In this document: positions 1 through 64,000 of the stretch, in pieces
How positions within the stretch are numbered: position 1 is the first letter of the stretch
Layout: each line of letters opens with the position of its first letter
Source: Catajapyx aquilonaris
Taxonomy: Eukaryota
Direction: 5' to 3'
Assembly (NCBI GenBank): GCA_000934665.2
Contig: JYFJ02001992.1
Span: forward strand, 1-64,000
Length of the DNA: 64,000 nt
Notes under the pieces: generated by a model
What the model saw: the letters and a program-made list of their open reading frames with translations, nothing else
Told to the model about the DNA's origin: nothing
The model's database searches: none
Position numbers and translations under genes: made by a program

Positions 1-3000
1 CCGGCCCACTCCCGTTCCGCCGGGCCTGACCCAGAAAAACATGCGGCATTCCATATCGGTCACATGTCCAAGTATTTTGACCCCAACAATTAGGGATGTA
101 TTTGCGTAAGAGCACCCATATTTAGTAACAGGAGTCGTGACCCATACAAGATTTAATATGTTCAGTTTCAATCCTGGGTCATGCATAGCTCGCGAGAATA
201 TCATAGCTACGTTTTGCAGATATACCGTTAATTTTCAAGTATCCAAATAATTCTTGTACATGTGACCGATCGAATGCTACACGCGTTTTTTCTGGTAACA
301 TTTTCGAGGAAAACAAATTCCATAGGCGCATTCTCCTCATGTTTCTCTTTCATTGACGTATATGTTGATCGGGTTTTGACCACCTCCAAGAACCGAAAAA
401 AAATCAAGAAAAGGCCAAATTTCCAATAATCCGCGATTTTTCCCCTCCCCACGGTATTTCGCAATTTGGCTGAAACTTGATAAGCAGTATTATGGTATAG
501 GTGTGTACAGTTGTGATTTTTCTCAGCAAAATCCGAGATGGTCTAGTAACATTTAGGCCCACTTGATTGGAGTAAACCCCTATATTTGAGGATTTTGGTT
601 TTTTGACTGCCCCGAGGTCAAAAACAAATCGAAGACAAAATGGTCCTGCTGAGTTACGAGTGACCTAAGAAACATGAAAATAGCGATGAATTTCCATGGA
701 CAAAATAGTGTAATATCAGCCCACGTATTGGATTTATTTTTTCCCCACATTTAACTACTGGCCTACTTCATCAAATATATGTGTATTTGGCTTGTCACGT
801 GATCGACATGTTTAGTTCCATTGAGCATAGCTGTATAGGGTTGTGATTTGGCTAAAAGGGATTATAACCTAAAGGTACATAAATATAAATAAATCTAGTA
901 ACAATGAACTCACGATTTTATACGAATTTTTTTTCATAGACTACTTGGTGTTTCCGAATTTTTACAATTTGTCAATTGCCACGCGTTTTATTATTTGTGT
1001 AATGATTCCTTAATTAAAAGCCAATTCACAGTACTTTTCTGTTTTTGATGTTGATCAATCTCGTGTTAGTTTTCCACATCTGATTTTCTCTTGCAGGCAT
1101 TGTTTTATTGAAGGCCTAATAAAGCAAGGACTTATGTTTCTACAAAATAATATTACATGGGTTACCAGAGGCCCTTTAGTAAAGATAATAAATACACAAA
1201 CTTCCATGACAGAATATTGCAGTAAAAAAGCTAAACAAATTAAAGAACTACAAAATAGCCAAACAGTAGTTCTGCAATCAATATTGTACCTGCGAGGGGG
1301 CTATTGGTCGTGTTCAGACGATTGCTTTCTTTGGCTCAGGTGACAAAAAGACAACTTAAAGGAGAGCAAATGGCAGGCTTTTTCCGCCTTGATCGATGGA
1401 CTCCAAGTTGGCCAGTTGGGTCAAATAACACACTTGGATTAGTACTTTGTTTTACCTTATTATTGCTCTCCTCTTCCTGGGCCTAATAGTTCTCTCTATT
1501 GAAACTGGAAGACAATGTGCCTGTAATAAAATCAAAGGACGAGAAGAATCTTCTGGGAGTTCTTGATGTCATTCTTTGGACATATGCCTACAGATGTCAC
1601 AAAATTCAAGCGTCTTCAGTAACAACAATTACGATTGAACACAATCGAGCTTCGAGGTAAAAAGTACTACTTGAAATATCCTCAAGTTTTATTGGCATGA
1701 AAAAGCACACACTTTGACATACACGATCAAAAACAATCGTGAAGGAGGTAATCAGGTAACATGCCCTTTCTGTGCCCGCTGTCATTCATTGCCCATAACA
1801 CCCAAGGTCAACTCGTGTCAACCTTTACGCAAGAAATAGAGCGAGATATTGATCGAAAGAGCACGTTGGAGGGGACGGGAAAGGGTGAGGGAGGGAAGGG
1901 AATGGAGGGAGCTGGGGCATGGGAGGGGGGTACGAAATTAATGAATCGTCAACTTTACGGGCGCATATTCCTCTTTTTTTCTGAGCCTAAAATCAACGAG
2001 GACAACAACGTGGTCCTTGGGACCAATAACGTGGCGAGTTCAATAATTATTTAAAATAAGGGTCAGGGATCACAGGGGAAGGGTCAAACGGCGTTCTCTC
2101 CAGGGAGAGAAATTATGTTCTTTTTTTTCTGCTCCCCCAGATTGACTCGGGTACATTTTTTATATATATATTTTTTGATGGGGTTAGGAAACGAAAGGCA
2201 TGTATGCAAAATTGTGGCACCTCAGCCCAATCTCTTCTTTGGCTGTTTTTTAAATACTTTTTATGGCGGTTTCGATATTGATTTATTTTATTTTTATTTA
2301 TTTTTTTTGCTGCAAGGAAAACTCCTAGATTTGGGGAAACATTTGGAGAACAAACAGGACTACCGTAAAAGCGTTGAAAGTTAGAAAAAGATGGCTCATC
2401 TCATTACTGATTCAAGGATATTGGGATATTAATATTATGAAGAGATATAATGGAAGATATACCTAGGCTATCAATACCTTTTGGTAATTTTGTGAGTCAC
2501 CTACTCAAAAACGCTAGTAAAATTGGTTTTTCAACTAACCCTGGAACTTGCTGTCGACTTGGCAATAGTGTAAAGAACACAAGCTGCGGAGTATTTCAAT
2601 GCAATTATATTTTTTTAAAATCCCAGGCGCTCTGTTCCTCAGTCCTCACTTAGCATCAATTATTTTTCTCGTCTTACTCTTTGCTTTTTTTTTTCAGACC
2701 TTTGTCGAGGTACAAATGGGGGAGAGGGAAGGTAAAATTTTTGTTTTTTTTTTTCGTCTTAGAAATATTTACAACTCATTCGAAAAGGGTGCAGAGAAGC
2801 GATGAAATTCAATCTGTACAATCCGTTATCAACGATTTGAGATGATCACCTTTACATTGTTGGCAATTTGGGTTGAGATTAGTTTTCGAGGATTAGAAGT
2901 GGAATTAGCATGAAGGATGGCTCTTTGAATCAAAAAGTTTTCAAAAAATCATTTAATTAAAAGTGGGAAGGTAACCGATTTCATATTCTCTTTTTTTTTA

Positions 3001-3107
3001 CGGAACTCGTTGTTATCAATCCGTGCAGATATTTAATTCTTATGTACTATAATATGTAATATATATAACTTATATATATATCTCTCTCTATATATATATA
3101 TTTCACA

Positions 3108-3754
3108 GGGCCGGTTGTACCAACGCAGGTTAACACCAGGGTTTTTCACCCCCTCAACCGACGAAAGTGTTGTCCCAATATGTTACTACGCAGGTTACAT
3201 TTCACCTGATAAATTTGCATGTGTTAATACTGCATGTAATTCCTACACCAATTGTCGGTGACCACCCTTCAAATATCAAACAAATGTTAAATAATGCCCG
3301 ATGACCGCAAAACAAATGGAAAAAAGTGACGATTGAGGTGTCTGAAGGGGATAAGAACAGTGGGAAGGGAACAACAGCACTGGCAGCCCGGCACACAGTC
3401 CAGCCCGCGCCCCCAGCCCCTCGGTTCCTACTAACCTCTGACCCCTAAATCGACCACCAAGAATCGAGGCCTAAGTGGCATAAACTGATGCTAGTCTGGG
3501 CGCCGCCATATTCGGAAACCGCTCACTTATGGAGCGAATGGGGAATATTTCTTACATGTCACAGGGAGTAGGTTCCGGCAGGTTTCCGGCTTCACTCCAG
3601 TTTTATGCCAGTTAGTTCACCTGAATGTTACCTCAACTCTAGATGGTACACGTGCAACACTTTCGCCTTAAAATAATTAATATAGGTTTTTAAGTGCAAA
3701 CCTAAAGTTTGTTAACCTGCTTAATTTTTAAATCACAGTTGGTGTAACCGGCCC
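3108..3754. mobile_element. MITE with GGGCCGGTTG-type TIRs (PIF/Harbinger/Tourist-like), copy 1
   Basis: gggccggttgtaccaac...gttggtgtaaccggccc; internal sequence shared with 6730-7450. Confidence 0.8.
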
Positions 3755-6729
3755 TCAATTGCAAAATTCAACAACAACCGAAATGAACATTGAGCCCCGT
3801 TTATCTTGACTGTTGTATGATCGCCGCAAAATTTACACACACACAAAAAAAAAAATTATATCATCAGTTGGTGGTCAACAGAAAGGATACTCCCATCCTT
3901 TGTCCCTCTCACCTTATTCGTGTCTTTTTTTTTTTCGCGATAAATCCCTCAAATGCTTAACAACAAACAATTTGGGTGTAAAACAATCGGTGACAAACAG
4001 TACATTATTTACATATTTTCTTCTATATACACGATGTTTTACAAAGCCGCTTTCTCAGTTATTCGATATAAAAAGGATATCCGTATTGCAGCTGAACTTG
4101 CCAGCCCAAGAACAAAAGGCAATGTAAGAATGTCCGGGTTGGGGGGGTTGTGTTGGGGGGTAGAGGGTATGCGTCTTGTAGGAAGGTAACAATGGTAAAG
4201 GGGGGAGGGGGGTAGGGTTGGGCAGGGAAATGGGCTTGGGGTCTTTAAAAGACAAGCAAGCTGTGTTTTGTTCCTGTGTGACCCAAGGTGCGTTTGGAAC
4301 CCAAGATTATCAATCCTGCTTTCCAAAAATTTGGGCCAACCGCTGGATTTCTTGGTTTCCTAGCAGTTGGATCAGATTTCACGAAGGCGGGGTCAAATGA
4401 ACCGTGGTGTCACACACGTCTTGGGTCATACAGATGTTTTAGTACTTTTCTGGTTGTAAATTTCTTGTCTTACGCATGTTTTCTTCCATCCATTCCGAAG
4501 GTGGTTAGGAGTAGTAAATTTGAGCTAAAAGGTTTTAAGAGGTAAACTCTCATATTTTTTCGCACCTACTGTACGTAGTGCCCACGCCCACTGCAAAGTT
4601 TGGTTTTTTTTACTGACTACAAATTATGTCACTTCCTGGCTACACTTTTTTTTTTTCTTGCTAATGATTCGACATTATTCGTTAAGGAGTTTCGGGCCTG
4701 AGAGTAACATTACTATCATGCAGCGACTATTTGGAAACATCTATAGTACCTGATAATTTTCCTTACTGGAGATTAATTAATTAATAGTCTGTAATTAATA
4801 ATTAATTTCATTATACTTTTTTATTCATCAGATCTTACTAAACCTTTTTGTCCCCCAAAAAGCGCCTCCTACGAGTATTTTTTTTCTTCTAGCAGATTTA
4901 CGACACTACGGAGCGTTTGCCAAAGTCACCTTCTTATCACTGTATCTTTTTTTTGTTTAAATAACGCGTTTATTACCAAATTCGAACTGTCGACTAATGA
5001 CTAAGGGACCAGTTTGATTCTTTATTTATTAGATGAATCGTTGTTTGAGAATCTCCCGATGGCAGGTGTGACGGCCGGAATCCTTTGCTGCAAATATTTA
5101 GTATAATAATTATAATTCCCTCGAGGAACAAACACTATAAGACTCATTTGACTTCTTTTTTTTTTCCTATCTGGTGCATACACTGAAAAAGTTAGAACCG
5201 ATTCTAAAACTGTACAAATTGGGCCCTGGCAGTGACTGGAGCGTAAAATCCAACAATGTCAGGACTCTCCATGTCCATTTTCAGATTCGTACATTTTTAC
5301 TTGTTTGTTTGTTTGTTTGTTTGTTGTTGTTTTTTTTCCAGTGTGTGACTCAGAAAAATGTGGGGGTTATCGAGGAGAAGGCCTCTCTATCACGTGCACT
5401 GTCACCAGTCGGGTCAAACTGATCAGAATATAGAAGAAGAAAAAATTGGAAATAAATGCAGGGACAGTATGCTAAGCTGTTATGTTTTTCTTCTATTGAG
5501 CAGGCTGATGGGTTTAGAATTATTTTTATTTTTTTTTCCTTTCTCAAAGTAGCCCACAGCAAAGAGGAAAGAGTGTGGCAGCTTCGGTTAAAAATTTTTT
5601 CAAACAGTTTCTTTTTCATTACCTACAATGTCAGAGCACGATGAAAGAGAAGGCGAACGAACGAACAAAAAAATTTTTTGGACATTTTTATAGGGGACGT
5701 ATAAAAATTCTCGCAACTTCTTTCTCTACTACAATATGGCGGCGGCGGATATGTGGGCAGGGAAAAAAGTCCTCCAATTTTTTCGGGGTGGGCGGAAAAA
5801 GGGGGGGGGTGGGGATGGGGGGTAGGGAGAAGGGGTAAGTTCTAAGAGTTTCTTTTTGGGAAAATTGGGTATTTTTCAGGGAAAAAGGAGGAGCTGGCTG
5901 GGCGGCAGCAAAAATGCTATACAGTACTTATGTACGAACTCTAAACCCGAGCCTACGAGTACATGAAGCAGCACGAAGGTAGCCCCGATGTACTAACAAG
6001 CACTTAAAACAGTGCTCCAAAAAATCCTATGTAGTAGTGGTAGTCGTTGTTAAATAATAAAATTGAGTAACCAACGAGAAACAATCAATAATATTGAAAC
6101 ATGTCTAATAACATGCAGGTAAACATTGTTCTTTTTTTCTTTTTCGCTGTCACTCTCGTTCACATTCATACACACGTACACTTTCAGAACTTACAAACGA
6201 CATGGTTCATTATAAGGGTAAAATGGCCGTGAATATATATATTTTTTTAACGATCTGGTAACGTGACGTTGGAAATACGTCACAGTACCGTTTTATCACG
6301 GACTTATGTCATGAAAGATCAGGATTTCTACTGGCGTCTTCTTTACAACATTTTATAATACTCATTGTCAAACCTGAATTTGGAAAGGGATCTACAACCG
6401 AAACGATCTCCTTTGAACGCAATTGCTCTGTCTTATGGACATGATTTTTATCAAAAAAGGTTAGATGGTACCTTAGGTTGTAGTCATCACTCCCCCAAAA
6501 AATTAAAAAAAAAATGGCAGAAATGTATACGAGCATAAAAATAGGCAAACTCAGGAAAAAATTCCAAATTCTTGGAAATTCACGCTTCTAAAATTAAAAC
6601 ATTGTTCAAAACTGTGTTTGATGGCTTGAAAACCGACATATCTCCACAATCCGCTTGGAAATCCAACTTGTCATTACTTGAAACCTGATCATAATCACAA
6701 GTAGTTCCAGGGTTACGAACTGAGTCTTA

Positions 6730-7450
6730 GGACCGGTTGCACCTTGCACGCACGCAGGTTAACACTAACCTTAGGTTTACAATCCACTTAGCTGACGAAA
6801 GTGAGATAGGCCTACCAATACCACTTAGCGCAAATCCGCACTAACTGGTCAAAGTTCAGCCTGCCCAATAATCTCCGGTTAATGTAGACGGCCGCCAATC
6901 ATAACCCGAATTAGGCCATCCTTAATTTTAACACAGCCTTAATTTAAAAATCGGTGATCACCCGGAATTGCCAGCTGTTGTTCAGGCCTTAAGAAGGCAA
7001 TAGGAAACAAAAATATGTGAATACATACCGGAAAATGTCGATCATGATCGAGGATATCTGGGGGGATCGACATGGTTGAAGATATCGACGGGGATGTCCT
7101 GCAAACCGTCAGGCCCGGTCACTTACCCCATTCCCTTCCCCACCCATCACCACCTCAATCAATCACCAATCGGCTAGGCCTTAACTGGCACAAACTGATG
7201 CTCGTCTGGGCGCCGCCATGTGGGGAAACCGCTCACTTTGGGAAGCCAATGGGATATCGGCTTTCCTTGTCACAGGGAGTAGGTTCCGGCAGGGTTCCGG
7301 CCTCACTCCAGATTTATGCCAGTTTGCTAACCTGATGTTTACCTTAACTCCAGGTGGCACTTATACAACACTTTCGCCCGAACCCTAGGTTTAAATGAAA
7401 ACCTAAGGTTTGTTAACCTGCTGTTAAACCTCCGTTGATGCAACCGGCCC
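6730..7450. mobile_element. Same MITE family, copy 2, TTA target duplication
   Basis: tta-ggaccggttgcacc...gatgcaaccggccc-tta; shares tcacagggagtaggttccggcagg and other blocks with copy 1. Confidence 0.8.
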
Positions 7451-7569
7451 TTATTGTGCTTTTTTTTCCAAAGGGGGCATAAGTGCGTGCTACATTTTTA
7501 ACAGCTTTTTTTGGTCTACACAAGTAGCTCTAGAGGGGGCTATGTAGATACCATGTTACTAGAGCAGGC

Positions 7570-7570
<1 letters not shown>

Positions 7571-7629
<59 letters not shown>
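7571..7629. repeat. (AAT)n microsatellite
   Basis: Visible tandem AAT. Confidence 0.95.
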
Positions 7630-7630
<1 letters not shown>

Positions 7631-8787
7631 CAAATTCGGAGAATTTTTGACAGGATTTCTTTAATTTTAAATATTGACTACTTAAGGAAAGGAGCTCAAA
7701 GCGATGCATCGCATAATTTGCAATGTTTTCCCGGAAATGAAAATAAAATGACAGTTAAGATGAGGGTGGGTCTTTAAAAAAATGGTAATAAAAATTCGGC
7801 AAAAAGCTCTACGTATAGATTCTGAGAGTATGAGATCACATGAAGAGAACGCTATGAGATTAACATTTTTACAGCACATTGGCTCAGTTCGGCTGAATAG
7901 AAAAGTATAGTGGCATGTCAGAGGCTCGACAGAAGTGTTGTTCAGTTAAATATCGTTTTCTTTTTTTTTATTTTCGAAAACTGTGTTCTTGGAAGAAATG
8001 TAGTCTTGCACCCGTTTTTTTTCTCTCTATTCTCCGGCGCGCCTGGCCTAATTTTTATTTGGAAAATAATTTAGACTGCTTTTCAACTACGTCACACCTC
8101 CTTTCGAGGCAGGTATTTTTTGCCAATAGTTTTTAGAAACGATTTTTATTTTGGTAAGAAAAAGCGAAAAAAAGCGTAGGGCACTCTTCATGGGAAGCGT
8201 CCTCATAGTATATCGAAATTGCATTCGAGACAATTAAAAAAAAACTTACATACTAATTCTTATAGCTTATAGGACAGTGAACCTGGCAACTACGTTATTT
8301 TTTCTATAATCGGACGAGGTTGTAGTATTCAAAGCACCATTTTTCTTTTCTTCTCAAAAGGCGGGAGGAGGATTGTTGTCATTTCCCACGGGAAGGACTG
8401 AGAGTTGAAGGGGGAGGCGGGGGGGGTTGGGGGTAGGGGGGGGGGGTGGAGAAATGAGGGTTTGATTTGTTCGTCCAATAAAAAAATTGTGGGGGCAGAA
8501 TCTCTAACACAGATTTTTTGCAGTCTGCGGTGACGGAGTAACATTTTCCCTAACACAGTATAACTGTGGGTTTTGAGATTTAAGAAATTGAGATTTGCGA
8601 TGCGATGCTTTTTTTTGCTCCTTCCTTCCGTCCTTTCTTCTTCTTCTTTTCACCTCCAACGACCACTCCTGATCACAATCATCCAAAACAATCACCATCC
8701 TCATCACCATCACTATTTTTTTTTAAGCACAAGGCGCGCCCACACAGCCTATTTTCCTTCCTTCCTTCCTTGTCATTTTTTCTCTGC

Positions 8788-8818
<31 letters not shown>

Positions 8819-9532
8819 CTCCTCTTCTTTACTTTCTGCTTCTTCTTTTCTTCTTCTGTGGTTCAGCCCTCAGCCTGAACACCATTTTTGTTGGCTCAGT
8901 GAAAGCTGAAGTCTTGGCACTCGAGATGACCCAAGAGAGGTAAACAGTACTCAAGGCATCTTTTCACTGGAAAAAGGGCGCTTTTCAACCTTTCTAATCA
9001 CAAGCAGCACTCATGCCTTTTAAGGTTCATATTATGAAAGTAACTGCACTTGTTCAACAAAAACACTGTCTGATTTGGGACTTAATGAAATGCATGCTGC
9101 ATTCGTAAATTTTGTAATTATAAAAACCTCACGTCGTGTATGATTGATAGTTTGATACTAATATACGAATTAGTGCGACCCATATTCTACATTATGGTGT
9201 GGTTCAATGCAGGCTTTAGCTTGCCAATGGCGTAATTAACAGAAATTATCACTGTAGGATCAGTCCTGTCGGTCAACACCGGCCTACATTTTCACTAATC
9301 TCTAGTAATTGAAATGTGACATCATGTACAAAATTGCACTCGGTATTTGGCATTGAAAATATCAGTACACTATTAATAACTATAACCGTCACTCGAAACA
9401 GAAACAAAACCTTGTTTTTCAATCACAAAAATCGTGAGAGAAAAAAAAAATCAGCCACATAAAAAGGCACCATATTAACCATCACCAGCACCACCACCAC
9501 CTGAAGAAAATTCAACGCAACTCACCAAATAG

Positions 9533-9687
9533 TCAAACATCCGTTTCGATGCTCACAGCGTTTATGTTATTATTGTGCCTTGGATTGCAATTTTGTTTGC
9601 TGATGTCATGGGTTAACAGGATCCCCTCTTCAAGTTCCATGATGTCAGATGAAGATTCGGATAAGGAATTCTTCTTGAGTTGCTGAC
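9533..9687 (-). CDS. Sh: Shaker C-terminal exon ending in PDZ-binding motif ETDV
   Basis: Acceptor caaccaacag|GT; reads GQQLKKNSLSESSSDIMELEEG...AVSIETDV with TGA at 9535-9533. The spliced CDS totals 1539 nt (512 aa plus stop). Confidence 0.96.
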
Positions 9688-9821
9688 CTGTTGGTTGTTG
9701 ATTTAGATTCGGCGTCATGATGATAATTGGTATGAAGAGGTGAGGTGTATGTAAAGAAAGAAGAACAAGAGACACTTTAGTTTACGCACAGGAACACATT
9801 GATTTAGACTACATTTAAATA

Positions 9822-9950
9822 TATCCTCCTGAGACCCCTGGTACAGTATACTGTACCTTTGTTTTTTTTCCTGCCCCTTCTGACTAACTCAAACGCGTAA
9901 AAAACAAAAGCAAAGGTACAGTATACTGTACCAGGGGTCTCAGGAGGATA
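9822..9950. repeat. Perfect 40-bp inverted repeat (mini-MITE-like) in the last Shaker intron
   Basis: 9822-9861 is the exact reverse complement of 9911-9950. Confidence 0.9.
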
Positions 9951-10098
9951 AAAGAGTGATAATTTTTCCATAAGTAATAACTAGTAATAAAGTTCAAGAA
10001 AATGTGAAAAAATATGTGAAACTCCTCACAGTGGAATACACTATTTACCTAAACACCAGTTACAACATAATATTCCCACTCAAGTGAGGAAGACTTAC

Positions 10099-10289
10099 CT
10101 AAAGTACCGGGCAAGTAAGGGCAGCTGGTAACATGGTTGAAGTTCTGGGACTGCATCTCCTCCTGATCTGTCTCCCTGTGGTAGAAGTAGTTGAAATTGG
10201 ACACAATGACAGGAACTGGAAGCGCTATCGTCAACACGCCAGCGATGGCGCACAGGGAGCCCACGATCTTGCCCCAAACCCCGACAGGT
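10099..10289 (-). CDS. Sh: Shaker S6 exon (PVP gate motif)
   Basis: [64 protein letters not shown]; acceptor catctatag|A, donor TTAG|gtaagt; 191 nt. Confidence 0.98.
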
Positions 10290-12017
10290 CTATAGATGAC
10301 AAACAAGAAAGAAAAGGACACGTTAGTGGAGGATTTCCCAAACTAAGGGCCCGTACTGTCACAAAGATCAGGCAGATCAGGTAATGGTTTGTTAACTATC
10401 ATGACTTTTTCTGAGACTTATGGACGATACCGATAGTCATTTTCATCCAAAAATGTGGCACAAATAACTCCAATGCAATAAACAATTTTTTTTTGAGTCT
10501 AGTGCACATTTCTTCAGTTACCAGATGTACCAGATCTCTGCTTTTTGAATCTAATACGCTGCATATCAAAAATTAACCAGCCAAAACTAAACAAAGTATG
10601 TTTCCAAAAATACTGAAGAGTGAGAAATTGCTAATAATAGGCCTAATATGTGACAATCAAACTTGAAAAGAAAGTAAAAGTGTGGGAAAACTCAGCAAAT
10701 AAGCTGCTCTATAAAATAGGACACTATGGATTCATAGTGACAGTGTGAAGAGCGACTGAGTGAGTCCACGTGCTATCAACAAAATCTACATCAATATAGG
10801 CCATTTTTTAAAAAAAATTTCCAAAGACAGATTTTGACTCTTTGGAAGAAAAGGGGAGTGTCAGATAAAAATAGATGAGAGTATGATACTTTTTCATGTA
10901 AAAACCAAAGTGAATAGTACAATAATGATAATAATAACACCAATAATGAGAATAATAATTCATGCTGGTGCAGAAGCGGCACCTTTTGCACTCTCACTTT
11001 AGAAAACATAACTTCATTATAGTTTTCACGATCTATTCCACTCCTCCAACACCATACTAATGTACCAATAAGTCGACGTGTTTAATATCCACCTGAGCCC
11101 TATTTTTCTCTCAGAGGCCCATATATACAAAATATAAATAGAGAGAATAACATATAAATTGCACACACATGCAAAAACAAATAACGGTGATACATGCAAC
11201 ATTTTGTCCGAGGCGAGCATAGAAGCACACACATAAGCACCTATTGTAGGAAGAAGACAGAGGAGAAGAAGAAGGATACGAGCCAGGAATAGTTGGGATA
11301 AAATGCAGTACAATGCAGTTGGTTGTTTTTTTTTCAGGTTTTGGTACAGTTAAATACAAACACACGTGTACACATGCAAAGAAGCGGACATAACACATAC
11401 AGGGTGGTTTGGTGCAGGAATAGGGAGAAACAAGTGGGGGAAGAGACACGTCGAAAAATTCTTTATATCGCTCGCTCTTCGAATGATTTTGCTGCAATGC
11501 TAAGGAAATATCTCCAAATATTCAATCGACTACCGAGGGTGTGATGACGTGCCTTATGTGACAGGCACGAATTATGTCCTAAATTCTGAATCTCACTGAT
11601 AGTGTATTTATGGTCTTTACGTTTAATGCACCACACTCAAGGCGTTTGACTTCCAAATGGTAGGCTAATTAATTTGAACTTTCAAGCACACAAGACATAA
11701 ATGACAGATTACACCACTTGTTCCAGAAGTAATCCGACATTCGTATAATTTACACTCCTAGCCAATCAGATGCAAGGATGAATTTCACTTTGCGAAACCG
11801 AGAAGTAAAACAAATTGCTGACGTTGACACCACTTGATACGATAGTATAATGTTGTCGACTACATTAATATAAACATCGAATTGATATTGAGAATACCAT
11901 ACACCAGAAGCCTGCTATTTTGATTGGCCAATGTAACCTCTTCTCTTCTCTATTACTACATACAACAGGGTGTTTCTCAAATCAGTCTGGATTTGTTCCG
12001 ATTGGAAACACCATGTA

Positions 12018-12908
12018 CAGGTGTTGGACAGAATAATAGGGCCCCTGCGAAAAGAAGTTGAAACTTTGCATCTGTTGTATTCGAAAACTGGAAAAGTTAC
12101 AAAGATGACCTTTACCTAGTTTTGAAGCTCTGTCGATGTACATTTGTTGAGGTATACAGATGATGCAAAAGTCACGAGAAGGGGGGAGAAAAAAAAGACG
12201 AACGATACCCTCCAGGCTCCATTTTTGACCAGAGTGTCCCACCCTTATAATTTGAAAACGAAAACAGTTACAGATATGAACGTGACTGAATTTTGAAGCT
12301 CTCTCGATGTCACTTTGTGTGGTATACAAATTGATCAGTTTTCACGCCAGGGGGCGGGGGGAAAAATAGAAACGGCATCCCCCTTCCCCGGCACTGTTTT
12401 AATACAAACAATGGAAAATTTTCCTCCCACTGCTAGTTACTGCTAACTTAGCAATACCAGTGCCAAATATGGTACTGATAAAGTGATAAGTTAGTAGCAA
12501 CTAGCAGTGGGAGGAAAATTTGCCATTGTTTGTATTAAAGCAGTGCCGGGGAAGGGGGATGCAGTTTATATTTTTTCCCCACCCTCTCGCGTGAAAACTG
12601 GTCAATCTGTATACCACACAGAGTGACATCGAGAGAGCTTCAAAACTCAGTCAAGTTCATATCTGTAACTGTTTTTGTTTTCAAAAATTAATGAAAAAGG
12701 TGTGACACTCTGGTCAAAAATCGGGCCTGCATTTCTTTCTCCTATTCTCGTGATTTTGGGGTCATCTGGTTACCTCAACAAATGTACATCGACAGAGATT
12801 CAAAACTAGGTAAAAGCCATCTTTGTAACTTTTCCAGTTTTCGAATGAAACAGACGCAAAATTTCAACCCCTTTTCGCAGTGGGTCCCATTATTCTGTCC
12901 AACCCCTG
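12018..12908. mobile_element. Long foldback MITE, TA-flanked (Tc1/mariner-type ends)
   Basis: ta-caggtgttggacagaataat...attattctgtccaacccctg-ta; the arms stay complementary almost to the centre near 12460. Confidence 0.9.
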
Positions 12909-13656
12909 TATATTACAGAGACGAAGAAGAGCGAGCTAAAACAAAACTAAAAGTAAAAGTATAGCGAACTGTTTTAGTTGGCACAGACTTTTAAAGGGAG
13001 ATTTTAATTCTCTTGCATCTGAAAGAGTCGGGGGGAATGTGAGCACCACGCAAAAGTGGATGACAAAAAAAAGGGAAATTGCACATATGTAAGCGCAAAT
13101 GCATTGTGGCAGCTGTACATGCCTACTGGAATTAAATGCAAACAATTAAATCATCAAATCTGAACTAGTTCGAAACTACTCCACCACAATTTCTTTACGC
13201 TAACCAATGCACGCAGGAAAGTTACAGGACAAAATGACATGGAGGTTACACGTAAACTACTGAGAAAAAACGGTCATATTGCAGGATTACACGAGACGCA
13301 CAACACTGAATGATCACCACCGATATAAAGAAGAAAAGAACAGAGGAGAGAAGAGGATGAGTTTTTCCAGTAATAATTTTGATTTTGGCAAATTCGGAAT
13401 GGGGCTTGGGCTATTTTAGAATTTTTTTTACTGTTCTGAACAGTCTGAAGCGAGCAAAGAATTTTCTGATGCGCCTACACAGGTGTAGTCAAGGTTGGGA
13501 CTTATTAGGGTCAAGATGTCATTTGGATGGAATTTGGTGAGTGTTAGGGTACAAAATGGATGGTATAGGGTGTAACCACGCGACTTTTGGCGTGGGTTAG
13601 GGGGGAGGTCAAAAGGGAGGAGAGGTAGACGCATGATCAAAGTGAGTACATCGTAC

Positions 13657-13786
13657 GTCATGTCACCATAGCCCACTGTGGTCATGGTTACAACAGCCCA
13701 CCAGAAGGCATCGGGGATAGACTTGAAGTAAGACTGCTCAGTGCCAGCCTCGGCGAAGTACACAGCACTTGAGAACAGAACCACAC
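13657..13786 (-). CDS. Sh: Shaker alternative pore exon P3 (turret GTEQSYF; filter TVGYGDM-T)
   Basis: Acceptor tgtctttcag|GT and donor ATGAC|gtacga; 130 nt. Reads [42 protein letters not shown], and AC|A gives Thr. Confidence 0.95.
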
Positions 13787-13820
13787 CTGAAAGACAACAC
13801 CCACACAGCCTTTAGATTAC

Positions 13821-13950
13821 CTCATGTCACCATAGCCCACTGTGGTCATGGTTACAACAGCCCACCAGAAGGCATCCGGAATAGACTTGAAGAAAGACTT
13901 GTCAGAGCCAGCTTCGGCGAAGTACACAGCGCTTGAGAAGAGTACAACAC
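13821..13950 (-). CDS. Sh: Shaker alternative pore exon P2 (turret GSDKSFF; filter TVGYGDM-R)
   Basis: Acceptor gctcttgcag|GT and donor ATGAG|gtaatc; 130 nt. Reads [42 protein letters not shown], and AG|A gives Arg. Confidence 0.95.
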
Positions 13951-14003
13951 CTGCAAGAGCATGTCTAGTGATCCACATGGGGAGGCAAAGCAGTTGGGAT
14001 TAC

Positions 14004-14182
14004 CTAATGTCCCCGAATCCGACAGTGGTCATCAAACACAACTAAGGCCCACCAGAACGCGTGCGAGATCGACTGGAAGCACTCTTCCGTCATTTGGCCA
14101 AAACCAACACAGGTTTTGTCTACCACATGGTACTCATTCAAAATGTTGGTCATATATGCACCATTCGATAAGAGCAAAATCC
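14004..14182 (-). pseudogene. Sh: Divergent third pore (S5-P) exon, P1; frameshifted as assembled (pseudo-exon, poison exon or assembly error)
   Basis: Acceptor atgatttctttcag|GG. Reads GILLLSNGAYMTNILNEYHVVDKTCVGFGQMTEECFQSISHAFWWALVV, then a frameshift, then MTTVGFGDI(R)|gtaatc. Length is 179 nt, one base off the required phase. Confidence 0.8.
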
Positions 14183-14721
14183 CTGAAAGAAATCATTGTG
14201 GATGTACAGTACATGCAGACGAGGACAGCTCTGCTTGCAGCTGCTGAAAGCGCAAAAGCAGCAACGGAATCACGGGGCCAAGCTATAGGAAGCGTCTCAT
14301 CTCCGGTACTGTCGACTTTCGATCTTCTAATCTGCTCATAGTCATTAGGAGATGCAAATTTAAACGGTGATAGCTTTTCGACACGCCTATATTGTATGTG
14401 CGAATAAGAAAGCTAAACACGTTCGTGGTCTGAAAGATTTGAGGCAAGTGTCAGATCAAAATGGTCCATAGTGGCCCTAATGTAATGGGTATGTAGGAAT
14501 AACGATGCAAGTGCCTGTTGCACCAGGTTAGATACACTAATGCCCAATTCCGGCGTGCAGCCAATGAGAAGACAGAGTTCCCGTCAGCGCATCGTGTGCG
14601 TGAATGAGCCATAAAATTTTAGCAATTCTCCAAGGTAGGTAATATTTAAAAATTCTTAATGCGAGTAATATTATGTAGCATATTATAAATAATATGATAT
14701 AACCCAATTGCGTACGTTCGC

Positions 14722-14944
14722 AATAAGGTTGTCCATAAAGTACTATGGGGCTCAAATTGTTTTGGCCACTTTATCCTGGTCTTGAAGCAACCCTTCGAAC
14801 AGGCCCCACGTTGAGGAGACCAGGCTAAAGTGTTCAAAACAATTTGAGACCCATAGTACGTCACGCTGCGCTGGTAGGGGACAGGATTGACGTTACAGAC
14901 CGTGACATGGGCGTATGGTCAGTACTTTATGGACGACCTCTTAC
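14722..14944. repeat. Interrupted inverted repeat, probable MITE remnant
   Basis: aggttgtccataaagtactatggggctcaaattgttt pairs with aaacaatttgagacccatagtac (about 14837) and agtactttatggacgacct (about 14921). Confidence 0.6.
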
Positions 14945-15499
14945 CAACAACATGTACCATTTTGGTCTGCTGTGCTAATTAATTTTTCAAAAAAATTATA
15001 CTTCAATTTCAGAACGTGTGCAGGGACATTACAATACTAAATCAATATTTTAACTCGTTAATATGTGCATATAACACAATACTGAATGAATTGTTCACCC
15101 ACCGAGCCGTGTAGCAATCGATTGTAGGAAAATGAGTTTTACAAATTATTCCACCCACACATTTGTTTTTCCAAAAACATAGAATATACGGTACTCGTGT
15201 GGGACGGGTGTCAGTGGTTTTACATGTACTCTTCAATTGTAATAACCGAGTTCTCTGAGCCTACCCTCAAATTCCTCTCTGATAAAGGCAAAATAATAAG
15301 CGTTCTGGCACATTTAATTAACAGATTATATAACACGTTTCCCAGTTCCTTCATTTTACTCTGCGCATATTTACTACACCAATAATGCTGCATTTCCTTC
15401 GAGGCATTGCATTAAAGTGTCAGTTGCAGAGTCTAGCTTGTACATGTAGCTTGAGTCTAGCTGTAGGCAGAAAGAATGCATCAAGGAAGTCGAGATCGA

Positions 15500-15503
15500 G
15501 AGA

Positions 15504-15546
<43 letters not shown>

Positions 15547-15547
15547 A
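15500..15547. repeat. (GA)n microsatellite
   Basis: Visible tandem GA. Confidence 0.9.
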
Positions 15548-17570
15548 AGCTTAAGAAAAAATATATCTCCAAGCAACATGATTATATCCATCTGCACAAA
15601 GCCAGAAAGTTAATAACCTCCTGAAATGGGTAAGCGCTGAAAGCTACGGAATAGAGCGTAAGTCCAAAACAGGATGTCACTCAACCCTACAATGTAACCT
15701 TGGAGATAACTTTAAGTACGCTTACTGATGGACATGAAAAATTTAAGAAGCTTCGTTTAATTGTCCGATACAGAGAACATTTTAAGGAAAAGGCATGCAC
15801 TGTAATCATATCAGTATATAACGCAAATAATTTGTCGCTGCCAAGCTCTTCAATTGTTCATGCCCATAGTGTAATGTACTCCACACGCGATAATTATATT
15901 TACAACTCCTAATCACTTATATAGGGACTCGATCAGCACATTAATATTGGCAATATGAAGTAACGATGACAGCATAGTTAGAAATGTATGGTTGCAGCAT
16001 AATAAAATGACAATGATGCTGTTAATATCTGATAAGTTACTTCTAGAGACTTATGACTGGCCGACCTTTCGATAATCAAATTAAACTACCAATCAAATTC
16101 AGTCAACATCAACATCTTTCAAGCAGCAGCAGTTAGCAAGCATCAATCATTTCATTTACTAGTAGTTTACGGCAGTAAGTATCAGATACACATGTACTAT
16201 CCGTATATGCTATTACAAACTGGTTTTAGGCGAACCGCATATTAACCTGCACTTAAACGCCTAAATAATACTGTCAAATGTATGATTTTTTTTTTGCTTC
16301 TAACCTGATAATTACATTTGAAGGGGAACTTGATAGACTTTCATAAAAGCTGATCACAACTTTGTGTAATTTACGGCGTTACAGTTTCCGAGACTCATAA
16401 TCTTTGAAGCTCATAGATTTAAGACTTGTGAGAATTAGTTTCCACAGGCAGAATGGGNAGAATGGGGGGGGGGGGGTCCAATGAAGGCTTTGTAGAAAGA
16501 TGTTGAAAAGCTGCAATTTTTAACAAAAGAATTATATGAAAAAGGATTATATACTGCATGTTAAATTAATATTTCCACTCATAATATGACATCATTTTCG
16601 TGATTACGCAATCCGATTTACATGCCCTTAATTGTTATATGTGTTTCATTTTTATGTAGGGCTTTCATTATCATGCGTCAATGCATTTTACTTATTTAAT
16701 AAGGTCAGCGGAAAGCTGTCATAAGTCACAACATGGTCAATTAAAAGTTAAATGGACTACTCCGGATAATAGTGTTTTCTGTCGTTGTTAAGAGTGGCTT
16801 GAAAAATAATGCTGCACAAACATGTGTGATGGCCCAACCTGCAAAGTCGCCTTGTGATGACTCATCCCATACACCGAAGATACACAGGGTGTTCCACGTT
16901 TAACTCACTTGTATAATAAAGTAAACACTTAATAATAAAGTCGAAAACACACATAAATATTTGTGCGCCCATCCAGATTAATTTGATTCCATTCGTGAAT
17001 TTATACTATTATTACGAGGCTTTATTATGCAAATAGAGTTGAGCGTAGACCTCCTGATACTCTATAACTGACAACAAAATGTAGGTGGTCCAGTATAAAC
17101 TTCCCACAGTGTCATGAGGGACATTCAACTAATCGTGACTTAGATAGCAACATTGTTGTGAGGATATTACTGGCGATGTTACAGGTCTTGGAGAGTTTAT
17201 TATGGACCACATGGCATAACTGCACTATACTTCAAGAGGAAGAGGGCATTATTGCCTACACACGTCTTTCCCAAAACGAAGGAACAAAAAACAGCTATTT
17301 GAAACACCCCCAGACGATGGCAAGCCGAGGCTGGAAGAGGAAATCAACGCCACCAAGTATACGAACCACCAACACAAGAGCATGTATATATGATAAAAAA
17401 AAGCACAAACATCACAAATCACCAAAGGTACACCGGATCCCGCACTACTAGAACCATGATGTGAGAAAAAGTAGAAAAGCGCAAAATTGACGCGCGCATG
17501 ACTTTTGTGAGGACAAAAAAAGAACAAAGAAATATATGGGTTTTCGAAGGTTTTGTCTGCTTGTACTTAC

Positions 17571-18217
17571 CAATGAATAAGAAAAATATGAGCAAGCCTA
17601 ACTCCCTCATGGATGCCTTGAGAGTCCTGCCGAGGATTTGTAGCCCCTTGGAGTGCCTGGAAAGTTTGAATATTCGGAACACTCGCACCAACCGGATCAC
17701 TCGGAGGATGGCCAGGGACATGGCCTGGTTGGAGCTCTTGTCCGTAGGTCCCGCCGGAGCCAGAGGCTTGGTCATCAGCAACTCCTCCTTCTCGGCCACC
17801 ACCGTGCCCAGCGTTATGAAGTAAGGAATGATCGCAATGATATCTATAACGTTCATGACGTTTCTAAAAAAGGCAAACTTGTTTGGACAGGCTAAGAAGC
17901 GCACGATCAACTCGAAGGTGAACCATATGATGCATATGGTTTCGATCAGGAAAAAGGGGTCTGTGATTGAGGGCACTTCATCCTCCTCGATCTTGGTGTG
18001 GTTGGCTAAGGTTCGGTACACTTTGTAGTGCTTGAACTCGGGCAAGGTCTCCAGACAGAAGATGACGATGGACAGGAGGATGACGAAGACCGAGATAATG
18101 GCCACCACCCTGGCGTGTTGAGAGCTCTCCGGGTATTCGAACAGAAGCCATATCTTGCGCTGAAGCTCATGCGACGGCAGCGGCTTCTCCTCTTCCTTGA
18201 TGAAGCCCTCATCTTCC
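17571..18217 (-). CDS. Sh: Shaker S1-S4 voltage sensor and start of S5
   Basis: [14 protein letters not shown]...S4 [22 protein letters not shown]...[13 protein letters not shown]; acceptor gattgcag|G, donor ATTG|gtaagt; 647 nt with phases 2 to 1, consistent with neighbours. Confidence 0.99.
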
Positions 18218-18540
18218 CTGCAATCGGAGTCAACCAAACAACCATCATCAGTACATTTGTCGAGTTTGCACGTTGATTCAAGGAGTAACATACTAGCAGA
18301 AAACAAAGTCATGCACATTTTACGGTAATATTGCTTATATGTTACTTTATGTTATACATCAAGTGACATTAAGAGGAGTGAATAGTCTCCCTGCAAAACG
18401 TGCAACGCAGCACATTAGCTTAGGACAGTAGTACGCCTGGAATCGGCTCAAAATAAATATGATGACATTAATGTTTTTCTATGAAGGTCGTCAGACGCTC
18501 TGATTCTCTAACAGATTCTGCTAGCTAGCTTGTGTAAGTA

Positions 18541-18719
18541 CAGTGAGACTTGTCTATCGTGGAGTCGATCCGTTCCGGAATAATTTTTCGAACTGAACAA
18601 GTTTCTGTTACAGCATATGCGACAGAAATGCGTGGGAAGTCCTCAGCCGGGACCAAACAAAAGTTTTGTATTGAACAAGTTTCCGATTCACCTACGTCCG
18701 TGATAGACAAGTTCCACTG
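18541..18719. mobile_element. Small CAGTG-ended MITE
   Basis: ta-cagtgagacttgtctatc...gatagacaagttccactg. Confidence 0.7.
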
Positions 18720-18722
18720 CAG

Positions 18723-18723
18723 C

Positions 18724-18802
<79 letters not shown>
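18723..18802. repeat. (AGT)n microsatellite
   Basis: Visible tandem AGT. Confidence 0.95.
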
Positions 18803-20238
18803 AGTTTGAGAGCCAGGTGTAAAACGTGTACATTGAGAAGTGTGCTATCAGGGGAGGCGGGGTGCGTTCTGGTTTTCAAAACAATAATATATGGTAACCG
18901 CGATCGAAAAGTTAAATGCTTTGTTGGTAAATCAAGCATTTTAAAAAATACAAGTGAAGTGAAGTGTACTGCTCCTGAGCCTTTCATATAATTGTCGGTG
19001 CCGCAGATACGCACAATACAGGACATTTTTGGCATTCGGTACATAATTATTGGGACATTCCGTTACATCCTATAGCTGAACAATATGCTAGAATTTACTC
19101 ACACTTAAAATTTAGGTCTGTGTCTAGTCAACATTCGAAATTAAAGTACTGCAGATATCAGTAGCTAGTTAAAATCCGGGTTTAAAAGAACTACTCGCAA
19201 TCTGTATCAGTTGCAGAAATATTAAATGTATATAATGCAAATAAAAGGCAATATTTTACAACGGCCTGCGCTGATTTGTTCATAAATCCTAATATTATTA
19301 GATGGAAACCTGTAGATAACGGAGTAGTTTCGTTCCAATATTTTTCCATACTTAAGAGGGTTCAGTTATACGCGACAGAAATATACTGAAAATAATCCTC
19401 CGTGGCGAAGCAAAAGTTGCGTATATTGGGCCTGTTTATGCTGGAGGCAGGTTTAAAATATATACTATATAGACAGGGTTTATTGTATATGTATTTATGA
19501 CACTTCTCCCACTATATCCTCATATCAATGGCCATCAGTGTGGGCAAAGAGATAAATAATAGACCTACTATTTGAAAGAAATCTCAGTCGCCACAAAAGT
19601 GCACAATAATACAAGGTGGAGTGTACAGATTTGCAATAGATGTCGAATACAGGCCTATATTTTTTTTAAACATGCTAGTACGCTCTCTGCGCGAACCAGA
19701 ACTCGGGTCATTGGCTCCAGGTCAACCTAGATCAAATAGGAAGAGCAAGAGTTATATGCAGCGCAGCGAGCGTAGCGTGTGTGTAAGTGGACCTTAACAT
19801 TGCGTATGTTTGTTTTTTTTTTCTCCCGAAACCTCTGTATGTGAATCGCGTGACTATTTTCGTTGTACAAGCCTATGTATATTCTAACAACAGTACACCC
19901 CTTCGCGTCGATAAGACTCGTGCCAAAATGTCCATTGCCACAACTTCATTATCATCTCTAGGTCACTAACAATGTGAAGAGCAGTTCTGTACGTACATGA
20001 TGATATTTTTGTTGGAAAAAGGGTCATATCAGGTATAAGTTTATAAATTATTGAGTTTTAAATTAATGTTTAATATGCACTCCCTACTCTGACCAGGACC
20101 AGAAGAAAAAGCCCGCTGTTTAAAGAATGTCAGAAATGACTATCGCACAGCGCCCTCCCTTGGGAACCTCCCCTCCCCTAAGAGGACCTCGGGCCCTATT
20201 ACGGGTTGTCAAAAAGATAATCAATGATTAATATGGTA

Positions 20239-20511
20239 CAGTGCTGGACATTAATTCCGTCATACTGCGAGCGACATTTTCTAATGCGGCGGAAGTGCAA
20301 ATCGAAGTGATAGAGTGCGAGCTGTGTGAGTAAGGAATGGTAGCCCTTGGGTGACGTCACTGGCTGGGGACAAGCCTTTTCTCCCTTGCTCCCAGCCGGT
20401 GACGTCACTCAAGGCCTACCTCTTCTTACTCGCACGGCTCACACTTCGATTTTCACTTCCGCCTCATCAGAAATGTCGCAAGCAGTATGACGCGATTAAT
20501 GTCCAACACTG
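20239..20511. mobile_element. Foldback CAGTG-ended MITE, TA-flanked
   Basis: ta-cagtgctggacattaattccgtcatactgc...gcagtatgacgcgattaatgtccaacactg-ta; imperfectly palindromic over its whole length. Confidence 0.85.
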
Positions 20512-20546
20512 TAAGAAAATTAGCTGATTGGTCCTGAGTCCGTTAC

Positions 20547-20812
20547 CTGAACTTGTTGGTGGCCAACTCCCCCAGCTCATAGAACTTGATCTCCTCGGAG
20601 AAGACGTCGAGAGGCACGTTGACCGGGCGCCGTAACCTTCCGCCGCTCTGGTAGTAGTAGAGGATGGCATCAAAACTGGGCCGGTTGCGGTCGAAGAAGT
20701 ACTCGTTCCGGAGCGGGTCGAAGTACCGGATCCTCCGAGCGGGATCGCCCAGAAGGGTGTCCGGGAACTGATTCAGCGTCCGCAACTGGGTTTCGAACCG
20801 GAGACCGCTCAC
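20547..20812 (-). CDS. Sh: Shaker T1/BTB tetramerisation domain exon
   Basis: [24 protein letters not shown]...[17 protein letters not shown]; acceptor ccctgcag|, donor AG|gtaacg; 266 nt. Confidence 0.98.
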
Positions 20813-22036
20813 CTGCAGGGGGAAGAAGAGACATACACATCATCACCATTCCAAATTATAGCCATCAGCAAATTGCTTTTTGACACTTGGATGGCCATCA
20901 GCACGCTTGGATTCCTTCCCGGCCAGTAAAATTAGCCTAAGGGCACCGTCAAAATAGATACTCAGCCTCAGGAAGTCCCCTATTTCCTCCAATTCAAACC
21001 ATATCTCAATATAATAATGGCAGTGATAGATCATTAGCATAGTCACGTCTACTCAAGCCTAATATGTCAAGGGATCTATATAACTTACGTCCCACTTCCT
21101 CTACCCTGCTTTTCACGAATTCGTGAAACCACGTCCGAATCAATCTTTCAAATCAAGTCTCAATTCCGAGGAAATTTGGAGGGGGGTAAATCCCAGAGTT
21201 TCACCCAACCACCCCCTTCGTCTCCTGCATCATGTATCTGCTCCAAAACTGGACATTTTGAGCGCACGGCGCTGATCAATACCTGCACTTTGAGGAGACA
21301 CTCTTATCAAGTACACCAGAAACTAACCATTAGGCTACGGGACTACGTCACGTTTCGCACGGACGCTAATCGAGCTTCCTCAACTATATTTCATGCCGTA
21401 TCAAAGTACAGGACCTGATGTGGGTTCAAAATAATGTGTGTACTAATCATGGGGGAATAGCTGTTTCGACCTGTGCAGTCACGCCCGGTTAGCTCTGGGA
21501 GGTATAGTGGAACAGTAGGATGTCACTAGGAATTCTAGGGGAATAGAATCAACTGATGCGAATCTATGGGAGAGGAGGAGGATCCAGGTGTTCTGTTGCT
21601 GCTTAGTGATTCTATTTCGTCCTGTTCGTCGCATGTCGTTAGTGGGAATTCAGTTAAGGCAAGAGAAGGAGTCTGATGGGGCAGGAAGGTACCTGGATAG
21701 GTCGGTTCCAGTACGCACAAAAATTCACTAACTTACTTTTAACTAGTACGTCATGATCCAAAGTTACATAAAAGTATATGTAATGTGAGTTTGTTTCGGA
21801 ATAAAATCATTAGGACTTGCCAACATTTGTGGTATACGAATCAAGGAGGTAATCATTTCGCTACTCCGGTGTACACCTGCCAGTGGTACTCCCTGGTACT
21901 CCTCAGGTACCTCACTCTTTATTACTCCTTGGTACTCTTTGAATTTGGTACTCCAGTGTACACTTCTCAGTCGAGTGGTTACCCCCTTGATACGAATACT
22001 TCACATTGAATCAGATCATAATGTAAACATTAATAA

Positions 22037-22342
22037 TATATATAAATAAAGCCGTTTGTGAGTCTGTCTGTCTGTCTGTCCGCCTGACAACCGTCATTTG
22101 CCTGCCATTTGTACTCCACCCCCAGGCCGGGAGAGAATGGAGGTGTTGGGGGTTTGACTACAGATGGCAGGCAAATGACGGTTGCCGTTAAACAGGCGGG
22201 AGAGGTTGAAGGTGTTGGAGTAGGAGGACCACAGATGGCATTGGTGGCCGGACACACAGAACGACAGACAGTTGACGGGGCTACTGGCAGGTGTTTTCCC
22301 TTCATTAATTTCTTCACGGGCAACGCCGCGTGCCGCAGCTAG
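22037..22342 (+). mobile_element. Non-autonomous Helitron-like element, copy 1
   Basis: 5' tatatataaataaagccg, (GTCT)n tract, internal hairpin, 3' GC hairpin followed by CTAG|T. Confidence 0.8.
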
Positions 22343-22410
22343 TACTACATAATAACATATTACGAGCATCAGAGAGGTTTTTTGACTTATAATTATTATT
22401 CGTTCCTATA

Positions 22411-23520
22411 CAGAGTGTTCACGAATTATTCTGCCAATATACAGGTGGGGGTGAGTATGGAAGAGGCATGGCATGGGTCGGAAAGGCCGGCGACGATCTG
22501 ATTAGGAGATGTCGACCCAACCCACTGCAACTCCGTCTTTTTTTCACATAGGTTTCCCCCTCCGACCCCCGTGACTTTCGAGAGGCAAGGATGCTTATCA
22601 GTAGTTAGGTAGGGTGCCGCATCGCTTGAGTTTGTGGCGCTTTTGTTTGTTTTTTAGTGCTCTACGCCAGACCACATACAGCAAACCTGGTGGGGGAACG
22701 CGACGAACCAAGACTCCCAAACCGCCAATTCAAATCTAGTAGGCATGGTCCGTTCGTTCCTGTTCGTTCCCCCCTCCGTTTCCCCCTTCGTTCTCAATTA
22801 ATAGTAATAATTTTCGTCGCAGTGAGGGGTGTCGCTCTATGTACTGCGGCGTAGACGCTGGCGGGTGGGACTCTGGAGATTCACGCGATAAGGGGGCTAC
22901 TTTCCAGACCTGTGTATATATTATATACTAGCTGCGGCACCCGGCGTTGCCCGGGAAGAAATGAATGAAGGGAAAACACCTGCCAGTACCCCCGTCAACT
23001 GTCTGTCTTTCTGTGTGTCCGCCCACCAATGCCATCTGTGGTCCTGCTACTCCAACACCTTCAACCTCTCCCGTCTGTATAACGGCAACCGTCATTTGCC
23101 TGCCATCTGTAGTCAACCCCCAACACCTCCATCCTCTCCCAGCCTGGGGGTGGAGCACAGACGGCAGGCAAATGACGGTTGGCAGGCGGACAGACAGACA
23201 GACTCACAAACGGCTTTATTTATATAGAGATATACAACACTCCTCGGCCGTGTGTCGACCTTTGACATCGACAATGTCTATCCTGACGAGTATGGATACC
23301 CCCGTGCATATCTGCATTGCTGGTTGCCGGGGTCATGCGCTCGCATTGCCAGACCTGACTTCGGCAACCAGAAATGCAGGAATGCGTGAGGGTATCCATA
23401 CTTGTCAGGACATCGTCGACGTCAACATCGTCGCCGGCCTTTCGGGCCCATGCCATTCTTCTTCCACATGCAACTCCTACCACCCATATTTTTTGGCAGA
23501 CGAATTCGTGAACACCTTCT
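22411..23520. mobile_element. TIR element hosting a nested Helitron-like insertion
   Basis: About 85-bp imperfect TIRs: cagagtgttcacgaattattctgccaa...gaaaggccggcgacgat versus atcgtcgccggcctttc...ttggcagacgaattcgtgaacac. Confidence 0.75.
22928..23229 (-). mobile_element. Helitron-like element, copy 2 (inverted relative to copy 1)
   Basis: Reverse complement of 22037-22342; on the minus strand it starts tctatataaataaagccg and ends cccgggcaacgccgggtgccgcagctag|t. Confidence 0.85.
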
Positions 23521-23849
23521 ATACTAATTTAAGAACAAATGAATTCATTACATTAGGAAGCCCGAGTTGTATTGAACTGGCCAAATATATTATACGTAAA
23601 TAGGCAGTACTTATGTTAACATGTCAGTGTTTTGTCATTGCTGTGCATAAAAAGCGCTTTTCGCTAACTGGTAAGAACTAAGTGACCAACATGGAACTGT
23701 CGAATCACACTCTGGACCATTTATGAACAGAAATTAAGGAGAAAATTATGGTTATCTTGAATTTTTGCATTACGATTTTACATAATTTGCCTTCATACAA
23801 CCGGTCCTCAGTCACCTATCTCGCAGATATTGTATATACTTCAGGTGTA

Positions 23850-24038
23850 CAGGGTGTCCCGAAAGTAAGCTCAGATAGTATCGGTGGATATCTCGCATAT
23901 GCTCCGAACTCAGGTTGTCACCCTGATTGACAGGTGTGGTGAGCCACCTACCAAGGGCACGCAGTCAAAATATCCTTACACATGAGTGCCAACTTGATAC
24001 AGGAGCATATTCGAGATTTCCACCAATGGAACACCCTG
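23850..24038. mobile_element. CAGGGTG-ended MITE
   Basis: ta-cagggtgtcc...gaacaccctg-ta. Confidence 0.65.
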
Positions 24039-24383
24039 TATATTGGTGCGGGTCCAGAAAAGGTTAAAGGAGGTCTCTTTCTGCAGAAGAAACAATGAGC
24101 CTCCACCAAAACATAATAATAGCACTGTCAATTTCTTTTGACTAATGAATACAGCTAAGTAAAGCTTTCACAATCGGACCTCTTTGTAACTCTTAACAAT
24201 ATCAGAAATAAAATCCTGACCTAGGACAACCTTATCTCTACTGGAGAGGTAAGGGTAGCCAAGATGCCATGGCCCAGTTAGGCTGACGTATGATGCGTAG
24301 TTGCTTGGGACATTGACTGGTGTAAATGGACATTTACTGTCTAAATAACCATTAGGTAGTACATAGTACCGGTTGAAACTTAC

Positions 24384-24507
24384 GTTAATGACCACCCTCT
24401 CGCAGAAGTCGTGGTCGTGAGGGATTGGTTCGAAGTGTCCAGAGCCGGTGTATTGTGCTTGGGGGGTCGGGCCCTCCTCGTCCTGGCTGCTCAACTTCGG
24501 GAGCGAC
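24384..24507 (-). CDS. Sh: Shaker first common exon ([12 protein letters not shown]...[12 protein letters not shown])
   Basis: Acceptor tttgttctgacag|G and donor AAC|gtaagt; 124 nt. The peptide matches the segment where Drosophila Shaker alternative N-termini join the constant region. Confidence 0.96.
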
Positions 24508-24777
24508 CTGTCAGAACAAAACATCCCATGTCAGTATGATTACTGCTCTCAACACCATAGGGTCCTTACAACCCCAATAGCACACAATAGATACGTGACA
24601 CTGCCCCTCGGTTCGCAGGCAATCACAATGCATGATGGGTGCGCCCATCTAACTGGTGGGAAAGTCTCTTCCCACCTACACAATGTCACACTACAGTATG
24701 CCAAACCCAATATTGGCCTGAGGTATTGAAAAAATAAAACAGCTTCCAGTTTGGTTTCGGTAAATTGTATAACTCAC

Positions 24778-24797
24778 CCTCCAGGCCAAAAAAACAT
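24778..24797 (-). CDS. Candidate short proximal first exon (MFFWPGG)
   Basis: ATG TTT TTT TGG CCT GGA GG|gtgagt, phase 2, 270 nt upstream of the common acceptor. Confidence 0.25.
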
Positions 24798-27700
24798 GCA
24801 ATGACATTTTGCAAATTTTATTGTGAACTGGTGTAGCCGGGTTTACTGAAAAATTTAATAGAGGCAAGGTTTGTGGTGTTTCAATCAGTTGACCAATGAT
24901 TTACAAATGACATCGCGGCTGATTGGAGCACCACGTGTCTAATGAAGTTCTCAGGTATTTGCCGAATTAACAGATAATTGCATCGCTTTTGATATATAAA
25001 ACAGACCTTGCGCGTGACATCCGTGATTATATCCATGCATAAAATCACATTTTTTTAAAAATAAAGGGGGCAATCAGTGATAAAACCGCACAAATCAAAC
25101 CACTCATTTTCTTTCAAGCAAATCGTAATTAGTTCATTTATTTTTCCGTAATGGCCATATCAGAACGGAGACTTTGACATTTAATAAATTCTGTCAAATA
25201 TTGCGCAAACTCTAGTTCCGTGCGCAGGCCCACTAAAAATATTTTAAAAAATTCTGGCTGAACATGTTGGCCGCCTGAGTGTTGTGTAAGACAAACCAAA
25301 AAAAAAACCCGTCGAATTCACTATTATCTCCCCGCCATCAGTAGAGAAGCCCCAAAACTTACATTTGGACAGAAAAAAAAGGTTGAGCTTGGTAAGCTAT
25401 CGAAACGTCAGCTGAAAAAGCTATGAATGCCAAGCATTTTTCGATACCAAAGACAAAATCGAAACAGCTTTAAAAATGGGGTATTTGGGGGGTGGGGGCA
25501 TGAAGGACGGTGTGGGCTACTAGTGCCGCCTATCGATCGTCCCCGTTTTCTCTTTTCAGATGGCAGACTACCACTACATGGCATCCAGGTATTATTAGAA
25601 TTCACCACCAACAAGAGTCCCAAAGTGTTTGTGTTAGACCTGACCACAGGGCCTTGCCAAAGTCATTTCTTTTCTAGAGAAGCTGTATTCCAGCCCCTGC
25701 AAGAAACCTCACGAAAAAATAATCAACAATATAAATATTTGGAAAAACATTTCTCATTCCTAGCTGAGATGAATGGTAAATAGTATAATTCACTTTATAG
25801 AGGGGGCGGCTTGAAAATCGTTGTTATTCGAGCATACAAAGAAGGCCCCCCTGGGGGTGAGATAAGAGTCTTTACTTCCACACGACAATTAGAGTGGCGA
25901 ACCCGCTGTAAGTGGCTTGCGTTTCTACACAAACACTGTGCACGAGCACACGCTTTTGTTTTGGCAACCTTCCTCTGTTGTTGGATGCGGAGTGTCAACG
26001 TTATATATAAACATACCCCCTGGTCGTGTGGTCCAAAATGACTCAACGACACTGTTTCGGTGCTCAATAAGATGTCCTTGTTCTATGTAAAACGCTCCCA
26101 AGTAGGGCAATATAAGGCAGACTAAACATTGGGCTTAAGTAGCATTTAGGTGCATGATGTTTTTTTAGAAAATATGTACCTACGATAGTGCAATTTGGGA
26201 TAGAAATAGAACATAACCTAAGTCTGGAAATTGTGAGCTACGTTTTGACAACAATGATCGGTAAGCCCATTTCTCTTATTATTTGACTATCGTGACGTAT
26301 CTACGTTGGAGAATATACCATCAAAAATGTGTTATTTATGCGTATACCATGAAAATGCACAATGATCATGTTATATGCATGTGCATCACAAAAGTAATGC
26401 TCTGTAATTGGGGAATATTATGACCAAGTGATGTAAATGCTGTGCTGTCCACCAAGGTCAATAATTTATTCGGGAGCCAAATTCCAGTTGTTATGTCATA
26501 CACTATTCATTTGAAGCTTTTAAAAAGTGTCGATAGGCTATACCACTAGGATAGTGCAGCTACTAATGAACTGGATGTGAATAAAACTGATTATATATCT
26601 GCTTAAAGATTTCGAAGGATATCTCACCGGTAGTAATTCATTAATATGACGAACAATATCATATATCATTTAAATGGACGATTTAAAAATAGAAGACATA
26701 ATGGCAGACTTTCTGCATATAACTTTTCATTAGTATGCTCCCTCCCTGAAGAGATAAACACCCAGAAAATGCTCTCGGCAGCGTAAAATTACAGGCACTT
26801 TTTCCCAATAATCTTTATAGGCATTCTGAAGTTCTCGAGCAGCATGGCTTATCGGCAGGATAACGATCATAAATCCTACTCGAACCAAATCCCATATCAG
26901 AATAAATAACATTCTTCCAATAAACTGTTACTTAAAACCCGTTAGTAAAGATCGCAGGAACAATAACAAACGTGACAGGTAAATATTACACCAAGTCGAG
27001 ACTAAAGCTATCATGACATCCCCTGCACTGTAGCTCCACGTCAATAAACCCTGTATCAAATAGCCTAGTTCCTCCACTTTGCCACACCTCCCTGGCGATG
27101 AACCGCGAAGACCAAAATGTTATCAGCATGTGAGGATTGATGTCTGCCCTTACTACTCCCATTCCCAACTCCTACTTCTGGAAAGACTACCGGTGTAGAT
27201 ATCAATCTTCGTGTTCCGTGCTTCCTAGAAATATAATAGGTATCTCAAGTGCAATGCGTATTTTGCGCCATGACGACAGTGAGAGAGGATCGATCTGAGC
27301 CACAGGGACAGTCAGAAATTCCCGAATTTATCATGGAAAAAAATGGTGGGCGCGAAAATAAAATATATATATTTAAAAAAATCTACTGTATGGTGGCGCA
27401 ACTAACCTTGGCTTTGGCTTTTTGGCATTGGCTTTCTTTATCGCAAACACTTCCCTCGCTTCTCCATTTCCCTTTCCAGATGTCCCACGCTATTCTGAGC
27501 GCAGCCGAGATTTCCTAGGAGATGTTCCACAACACCCCGCCTCTCCCCATTTCCTATCTCCAGGAAACCCCAATACCCGCAAGGACGGTCGGCTGTCATT
27601 ACCCACTCCGATTAAAATCATCACCACCCCCCTCTTGCCCGTTCCCCTATGTAAATCCAGTGTTTGCGAGGAAGGTGTCATATGTCTAGAAGGTGTCGCA

Positions 27701-28284
27701 CTGTCAAGGGCAGGATTCTCGTTAAGCTAATAGCCTAGCACCATGTAAACAAGATAGTTATTTTTACTAGACGTGAGAAACGAATAGCTATCGGATGTCC
27801 AAATCCGGCATTATTTGACACGCTAAGTGCTGTTATTGAACCGTGTATGATTATCGTAAATGGTCATTAACTTTATTCCCATCGGAACAGTATTTTGTCA
27901 TTGTGTATTTCATATGCTTTATCATAGGACCAACATGGCTGTCACTTATGGTGGAGCAGCCCAAATACATGGTGCACTGCCCAAGTCTGTATAGAAGGGA
28001 GGCTGAAATGATGAATTATATAGTCCAGCAAAGAGTTCATTATTTTGTTCTTTAAACTGGTTGCTGGGGTAAACAACCCATAACTTCTTCCTTGAACTGG
28101 GGACATTGGGCAGTGCAGCCCCAATGTATGTGTTCCGATTGAAATTACCTTATAGCGGTTAGGGATTTTCAAAGTTAAGCTGCTCATTTTAATCACTTTT
28201 GCATTATTACTTTTAATGACTGTCAACGGCATTAGCTACTAATATTAAGATGTGTGGAGCCATCGCTATAAATGCTTTCAAATA

Positions 28285-28518
28285 CAGGGTGTTCCAAAAA
28301 TCAGTGGGTAGTTTTTTTTAAAATAACTGATATTGGCCGATATTTTTTTGTAGCTTGTCGTGCCCCTAACCACGTGCCCCCTTCTATAGCAATTGATACA
28401 TTCGACCTCCTGGGTGTAATGGGGAACCTGGATCGGGGCACAACAATCTACAATAATAACTTATATCGGGCGATATCTGGTAAAAAAAAAAAACGACACA
28501 CGAATTTGGACCACCCTG
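28285..28518. mobile_element. CAGGGTG-ended MITE
   Basis: ta-cagggtgttccaaa...tttggaccaccctg-ta. Confidence 0.7.
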
Positions 28519-29725
28519 TATATTCGTTCTGTAAACGATGTTTTATGCCAATAGTTTCGGATATTCATTGAAATTCACAGCTTAGGTGATTCAACTCGGG
28601 CTCATAATAGCATCAAATACTTTACCATTACAAGCAACTATGCAAAAGTAACTGCTTAATAAGCAGCTTAGTGTTAAAATCGCTAACCAATAAGATCATT
28701 TCAATTGAAACACAGATTCATCCAAGCGTAGGTAAGTTTGGAACTTTTTTTCTGTTGAAAGATGACAACTCACTTTGGAAGTACGTCGTACCTTCGTCAT
28801 ATGCAACAGTCATCTCCAGTTCTATGGTTAGCTCACTTCAGATGCAATAACGGTCCACAAGATGCGACTCTCTGGTTTATTATCACAATATTTTAGTTGT
28901 AGTGCATGCTCACAATGGCAAAGCACGGAACACGCGTCAACACTGATCCAACAAGGCCGCCCCTTACGTTAGCGCACATCACAATGACACAATTACGGTA
29001 TCTGGTAGACATAAGTGCACAAGGCAAGGTGGATTATTTCGGTATGCATTAATGGAAACATTACTGAATATAATACTGAAAAGGTTCTTGATGAATATAG
29101 TTAAACACATTATTTTCCTTCAATATTATTATTTCGAATGTAATCCTAACCGTTGAAAATTGATGTTTCCACGAACATTTTCTAAAATAATCCAGTAAGT
29201 AGGGAGGTAACCATGGTTTCATTCGGTTCCGTCCCCGAGCATAGCCCCATCTCAAGTTTCACAAATTATGCAAGAAAATAAGTTGTGGGTCGGGGGGGGG
29301 GGGTGTCCGGGGGTTCCACCTCCCCCCAAAAATATGAACTTCACAATGGCTGTATGCATTCAGGCGCATGCTTGGAAAAGCGTATGCGTGTGAGGGTGAA
29401 AGGGGGGGAGGTGGAGAGGGGTGTGAAGTTGAACCCGTAACCCCCATTGGATACGACCCTGGGAATGAGGATAATTCCACCGGGTGTACTTATGCCTTTT
29501 TTCCCACATACCGTAAGCGTCCGAAGATATTTGCCAGGTCAGACGCAATAATGGACCACATCTGGCTACGTCCCCCAGCTTACTATGGTACCACAATAGA
29601 TTGTTGTTTTGTTCACGTTCCGGGCTAGGCATTAAGGCATCACGCATGCGCCGATCCAACATGGCCGCCCCCTGTGTTAGTCATCTTCCGTCCGGCCGCC
29701 AAGTGGCAGCACAGGCGTCGCTTAC

Positions 29726-30112
29726 CCGCTGAGCTGTACGTTGGAATATGAGAGGCATGTGGGGCTGCTGCAATCAGCATTGGGCAAGAAGACGTCGTCA
29801 GCTCCTGTGGAACATGCGGATATCTTCTTGGGCGATCCCTTGGGCCGAGGGGGTCGCTCCTGCCCGGGTTTTAGGACAGGAGTCAGGCCCCACTTTGCCA
29901 CAAACTCAATCCGGGAAATCTTGGCGGCGGGGTGAGGTCGGCCCGCGGAAGCAACCAGATGAAGAGGAAGAAGAGGATGTAGAAGAAGAGGAGGAAGAAG
30001 AAGGAAAGGCTAGAGCTGCTTCCTTGGTCATGCTACAGAGTGGACGGCCCTCGGGAAGACGGCGACGGTGGCGATGGTGCTGGTGGTGCGGATGGTGTTG
30101 GCCCCGGGGCAT
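29726..30112 (-). CDS. Candidate alternative N-terminal exon of Shaker (needs a one-base correction or an internal acceptor at 29919)
   Basis: GC-rich island ending AGC GG|gtaagc (phase 2, compatible with 24507). The donor frame is open for about 90 codons without ATG; an overlapping ATG ORF (MPRGQHHPHH...) lies in the adjacent frame. Confidence 0.4.
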
Positions 30113-31209
30113 CACCAGCACCGGGGGCACTTCATTAGGAGATGGATGGATGGATGGACAGGACAGGAAAGAGAGGAAGAGGGTGAACTCTTCAGTCGGT
30201 CACTTGGTCACAGACCTTCATCTTGACCCCACCGAATGGGGGATGACAGCACTCTTCAGTATGTCTCCTCCATTAAGCCGGTGGGTCACACTTTTTCTGA
30301 CCTAGGTCAGCTAACGTATCACGCACGCCACCAAACCTCACGGACACGCGTCCTTCTAGAGACTAAGTTTGGGAGCAGGAGTGTTGACGAGTCTCCTCCT
30401 CGGGCCTTTTGGAGGTTGGCCATGGCAGACCCCCCTCTCTAGGCCTGGCAACCATCTCCCCCCTCCATTCCCACTACCCCTCCTTCCCCTTACCTCTTGA
30501 TGGCGCTTCACCCCCATCCTCTCGCAACCAGCTTAACATCGATCGACGGCGCAGTGGAAGCTACGCATGCACGCGCCATGTTTGTTAGTAACCCTCCCTT
30601 CCCTTCCCTTCCCTCTCCTCCCTACCCCTCTCACCGACGCTACCACACATCTCTTACATCAGAGAATCGCTGCAACTTTGATGCAGAAATCATGCCTGGG
30701 GGATTCAACAAGTCCTTCTTCCTTTCCTCTCCACTCAACCCACCCAGACAACATTTTTGTGCGCCTCTTGCACTTCGGAACTTCATTTCGGCGGTGGTCC
30801 AAAATAAATTGGCACCTGGTATGTGGCTTGTGAGGTTTTGGATCCTGCAACCAGTTTTTGCTCGCTCGGGGGCATCGTTTCCACTACTCATGTTATTGCG
30901 CGTAGCAGAATTGCCCTTAGCGATTTTATCCAATCATCTCTCTGCAGTTGGCCAGAGGGACACCTCATAAATATTATGGTCTTTCACATAGGTTCGTTTT
31001 GTTATATTTAAAAAAAAATCAACAGTAGGTAATAAATTAACGGGCAATGTAACAAAGTGAATAATTCTGCTCATTTTTATTGCGGTGTAAACTATGAATT
31101 CCCTAAGGCCTAAACTAACACTGCGCACTTTCGCAATTATAAATGCTACAAAAAGTTAGAAAAGCAAGCACCAGATTGAAATTAAACAACCATTTCAATA
31201 TTGATAATT

Positions 31210-31211
<2 letters not shown>

Positions 31212-31270
<59 letters not shown>
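31212..31270. repeat. (CAT)n microsatellite
   Basis: Visible tandem CAT. Confidence 0.95.
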
Positions 31271-31271
<1 letters not shown>

Positions 31272-31480
31272 CGACATTTCCCTATAAGGGGTAGTCAGCG
31301 ATGACGGGAGCCACAAGCTAACCAAAAATATGAACTAAATTAAAACTTGTAAAAATAAACCTATATAAATAATTAATGTATCCTGATAAACGCGTTGTTT
31401 ATTTACAATGAAAATGGTGTAACGGAAACACCCACAAAGAGTTCCCGTAAATGCGCAATTTTAAATAATTCTCGGTTGTA

Positions 31481-31812
31481 CAGGGTGTTTCAACGGTTTT
31501 GTCCGAACAGTTATATCGGAAAATTGCACGTAGCTGCTACTTTGTAAGAAGTGACTGGCAAACGGTGATTTTTCGGAGGAACGGGGAATATTCCCTGCGA
31601 ATCGTATGTTGAAGTGGCAGACGTGCTGCCCGCTGAAAATTGAGGGACAAGCCTGGAAAAAAGAGGGTCACACATGCCATGGGATGTGTGACCCTCTTTT
31701 TCCCCATTCCCCACTCATCCGGCAAATCACCGGTTGCAAGTCACTGCTTACAAAGTAGCAGCTACGTGCAATTTTCCGATAACTGTTCGGACAAAAAAGT
31801 TGAAACACCCTG
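31481..31812. mobile_element. CAGGGTG-ended MITE with about 90-bp TIRs and an internal hairpin
   Basis: ta-cagggtgtttcaac...gttgaaacaccctg-ta; internal aaaaagagggtcacacat/atgtgtgaccctcttttt. Confidence 0.88.
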
Positions 31813-31842
31813 TATATGGGTACATTTGAGGAGCGTATAATT

Positions 31843-31978
<136 letters not shown>

Positions 31979-34900
31979 CATACACAAAAGTGTATTGTGA
32001 CCTACCCTTTAACATGAATGTTACGCAGTAGTTTGCCAAACACTATTATATGGGGCATGATTATAATTATATAGATTATCACTCATTAATTTAATTCCAA
32101 TGAATAGAGTGCACACAGATCAGTCGCTAAATTAATTAACATGTAATTTTAACAATTATGGATAAAAATAGGACACCAACATGGCATAATTCGTTCATGT
32201 CTTTACGGAGTCATCAGTCCTAGTAATAAGGGGAAAAGTTCCAGGAAGAATGTATCAAGTCTTACAGTTAGTATCTTCATTGTGGATTCTCTCAAAAAAT
32301 CAATTTCCAGTGAGACAACAACCTGGCAGCTTCCATCACTTTCCGCAATGATATTTTTTTGGGGTCACGTTTGTGGACAGTGTGACCATTTCAAGAGGCT
32401 CCTGTGACTTGCCATTTCCCCCCCCCCCCCTTAATCACTTCCTGAAATTGAACCACAGCACTTCCCAACCCACCCCCACATTTCCACTTGACTTTGAAAT
32501 AAATATGGCAGTTTCCCGCAGCTTTTTTGCCAGGAATGTAAACCGTCTACATATAGAAAAGTCGTCTCGAGGGCCTTCCTAATTTGTTTCCGGAACCCGT
32601 GGCTTATTTTCCCAGACCAACATGCAATAACTTATTTATAGTAGGCCATTATACCACCAAGAAGACTTCCTCAGCATCTTTTTGGCTGTCAAAATAAAGC
32701 CAATCGCTTAGTTCTTTCCTTACAACATTCCTCATATCCTATACCAGGAAGTCGTTATTTCAGAGTGTCAGATCCTGACCTACCTAACTGCCAAACCTAT
32801 CTATTAATCCCGAAGTCCTACAGTATTACAACTCACGTGAAGTTCGCAAATTGATTCTCATGGACGTCAATGGGGGAAATAGGGTAAAACGATGCCGTTA
32901 AGATCGTGTATCTATGTTATGACCAGTGGAGTGAATCGACCAGTGAGGATCTGGCAGCAATCCATATAATTATAGCCAATCCGTCTGGCTCTTATTTGAC
33001 CACGGTGGTTAATAAGCGTGCAATGTGGGGGTACCATGGTATGAGTAGTGTTGAACTTGAATGTGTTAGCCTTGGTACTGCTCTTGATATGATTTGAAGG
33101 TCGTATGCGCAAGAAGGCAACAAGGCATAGTTATGCGTTGCCAGCTTGTCGAGTGGCTTTGAATGGCAGGTTGGATAACTGTCAACTTCACTGGTGGTCA
33201 CCATACATAAAGTGCACGAGTATATCCATATCTCAATGCATGTTATTAATTTGTCTACTCCCACACTGGAGGTCGTCAGTCGTGGGCTGGGTCAGGGGCG
33301 GGTCAGAGGTCTTTAGCTATCAACAGGTCTAATTACATATTGCAGGCGAGGAGACCAAATTGCCGACAGGCAGATCAATTATCTACTTTACCCACACGCT
33401 TATTATTTTCTGCGCTCTAATCGATAATGCCCCGGGTTTTTTTTTTCTTTTTTTAAACTTCAAAACTTAAAGAGAGGAACTGTAAGTTCACAGAATACCG
33501 GTAGATGAATTCTGGTTGGGACATGGCGGAAGAAAATTGCGCAACTGACAAAAAAATGTGGGCAACTGTAACAGGAGCCGAAGCCAAGAGCGTAGTCATT
33601 CTTTAGGGTTTCCAAACACTAGCCACTTTTCGACACCGTGGACATTTCGAGAAGGAAACAAGTACCGAGGATGACAACATTTAGTAGCTGTCTGAATGGA
33701 TGGGGATATAGGCTAACCTAGAAATAAAAATAAGTCTGATGGACTCAAAACAGTATCAACTGATCATAAACTTACAGCACTTGATCTATATAAAAAAGCT
33801 ATTCATTTCTGCAAAATATTGACGTATGAACTGTCACAGAGAAATTCATGATATGTATGTTGCCAGTTTCGTACTTTTACTAGCACTTATCACCAGGCCA
33901 TATTTGGCTAGAGCAATTCGCAGCCCATCATTTTCGTTTTGGAAAAAAAAAAAAATCTTCTAGTGTTTAGACAGGTTTCAATCTCATGGGTAAATTGGGT
34001 GCAAAACTGAACTAGGCGACGAGCAAGTGTTTTCTCGCAGCGCTGAAGTGCGTTAAGTGGAGATGACTTGAAATACAACTGGCGGGGGGNGGGGGTAAAA
34101 GGATCGAGAAAGCAAGAATTGAAATCCGTCCAGATGGTCGTGAAAAACATCCACCTGCTAATTGGCAGACATGGCAAGGCGTCAAGCACGTAATCAGGAG
34201 ATTTTTATCCGCCGTTGCAACAACCTGCTTCCAGAACTATGCATCGCTTCAGCCAATCGCACACAAATCGCCACCAACTCCTATCTCCAACGCTGCGTCC
34301 TCCAAGAAGACACATTCATGTGTGCACACAACCTGTTGACAAAGCTCACTCATAAATCTAATGGTCCATTTGTTTCTCGGCATTCCGGCCTTCCAAGGCA
34401 GCGATGTCATCTCTCTTCCTTTGTACTTTCTTTTTTGAGAAAAAAATATTGATATATATTTTCAGCAAACATAGACAGCCCTTCCTTATAGTTCCAACAC
34501 TGCTTACAGTTCCAGAATATCAACCAACAGTAAGTTAAACCTACTTAGTTACAACAGAACTGATTCGAGGAAGTATCCTGAGATGGATTATTCAAGCCAA
34601 TATTCAACTCTAACATGACTACTTCGTCCATACAGTAGTTTCCTTGCATATTGCAACACTAAATTACTCTCTGCAGTCGCATGCCTGTATACCACCAAGA
34701 ATTTCAGAGAACTGATCGTTGCCTAGTTTCAGGAGCAATTTCCCCACAGCCAATAATCAGTTTCCAACCCTGTATATCTCAGCCAATCACCTCGTCAGCT
34801 TCTTTCCAACGCTGTTCTTTTCCGTCCAATCACAATTAATCTGAGGCTCTAAACCCTAAGCTCCTGGACTCTAAACCTCCATTCTCCATTTACTAACCCC

Positions 34901-36609
34901 TCCCTCTTCTCCAGCTCTTCTCCAGCTCTTCTTCCTCAGCCACCTCTTTTCACAGAGCTGAGTCCCAGCTAATTCTAAGGGTCAGCCCTTTTTGATCAAA
35001 GAGATGGGGAGGATGGGGNGGGGGGGGGGGGGGGGGGGGGGGGACACGACGACACTTGATGGGTGGAAAATCCCAGATTGTCCACGGAGTTGGGCGTCGC
35101 CCAGAAGAAGAGAAAAGGAGAGGAGACAAAAAAAGAAGTAGGCAGAGAAGAGAATGGGGGCAAAAGGGGATAGGCATAGGAGTCAGGGGAGGCGCTGGCA
35201 CTTTTGGATAAGTCCTCTTTCGGATCAATAGCAGGCAGACTCACTCTGGACCACAAGGGTCTGTGGCAACTGCTCTTATGCCGCTACGATCAATGTTCTC
35301 CTGGACCTCTCTTCCACACCCATTTTCCACAAGGAGAGGTGGGGGGTATTTCACCTGAACTTAAGTGGTTCAGAAGATGCCAGGCAGAACATGCCAAGCG
35401 ATCAATCTGTCCGAGGGAGTGAGAATACAAAAGCAACGTGTAGGCCGGACAAGGTTGACCATGAGACACTGTTTTGGTAACAACAACGGGAGTCGCATTT
35501 TGTCGTATGATGCTATAGTATCCAACATACTGGACCAAGCCTCGAAATCAGAAATAGGTGGGTATTACGTGAGTTTTTGGTACGTAGCGTAACACTCTGG
35601 CCCAGCTCCCAGGAATGTTGCGTATGTGACGCAGCACACCGGAAGAACACCTTTCGAACCTGAACTGCTCTGAGCAAGAAAAAATAGGCCATTGACAGTG
35701 CTGCGAATAATGGTTGCCAACAGACTAATGAAAGGAGGGGGGGGGGGGGGGGNAAAAGGGCTTATCGTCGGAGCAATAACTGCCACTCCATTGTTCCTGA
35801 GGACCCCTAATAGCGGATCAGCCTTTTTAAGGGTGGCCATCTTGGCTGAATTTTTCAATCGGTGCTATATACCTCCTCATGGAGCAATATGGCTTGATAT
35901 AACCTCCCCCTCCCCCCAATCTTTTTGGCCTTATATCAATCCCCCCCCCCCTTCCTGGTGATGAAATTCATGCGATGGCCACTTCTTGCCTGCAGGGATG
36001 AGGAAAAACCCGAAGCCTGACCGCTTTGGAATCAGTCCAGGATCCTAATCAACTCTCTTGAGAAGTGACGTCGTATGAGGATATTTGGTCACTTGAGCCA
36101 AGGTATTTTGTTTCTCGCAATGGCAGAAAGATCTGCTTAATTTTAAAATCTTGTGATGTAGGCCAGTAGTGGGAAGAAAACCGGAACCTTCCGCAAAAGT
36201 TACAGATCTGCAGAAGAATGACGTCACAATGTGGTTCAGGTGATGATGTCAGCATTTTTCAGACTACATAATCCACTCCATCCAAAGGCTTACGTAGGAG
36301 TAGGTTTTTAAAAGTTATTGGATGATTTAGGAGCTAAAATTTTAGGTTGGAAATTCCAGGCATAGAGGCTCTTTATAATAGGGTGGTAGAAGGTTATTGA
36401 CATGTTAAAACATGGAGTCCACCAATTCTATGCTTGTCTCACAGGCATCTTGTAAAAGTCAGCTATGCTAGGATTTTTCGGCCTGAAATTTATGATCCTA
36501 AAGATTTCCATGGGCTTCAGTTAATTACCTCATTAGGTGATCAAATATCCATTTACAGCTCTATCTTGATGCAATGGTATTTTGGTATGATAATAATAAG
36601 GGCTCAACA

Positions 36610-36916
36610 CCGAAGCAGTTTGGAGTAGGGGATATGGTGTCCGACTGCTAATCGGGAGGTCCTGGGATCAAATCCCGGGGCCGGAAACTCTGACTGTGGT
36701 TTTCTGTGGTTTCCCACGGTCCTTCCAGGAAAATTCCGGAGTTGCTTCCGTAATTAATAGGCCACAGCTGCTTCCTTCCGTCCCTATCCTATCCCATAGC
36801 ATAGAGTACAGTAAAAGGAAAAAGCAAAAGAATTCCAGGCAAAACAAACTTCCCCCCTAAAGAGCCGATGGCTGATAACGGGGTATGAATTATTATTATA
36901 TTATTATTATTATTAT
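36610..36916 (+). mobile_element. tRNA-derived SINE, full length, 17-bp TSD
   Basis: A-box-like tggagtagggg, B-box-like ggatcaaatcc and an (ATT)n tail; TSD ataataagggctcaaca at 36593-36609 and 36917-36933. Confidence 0.9.
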
Positions 36917-39407
36917 ATAATAAGGGCTCAACAGAATTAACTAGAGTGACATTCGAGAGATGATGACTATTATTCTGGGCTTTAACTTTGTAGACAGTGC
37001 GTTCTGATTAAAATATCTGTATAGTGGTTAGCGATTTTTTGTCACGGATATTATTATTTTTAAGTAGTTACTCTCGATAAAGGTATAATTCCATTGGTTA
37101 TATAAAAAAATCATCTCCTAGATTGAATGGCACTCATTCAGCCCCTGAATTTGATAACTTCCCAGCTGGATGCGAGTGAGTTCTTTTCACCCACTGTAAC
37201 CTGAGGTCAATGATTAGACCAATATTTCGAAGTTTTGACCTTCCTGCATTAGTTGACAAACGAACGAACCTTCTGAGTTTACAAATTGTAAATTGGGAGA
37301 CACTTTATATTATGATCAAATATTGCGACTGAAGTTATGCATCTGTAATAATTAATAGCATAATTAGTAGCAGTTTTGCATCTATTTATTTAAAAAATCA
37401 TTATTGAGAGACATCATTAGCCGCATAGATTGGATACTCTCGTAATTAGGGATACATTGTGTCGTGTACAGTACTCACAGCACATAATCACGAGTAGGCT
37501 TCATTGCTTCTTTATGGAAAATAATTGCTTGTAATCATGAGCAATCTTCATTAGATGCATGCTACATTTGAAAGAGGAGTGACAAATCCATCCAATTAAC
37601 ACTATTTTTCAAAGTTCAATTTTTGGAGATGCGTAACAGCGGGGGTAATGACGCGAAGGCCTACTTTCAAATGTAGACTACACTAAGACTTTGACAAAGC
37701 AACACACCATGGCGTGCTAAATACCTAACTGAATTAGAATAACTCACGGAATTATTCAGCAATCTGAAAAACTTCCGAATGTCTAGGAACATGGAGTTTG
37801 TTTACATTATGTTTAAACAATGTACAATTATATTTTAATAGTTTTCTTCTGAATATCGCATCTGCATTATTTTATAAATGCCTGGTATTGACGATGAATA
37901 AAAATATAACATACTCTATTGCCAAAAATAGTCACTCCAGGGGAGTTTATGTAATTTATAACAATATCGATATTTAGTTCCAAGAATTCCGCTTCAACAT
38001 GGTACCGCTGGCTCTATGAGTCTACGAGCCAAATACGTCCACAATTATAAAAATATGAATTAGAAATATGAATATTTTCATTAGTTCATCTTTAATCACA
38101 CCTGTCGAATATTGCACAAAACGGACCATTTCTTCTCTACAGCGCCTAATAAGCACTAATGAATTGCAACAAGCGCCTAATGGGATGATATTGTGTCGTA
38201 ATATAGGGACCACACCGGACGGCCGTGGCCTTGACCCGAGCTTGCCAAGGTACTCCCGGCAACCCAAAATATCCCCATCCCGGCAGACCCCTTTTTCTTT
38301 TTCTTCCCCATTTCTTCCCCCTGCCACTCCTCCCCCTCCCTTCTTTTTTCCCGCCCGATTTCCCCGATGGGGAGCTCGCTGTCGGCATTGTCCGCCTTGG
38401 CCCACTACCAAGGCCTTCTGGACGGCCCTCAAGGAAAAAGAACCCCTCTATTTCCAGACACAGCATCCCACGCATCCCATCTGCCACCAGACGAATTCCC
38501 TTTGAATCATTCCCACTTAAATCGATTCAAATCTCCCTCCCAAGGCGTCGGCTGCTTTTGCTCCGTTTCTTCGTTTTTTTTCCCCCCTCGTTTTCCAAGT
38601 AGGCTAATCCTCCTTCTTCCATTTCTTGGATTCCACTTTTCCAGAGGGTTCGACTCGATTAGATAATCCGTGTTTAGGACGGCCGTTGGGATTCTTTCCC
38701 CCCCCCNTTTTTTTCTTCCTCCCCACTTTTCTCCATCTCCATCCCCGTTTCTTCCCTCTCATTCCTTCCCCCTGTTGGAATCAAGGAGCTGGGTCCCTGC
38801 CACCTGGTGGGAAAATGGCGAGAAACGAAATCTGGCAGAGAGAAGGTTCCTGCACTTGCTGCCATCTGACGACATCGCTACGATCGATCAAGTCATTAGT
38901 TGCTTTTTTTATTTTTTTACCATGACGATTTTTTCGTGGGAATTTGCACTTTGCGCATGTGACGAATCTGATTTATCAAACGGTATCAATCATGAGAATC
39001 GGAACCCACGAATTATGGAGGCAACAAACCCTTTTACGGATAACGTCTTGCTGACTAACATGTTTTTTCAAAGCATGAAAGTTGCCATTAATATATCTTC
39101 CTTCGTCCACCCCACCCTCCAAACCCCACCCTTCCCTAAAACACTGATCAATAAGCCATTATTGAATGAGAACATTTACATTATTCATGGTTCCATGCAG
39201 CGGATATTCGACAGGATTTATTTTTATACCACTGTCAACATAGTCTTGCACTGAATGACTGGATCGACTATTGGGAAATAGTGCGGTGAAAGACAGTCAC
39301 AGCATCACTACTTATCCTGAACTACTATCAAACCATGAGGTTCTCTTGTTCAACCGTTTGCCTAACTGCTAGGCGATACACACTGCGCCTGTACCTTATG
39401 CAACTGT

Positions 39408-39580
39408 TGACCCTGACCATGGTTTTCTGCGGATTTCCATGCCCAGGACAATTCCGGGGTCGTTTCCGTAAAAATAGGCCACAGCCGCTTCCTTCCCTAT
39501 CCCTGGTCCCATCCAATGGTGGTAATCCACCCCCCTAATGGAGCCAAAGGCTCTAGCACGGGGTATGATTTTAAAAAAAA
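39408..39580 (+). mobile_element. 5'-truncated copy of the same SINE, 15-bp TSD
   Basis: Shares ggttttctg.gg.tttcc, aataggccacagc.gcttccttcc and cggggtatga with 36610-36916; A-rich tail; TSD accttatgcaactgt at 39393-39407 and 39581-39595. Confidence 0.88.
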
Positions 39581-40065
39581 ACCTTATGCAACTGTAATGC
39601 AGTCCAGAAAAAAAGAACCTGTACCAATAGTAATTGAGTGGAATTCCGCATTTAATTATTACTAGATTCAATTCATCCTTGGAATGGACTCATTTCCAGT
39701 CTTCATTACCGGTCAAGATTATATTCCTCGATCCTTAATCCCATATATTCCCATACGCAACATGCACTGTTGCATGCCTGTCTCGATAGTGTTTCCGCCT
39801 AGGAATCGTCCAATCTAGAAATGAGCTATTCTCACCCGCTTGTGCTCCAGATTAATTATTCAAAATTACACCTTGTTTATTGTATCAACCTACAATAACG
39901 GCCCCTAACGCAGTGTATGCGGAAATTAAATATCAGGCCAGTATGCTAATAGCCCCCACTAGTTTTATTAATGTCCTTTGTCAAGCTACGAGCATCGTAA
40001 AATTAACTACTAAGTGACCTACTTTCCCGCACATCCCGCCCTTCAATACCCTGCATACTCACCCG

Positions 40066-40067
<2 letters not shown>

Positions 40068-40124
<57 letters not shown>
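40068..40124. repeat. (ATT)n microsatellite
   Basis: Visible tandem ATT. Confidence 0.95.
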
Positions 40125-40126
<2 letters not shown>

Positions 40127-41437
40127 CTGACGTCAGCTCCTCTGGTGTGAGCTGTATGAGTTATACTTATCCAAAATTCTCGACTGCATCCCTTCAACTC
40201 CCATTTCGAAAAGATGTTTTTTTTTTTTTTTTCCTAGGACATGAACATCTGTCGGCTCGAAAGCTTCCAGATTCGCAAATGAACCTCACGTTCGGTACAT
40301 ATCCAGTTTAAAAGGACTCCTGTAAAAAAATTTCGCCCGTCCACAGGCATGACGGCCAAATTGCCTGTGGCGCCCTCGGGGAAAGACTGCTGACGTTAGT
40401 CACAGGTTCCGCTCTCAATTTTTCTACCTCTTTTTTTTTAACCATCCTCTATCTAACCGAAGTAGTGACCCAACGGTGCTCTAGGTAGATCTGGCTTCTA
40501 TCCAATGGCGACTAGCAAAAAAAAATTCTAGTCCTACCTTATTTAAATAAAATGGATATAGGATAGTATGGAAAAGTGCCAGTTTTGGCCCACATTGGCG
40601 ACATAGAAATTATATCCAGATGAGGCTGGGTATGCCGACACGTACCAGAATGCAACGAGTGCGCATTCCAAGGCGCAAGTGGCGTGTGATTGGCCCCCTG
40701 GAGGAGTCAACGTGAAGCTATTTTCTGCCACGGAACATGTGTTAGATATTTATGTGCTTGACCAATTTGAGCTCGGAACCTTCAACACGTACGCTTCCGT
40801 ATAGCTACAGTGTTTGGCGCAATGTGCGTCATATCTCGCAATATAATTTCGACGCCCGCTGGCAGTTATTACACCCATTAACTGATCAGAAAGGAAGAAC
40901 GCGGTCTAATTTACTACTCGTAATGATCAAATGAAACCGGGAAGAGCAGACAACGTTTTTGTTATAATTGCTTCTCGGGCTGCTAAAAAACAACTAGGTC
41001 TGATGTATAACATTGGGTCGAAAAAGGGTAAAAGCTACATCATGCCTTGATCTGCTTGGCTGTGTCTACACAGTCATTCTTAACGAAGAAATCTGACCAC
41101 AGGCTAGTTGGGACATCATCAGTCTTCCTCTACGGTGCGCGGTGCCTGCAACGGAAACTCCAGTCTCACAAAACGGGAGTACGTGTGTTCGGAGGTTTCC
41201 GTATCGACACCACCTCAACCACAGCTACTACATGAGCCAGCATGGCAACCAACAAAATAATAACGCTCGACATAAATTGAATTTAAATTTAAAAGGCACA
41301 TAACTAAGGTGCAGATTTTTAGGTTCTTAAAAACCCTCAAATAGGTAGGCATTTAGGCCCTGAAAACAGTCCAAAAGAAGCTCTTAAATAGGCACTATAA
41401 ATCAAGCTGGTTCTAATATTTTAATTTTTATATTTTA

Positions 41438-41966
41438 CTAGCTTCGGCACCCGCGTTGCCCGGGAAGAAATGAATGAAGGGAAAACACCTGCCAGTATCC
41501 CCGTCAACTGTGTGTCTACCTTATGTGTGTCTGGCCACCAATGCCATCTGGGGTCTTGCTATTCCAACACCTTGAACCTTTCCCGCCTGCATGGGCGCCC
41601 GACGTGGCAAATTTTTGAATTTCAGGACGCGGTTTGCCGCGTTCGACGCCGTTTGATTTTTTTTCAAAAATATAAAAATCGAATTTTTGAAGGTCGATCA
41701 CTGTAGTCCCCCCTTAATTACAATGACTTTTGACTTTTTTAGTTATCCAGGCGGGGGGGGGGGGGGGGCGNCTTGCCCATACGTGCGGGCGCCCATGCCC
41801 GCCTGTATCCTCCATCCTCTCCCGGCCTGGGGTGGAGCACAGATGATCTGTGCTCCACCCCCAGGCCGGGAGAGGATGGAGGTGTTAGGGGTTCACTACA
41901 GATGGCAGGCAAATGACGGCTGGCAGGCGGACAGACAGACAGACTCACAAACGGCTTTATTTATAA
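41438..41966 (-). mobile_element. Helitron-like element, copy 3, internally rearranged
   Basis: Same ends as 22928-23229, with unrelated filler at about 41590-41800 and a new palindrome at about 41809-41882. Confidence 0.8.
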
Positions 41967-44486
41967 AGAGGATTACAGCCTACTCTTGGCCATGCAATTT
42001 TGCAGCACAGTAACAAACTATCAGTTATTCCATATACCGGTATTCGTTGGTTAATCGCAGTTATTCGGCGACAGTTAAGATTGCCCCTCACGGGGAGCCA
42101 ATATGGCCGATAGAATAGCCGTCGGGCCGAATGTAGCAGCTTATTTAACGGCTATTAATAACCGTTCTTTCGTGTCGCAATAACGGTTAACGGCATATTA
42201 CCCGGGATCCTACACATCAACCGCTTCTGCGCTCGTCACAGGATGAAGTGGGAGGGATTCATTGACCGGAAAACCTGCAGAACTCTCGAAAATCTTACCA
42301 AACGGTGTCAAAAAGGTCGAAATAGGCACTAATAGGCCATTTAGGTTCCAACACCCGAAATAGGCATTTTTAGGTTCTATAAAACTGCGATTTTTGAGGT
42401 CTTTGTGTTATGAAACGGATAGATATTTTGGTTCCGGTGTTCTGCCTACAAAATCTCTACACATAACCCTTCGACATAATTTAGACATAATTGTAATCAC
42501 TAATATGGGAGTCAATTTGAATCAATCTGCAGCACCTTTCAATTGGATAGGTTCCTATAAGTGTTAACCAATGATCACGTTTCATCTAACGTGACGTCAG
42601 CGCAAAATCAAATCTCTCAAACATGAATTTGAGCCAAGCCACAGTCTGGGAAGGGAGGGATCCCGGAACGAAATTTGCATAATTATCGGACCTAAGTGCT
42701 GACCGTGACGGGGTAATTAGCCATCGATAATGTGACCAGGGGATGAAAATGGCAGACGTTAAGAGAACGGTTCAGATGGCGGCTTATAAATCAAGGTTGA
42801 GCTACTTGTGGAGATTACGTCACTCAAGAAAACATTCAGTTGAACAAATCAAAATAACGTTTGATTGAATTCAACCAATAAGCTTTTTAAATATTGTGAG
42901 GGATGACCTGAGGGGGTCAACCCTCATATATATTTTTTAAACGGAGCAACCGTTTATTAGACCGGCTTGCTTCCCGGCCACAACACAACTCTCTCTACAA
43001 ACGAGCTCCCACCAGGTCCAAACCAAAGCGCGCGCAGGCGCCCTCCTGCCATCTAGTGATGGGACGTCACAAAGTAGTTTAAAATTCTGATTAAAATAAC
43101 TTAATTTCTCTCAACCATTTTCAGCCTTCATTTTGATATATATTCGCAAAAGTTTAAAAATTATGGAGGAGCGTTGGATACAGCAGCCTCCGCATAAACA
43201 GTAATTCTTGCAACGCACTTTGCAAAACAAGTCTCGAACCCATAATCAATGGCCTTAATTAGGAACTAAAATTGCCAGGATGTTTGCAAATTTCTCGCTC
43301 ATTTTGCATTCCTGTTTCGTTGGAGGCAGGCAGATTGGAGGAAACGAAAAGGGTATAGGGTGGGTATACACTTAAAAAAAAAAAACACTGGCTGATATCC
43401 AACTCTTGGTGTTTAGTGAAGTCTACTATAGTGTGCAGTAGTGGTGAGGCATTCATGAAGCGTGATGGAGATTGGGTGGTGGTAATTTATTCATTGCAGA
43501 CGGAGAGGGTGAGCGTTACTGCTGGGGGAAGGCAGAAGGCTGTGGTGAATTATTAATCAGTGCCACCCTATATTTTTACTTGCGTCTTGTGTTAGAAGAG
43601 GTGCAATCATAGTGGGCACCACAATCGACTAGTTTTTATTGTACACCCTATTCTATATAGGGAAGCGTCGCAAAAAGGCGGGGTAGGGGGTTCGCAATTG
43701 GGGTAACAGGTGGTGTACCAAATGAAACTGGATTTATATCTAGTACTATAGAAAACGAAAAAAAAATATCCGGCTGAAATCTAACCCCCCCTCAACATAC
43801 GGCTGTAAAAGCAATTACGGTTGCTCTCTCGTAAAATGTCTTCAATTTTTCGCCACGAAAATGGAAATCTATTTGCGAGGCACAAACATTTCATTCCGGG
43901 CTTGAGAAGACTTGCTGTAGGCGTCAAATTATTAGCAAGGAGCCCAAGTTAAGTAAATACCACCCNCCCCCCCCCAAAAAAAAGAGATCAGGATTTCTGA
44001 AGAAATTTTTAGCAAGACGGTCATTTTCTCTCTACACACACCCACACACGCCCATGACCGCCTTTGGGGAAAAAAAAACTCATGTGCGAAATACACGTTC
44101 CATCTTAATACCGCACAAACACGCAACATGCAGATCACTCAAAAGTAACGCTAAAATTACAGAGACATATTTGGTGGCACTTGCAAAAAAAAGGAGATCA
44201 AGAAGGCGTAGGGTCACCTGTTACTTAAATGGAAATTCGATTTCGGTTTTTCGTGCTGTGTGAAGCACATCGGATGCGGTTGGGATGAGGTCAAAATGGG
44301 AGTGATGAATCAAAGGCCATCCATCACGATGACGTCACTTCCGATATCCTCCTACACTTATTCGCCTCTAAAAGCTATTAACTCAGTAGGAGAAATGTTT
44401 CGACCAACCTTCTGTCATGTCGCTTTTTATCTTTTGAGGGGCGGGTTTGAAGAACCGAGGGGCTTTTGTCACGGATTAATCACCCA

Positions 44487-44521
44487 ACTTACCTGCAACA
44501 GAGAAAAACATATGTGATTAG
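44487..44521 (-). other. Candidate recursive splice site (ratchet point)
   Basis: Minus strand ctaatcacatatgtttttctctgttgcag|gtaagt: branch motif, pyrimidine tract and CAG directly followed by a perfect donor; junction at 44493/44492. Confidence 0.7.
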
Positions 44522-45072
44522 AGATGCATATTCATAAGTACATAATATATACAAATTAGATTTGGGCTTCAGAACCTGGTTTGGTGCACATAACCATTTT
44601 ATGCGATACCAAATGTAACTTACTCTCTACAAAGGCAAACTAGCCTCAGGGGGGTAATAAAATAAAATAATACATTCATAAATAAATATGCAGTATGTTA
44701 TAAATGCAGTGAAACCTGTTTATAACGGGAGTTTGAACAATATGGCTATTATCAATATATTTCTGTCGAATATAATATGAACCTGTTCAGCATGGAAATT
44801 TTTAATAAACATATCGATTCAGCCATATACACATTTCCCTGTATTATATCACATTAATAATAACGACGAGAGGTAAATACGTGGGAATAATATTTGGCTC
44901 CCTGGAAGTGTCATGAAATGCACCAGGATGGCGCCCGAAATGACTTCCAAAAATGGCACATAAAAATATTTGGAGCTGCTGCCCTCCAACGTAGAAAGAG
45001 CTAATTAAGCCATAACCAGTCCCCGCCTGGTCTCTTGTTAACTTGGTCCATTCCACACACGGTCCTCTTTGT

Positions 45073-45104
<32 letters not shown>

Positions 45105-47502
45105 ACAATCCAATCAGCTTCCTTTCAATTTTTCCAGCCCCATTTCATGCCCAGAGTTTATCTGCGTATTAACGCCCCTGTACTTTGCAGCCATAAATTA
45201 GAATTAAAATGGATGTTGAGATTCCGGAGTTCAATTCTCCATTAAAAGCGACCTCCACTTCTAACGTATCGATCTGAACCTCATGCTATTGGAAAGAGCA
45301 AGTTACTTTTACCCCCCCCCTACTATAGCCCTCCCTATAAGAAGCGAACTGCCTAACCAATTAAGAATCTCGTTATGAAGTTATGGTTCTGAAGAAGAAG
45401 AATAAAAAAAAAAGTTTGAAAGAATTTCGAGCTGAAGGTCGTTTAAGGATAGGATTTCTTATTCTTTAAAATAAAAAATGTAGGGTAAGAAAATAGATTT
45501 TAAAGAAGTGGTTGAGAACACCTCTTGCGAATGTGGTGAAATCAACAGCTAACCTCGGGTGTCTTTCAGGGGTGTTTAATTGCCTCCAAAGTAAATAGGC
45601 AATAAAATTTGCATTCACCAGACTCTGGGCCATCAACTCAACAACCCGTGTCCTTCTAATCGGCTTTCTCGCATTAGCAAATCCTCCCCCGCCACCAGCC
45701 ATTTGAATATTGGCACTAACTCCCCAGCCATGGACACCAGCCTCTACACGTTTTTGAAACCTCCCAGGAGGAATTTTAGTCTCGATGGAAATGTACCTAG
45801 GTATATGATAAATAAAATATGAGGCAAAAACATGCATGGGTTTTTTTTTTCTGGCGGATCACTCAGGGTATGTGACAGTTGAATGACGTGAATGGGTTAT
45901 GAGCGTAACTTTAGGGAGATGAAAGACTTGGCTAAACAACTGTTATGTACTCGTACTTGATCAAAACAGTGACCTTGATTGGAGGGGACAAAAACAGGTC
46001 ATATCCGTTTGTATCGGATGTAATCATCTTCGATGCCTTTTGCTATGTGAATAGAGTATATGGGAATACAAGAAGGGCTGTGACATCATGTGGTTTAGCT
46101 TGCACCAATACGTCATTACTTGGCCTCGTCGATGTTGACACAAATAAATTTGTAACTGAAAACATCTGTTCCTCTATTTAAAAAGAAAGGATTTGATTCC
46201 TTATCATTTTAGTACATAGCGTACGTTCACTGGTCTTTCTACAACGTTATTTGTAGATAAATTAACTGCTCTTTTAACTGTGATCCATGCTATACATTGA
46301 TGTGATATCAAGCAGCACATTTTAGGGACAGAAAAGAAACATTTCTGGAGCGATATCTATTGCAAGAGTTTGTCAACTACGCAATACTGCGTTACTGTAT
46401 ATGTATCATTTCAAGCATGGTGTTGCCTACTTTATATTCATGAAAATTACAGAATAATATTAATTAAGCACGTTCAGACGAGTTTGAATGGGATGACAGA
46501 TGGTATGCAACAGTAAGTACGTTATTTACAAAAGCAAGGCCATTCTGATTGCGGCATACTAAATTAGCAAATGTCAGCCCGAAATACCATAGGCCCGATA
46601 ATATTAGCTTTCTGCATCTCCCACACAGACAACTCCTGTCCAAGTACCATGGAATATATTCTACTTAATCAGTATGCCATTATAGTAGCGCCTCTCTGCT
46701 GCAGCCTTATATCAAAATCAGCACGTGCTACATCACTATTACTATTCCAGGCATAACTTTGCCCTATCGGTACACCCTGTACCTGTAATGTCTGGACCAA
46801 AGTGTCCTAGGTCCCAGACAGCCTCGGTTACTAACCCTGAGCATTTTCGGAACAAGACCAAAAAAAAAATCCGGAGGTCCAGACACCGCAGACCACCTAG
46901 TGTCACGACAACAATTCGCCTCGTGGCCTCATAGCCAAAAAGTCTACTATAATCACATAATCCGTGCCGTCACATTTTTTTTTGTACCGGAACAGTCCGG
47001 TTATTGTGCAGTATCATTTGTCACACCTCAGCGCGATTTTCGGCCCCATTTTTCACTCCAGAATGTGACAAGGAAAAGCTCCGCACAATCGCTTGTCAAA
47101 AACGTCGCCCAAAAAAATATAAAAATGTTCTTAAAAAAAAAAAGAAGTCAGGAACCAGAACTCATCTGGTCTATTTCGGTGTCCTTCCTACTCGCGGTGA
47201 TCCAAAAATAAAACTTTTTTCGCGCCTTCTAATCGCGTCCCGGTTTCTACTCCTGGCGAAGACTAAGCCACCGAGAAAAAAAATACAAGACTTCTATACA
47301 AAGGTCAATATGTGGATAAAAACATTTATGATATTAATACATATATTTTGACCCCAAAAATGGTGCGAGATATCGATCCTAAATTATAGATTTCCAATTA
47401 TTGAAAATTCTAGGCGCATAGAACCACATTTTGAGGATTGGCCTTCTGTCGGATGCAGAAAATAGATTCCTTAGAGCCCCAGAATATCCGTTTTGAGACT
47501 AA

Positions 47503-47627
47503 GGGCCGGTTTCACCGAGCTTGGTATATGATAAAACCAGGTTTCTTTAGGAAAGTCCATACAAATAGATAGGGATTTTGAGAAATACCCTGGTTTTATC
47601 ATATACTGAGCTCGGTGAAACCGGCTC
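47503..47627. mobile_element. Small GGGCCGGT-ended MITE with TAA TSD
   Basis: taa-gggccggtttcaccgagct...agctcggtgaaaccggctc-taa; about 40-bp TIRs. Confidence 0.85.
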
Positions 47628-49142
47628 TAATTGACGCTATGGGAAATGCGCGTCAAACGTTATGCTTATAAGGTACCATCCCCTAGAGTATTGACTTCTG
47701 GGAGTCAAGTGGCAGCGACAAATCTTCCTTCCCCCATTTATCCCTCCAAAACTAATCTTAATCACGATCATCCGGAACACAGGAGATAAGTGGAGAATTT
47801 CTCCTAACTCCATTTTTATAGATTAAGATCCAGCCGCCTGCTCCTCTGAAAATTTTCTGAAAAGGCATCAAAAGCCAAGTTCGTTCTAGAGATTCAAAAG
47901 CTGCTAAATGGAACAGGATATATGCCTCAACGAATCGAAAAGTTGGGGGGGGGGGGGGGNGCTCAAAGGATCATTATGACCTATTCTTTAGGGGTTCTGA
48001 GATCGTTACCGGTACACAATTAATCTTAGCACCAACGTTAGATCATTTGACCTCTAAGGAACCACACTTATGGACCAGGTGTACGGTGTATATGGATAGA
48101 GTCAGATGACCTCCAGCTTTACTTTTCGATCATGTCACTTCTCTTCCGTGTCAGGTAGAAAGCACGCGACGGAAGCAATTTCCCGCCCAGCTTTTCAGCG
48201 TCAGCCATTTTGGACAGCAGGCTTGGGGATGACCACTCGCACATGACGCCCCGTAGTGGAAACTTCTTGCAATTAGTGAGATCGCCGTTCATTTCGACCC
48301 CCTAGACCAATCCTCCGCCCCAACCATCCTTTCTCGCCCGTCGCGTGAGCACCAATCATCACTTTGGGTCATTTCCTACGGGGATACTTGTCAGCTGAGA
48401 AGATTTAGCAGTATCGCTATAGGAATGAATTGTGCCAGAGGGGGAAAAAAACCTTATAGTATTGTGTTTATAGCCATTTAGTATGACCAGGCTGTAATAT
48501 ACTGTGTGAATGAGGAAGCTGCACGTTAAGTGCAAATTGAATGCTCAATTGGGGCTCAATTTTGGATCAGTTGGTTAATGCATGTGCATAAACGTTATTA
48601 CTTCCAAGATATTCGCAAAAAGTACTGGTATTGAAATTGCTAACGTCATAATAACGCAACCAAACCATTGTAATTTACGGTGGCGACTTGGTACCGTATC
48701 ATCGCGTAATCCATATTTATTTACTGCCAGAGAGGAAGTCGGTAATACATATGGGGTAGGCTATTCTTAAAAGTTGTCACCTTGTCGTTATTAACAGTTT
48801 TAACGTGAACCGTAACAAAAATCAGAAAGTATTACGGAGCACGACTGATTTTTTGATTCTCAATTAATATTCATCACTTCAATGCTTTGGACCCAAGAGG
48901 TTGATAATTGACATTGGTGTAATAGCGTATATTACAAGGCGTGTGCATTGTAAACATTAGCCGAGCCTTAGTGCTCTTTCAGGCCCTCATTCCACATTTT
49001 ATCAGCACATCTTTATTTCTCCGGCCGTAAACAAACTGGAGGAGAAACAAATATGACAGCACTTAATAATGACAACGCGTTGTTACTGTTGTAAAAGAAC
49101 TTGCACAGCTATTTCCTTCCCGATCTATTAAATTTATCTCAC

Positions 49143-49330
49143 CTATCCGCTGTCGCTAGGCCACACAATAAAATTGAAGAAAAAAAAGACAAAAATTCCA
49201 GAGATATGTAACCAACATGTTTCACATTCCACATTGCATCGCACGCAATGACATTCCCGGTCACTATGCGCTTACATATTATCATATCCTCCGATCTGCC
49301 TGGAGACGGACTTGAACGACCGCATCCCAT
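49143..49330 (-). CDS. Candidate alternative N-terminal exon (MGCGRSS...GLATADR)
   Basis: acgATGG start context, 62 open codons, phase-2 donor GAT AG|gtgaga. No homology recognised. Confidence 0.3.
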
Positions 49331-50763
49331 CGTCTCCCATGCCGTATATACTGGCCACAGCCGCCATCTTGACACCGTCTTGACTTGTATCCTCAAGTTC
49401 CAAGGTCACGTCATCCTCCTTGTGTCCACTCCGAACCGGACCTTCCGCATTGGGGGGGACCCCATTTCACGGAGCGTCCATCCCCACCATAACCACAACA
49501 CAACTGTTTCGTGTGGGGCGCATGCACTGCCCTGCCTACATGTCAGCCATGCCACGTCGCTTCTGGGAAAAATTAACGGGGGAGTAGGGGGCTGTGGGTC
49601 ACTAGGGGTCACAAGCAACCTGGACACTACCCTGGAGGCAATCCTCCATGGCGGCCCGACACATGACCAGAGTAGGCCTAGCACGCGTCAAATGTGACGC
49701 CATGACACCTCTCCCCGCCCCCTCCTCCCCACCCTTCCCTCTCTGACTGCTGGATCGCGGTGGTTTGAGACCGGAAGGCCAGGTAGTTCTGTGGGCCAGG
49801 TAGTCAGAGCGACAGTTCGCACGGGTATAGTCCCCTTCATTGATCCGGCGGGGAATAAATGTTTCATGCATGCCGCGGAAATAATTGATGAGGGGGGGCC
49901 TTATACAATCTTCTTTCCGTGGGCCCTCCGCATTTGGTAGGTTTACGAGCCTTCACTCCTCACTCTCCTACACACACTCAAATTGTTTTCTTTCTTATTT
50001 TTCACTCTGGTTCTACCGACCTATTCGTTAAGACCTTATACCGGATTGTTAGCGACAATTGGACTCAAATGGCGTGCTGGTGCAATATGCATAAGAACCT
50101 GTCCAAAGCAAGTGTAACTCAATAGCAGCTGGTCCGTCCCATGAGGCGGGTACTACAGAATTGATTTCAGGACATAAAGGAGTAGGACCAATAAACATAG
50201 CTAATGGGGAGTTCCGTCCCCCCTTTGTCCGATAGATACCCGATGTGATTTTGTAGCGAACCGGAACATATACATAGGCCACAAAAACCTGGTTTGATAA
50301 TCACTTCACCGGTCTCTGTGATTGGATAAGGCGTAGTTAATAATGAAGACAAAACGAGTCCTTTTTTCCTTCCTGTAGTTTCCTACCACTGCTGAATATT
50401 TGACCGCCGTACCGCTGTCCGTAAATATTCTTCCGGCATTGAGCTCCACCGCTTCTTCGTGAGTAATTCATTGACCTCACTTCATCCGCACAAAAGTCCA
50501 TCCCGGTTCCAAACTTGGGGCGGTCCATTCAAAATTTAATCCGGTTTTCACAAAACAACCCCGGAGCAGTCAAGTCCCGCCCAAAATATGCCCATGTTTC
50601 TGGTAGAACTTGGCCTGAAGGGGTCACTGCAAATTGTGTTTTCCATCTCAGGGCTTGGATTTCTCTGAAAGTGCTGCCACTGGTGGTAGACTTCCCAACC
50701 CAGAATTTGCTAACTATTTTTAAATTACATCTAAAAATCTAACTGTAGAAGTGTCTTATTATA

Positions 50764-51202
50764 TAGGGTGAAGGAAAACTCGCAGACAATCGCCAGGTAG
50801 ACTGATACTACTCGTAAAACTAATATATAGGTATGTACAATTAGTTTTGGGCTACTCCGTTGAATAGTTAATGCGTACGGCGCCGTCAAAGTTTCGTGAC
50901 GTCACGTCCGTTCCGCCAGCTTCAAAGAAGCAAAAGTCAGTTCGAGTGCCTCCGGTCCTTTGCCTTGGTCCCCTAACACATCGTTCATGTGCAATAGGTG
51001 ATCAAATCCCGTCAGAGTCAGAATCCGGGTACGACACCCGTGCACTTTTGTCGTTTTTGCCTCATATTTTATCAACCGGGCCACTACACTTTAAAGGTGC
51101 CGTACGCATTAACTACGCAACAGAGCCAAAAACGAATTGCACATCTCTATATTAGTTTTGCGAGTTTACCTGCCGATTGTACGCGAGTTTCCCTTCACCC
51201 TG
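50764..51202. mobile_element. (C/T)AGGGTG-ended MITE
   Basis: tagggtgaaggaaaactcgcagacaatcg...cgattgtacgcgagtttcccttcaccctg-ta. Confidence 0.8.
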
Positions 51203-51228
51203 TATACAGGACATCAGGCATCTCTGAG

Positions 51229-51500
51229 CGGCTAAGCTTTCGTATCGGGGGACCATGCACTTTTACCTATTCTCCTATAGGCGTGTACCTGCTGAAGGAT
51301 ACTGTGTACCTGCTGAACGATACTGTGAACCAGCTGAAGGATACTGTGAACCTACTGAAGGATACTGTGAACCTGCTGAAGGATACTGTGAACCTGCTGA
51401 TGAAGGATAAGCGTGTATCCGCCCGGAAGGAAGGTTAGGTCATGGGGTAGGTTGGTGCAACGTGCCCCTACTGCCACATTCGGTCTCCCATTACGAAAGT
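51229..51500 (+). mobile_element. Dispersed repeat containing a 21-bp minisatellite; related to 57348-57860
   Basis: ggctaagctttcgtatcggg...ttcggtctccc; tandem ctgctgaaggatactgtgaac units at about 51289-51400. Confidence 0.7.
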
Positions 51501-54500
51501 CCTTCCTCTCAGGGTTAATTCTGACTGTCAACCTGCAGATTAGAAAGCAGGCATGAAAGGAATCAATGGCAGTCATTCCTTCCAATCTGATAAGGCTGTC
51601 ACCTCCCGAATGACTGATGTGACCCGGCATGAAAAGAAGGCCGAAACTTCCTCCCTAATGAGTCGATGATTGAGACAGTCTCCGAATAGCTCCTCCCCCC
51701 AAAAACACTAGCAATTGACGTCATAAAATCCTAGAAAATGTCGCATTGTCTGTCCATTATTTTTGTTGACCGAGTGCCCACATTCCTCTTCAGATAGAAT
51801 ATGCGTGTGTACACTGCAGAGTATGATGCGCCCCAGAGCCTTTGCGTGTGGCCTGAGACTCAGGGTCAAGCTTCCATTGAGTGTCCGAAGTGGGCGTTCG
51901 GGTGGGGGCCATTTTGGAAAGGGGGGGAAAGGGGGTTTCGGTTAGAGGGGAGTATGGATGAGCGAAACTGACCGCACTCTCCCATTTCGCTCTATTTCAT
52001 AATCGATTCCGCAGGAAAGGCCTGATCTAGTTTTGCTACTCGCTCGATACGTAAGCGTGTGTGACACCTGAGCGATATGGTTTCGAGAAAAATGTATAGA
52101 TCCCCCCCAAAAAAATTGGGGGAAAAAATAGAAATTGTGGACATGCCATAGTCAAACAATAAGGTATTGAGGGACACATTTTTGTCATGCATGGTTGTGT
52201 AATATGTAGTTGAAAAGATGTAATAATGCGTGTCATGAGTGGGCTTTAAAATCGTATCTTTTATCAAATTTTTAGGGGGCGTGATGGTGTGCAGTCTGAT
52301 TACTTTGTGTGCGATTACGCAAGTGCACGGAATGTTGCATCGTAACAGTGTAAGGGGGGGTTATTTATAATATATCTCTAATTGCCACCACTGGTTGAAG
52401 TGAGACACACAAATGTTATGCACCCGGAGTTTATGTGACATGTCATGCCACAATGCACACTCACACTATGTCGTGGGTATACTAAGTCCAATTTTGGCGG
52501 TTGAGTTATTTACACCACTTAGTAATTTTCTGCAATGTCGCCTGGTGATATCCATTTTGTTATGAAGATAATGAGCCAGAAATTCAGGATTTTATGTCCT
52601 CACTAGCAAACAAGTCTTTGCTGTGAATTAACTCGAAACTGGGTTTTGTGTACTTGGTGGATTTCTTCTATTATGCGCATTTTTAAAGCTGATATTCTGA
52701 AACTGGGTAGCATCTGAGCCAATCAGCATGCATAAATTCCCTAAATCCCGTGGCTCACCGGATATTTGCCAAAATGCAGCTAACACTACTTTGTTTATTA
52801 AAAGCTGCAGTTCCCCAGGGTGTTAACATAGCAGCTTCCCATCAAGTGCCATAAAAATAGCAATGATTACGGACAAGTGTCTGCTCCCCACTTCAATTTG
52901 CAGGCAAGCAAATTAAAAGCCGTTTTGACGACCCCCCCCCCCCTTTCAATTCCGCCTCATAATTAAATGAACCCTACAATTATTTGCAATATCTGCATGC
53001 CTCCAAAAAATAAAAGGGCAACACTGCGCAATTTGCATGACAACACTAGCAGACTGAATGCAGTCGTGCGTAAAAAGGGGGGGGGGGGCAGCACTTGCAA
53101 CAACAATACCCCCCCCCCCCCAACGGACGCTAATAAAAGCGATATTGCAAAATCCTTCAAATAGAAAGTGTTGGTACAGGCCTCCCAGGACGAACAAAAC
53201 CGAAGGCTTTTACAAGTCCGGAAATGGCCTAGGAGACGTACCGATTTGGCAGCCGCAACCGGCGCCATCAGCAACACAAGGAACAAATGGATGGCCTCAT
53301 TTTTTTTTTTTTTTTTTGAATTTTCTACCCGTTTATTCGTTTCCCCCTAAGCCATAGAACTTCTAGAATTTTATTTTTCTGTTTTACCCCCATCGAATTC
53401 GATTTCCGAGTTAGGAATTTTTCCCTTCAACAATGCTGGGTGATTCTAAGATCACAAAAGGCTAACAACTCATTTCAAGCTGGAGTATAGAATCGGTTTT
53501 ATTTGGCTCCTGAGGCCACTTTTGATACTTATATCCCGACACGAACAGAAGTTTGCAAAAAAAAAAATGATGATATTTACTGCTTCAAAGACGCTGCATA
53601 AACCTACGTGAGCTTCTAATAAACGGAGAAGGACATTAAAAGGATTGTTCTTAAACGACCTCGTTTAATCGACGCAATTTATTCCGACAAAAATTATAGC
53701 AGAGTGGTAAAACGAGTCGTTTACAAGTTCAGGCCTTTAGAAAATGAGGGTTTGGATCCAAATTGTTAGCATTAGAGGTAGGTATCTCTATCAGAAATTA
53801 TTGGTTATCTCGTTCGTTTTCACGTTGAATCAGATCGATTCGTTTGAACTGGGTATTTCAGTTTCAAATTCTGCTTTTCCACTCCTTTAGCCTTAGGGGG
53901 AAGTCTCTTGATGTTTTCATGTACGATGGACTGGATTTATGAAAGTCTGGGGAAATTTTCATGTCGCCAGAGTACGGTTTTCTGAAACATTTTTTTTGAC
54001 ACATAGTGCACTTTAAAGTGAATAAATATCAAAAATCCGGAGATGAACAATTTATCAGTTGGTATCAAGTTACACGACACTTACAAACTCACATAGGTTT
54101 TCGTTAAATAGTCCGAGATAGGTTTCTATATAGGATGTCCTATCTCTATGCACTTTTGAATGACGGCGACCAAAAGCAGAGGGCACTAAATACCAGTTCA
54201 AATAGAGGAAATACCGTATTTAAATTTCTAACGCCACGGAATTCGTAAACACTGACGCTACTATTTCATTCAGTCTGTTTGCTTCTGTTAATTAATTACA
54301 AGTACACAAGCATGTGTGTAATCCTACACTGTGCAAATCCTTTGAACCTGCCCCTTCCAGCCAATGTTGACTGCACGACATAATCCTATATTCGGTTTGA
54401 AATTCGTGAGTCCGGTAGTAACAAGCGTAAATATACACTCTACAGAGGCCGATAATGGAAACTAGTTTTGCGACAAAAACCGCCCCATCAACTCTTCACA

Positions 54501-57347
54501 TATCCTTTTTTTTTTTTTACAAAAAAAAATCAAACATCATGCTGAACTCATGGAAGCTCAAATAATGCATCTGAAATACTGTACAAATTGATGTCGAAAA
54601 TTCGAAGGGAAGTGCTTGTGCTTACATTTACAACTGATTTGAGTGCATTTACTGTGCTTGAAAAGAGCGTTGGTGGAAGCAACAAAGGTAAATCAGGCCC
54701 TTTTCAAAAATAAAAAATGTGTTGGAATATAGCGTGGTCTAGAGGGCACTCAAGGTCTCATACTTTTTGAGTACGTAGGTTCAAATCCCGATAGGTCATC
54801 CATATGGGACAGATTGGATTAAAAGCTCATGTGAAAATGCACCTGCCAACAATCATCATTTTTTTTAAAACCACTCATCAACATTACGGAATGGCAGCAG
54901 CTTTAACTCATTGGCGACAGTTTGAGCTCCGATTTGGCCTCACCCTTTACATAATTTTTCATTAACCAAAGTTTAATTCACTCTCCCCCAGGTTAAAACA
55001 TGCAGCGATATCTTAATGATCTCCATACACCTGGCAACTCTGCTTGAAACACCGACCCTGTCAGCCACATTATGACATCACTTTGGGTGTGGTTAACTCT
55101 AAGAGGTTAGCCGATCTTCCACATATATGTCCCTCAAAACCTTTTTAAATTATTGAAACAATGAATGGGAAATCACTTTTTTTTGGAGGGGGGGGGGGGA
55201 ATAAGAAATAACAAGACTGCATGTCAATTCACACGAGAGTGATTCGATAAGACTTTTTCTCATTAATAGCTACTGCGGGNGTCATTCCCAAAGCTCAGTG
55301 GGGGTTACAGATGTCAAATCCGCAAAACACCCCCAACTTCTTTTGTTCTCCTGAAGCCTTTACTAGGGGGCAGGGTGGTCGAAGCGGCAAGATGGATTTC
55401 CCTGCTGGTTTCGAAGCGTCATTGACAAATTCCTCTTGAATGCAAGCCCAATGTTCCGGAAGAGATTGAACTGACAATCTAAGACGGGGGAGGAGGGGGG
55501 GGAGTGGTTGGGAGGAGAAATAAAATGTATTTTTGCTGGCCTCCTGAGCAAGGTCAACAGTGAAAGATCTGCGGAATTCGGGTCAAGATCGGAATACGAT
55601 TCACCTTTTCTTTTCCCCCAAATGTTCACTCGTGGGAAATGGAGCAGACCAGTATTTGGACCCTGTCGGGTATGCTCCTCGGCAAAACAAACGGGGCTTT
55701 TGCCAATACCATGGTTTTTCGCCTGCCATATATAGCAGATTCTGGTCCTATCAAATGCATTTTCTAGACACATGGATTCTAGGAATGAAGAACGTTTGAA
55801 CGTGTTTTTTTTTGTTGAAAATAGGGTGAGGTCAATGCAGGTACAGCAGATAGAATAACATTTGGAAGTGTCTTTTGCTTGCCACACAATGTAAATCTCT
55901 TGTCAACTTGTTACAGATTTCTCATGAAATATATAATAATTGTACCAATTTGAAACAATTTGCTTAAGTTACGTAATTACTTCAGTTAATTTATGTGACA
56001 AAAACAAAGACGTATTCTGAAAATTCTGCATGCCATGAATATGCAGAACCACTTTAAAGGTACGGTCCTGCCATAAAAATGTATTACACCAATATCGTTC
56101 CGAGATGAGTCATTAACGCATTTTATCTCAAAATATTTACGGCCCTGTAAATATATCGTAATAACGATTTCATGTCATTAGCTGCCATAGCGGCCAAACA
56201 CAACATGATTATTACCTCACACAAACAAAGCAAAATTTACCCCTCCCCCCCTCTAAAAATTGCATGAATATAATATATTTGCCGGGTTATGCGCACTATT
56301 GCGTCTCCCTAACAACGCACCTCATTATTTTAACTGTCCACACGAGCCTTCAATTATTATTCCCAGCCACGTTAGCTCTAATTAAACTTTGTGAGCAATA
56401 ACACGCAACTCCTGCGCAACCCACTAGGTCTAATCAATATGACGAATCCAATCGTTTTCCTGTAGTCATCAAACAAACATCAAACTCCAATCCGGAAGGT
56501 ACCGGTACGGAAAAATATATTTAAAAAAAATATACGTCGATCTAGAGCATACTAGTAGGAATAAACTAGTTTTTTTTCTCTCTCTCTCTCTTTTTTCCAG
56601 TACAGCTCCCCCATGCTGTGTATTTTTCAACCGTCTGAATAATTCAATATGGCGTTCCCCGCATATGCTTACATTGATCGTGCAAAGCTCGCGTGTACTG
56701 TAGGTGTGTGCACCGCCATCTCCAGAAAATGAGCGCTTGCATAAGGGCCCAATTGCAGTGTTTTTAACCCCTAACTCAACCTGTCCGGGGGTCCGACTTA
56801 ACCACTCACATTGTAAAACCAGCATCATAAAATCCGATTATAAACTCAGGACTAGGCGGTAAAAAAAAAAATAGCATGGAAGATAAATAACTGAGGCAGG
56901 TTCTCATGGGGTAATTTTGTTCCGGGTTTGTAAAAATGTTATCAGTCACATGAGTGTCACGATATGTTTCATGGAGGAAAGTGCAATGTTCCGGGCCTAG
57001 CTTTTATTCGACCCCACAGTATAGGGTAGGAATTAGGATACAAGTACCGATAGAATTATGCTATTACAATTGGGTAGTAAAATCTTTGTATTTAAACCTG
57101 ATTTTATGGTGAGCCGCCATTTTTGGAATGTAGATAGAGTATTGGTGCTAATTATCCTGCCGGTACAAGTTACAGATGTTATGGCGTAGTGTGTAGTGCA
57201 GGTAACTTTCCATAGGTGGTAGATGGGTGTCTGATAATGGGCTCGTAAATTAAACATCACTTTTCCAAAGTAATAGGGAAATGGAGGCGTAAGGTAAAAA
57301 GTATGTCAAAAAAACATATTTTTTCCCTTCTGAGGCTTGCATTAATT

Positions 57348-57860
57348 GGCTAAGCTTTCATATCGGGATACCCAGCACTTTTACCTACTTTCCTATAGGC
57401 TTGTACGTATCTACTACTGAAAGATACGTGTGTACCTGTCTTCAATAAGCTGTGAGACTGGAAGTAGTTGTTTTTACTGTAACTGTGGGGACTTTCACTC
57501 ATCTGTGGGGACAATTTTCCCACTTGCGGGGACGTTTAAGGTCCCCACAAGAAAATTGCGGGTTTGCAGTAGTGGGGACAAGTTCCCACTATTTCCAGTT
57601 GCAGGGTTTTAGAAAAGTCCATTTTTCTCACCCTAGGTTACGTAGGTTAGGGTAGGTTAGGTTAGGTTAGGTTAGGTTAGTTTACATTAGCTTTGAAAAG
57701 TGGTCTTTTTCACGTCCCCACACCTAATCGGCCGCAGGGATAGGTGTATCTGCTGAAGGATAGGTGTGTATCCGCCGGGAAGGAAATTTAGGTCATGGGG
57801 TAGGTTGGTACAGCGTGCCCCTACCCCTGTCACATTCGGTCTCCCGATATGAAAGTCACT
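57348..57860 (+). mobile_element. Second copy of the same dispersed repeat, with a (TTAGG)n-bearing insert
   Basis: ggctaagctttcatatcggga...tcccgatatgaaag; TTAGG tract at about 57643-57680. Confidence 0.7.
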
Positions 57861-59639
57861 GACATAATACAAGCATATAAATACTGTACATATGAAGGCA
57901 ATCTATAAAAAAATGCCACACTAAAATATGGGCTGGGGGTATTTGGCCCCTATGCAATCACCATCCTAAAGAGCAGTTAATTATATTCGAATAATGAAAA
58001 ATTTCACTTTGTTTTATCATTCTCATATAATAATAAAGAGTTGGTGTTGGCAAAAATGGCGTTACTAAAACAAATGTGCGTCACCCATTGTCATGTGCGG
58101 GTTTCTATGTGATTACGTGTTCACTTTTGAGCTACCGATAGTTGAATTATGGAATTTAGGTGGGGCGAAAATGTTCCCGAGTTCAAAGGTGAAATAGGTG
58201 AAGATGAGCTCATATTAAAATTAAGTTTACAGCATACATGGAATATAAAATAAAAACATTATGACAGTTGTGAATAAATGGCAAAATATGATTTTGCTTT
58301 TAATTTTTTTTTGACAAACATAGTAAACTATACGCCTTTAGAGAAGCTATACCAAAATGGTCTGCCTCAACTCATCACATGTCATAATACAGGGTGTCCA
58401 TAAATGCATGAAGATTTGAGTGGGTGCCTAGATCAAGCTGATAGATGGCTCCTGTCAGTTAAATAAGGGTTGCCTTTATCCATCCACCAAAGATGTGCAG
58501 AACCAGTTTGCCAGGGTGGGCAGGGGATAAAACGCAGCCTTACCTGACTGACACAAGTAATCTATCACCTTGATCCAAGCGTCTATTCAAACTTGTTGCT
58601 GGACATCCTGTATTTATCACTATCTTCCTATAGTACACATCCACATTAGCAACCAGAGAGAATGGTCCAGGTTCCTCAAACCCTCGATCCTATCTAGTCA
58701 AGTATCTATTGTCACCCACACTTCTATTCCAAGCCATCAAAGTCCCAAAAAAGACTTCTGGGACACCGGAAAACTCTCTGGGACACAAATAGCCGACCTT
58801 CCGTTCAGTTAAAAGCAGCCTTTTCCAATTAGCAGCTTTGCGAGTCAGCACATAAAATTGCCCCATTTGAGCTATCTTAAAACTACGATTTACTATGATT
58901 ATTTTTCAGCAATGACAATTCATTTACACACCCCCATCTATTCGATGCAATAAAATATGAAGTACCCCTTCTGGAAGTGATGGCGTGGCAAAAACCTCCC
59001 TTGGACACGGCAATAAATGACAAATTCAATTGGTCCAGGTGAGTGTCACGATCTAACCATCCGCCATAAATCGCTCCTAATGGTCCTAGCGACATGCAAA
59101 ATCCTCCCTACCCAACTTTAATCAATCACTCGACACATATAGGTGAAAGGCCGCCATACTTTCTAGGGTATTGTCTTTTGGGTCAGGATACTGGTCAAAG
59201 ACATTGACCACATTTTTTTGAAAAAAAAAAAAAAACAGGTGATAAACGTTTGTTTTGGTATTTGGCGCAGTCCCTTTCCGCTCTAGAAGCCTGGCTAAGT
59301 ATTGATTAGACAATGAGATGCTAATCCAGGATTACTGTCGGAATAAACGCAGGCCCGCTCCCCAGGAATGTAGGTCACCAATCAGCAGCTTCCGTTTTCG
59401 CTAACGGCACCGGCGTACTTTTGCTTAATAGAATTCATGTCGGAATGTGAGACTTTTAGTGTCCCGTCGAGCGGGAAACGACCTGGCACCGTCGCATCGT
59501 TACTGGTGTTGGAGGAGGGAAATGACCTTGAAATCACGGGCCGCCATATTGGGAAAAAAAAATCTGGTCAACATTTTACGAGTTATGTTTTATTTATTAT
59601 TACAGAGAAAAAATAATAGTCATAAGGAATTTTTAAATG

Positions 59640-59800
59640 TGACTCGTATAGGAAAATATCGTATAGGAAAATAATGACAATCGTATATAGGAAAATAATA
59701 TGACAATCGTATAGGAAAATATCGTATAGGGAATATGACTCTCGTATAGGAAAATATCGTACAGGAAATATGACTATCGTATAGGAAAATATCGTATAGT
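59640..59800. repeat. Degenerate minisatellite (tcgtataggaaaata core)
   Basis: Core repeated several times with variable spacers. Confidence 0.85.
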
Positions 59801-60619
59801 AAAATGTGTTTTTGCCTGCAAAAATAATAATTATCTCACAACACATAATGTTCACACCAACACCCTGCCCAGGTTCCCACGATTGTACCAGAAAAAAAAT
59901 CCCATGCCTTATTTTCTCATTCCGAATTTTCTCACGTACTGTAATTAGCGCAATCCCTCAAATTGTGCAGAAACTGGGTTAATTACGCAAACAATTTGTC
60001 AATCCGGGGTAGGCCGCTTACCTTACGACCCAAAAGATTCTGAATGGTGCTTGAATGACGTCACGAGCGGGTCGAGATGGTGGTTCCTTGGACCCAACCC
60101 ATTTAGAAATGAATGGCCTTCTACTTGTGGCACTGCATGAACTACGAACTAATTGGATAGACGATCACGTGCCGGGATCCCAATGAGCTTTCAAAAAAAA
60201 AAAAAAAGGCCCAAGACTATTTTTAAGATGGGTGCTGCTTGTTTGCAAACCGAAGCGTCTGAAATAGAATGGTGTTGTGAGGTAAGTACTGTATGGGGGG
60301 GGGGGGGGTTAGGTTAAAGAGGCTACACTGATGGAACATATTTTATGAGTCCAATTTGGGTGAGAATCATTAAGGTTGGAGGAGAGATAAAATTAGATGG
60401 TACTTTTTTTGTTTGCGACGTTTTTCTTTTATGTTCCTTGAGGATGCTGAATTTTTTGTAGGGAGGATCGAGTACAGCATGTGGTCACTGGATGCGGGTT
60501 TTGCGTCATGGTGAAACACGGCAGGGATCGATATAGCAGCAGAGATGTTTTTTTTTTGGGGGGGGGGGGGAGAAGTAACAGTTGCGATTGTTGTCAGTTT
60601 CAAAATTTGCTGTCCAAAG

Positions 60620-60750
60620 GAGAAACACTCTATCTGCGAAACTAGTAAGGGTGAATGTCGCATGCATTCTGCCCTGCACTAATACCCCCTGACTCAGGGG
60701 TCATGCATGCGACTTTCACCCTTACTAGTTTTGCAGATAGGGTCTTTCTC
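60620..60750. repeat. Imperfect inverted repeat / MITE remnant
   Basis: ctatctgcgaaactagtaagggtgaatgtcgcatgcat versus atgcatgcgactttcacccttactagttttgcagatag. Confidence 0.8.
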
Positions 60751-62846
60751 ATTGGGACGGCAGAAATGTACTATAGAGGTGAATATACTTTTCCCAAAGC
60801 TCATTTTGCTGCTGCACCTCTTCCACTGTAAATGTGGCCATATTTCTAGCTCATGGCTCCTACAGGCAGCATAATATAGAGTTAGTGTGGGTATGGGCCA
60901 GCAGGGGATGATGATGACGACGGCAACCGTGATGTTGCCAGCAAACGCGCTAAAATCCGGGCTCGATACATATTAAATAATCATGTGGCCTCTCCATCCC
61001 GTCTGTGCCGCTGTTTTGTTTGCCTCCGTATAAATTCATACATGCTATTGAGCTCCGGGCTTTTTGGTTTTAGGCTAGGTTTTGACAGGTGGGAATATTA
61101 ATCTCGCTGACGTCATTCTTGCAAAAAAAAATTGGCCTATGAGTACCTTGGGGTATAAATAGCGCAACTTTCTATTACCTTGTCACAAAAAATAGAACCG
61201 TGGTTATATATATAATGCAGGATATTAATGTGATATACATTGTTCCGCACTGTACCTAGCAATTAATAATTTAGTGTCCTGCACACTATTCCTTTGATCT
61301 CGCACTGCTAAACAATAACCAGCAGTTGGACCCAATGTAGGGTCATTTTTTATTGATATATAATTAATAATGAAACACGGGCCATTTGCGTCGAACACCA
61401 CACGTTGATTATGACCGCTCTGCAATCACGGGAATACAATCCACATTAGCAACTTTGAATAGGGTGATTTAAAATATTTCATCTTCCATTGCTACATTTA
61501 TAGTTTAATATTCCAACACGCTATATGACCCTAGTCCTTGTTCCACTGCATTGCATATCCGTAACCAAATAGTGCGTTGCAGGCTTGGAAACCTTGGACT
61601 TAATTTGGACCTCCCAGGTCGGACTTGATCTCGGTTCTAGTATAGCAGCCCGAACCTGTCCACTGCTATTCTGGTTTATAGGTAACTTCTGCAATATTCG
61701 GGAATGACGTCAAAAGTAAGGCGGGAGGTCCTCTGTAATTGCGCCCAGGAGTGAATATTGACTGAGTTTGAAAAGTTCATGCACGAACCTCGTTAGCGGG
61801 TCTATAAAGAGGTTGTTCTGACATCACTGGTTGCACTCTTGGAAGACGAAAATTTGGGTCATGTAATACACCACAACTACCAGGTGAAGCTCCGGCGATA
61901 ATTACAAAGAGAGGTCGTGGTGAGGACCATGGGGTTTGGAGGTATAATATACCGGTACGTTAAATATTCCGGGGGGCCAAAAGCCATAAGCTTCATTAGG
62001 CGTGCACCTGTACAAAAGACGCCATGTTTCATCGGAGGATGGAAACAATGCCACAAAGCCAAAGAGCTGCGGTTATTGTGTGCATCCCCCCAGCCCTTGT
62101 CCCTGCCAGTCCCTCCTCTCCCTGATCTCCCTCCCCCCCAAAAACAACGCAGCCCGCAGGACACTTCTACCCTGTTTTATCCTCCCGGTTTCCAACTGCC
62201 TGCTGTTAGGCTCTGAATAGACCTCTTTTCGTATCATGACCAATGTATTATTTTGAAAGGGATTCTGTAAGGGCATTTTGCTGACCCCTAAATGAAGAGT
62301 ACGGTTCCNCCCCCCGTTAAACAAAAGGAAAAGGGCTGTCAATGTATCGGAGGGAAAAGTGAGGCCATGTGGTTAGTAGGGAAAGGCTATAACTATCGGA
62401 AAATGCGATTAGGTACTTCGAACGATGAGCAGGAAATGGCCTTAATAATGTGAAGCAAAAAAGAACATTCTGCGAGAATTCAAACAGAGATTGGTTCGAT
62501 ATCCACTGGAGCAAAGTGCTTACCAGTGGTAAAATTCCTCCACTGGCCACTATCTACACCATATGAACAGAAAAAGCACATTTTGCAAGGGCCTAGCAAC
62601 TCCCTAGAACCGGTGTACACACTGGCCAAGGAACCAGGTGGAACCGGCTTGGAATCGGGTGGAACCGGGTGGAACCTCCCGGTTCCAGGATCTGGTGTAC
62701 ACTTTTTTTGGGGAGTTGCTAACCCCTTCGCATTTTGGCACATATCTTGGACATTTCTTATGAATGTCACTATCGGCAGAAGGGAAGCTGAGCTAACCGT
62801 ATTGCTGCTTAGAGAGTCTTACTATTCTAGTGCACACGGGACTTAC

Positions 62847-62872
62847 CCCCCAGCCACCAAAATCATCTGCAT
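62847..62872 (-). CDS. Sh: Shaker alternative first coding exon, ShC-type N-terminal inactivation peptide (MQMILVAGG)
   Basis: Minus strand reads ATG CAG ATG ATT TTG GTG GCT GGG GG|gtaagt. The phase-2 donor joins the G at 24507 to give MQMILVAGGSLPKLSS, matching the Drosophila ShC N-terminus. A candidate acceptor for the exon (acttcccatcccggcttcag) lies at 63181. Confidence 0.92.
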
Positions 62873-64000
62873 CGTATCCGGCGGTTGAGAGTCGAACCCT
62901 AGTCCATCATGATGCTGGTTGTGCGTACATTCCTGGCATTGGTAGCCATTCCTATTAGCCGTATATTCCCTAGTATCCAGGGTGGCGGCCCGCACAGCAC
63001 CACAATTCCTCGCGATGGCCAATCACCGCCCTCGCCATCACACTCACCATCACTCCGCACAATCCATCCCCACATAGCTCATCTACTGCTACACGTACCA
63101 ACCATTCGACAGATTCAATCGCGATTAGTGTCGGTTGGATCATCAGCTGACGGATTTTTACCCACAGCTTTTGTTGTTCCCTGAAGCCGGGATGGGAAGT
63201 GGTACATTAACTCGCACATAATTCTCAATTTATAAAAGTTGCCAAACTTGTAGTCTAGAAACAGTTAAAAATAACCCATATCTATTAAAGACACAATTTT
63301 TAAATAAATTAAACTCAATAAATTAGTCAATTCCAACTTATGGACTTATGGCATACCCCTGCGGTATAAAACCTGTGGCATTGGGAGGCAAAACATATCC
63401 ACAAGCTCGTACGCTGAAAGCTGACTTGCACAAATAAATGCCGGAAATATATGTGCAAAACGCCAATATTTGCTCGACCTGATATCGCCATCAGAGATAA
63501 CATTGTAGCTCACAATCAATAACATACTCCCGCACCCATTTTTCATCTACTTAAGTGGGGGTGAAAAGTCGCTACACGCTAATCATGTAGAGAACATTTG
63601 ACAATAAGTGAACTTAGAGAAAAAAAAAACATTAATGTCGACCCGAATAATAGCAGTAGGAAGCGGGCTCTATTCCTATAAAAAACAGTAGAAAAGAATG
63701 GCTTCGACAGGCACAAGCTCAGGCAATCGGCGCCAGAAATTGATGGGATGTTATCCACAGCTGCTGAAGCAAAGCATGGGGGTGGGTCTCACCCTTCCCA
63801 TAAATCCTATCGACCACCAATTTACACCAGCCATCGACTCAGCAACACCCCCAGTCGGAAAAAGGAGAGAGAGAGAGTTGGGCTACAATTCTAACGAGTT
63901 ACGAGGAGAAGCCCCGTGATTTGGAACCAGAATCTGTGAATTAGTGTCAGGACGTATTCGCGCAAAAATGATTGAGCTGGCCAGATTTGAAACAGGTGGT

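Follow-up and report, generated by a model that had tools for sequence, protein, structure and literature searches.

A 64,000-nucleotide stretch of the genome of Catajapyx aquilonaris, referred to here as the window, contains a Shaker gene in which two neighboring exons encode the same part of the channel. We regard these exons, A and B, as functional, homologous and mutually exclusive, each encoding the end of S5 together with the turret, pore helix and selectivity filter, a reading predicted from sequence to which we give a probability of about 0.85. The Arg-type exon A lies at 13821..13950 and the Thr-type exon B at 13657..13786, both on the minus strand. The original prediction, that tandem mutually exclusive pore exons exchange Arg for Thr at position 449 together with residues of the turret, is supported by the anatomy of the exons, by the reading frames and by four of the four isoform pairs compared in relatives.

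The Shaker gene

The gene lies on the minus strand, and motif scans and lists of open reading frames (ORFs) placed four exon regions in the window. The exon for the tetramerization domain (T1) is at 20547..20812 (Pfam BTB_2, E 2.4e-25; score 89.2 bits, cut-off 21.4), and the S1-S5 exon follows at 17571..18217 (Pfam Ion_trans, E 3.4e-31) with the donor GTAAGT. The S6 exon, at 10099..10289, begins A CCT GTC at 10289. All matches to BTB_2, Ion_trans and Ion_trans_2 were above the Pfam cut-offs, and reading of the sequence alongside them showed the core features of a Shaker gene, including S4 with its Arg repeat and the TVGYGD filter.

Shaker chains were the top matches in the PDB (E 6e-21), ahead of Kv1.x, Kv2, Kv4 and Kv3. 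Among the matches listed in the protein search, the S1-S5 exon was 85–89% identical to named insect Shaker proteins. Its identity was 86.5–88.8% to seven winged-insect proteins from seven orders, 78–79% to springtail, 82% to amphipod and 75–77% to ostracod proteins, values that would fit a hexapod not belonging to the winged orders sampled. On the strength of the T1 domain, the Ion_trans core and the closeness of the matches to Shaker, the gene is assigned by sequence to the Shaker, or Kv1, voltage-gated K+ channels.

Two other features of the window were recorded. Two pairs of direct repeats of 60–69 nt, 75% identical, occur at 12079–12318 and 12626–12845 in the intron between exon B and the S6 exon. 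The second family resembles the reverse complement of the first, and the two may represent a small inverted-repeat element. Ten isolated single N bases, a feature of the assembly, are found at 16458, 34090, 35019, 35753, 38707, 41771, 43966, 47960, 55280 and 62309.

Anatomy of the pore exons

A repeat finder returned two direct copies of 141 nt at 13654–13794 and 13818–13958, which are 91% identical and 164 nt apart. Exons A and B, located in them by reading the minus strand, have the same length and phase, are flanked by AG and GT, and agree at 118 of 130 nucleotides. Exon A comprises 43 residues and the AG of codon 449 (Pfam Ion_trans_2, E 4.3e-10), with the borders CTCTTGCAG/GTGTTG at its acceptor and GACATGAG/GTAATC at its donor. 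Exon B comprises 43 residues and the AC of codon 449 (Ion_trans_2, E 5e-10), with the borders GTCTTTCAG/GTGTGG and GACATGAC/GTACGA. Between them, at 13787..13820 on the minus strand, is a mini-intron of 34 nt, GTAATCTAAAGG...TCTTTCAG. Each exon extends from the Gly that follows FLFI through GYGDM and the first two bases of codon 449, and corresponds to the P region between S5 and S6.

Of the 12 base differences between A and B, 7 are synonymous and 5 change an amino acid. The replaced residues (A/B) are S/T421, D/E422, K/Q423, F/Y425 and R/T449. The Drosophila ShB numbering used in the original prediction was checked against full-length PDB chains of Shaker (655 and 668 aa), to which query residues 2–42 align at chain residues 408–448, and the positions 421, 422, 423, 425 and 449 were confirmed. 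The repeat finder and the reading of the minus strand likewise confirmed what had been said of the two exons, that is, 130 nt each, identical phase and 12 differences, 5 of them replacing.

The junctions are consistent with this arrangement. The S5 exon ends ...ATT G/GTAAGT at 17571, and its last G opens a Gly codon that either pore exon can finish. At the other end, codon 449 spans the junction with S6, where the leading A at 10289 finishes it, as had been predicted, to give AGA (Arg) from exon A and ACA (Thr) from exon B.

The ratio pN/pS between A and B is 0.21. Synonymous changes account for 7 of the 12 differences, compared to about 23% expected under drift (binomial P 0.0088). Both copies are therefore under protein-level constraint.

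A search of sequence runs matched six, none of them RNA; four were DNA from a single sample and two, which had a small share of the matches, were of unspecified kind. That two haplotypes of one exon were assembled side by side to give an artefactual tandem copy, a possibility raised with the original prediction, is scarcely credible, even though the assembly may have been made from the four DNA runs, which hold 94–96% of the words sampled and are hence not independent of it. The copies have distinct flanks that look functional, each with its own acceptor and donor, and a 34-nt spacer; the differences are concentrated in turret codons; and the same tandem layout is present in unrelated contigs and gene models.

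Reading frame and mutual exclusion

When the exons were joined in silico, an open channel frame was obtained for S5+A+S6 and for S5+B+S6. Stop codons were met in S5+S6, in S5+A+B+S6 and in every join made through a third copy, P1, which is described below. Because 130 is not a multiple of 3, inclusion of both exons or of neither gives premature stops, and the frame shift that had been predicted for these joins is thus confirmed. Retention of the 34-nt mini-intron places an in-frame TAA right after the Arg codon.

We propose that each transcript joins S5 to either A or B, and then to S6. Exon A would supply Ser-Asp-Lys at 421–423, Phe425 and Arg449, and exon B Thr-Glu-Gln, Tyr425 and Thr449, and one gene would provide two versions of the outer vestibule of the channel.

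The splice sites suggest how the choice could be enforced. Both alternative exons have weak donors, GTAATC in A and GTACGA in B, and the flanking constitutive exons have GTAAGT; exon A has in addition a short pyrimidine tract. The motif CTAAA, 6–10 nt from the donor of A, is the sole branch-like motif upstream of the acceptor of B and a partial match to the familiar branch-site consensus. At 34 nt, the intervening intron falls under the steric threshold of some 40–50 nt (excerpts of PMC4165533 and PMC7969005). The excerpted text of the former describes C. elegans introns of less than about 40 nt between mutually exclusive exons as not being excised (PMC4165533), and that of the latter gives a threshold of about 50 nt from the 5′ splice site to the branch point (PMC7969005).

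A steric mechanism for the choice between A and B, based on this putative branch site, is likely. The 34-nt intron would most likely be too short to be spliced out, and double inclusion would be blocked sterically. With the probable branch site of B about 10 nt from the donor of A, U1 and U2 could not assemble together, and use of the donor of A and of the acceptor of B should exclude one another. The frame would act as a second safeguard, in that double inclusion or no inclusion would lead to premature stops. No convincing selector or docking structure was found by folding of 14010–13540 or by duplex scans. An exon-intron helix was also considered; comparison by hand gave one compensatory pair in locus L013 and no pairing in locus L003, and the idea was dropped.

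We infer that both exons are used in C. aquilonaris. It is improbable that this animal uses just one, with the other surviving as a conserved-looking relic or as a cryptic exon like P1, although the copy 53 nt upstream, P1, has decayed and exon A combines a weak donor (GTAATC) with a short pyrimidine tract. Neither exon is disrupted, both have canonical sites, their pN/pS is 0.21, and in other arthropods Arg- and Thr-type exons are both found in annotated isoforms. The turrets SDKSF and TEQSY, moreover, resemble those of an ostracod first exon and a springtail Thr exon, respectively.

A third, degenerate copy

P1, a degenerate pore-like exon copy of 179 nt flanked by AG and GT, lies at 14004..14182 on the minus strand, and is separated from exon A by an intron of 53 nt at 13951..14003. 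Its donor, GTAATC, is the same as that of exon A. P1 has a 1-nt frameshift and a longer turret. In the phase set by S5, it stays open for 59 codons, until its final three nucleotides give a TAG; MTTVGFGDI appears in another frame. P1 gave no Pfam match, and had two matches among 1.84 billion representatives, both of them repetitive ORFs. Possible readings are a pseudo-exon, a 'poison' exon that carries a stop, and an assembly indel. The broken frame of P1 indicates that copies of the pore exon can decay in this genome.

Occurrence in other arthropods

A search with the S1-S5 exon returned 3162 proteins; the listing of the best 120 spanned 60–89% identity, and 117 of its entries were from arthropods, at 85–89%. 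Among the 117 listed arthropod proteins, 58 had only a Thr-type pore, 33 had only an Arg-type pore, 14 had an Arg-type followed by a Thr-type pore and 1 had a Ser-type followed by a Thr-type pore. The remaining 11 were without a pore segment, and in some of them S5 is joined to S6 with a shift of frame, in the manner of a 'pore 0' form. In the protein searches, identity to the S1-S5 exon never exceeded 89%, and no protein was identical to exon B.

The search with exon B added more read-through models and genomic ORF fragments. In the matches listed, 28 arthropod gene models had two pore segments, the second of which was always Thr-type; the first was Arg-type in 23, Ser-type in 2 and truncated in 3. 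A single sawfly gene contributes eight of the 28 as isoforms. Hymenoptera, Coleoptera, Hemiptera, a mayfly, Glossina and a Drosophila species are represented among the models. Stick insect and ostracod models also have both segments, and stand outside the count of 28 as the search pattern missed them.

Many public models with tandem pores (sawfly isoforms P0042-P0064, P0097, P0098, P0099, P0116 and others) would specify a channel subunit with a duplicated pore. These models are probably annotation artefacts that arise from read-through across the tiny intron.

Isoform annotations bear directly on the alternative use of the two types. In each of the four equal-length isoform pairs compared, from a bee, a sand fly and two moths, the members differ solely in the pore exon, with Thr or Arg at 449.

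The original prediction also held that Drosophila has a single pore exon. This is doubtful, at least for the genome of Drosophila subpalustris, whose model (P0128) has an intact Arg-type pore upstream of the usual Thr pore. The same arrangement is present in Glossina pallidipes (P0127). Judged from these models, higher flies too may have a second pore exon.

Genomic loci were sought by scanning metagenome contigs. The scan gave 80 loci. In 70 of them, S5, pore and S6 follow one another in a single uninterrupted frame, and these represent intronless Kv1 genes of other animals. The other 10 have a separate pore exon bounded by AG and GT, and are arthropod-like. An exon ending in AG lies upstream of an exon ending in AC in nine of these 10; in the tenth, the available upstream sequence is limited to 399 nt. 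Five of the nine paired loci are near-identical to each other, so that the set represents about five independent lineages. The intervening introns measure 44–45, 60, 176, 416 and 2496 nt, compared to 34 nt in the window. The introns of 44–45 nt start with GTAACTAAC, in which a branch-site-like CTAAC, by the usual consensus, overlaps the donor. Since the spacers of other loci reach 176, 416 and 2496 nt, a steric block cannot be universal for the Arg/Thr exon pair.

A divergent Arg-type pore exon, with YYADANHYDTSF or FFADKDCPDSNF and with AVIT replacing AVVT, was observed at L002:3451-3582 and L005:1372-1503, and in moth proteins such as P0037 and P0040. In the springtail-like loci and in Lepidoptera this exon sits 0.4–2.5 kb upstream of the Thr exon and is not adjacent to it.

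The start of the intron that follows exon B is conserved. In the window this segment, at 13635..13656 on the minus strand, reads GTACGATGTACTCACTTTGATC, and in locus L013 (913-934) it reads GTATGATGTACTCACTTTCATT. The 12-mer TGTACTCACTTT is identical in the two, though the exons differ at 25 of 130 nt. Among 61 fragments with peptides read through beyond the Thr exon, 36 start with YD and 24 with YDV. The intron element may be a splicing control element. No complement of the 12-mer, with up to two mismatches, was found in 21000-9900.

Origin of the pair

Exons A and B are closer to each other (118 of 130 nt) than to any foreign exon, with which neither shares more than 117, and closer than the pairs within other loci (93–115). 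The similarity is uneven along the exon. All seven synonymous differences are confined to the first 74 nt (P 0.032). From there up to the last base, A and B share an identical stretch of 55 nt (13658-13712 and 13822-13876), as against 3–8 differences there in the pairs of other species. The identical stretch suggests a gene-conversion tract or constraint at the nucleotide level.

An exon tree was built from 14 sequences and 129 columns, with three of the five near-identical loci left out and the last base, which defines the two types, dropped. None of its 11 inner branches was supported. A clade of all Arg exons (p-AU 0.144) and a clade of the two window exons, R and T, alone (p-AU 0.535) were both compatible with the data, neither being rejected. 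The turrets suggest affinities of their own. TEQSY of exon B is like TEHSY of springtails, and SDKSF of exon A is like TDKSF in the first exon of the ostracod model.

The pair could be the result of a recent duplication specific to this lineage and independent of the Arg/Thr pair of insects, in which case the closeness of A and B, the highest in all comparisons, the identity of the last 55 nt before the defining base and the p-AU of 0.535 for the window-only clade would be accounted for. We consider this unlikely. The order of Arg then Thr, along with the last base, G or C, recurs in nine of the 10 arthropod-like loci and in gene models, and the clade that unites all Arg exons was not rejected either. 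The confinement of the synonymous differences to the first 74 nt fits a conversion tract over the 3′ part of the exon. Taken together, the conserved order, the defining base and the type-like turret residues favor an old duplication with later gene conversion over an independent recent one. Most likely, from these sequence comparisons, the duplication is shared with insects and crustaceans and was partly homogenized in this lineage.

A broader proposal, which we put forward tentatively and at somewhat less than even odds, is that the Arg-then-Thr pair is an ancient pancrustacean module of Shaker. It would have been kept in ostracods and springtail-like genomes and also in bees, beetles, mosquitoes, tsetse and one or more Drosophila species, and would be toggled by competition between donor and branch site in the mini-intron together with the conserved element after the Thr exon.

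Functional implications

Position 449 affects external TEA block, and Kv1.5 has Arg there. Together with the turret, it sets slow (C-type) inactivation, external TEA block and the binding of peptide toxins in Shaker. Because of this known role, the two isoforms are expected to differ in inactivation rate and in block by external TEA and by toxins; the Arg form would be predicted to inactivate faster and to be insensitive to TEA. If the choice is regulated, the Arg/Thr switch could let neurons or muscles tune the kinetics and pharmacology of A-type current from one gene. The pair also offers a clean and compact case of exon choice probably enforced by a 34-nt intron.

Comparison with known systems

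Drosophila Shaker has alternative 3′ exons, ShA and ShB, which differ in S6. There too, one Shaker gene varies its pore-lining sequence by alternative exons, with an effect on slow inactivation. The ShA and ShB variants, unlike those in the window, begin after the selectivity filter and form alternative 3′ ends, with no internal tandem pair.

With respect to spacing, the 34 nt between A and B have parallels in exons 2/3 of alpha-tropomyosin, 9/10 of C. elegans let-2, 5A/5B of egl-15 and 4a/4b of vertebrate OGDH, all of which have sub-threshold spacing in the excerpted sources. The steric clusters of C. elegans given in those excerpts have introns of 14–34 nt, a range that includes the window intron. 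In the excerpted account, exon length is 3n nt in the five C. elegans clusters whose introns are too short; in contrast, the window exons, at 130 nt, shift the frame.

The closest likeness in annotated genes is to insect isoform pairs, which have Thr or Arg at 449 (Nomia melanderi X1/X2, Phlebotomus argentipes X2/X3, Galleria mellonella X1/X2 and Spodoptera frugiperda X1/X2), and to insect read-through models, in which an Arg exon lies upstream of a Thr exon. The sequences differ in detail. The insect Thr exon almost always has SENSFF, whereas the Thr exon of the window has TEQSYF, nearer to TEHSYF of springtails. The Arg exons of moths and of springtail-like loci are of the divergent 'AD...' type, unlike exon A.

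Pore splice variants of shaker in the spiny lobster Panulirus interruptus are said to have been described by Kim et al. in 1997 (J Neurosci 17:8213). The same authors reportedly found a 'pore 0' form that lacks the pore exon, and a form of that kind would match the frameshifted join of S5 to S6 in the window. In lobster Shaker, as in the window, the alternative exon encodes the pore-forming region between S5 and S6. The window pair differs from that of the lobster in being accompanied by a third, broken copy, and the window organism is closer in S1-S5 to insects (86.5–88.8%) than to the amphipod (82%) or to ostracods (75–77%). Pore splicing gives lobster Shaker two functional forms, and kappa-conotoxin PVIIA blocks just one of them, according to an excerpt of PMC2229645. 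With the title of the 1997 paper, this excerpt bears out the statement in the original prediction that splicing of pore exons had been described earlier in Panulirus Shaker. The literature searched, insects included, contained no description of the breadth of Shaker pore splicing beyond the lobster work. The window pair is not a new kind of system; it belongs to the kind that was published for the lobster in 1997 and that many insect annotations already display, and the lobster finding reflects a feature that is widespread in arthropods.

Follow-up and report, generated by a model that had tools for sequence, protein, structure and literature searches.

Sequence comparisons show that the Shaker (Kv1) gene of Catajapyx aquilonaris holds a genuine, very diverged third copy of its pore exon, in tandem with the other two. 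This copy, P1, lies upstream of two regular pore exons, P2 and P3, and as assembled it is interrupted by a frameshift between the pore helix and the filter and is unable to encode a pore. We regard it as about an even call that P1 is a tandem exon that is dead or dying; transcripts that took it in now and then would meet a premature stop. Alternative Shaker pore exons of two types are already known, and what is new here is the broken, diverged third copy.

Layout of the Shaker gene and anatomy of P1

The window, which is the whole stretch of 64,000 nt that was analysed, carries on its minus strand a Shaker-type (Kv1) potassium-channel gene, as identified by tblastn with insect Shaker proteins; all gene features given below are on this strand. 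The same searches located an N-terminal exon (24512..24366), a T1 exon (20833..20546) and a C-terminal exon (near 9694..9536). An exon running from S1 to the first part of S5 (17571..18243) was delimited from its open reading frame and sequence and ends in LIFFLFI plus G, followed by a phase 1 donor at 17570 (G/gtaagt, the slash marking the splice boundary here and below). The S6 exon (10289..10099) starts A CCT GTC after tctatag and provides a common acceptor for the pore exons. The insect Shaker protein P0004 matched the S1–S5 exon at 87% identity over 18243..17569 and the S6 exon at 100% identity across 65 residues (both by tblastn). The top genuine database matches of the S1–S5 exon were insect Shaker proteins at 88% identity, closer species being absent.

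The pore-exon cluster consists of P1 (14182..14004; 179 nt), P2 (13950..13821; 130 nt) and P3 (13786..13657; 130 nt), each of which opens in phase 1 after a …cag acceptor. P2 is of the R type and ends in TVGYGDM plus AG, and P3 is of the T type and ends in TVGYGDM plus AC; the donor is AG/gtaatc in both P1 and P2 and AC/gtacga in P3. No fourth copy of the pore exon was found in all 64 kb by tblastn with the P2 and P3 peptides. P1 and P2 are separated by an intron of 53 nt (14003..13951) that begins with the same gtaatc as the P2 donor, and P2 and P3 by a spacer of 34 nt (13787..13820). Judged by general minimal intron size, the 34-nt spacer is likely too short for splicing, with steric hindrance the likely basis of a choice of one of the two exons, and the 53-nt spacer would be borderline. 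Because P2 and P3 are each 130 nt long, or 1 mod 3, two pore exons or none would shift the frame into S6, and exactly one pore exon is presumably chosen per transcript.

P1 was delimited from its sequence, translation and splice sites. Its acceptor, tttctttcag with a pyrimidine tract (14183..14192), is comparable to those of P2, P3 and the S6 exon, and the splice sites read gatttctttcag/GG at the acceptor and TTAG/gtaatc at the donor. P1 thus has the phase and the usable acceptor and donor of a mutually exclusive pore exon, and the original prediction of an exon-like unit 53 nt upstream of P2, with a good acceptor, phase 1 and a donor identical to that of P2, was found in the sequence in all its parts.

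From the acceptor onwards, P1 can be divided into five segments. Block A, ILLLSNGAYM (14151..14180), aligns to the S5 end of P2 and P3. It is followed by an expanded turret, TNILNEYHVVDKTCVGFGQMTEEC (14079..14150), of 24 residues versus 9 in P2 and P3 and with two Cys, and then, in the same frame as block A, by the pore helix, block B, FQSISHAFWWALVV (14037..14078). Global alignment places an extra TTTG relative to P2 and P3 at 14033..14036, between pore helix and filter, where it causes a frameshift. Block C, MTTVGFGDI (14006..14032), therefore lies in the +1 frame and carries a GFG filter, after which P1 ends and the terminal AG gives Arg at position 449. In the assembled frame, the insertion is followed instead by FDDHCRIRGH and a TAG stop (14006..14004) that forms the last codon of the exon. 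The total of 179 nt is 2 mod 3, where a pore exon needs 1 mod 3. We thus read the turret longer by 15 residues with its two Cys, the frameshift, MTTVGFGDI, the length of 179 nt and the in-frame TAG exactly as they had been described before. The run of T occupies 14036..14034 and not 14033–14035, an offset of one base.

Homology and coding history of the third copy

The homology of P1 to P2, which had been proposed as a point to be settled against shuffled controls, was significant at both the nucleotide and the peptide level. The local nucleotide alignment of the two exons scored 31, where shuffled sequences gave a mean of 15.1 and a maximum of 27 (0/2000 reaching the score). The pore-helix peptide scored 54 against a shuffle maximum of 44, and the filter peptide 41 against a maximum of 35, again with no shuffle out of 2000 reaching either value. 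Aligned with the pore-helix motif of P2 (SIPxAFWWA in Kv1), FQSISHAFWWALV was identical at 9 of 13 residues, a score that none of 2000 shuffles reached. Moreover, a repeat search independently detected a 33-nt family of which 14047–14079 is copy three, with 79% identity to the reference copy in P3. The view that P1 is no exon and resembles its neighbours by chance draws on the shortness of the alignable blocks, but the shuffle controls, which refute it for practical purposes, the repeat family and the codon-position pattern described below all stand against it, and the position, phase, strand and splice sites of P1 fit the exon cluster; we consider this view extremely improbable. The divergent 'ADKDC' exon type of Lepidoptera was also considered as a class for P1 and dropped, the scores of P1 against 27 exon variants being about equal (53–61.5); the lepidopteran 'ADKDC…R' exon is the R-type exon of Lepidoptera.

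For the analysis of coding history, P1 and P2 were aligned over 33 codons (S5, 10; pore helix, 14; filter, 9). Differences at the first, second and third codon positions numbered 8:5:21 over all 33 codons (chi-square p = 0.0017) and 5:2:14 over pore helix and filter (p = 0.004). By block, three of the 10 residues of block A are the same as in P2 (one codon identical and two with third-position changes only; differences 3:3:7), 9 of the 14 residues of block B are the same, five of its codons differing only at the third position, and the differences in block C are distributed 0:1:6. The original prediction had taken third-position-only changes at seven conserved residues of the pore part as a sign of long-term coding constraint; the pattern holds, but the count was too low, as there are in fact nine such residues in the pore part plus two in the S5 part.

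The divergence between the two exons is large. At shared four-fold degenerate sites 9 of 11 differ, which is near saturation, and the NG86 estimate of dN was 0.25 while dS was saturated and not computable. As the null for a neutrally evolving P1, we took the one-sided 95% lower bound of the neutral distance (0.92) and assigned half of it to P1, under which at least 34% differences are expected at first and second codon positions. The observed differences at these positions were 13/66 over all blocks (p = 0.007), 7/46 in blocks B and C (p = 0.003) and 1/18 in block C alone when read in its canonical frame (p = 0.005). A P1 that was never constrained is therefore rejected, and these codon comparisons support coding constraint on P1 over a long time, as the earlier interpretation of the third-position changes had it (p about 0.003–0.007). 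The test excludes solely the case of no constraint at any time, and the alignable blocks were noticed for their conservation, which introduces an ascertainment bias. With the conservative bound, neutral evolution could account for as much as about half of the history of P1, so that the description 'recently dead' carries no date. Because block C, which lies behind the frameshift, was constrained in the canonical frame, the frameshift appears to be younger than most of the divergence between P1 and P2. There are no stop codons among the 48 codons of the frame of blocks A and B or the 9 codons of block C; these stop-free blocks prove little, since the estimated probability of their surviving by chance at the observed divergence is roughly one in five.

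Inside the turret, tblastn identified a degenerate repeat, VVDKTCVGFGQM (14126..14091), that aligns with the last 12 residues of P2 and P3; P1 thus has two GFG motifs, one in the turret and one in the filter block. The score of this repeat, 34, was reached by none of 5000 shuffles of the turret and by 5 of 4983 stop-free 24-residue segments of the window outside the exon cluster. At the nucleotide level, the turret alignment extends to the final ATGAC of P3 with 25/39 matches, and 30 of 3000 shuffles scored as high. To us the degenerate filter copy looks like structural scrambling, the 45 extra nt having arisen, it seems, by internal duplication or else being left over from the fusion of two older copies. 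P1 may accordingly be a relic, either of two older tandem copies fused into one or of an internal 45-nt duplication, which is an origin that could be combined with any of the readings of its present state; both alignments and the peptide-score background speak for it. In the fused form, a shortened copy that closes with the filter-like VGFGQM-T(AC) would make up the 5' part, and the following copy would have supplied its pore helix and filter as the 3' part. We treat this origin as a tentative suggestion well short of an even chance, given that the repeat is short, that the two filter-like copies within P1 are not significantly alike in nucleotides (1323 of 3000 shuffles reached their score) and that a fusion needs further deletions of about 115 nt.

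Departures from pore-exon norms and the probable fate of P1

P1 was then set against 120 listed homologous proteins comprising 126 homologous pore copies. The spacing from FWW to TVG is 6 residues in 126/126 copies and 7 in the P1 read-through, and the length of the turret spacer, from which P1 also departs, is likewise invariant (126/126). None of the 120 homologues has a GFG filter, a longer turret or an altered spacing, and all 7 amino-acid changes in blocks B and C hit positions where nearly all homologue copies match P2 and P3. The Pfam family Ion_trans_2 was matched by P2 with 39.8 bits (E 4.3e-10) and by P3 with 39.6 bits (E 5e-10), whereas the assembled frame of P1 had no Pfam match and its peptide in the frame of blocks A and B had none in either PDB or Pfam on its own; the TVG[YF]G signature is not in frame with the pore helix in the assembled P1. 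When P1 was read through with X at the break, it reached 19.7 bits, short of the 22.5 required for Ion_trans_2. Among solved structures in the PDB, this read-through aligned best with Kv1.2, Kv1.3 and Shaker (E about 7e-4 to 1e-3) rather than with EAG or Kir channels, each time with a gap of one residue, so that removal of one T would leave an extra residue between pore helix and filter. This agrees with the expectation that deleting one T retains an additional residue and that only removal of 4 nt gives the canonical length.

GFG filters occur in EAG/ERG and Kir6 channels and in some K2P pore domains. P1 has the change of Tyr to Phe in G-Y-G in common with these channels, but its AFWWA pore helix is Kv1-like, and the parallel with EAG/ERG and Kir6 in the original prediction finds no support as a sign of ancestry. 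As the read-through matches Kv1.2, Kv1.3 and Shaker best, its GFG is a Tyr-to-Phe change within a Kv1-type exon. At the corresponding Shaker positions, P1 carries Phe at 445 and Arg at 449, and the Thr of position 439 is lost, with Val or a broken codon in its place. According to PMC9539455, position 449 of Shaker is a key determinant of C-type inactivation, Y445F conducts and inactivates faster (C-type), T449K inactivates faster, and T439V is listed as non-conducting (Table 2 therein); PMC2223370 is a further source for the behaviour of Shaker pore mutants.

Searches of protein collections returned nothing resembling P1. Among 5.8 billion clusters, no P1-like protein of longer or similar length shared three 5-residue words with it, phmmer with P1 against 1.84 billion representatives retrieved only two repetitive proteins unrelated to channels, and a metagenome scan with a back-translated P1 pattern had 0 matches. 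These blanks carry little weight, since clustering may merge isoforms that differ in one exon and the best identity in the collections was 88%, with no close relative.

The sequence of events that we favour for P1 is as follows. P1 is an old third duplicate, placed upstream of P2 (Arg-449) and P3 (Thr-449), that would have spent much of its past as a spliced exon with translation in the canonical frame. An insertion of 4 nt would then have parted the pore helix from the filter, with the frame now closing at the TAG at the exon end. As its splice sites are intact, P1 may still be included now and then, and such inclusion would yield a message in which translation ends too early, after S5 plus 59 residues, and which would probably be a target of nonsense-mediated decay. 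We infer that the frameshift, known from the assembly alone, is real rather than an assembly error, that P1 is no longer used productively and that P1-containing transcripts meet this fate. The stop-free blocks and intact splice sites are compatible with a live exon too.

The original prediction left three states open, namely a functional isoform, a recently dead exon or a poison exon. What these have in common, a third tandem copy with long coding constraint, stands, while a working isoform is disfavoured by the spacing, the loss of Thr-439, the turret repeat and the blank protein searches. Under that last possibility, the extra bases would stem from faulty assembly or sequencing, or from a null allele carried by the individual that was sequenced, and P1 would code for a Kv1 pore that has GFG, Arg-449 and a long turret with two Cys, picked instead of P2 or P3. 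The long-term constraint, which includes block C in its canonical frame (0:1:6, p = 0.005), would suit such an exon, as would the intact acceptor and donor, the latter identical to that of P2, and the absence of stops from both coding blocks. The 10 single-N positions in the 64 kb indicate that the assembly is a draft, and Y445F Shaker channels conduct (PMC9539455). However, a correction of 1 nt leaves the extra residue between FWW and TVG, where the spacing is invariant in 126/126 copies, and only the removal of 4 nt is canonical; an assembly error of 4 nt in a non-repetitive context was judged unlikely. The lost Thr-439 (T439V being non-conducting according to PMC9539455), the scrambled filter repeat in the turret, the lack of a P1-like peptide in the protein collections searched and the read-through score below the Pfam cut-off all count against a working exon as well, and we consider it unlikely. 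Rather less probable still is the specific outcome in which an error or private allele conceals a third Shaker isoform expressed in this lineage and different from every recorded Kv1 pore, with GFG, a two-Cys turret containing VGFG, no Thr-439 and Arg-449. If this were true, the isoform would be expected from Y445F, T439V and T449K to be strongly C-type inactivated or silent (PMC9539455, as above), and a splice-selected modulatory or dominant-negative pore subunit in Shaker tetramers could result.

P1 could also serve as a regulated poison or truncating exon, whose stop after S5 would lower Shaker current through nonsense-mediated decay, an effect to which a T1-S1–S5 fragment co-assembling with full subunits could add. 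The in-frame TAG stands precisely at the end of an exon with strong splice sites, and insect annotations predict pore-less truncated isoforms (P0018 and P0072), so that products of an off-switch are at least modelled. There is also a precedent in SCN8A exon 18N, an alternative exon of a channel gene that arose by duplication and contains an in-frame stop; in exons of this kind the stop is conserved along with the exon, and regulated use has been documented. P1 resembles it as a tandem duplicate in which an in-frame stop truncates the channel, but differs in that its stop stems from a frameshift that post-dates the coding constraint. Since the third-position bias of block C follows the canonical and not the assembled frame, the stop of P1 appears to be a late by-product of the frameshift and not an old selected feature, and we think a regulated role improbable. 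Two internal splicing schemes were also considered and rejected: an internal 61-nt mini-intron (gtacca…ttccag) restores the end phase yet puts the constrained block B out of frame, and among the alternative internal donors of P1 the sole one of the right phase removes the filter.

Alternative pore exons are among the few ways in which one Kv1 gene can alter both permeation and inactivation. A third copy that was coding for long means that the cluster once had more members than are annotated, and P1 records both gain and loss of exons. Should P1 be intact and expressed, it would be of interest to channel biophysicists as a naturally occurring Kv1 pore that combines GFG with a remodelled turret. 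In its assembled form, P1 is mainly a matter of annotation, to be kept out of coding gene models, as its inclusion truncates the product.

Alternative pore exons and other features of the locus

TVGYGD is present in 108 of the 120 listed homologues. A pore exon ending in GYGDM-R occurs in 47/120, one ending in GYGDM-T in 72/120, and both in 14/120, and P2 and P3 were assigned to the R and T types by their match to these insect exons. Exon types were surveyed in 12 groups of proteins, 11 of which were single genera and one of which comprised four tenebrionid proteins. Both R and T were found in 8/12 groups and a single type in 2/12, and no third type of pore exon was found among the 12. In the predictions that hold both exons (Athalia, Adelges and the tenebrionids), R precedes T. 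P2 and P3 therefore match the insect pair in type and order, whereas P1 is without a counterpart in the 120 proteins, and from these sequences the two-exon pore cluster looks like a widespread arthropod feature.

Kim et al. (1997) reportedly described alternative exons for the S5 end, turret, pore helix and filter in the Shaker gene of the lobster Panulirus interruptus, the same alternative span in a Kv1 channel as in the present gene. Two splice variants of lobster Shaker, one of them sensitive to kappa-conotoxin PVIIA, are reported in PMC2229645; in contrast to these two, the present cluster has a third, upstream copy that stands out by its much greater divergence, its GFG, its turret longer by 15 residues and its frameshift. 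Full-text literature searches retrieved no paper on a third Shaker pore exon or on the insect R/T pair. A grasshopper Shaker preprint makes no mention of isoforms, splicing, exons or T449, and the available excerpts of a Cancer borealis preprint and of PMC5096308 contain nothing on pore exons.

P2 and P3 are identical at 118/130 nt, with an identical run of 55 nt at the 3' end and a dS of 0.30. As the R/T split extends across insect orders, a dS of only 0.30 suggests gene conversion between P2 and P3 in this lineage. Insect Shaker isoforms in which the pore is skipped and the frame shifted are predicted in P0018 and P0072. In these two, and in P0020 and P0005, S5 is joined directly to S6; the predicted products have short tails in a shifted frame, except that of P0005, which stays in frame and lacks the pore. 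Reading through the AC/gtacga donor of P3, the frame stays open for 76 more codons (13428–13656, minus strand). A GDMTYD continuation beyond the pore exon was found in four insect predictions (P0017, P0019, P0065 and P0084), from which the unusual GTACGA donor seems to be conserved and intron-retained products without S6 to have been modelled elsewhere.

The window contains ten isolated single-N positions (16458, 34090, 35019, 35753, 38707, 41771, 43966, 47960, 55280 and 62309) and no runs of N; these are ambiguous or masked bases and not scaffold gaps. The predicted RNA fold of 13640–14260 was unremarkable (z = 0.04), and no inverted repeat was found to connect a pore exon with its introns. 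Upstream of P1, the intron carries two inverted repeats at 14726–14939, with arms of 43 nt (91% complementary) and 19 nt (95% complementary). The intron between P3 and the S6 exon holds a set of nested long inverted repeats at 12013–12913, whose arms measure 152, 115 and 97 nt and are 86–92% complementary, and this set looks like a foldback or MITE-like element.

Follow-up and report, generated by a model that had tools for sequence, protein, structure and literature searches.

A candidate recursive splice site in the long 5′ intron of an arthropod Shaker gene

In the 64,000 nucleotides of DNA analysed here (the window), a voltage-gated potassium channel gene of the Shaker type lies on the minus strand, and the AG|GT boundary at 44493|44492 in its long 5′ intron, where 44492 is the first base after the AG, is on balance probably an intronic ratchet point (recursive splice site) of the Drosophila type. 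The Shaker candidate is a predicted site of an already described mechanism, recognised from its sequence features, and no prior report was found for the gene or the lineage. In the literature searched, which lay outside subscription journals, we found, judging by titles and the opening lines of abstracts, no report of recursive splicing in Shaker and no description of it in crustaceans. We also raise, as a tentative and rather doubtful extension, the idea that one ratchet point may serve several Shaker promoters in an arthropod outside the insect orders sampled.

Results and discussion

Structure of the gene and its source

Exon 1a, whose coding part (MQMILVAGG, 62847..62872, minus strand) matches by tblastn the insect Shaker isoforms starting MQMILVAGGS, ends in phase 2 at the donor GGG|GTAAGT. 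In the isoform that begins with it, an intron of 38,339 nt (24508..62846, minus strand, GTAAGT...ACAG) separates it from exon 2 (...CERVVIN, 24384..24507, minus strand), which is common to all 5′ variants and is followed on the same strand by downstream Shaker exons at ~20.8–20.5, 18.2–17.6, 13.8 and 10.3–10.1 kb. The earlier note on this DNA had taken 24508–62846 as the first intron of the gene; its length and ends stand, but it is not free of exons, as no fewer than two other 5′ exons of Shaker lie inside it. One of these is an alternative first exon encoding the ball peptide (MAAVASIYGMGDD...GGYDN, 49276..49367, minus strand), with its ATG at 49367 and a phase-2 donor, AT|GTAAGC. It was matched by 16 insect N-termini when the N-termini of 120 listed Shaker proteins were searched by tblastn, it keeps the reading frame when joined in silico to exon 2, and it carries ASIYGMG in this species. 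The other (..EFVAKWGLTPVLKPGQ.., 29726..29919, minus strand) has a phase-2 donor, GG|GTAAGC, and an acceptor that we place by guess at 29920/29919. Three database proteins share its encoded segment in their N-termini: one from a butterfly, one from a mosquito and a JGI Shaker protein, with E = 4e-7 for the last. Having no in-frame ATG, the 29726 exon must be spliced to some upstream partner, and neither a partner exon nor a start codon for it was found in the window. A further open frame at 45549–45702 (minus strand), starting MAGGGGGFANARKP, shows a weak likeness (E = 0.06) to the N-terminus MFAGGGAGFQKQSKP found in Shaker isoforms of Lepidoptera. The match proper lies at 45699–45661, 1.2 kb upstream of the candidate site, and by eye a phase-2 GAG|GTTAGC follows the frame. 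This frame, ~1 kb upstream of the candidate site, could represent one more alternative first exon.

Over a stretch of 216 residues in exon 4, identity to insect Shaker was 87–89%, with none closer among the matches listed. A tree was built from 35 rows (34 chosen from the 120 listed matches, together with the window); in it, the insects were near-identical among themselves and the window fell outside them on a terminal branch of 0.13. The source is therefore an arthropod, probably from outside the insect orders sampled.

Anatomy of the candidate ratchet point

Across the site, the minus strand reads ...ctCTAATcacatatgtttttctctgTTgCAG|GTAAGTtgggtg..., with CTAAT, a pyrimidine tract, TT at −6/−5 and CAG|GTAAGT following one another in that order, and the arrangement that the earlier note had described on the Shaker sense strand (CTAAT, tract, CAG and then GTAAGT) was reproduced base by base. 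CTAAT is a branch-point consensus and here occupies 44521–44517 on the minus strand, the presumed branch A being its fourth base, 44518 (−26). This is a motif match only, and it falls inside the range of −36 to −21 in which most fly branch points are found (Duff et al. preprint, 10.1101/006163). Positions −20 to −5 (44497..44512, minus strand) form a tract with pyrimidines at 13/16 positions, including the TT at 44498–44497, and the portion from −20 to −7, TATGTTTTTCTCTG, contributes 11/14. The CAG (44493..44495, minus strand), as the acceptor half of the candidate ratchet point, directly abuts GTAAGT (44487..44492, minus strand), the donor that the first splice would regenerate, giving an AG|GT juxtaposition of acceptor and donor on the sense strand of the 62846..24508 intron; the predicted spliced join at 44492 would read exon|GTAAGTTGGG.... 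In the fly, where 197 ratchet points have been described in 130 introns, TT at −5/−6 is found at 196/197 ratchet points vs 44% of ordinary introns (10.1101/006163). The site at 44492 shows both the TT and the prominent pyrimidines of the fly tract, and among three ordinary acceptors of the same Shaker gene that were inspected one carried TT at −6/−5. Two details count against a ratchet point: there is a G at position −7, and many fly sites in the available portion of Pai's table have a tract richer in T.

Below the site, a weaker donor, AAG|GTTGGT (GTTGGT at 44403..44408, minus strand), matches the consensus at 7/9 positions and bounds a candidate cryptic recursive-splice exon of 84 nt (44409..44492, minus strand) with stops in 3/3 frames. 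After a phase-2 exon the join would read GGG TAA (exon 1a) or ATG TAA (ball exon). The earlier note had proposed both this weaker donor as the boundary of an 84-nt exon (44492–44409) and an in-frame TAA after a phase-2 exon, and in the sequence both stand as described, the latter as GGG TAA. Relative to the site, the exon 1a donor is 18,354 nt upstream and exon 2 is 19,985 nt downstream, in agreement with the earlier division of the intron into about 18.4 and 20.0 kb; the donor of the ball exon is 4,783 nt upstream and the 29726 exon ~14.6 kb downstream. No second copy of the region was found within the window, where it is single copy; no family was matched in an Rfam search of the site region, nor in a Pfam search of the open reading frames neighbouring 44492. 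With the repeat, Rfam and Pfam checks all empty, a repeat, an RNA family or a nested gene at the site was rejected.

Taken by itself, the GTAAGT could serve as the donor of an upstream exon that has escaped recognition and has its 3′ end at 44493, e.g. an alternative first exon, and the presence of several alternative 5′ exons within the interval, together with the weak insect N-terminus match of MAGGGGGFANARKP (45699–45661), lends this some plausibility. The frame above 44493 that is compatible with exon 2 is open for 44 codons without an ATG, though, and the remaining two frames are open for just 8 and 13 codons. Such a donor would also leave the branch motif, the pyrimidine tract and the TT unexplained, and we regard this explanation as very improbable; a coding first exon ending at 44493 was rejected outright, there being no ATG in the required phase.

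Rarity of the motif

A second explanation is that the site is a chance juxtaposition, i.e. a pyrimidine-rich stretch and a CAG that happen to abut GTAAGT and are ignored by the spliceosome. The short core of the motif gives this some weight, as the octamer AGGTAAGT occurs in four copies in the window, the two strands taken together (one copy being the true donor of the Shaker exon at 10.1 kb), and at least one sense-strand copy arose in 24% of shuffled introns. We defined the full motif as a pyrimidine at −3, TT at −6/−5, at least 11/14 pyrimidines upstream and GTAAGT, and modelled chance by 2000 dinucleotide-preserving shuffles of the 38,339-nt intron. The full motif appeared in 2/2000 shuffles, rising to 5/2000 once GTGAGT was also allowed (GTRAGT), which puts its chance rate in an intron of this length at ~0.001–0.003. 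In the real intron, with both strands searched, no site other than 44492 came up as long as the TT and at least 11 pyrimidines were required, whatever the other settings. It counts against a ratchet point that chance matches cease to be rare once the rules are relaxed: a looser rule (GTRAG and at least 9/14 pyrimidines, with TT kept) was satisfied in 4% of shuffles, and in 36% when the TT rule was dropped as well. The bare octamer is unremarkable; the full motif is rare.

Surveys of other genomes bear on chance in both directions. In the available text of Shepard et al. 2009 (PMC2773006), where the density of consensus sites in large introns is compared with that on the complementary strand, the counts per 100 kb are 2.20 vs 0.10 in fly, 1.03 vs 0 in mosquito, 0.81 vs 0.10 in beetle, 0.48 vs 0.12 in bee and 0.54 vs 0.07 in sea urchin. 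This 4- to 22-fold sense-strand excess in five invertebrate genomes indicates that most sense-strand sites there are not due to chance; vertebrate sense/complement ratios are given as near 1 in the same text. The Shaker candidate resembles these RP-sites in matching their consensus, (y)n ncag|gtaagt, and in its position within a large intron, on the sense strand; it differs in that the survey, as far as its available text goes, concerns introns >50 kb and genome-wide statistics, whereas here a single site lies in an intron of 38 kb. Such an excess is not universal in invertebrates: the accessible part of the locust genome paper gives locust ratchet-site ratios that are vertebrate-like, unlike those of insects, which would mean that the recursive habit is not universal in arthropods. 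A later locust paper, in its accessible part, treats a predicted site as functional from U2AF65 binding. We consider chance unlikely, albeit far from negligible, as an account of the Shaker motif. Our confidence that 44493|44492 is a ratchet point is set a little above even by the low chance rate for the intron, taken together with the placement of the species outside the sampled insect orders, which makes a recursive splicing habit less assured.

Scanning metagenomes with a 28-mer pattern from the site returned 0 matches, and a 20-mer returned one contig (L001), which was rejected as a related locus and taken to be a chance match, because its flanks do not align to the window.

Predicted pathway and competition between donors

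As a ratchet point, the site would be used in steps. Transcripts starting with exon 1a (donor 62846) or the ball exon (donor 49275) would splice to the CAG at 44493, a strong acceptor that would be recognised by exon definition, aided by the weak donor 84 nt downstream. This join would recreate a donor, GGG|GTAAGT or TAT|GTAAGT, which would then beat AAG|GTTGGT, and the remaining 19,985 nt would be spliced out to exon 2. The 84-nt stretch would never appear in mRNA; its inclusion would put TAA right at the join. The dimensions are those of fly recursive splicing: the host intron and both of its segments, as well as the shorter 4,783-nt first segment of transcripts from the ball exon, lie within the fly ranges of 11,341–132,736 bp for host introns and 2,596–63,580 bp (mean 17,953) for segments (10.1101/006163).

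Donor strengths were compared through a crude U1 duplex estimate (kcal/mol). After exon 1a, the regenerated donor scored −10.3, the same as the native exon 1a donor, against −6.5 for the donor of the 84-nt exon. After the ball exon, the regenerated donor TAT|GTAAGT scored −5.4, slightly weaker than the 84-nt donor, which counts against a ratchet point in ball-exon transcripts; the ball exon's own donor was weaker than the regenerated one at −4.3. It is therefore easier to conceive of the cryptic exon being included in the ball isoform. According to the available text of Joseph et al. 2021 (PMC8605326), a short cryptic exon, ~50 nt in length, lies directly downstream of each fly ratchet point; it is an exon the donor of which is generally weaker than the regenerated donor and the content of which is poorly conserved and unfit for mRNA; weakening the regenerated donor leads to inclusion of the cryptic exon. 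The candidate here is likewise short, at 84 nt, with a weaker donor and a content that its stops make unfit for mRNA, and both the donor competition after exon 1a and these stops fit the model of cryptic-exon competition.

Much of this anatomy would also suit an ordinary cassette or poison exon that runs to 44409 (84 nt) or to 44218 (275 nt) and is sometimes included, leading to nonsense-mediated decay, with GTAAGT unused as a donor. There is a good acceptor, there are usable donors at +84 (AAG|GTTGGT, 7/9) and +275 (CAG|GTGACC, 7/9), a stop would be met immediately on inclusion, and the crude donor estimates are close for ball-exon transcripts. A poison exon nevertheless requires the perfect GTAAGT in its first six bases to be a coincidence, and the available text on the fly attributes inclusion to the weakening of that very donor, so that an intact donor predicts skipping. 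We judge a poison exon improbable, and it overlaps the recursive reading more than it excludes it. An expressed recursive exon of the Ubx mI/mII type was also tried and rejected: the 84 nt are divisible by 3, but the stops in every frame, with TAA at the join, exclude productive inclusion.

The earlier interpretation had combined a recursive site with an influence on the choice among alternative first exons. The recursive site is supported as a probable reading, fitting the sequence features tested against published fly ratchet points, but the influence on first-exon choice is not supported. Both mapped first exons (62872–62847 and 49367–49276) are upstream of 44492, which means that a ratchet point there would act after promoter choice and would serve both. 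At most, the site could affect a later choice, between the 29726 exon and exon 2.

Comparison with known recursive splicing

The fly ratchet points of Ubx, kuz, Bx and luna resemble the Shaker candidate in the AG|GT juxtaposition, the TT at −5/−6 and a branch motif ~26 nt upstream, as well as in their setting, i.e. a long intron of a neuronal gene divided into segments near the fly mean, with a weaker donor bounding a short, stop-containing exon. In the fly, expression is highest in nervous tissue for 63% of the host genes, and the ratchet-point core is strongly conserved (10.1101/006163). Bx, in the part of its description available, also has alternative promoters upstream of its site. These fly ratchet points differ from the candidate in that their use and conservation are established, whereas the Shaker site is a prediction from sequence in an arthropod outside the sampled insect orders, and in that a cryptic exon of ~50 nt is typical there (again in the available text), compared with 84 nt here. 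The Ubx mI/mII exons and mammalian RS-exons share with the candidate an exon that starts with a regenerated donor and an outcome set by competition between two donors; they differ in being coding and present in mRNA, whereas none of the three frames of the 84-nt stretch is free of stops.

We take FBgn0003380 to be the identifier of fly Shaker, and expression of Shaker is not expected in S2 cells. Neither this identifier nor the word 'Shaker' was found in the supplementary tables of Pai 2018 (all 9 files), which derive from S2 cells, so the absence says little. In the sources available, direct evidence of recursive splicing in arthropods comes from Drosophila, and that for other invertebrates consists mostly of motif statistics and the one locust site. 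If validated, a Shaker site in a distant arthropod would widen the phylogenetic range of recursive splicing, and mutation of its GTAAGT should force inclusion of the 84-nt stop-containing exon and knock down all isoforms starting upstream. If placement in the Shaker 5′ intron proved common to insects, this would make recursive splicing of the channel gene an old trait of arthropods. The ball and ball-less isoforms alike would, if the reading is true, be tied to the removal of a shared long intron.

Other features of the window

Ten isolated single N bases occur in the window, at 16458, 34090, 35019, 35753, 38707, 41771, 43966, 47960, 55280 and 62309; the one inspected, at 43966, lies inside a G homopolymer run, and these bases may be artefacts of assembly or masking. 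A dispersed element is present in three copies (22094–22405, 22892–23227 and 41425–41706), the frames of which share PGVAREE(I/M)NEGKTPAS.., and a Pfam search of the frame at 22965–23603 (plus strand), which overlaps this element, matched no family.

There are 11 copies of the full CRE palindrome TGACGTCA in the window vs 0.59 expected (100 shuffles; largest count 3), at 20352, 20400, 36219, 40128, 42592, 44330, 50897, 51716, 60056, 61108 and 61705. The flanks of the copies are unrelated except in the close pair at 20352 and 20400, so a single dispersed repeat seems not to be their origin. Of the 11, nine fall in the 5′ part of the gene, where the alternative first exons lie, one of them 155 nt downstream of the candidate site, and the excess could reflect either CREB/ATF-type regulation or a genome-wide word bias.
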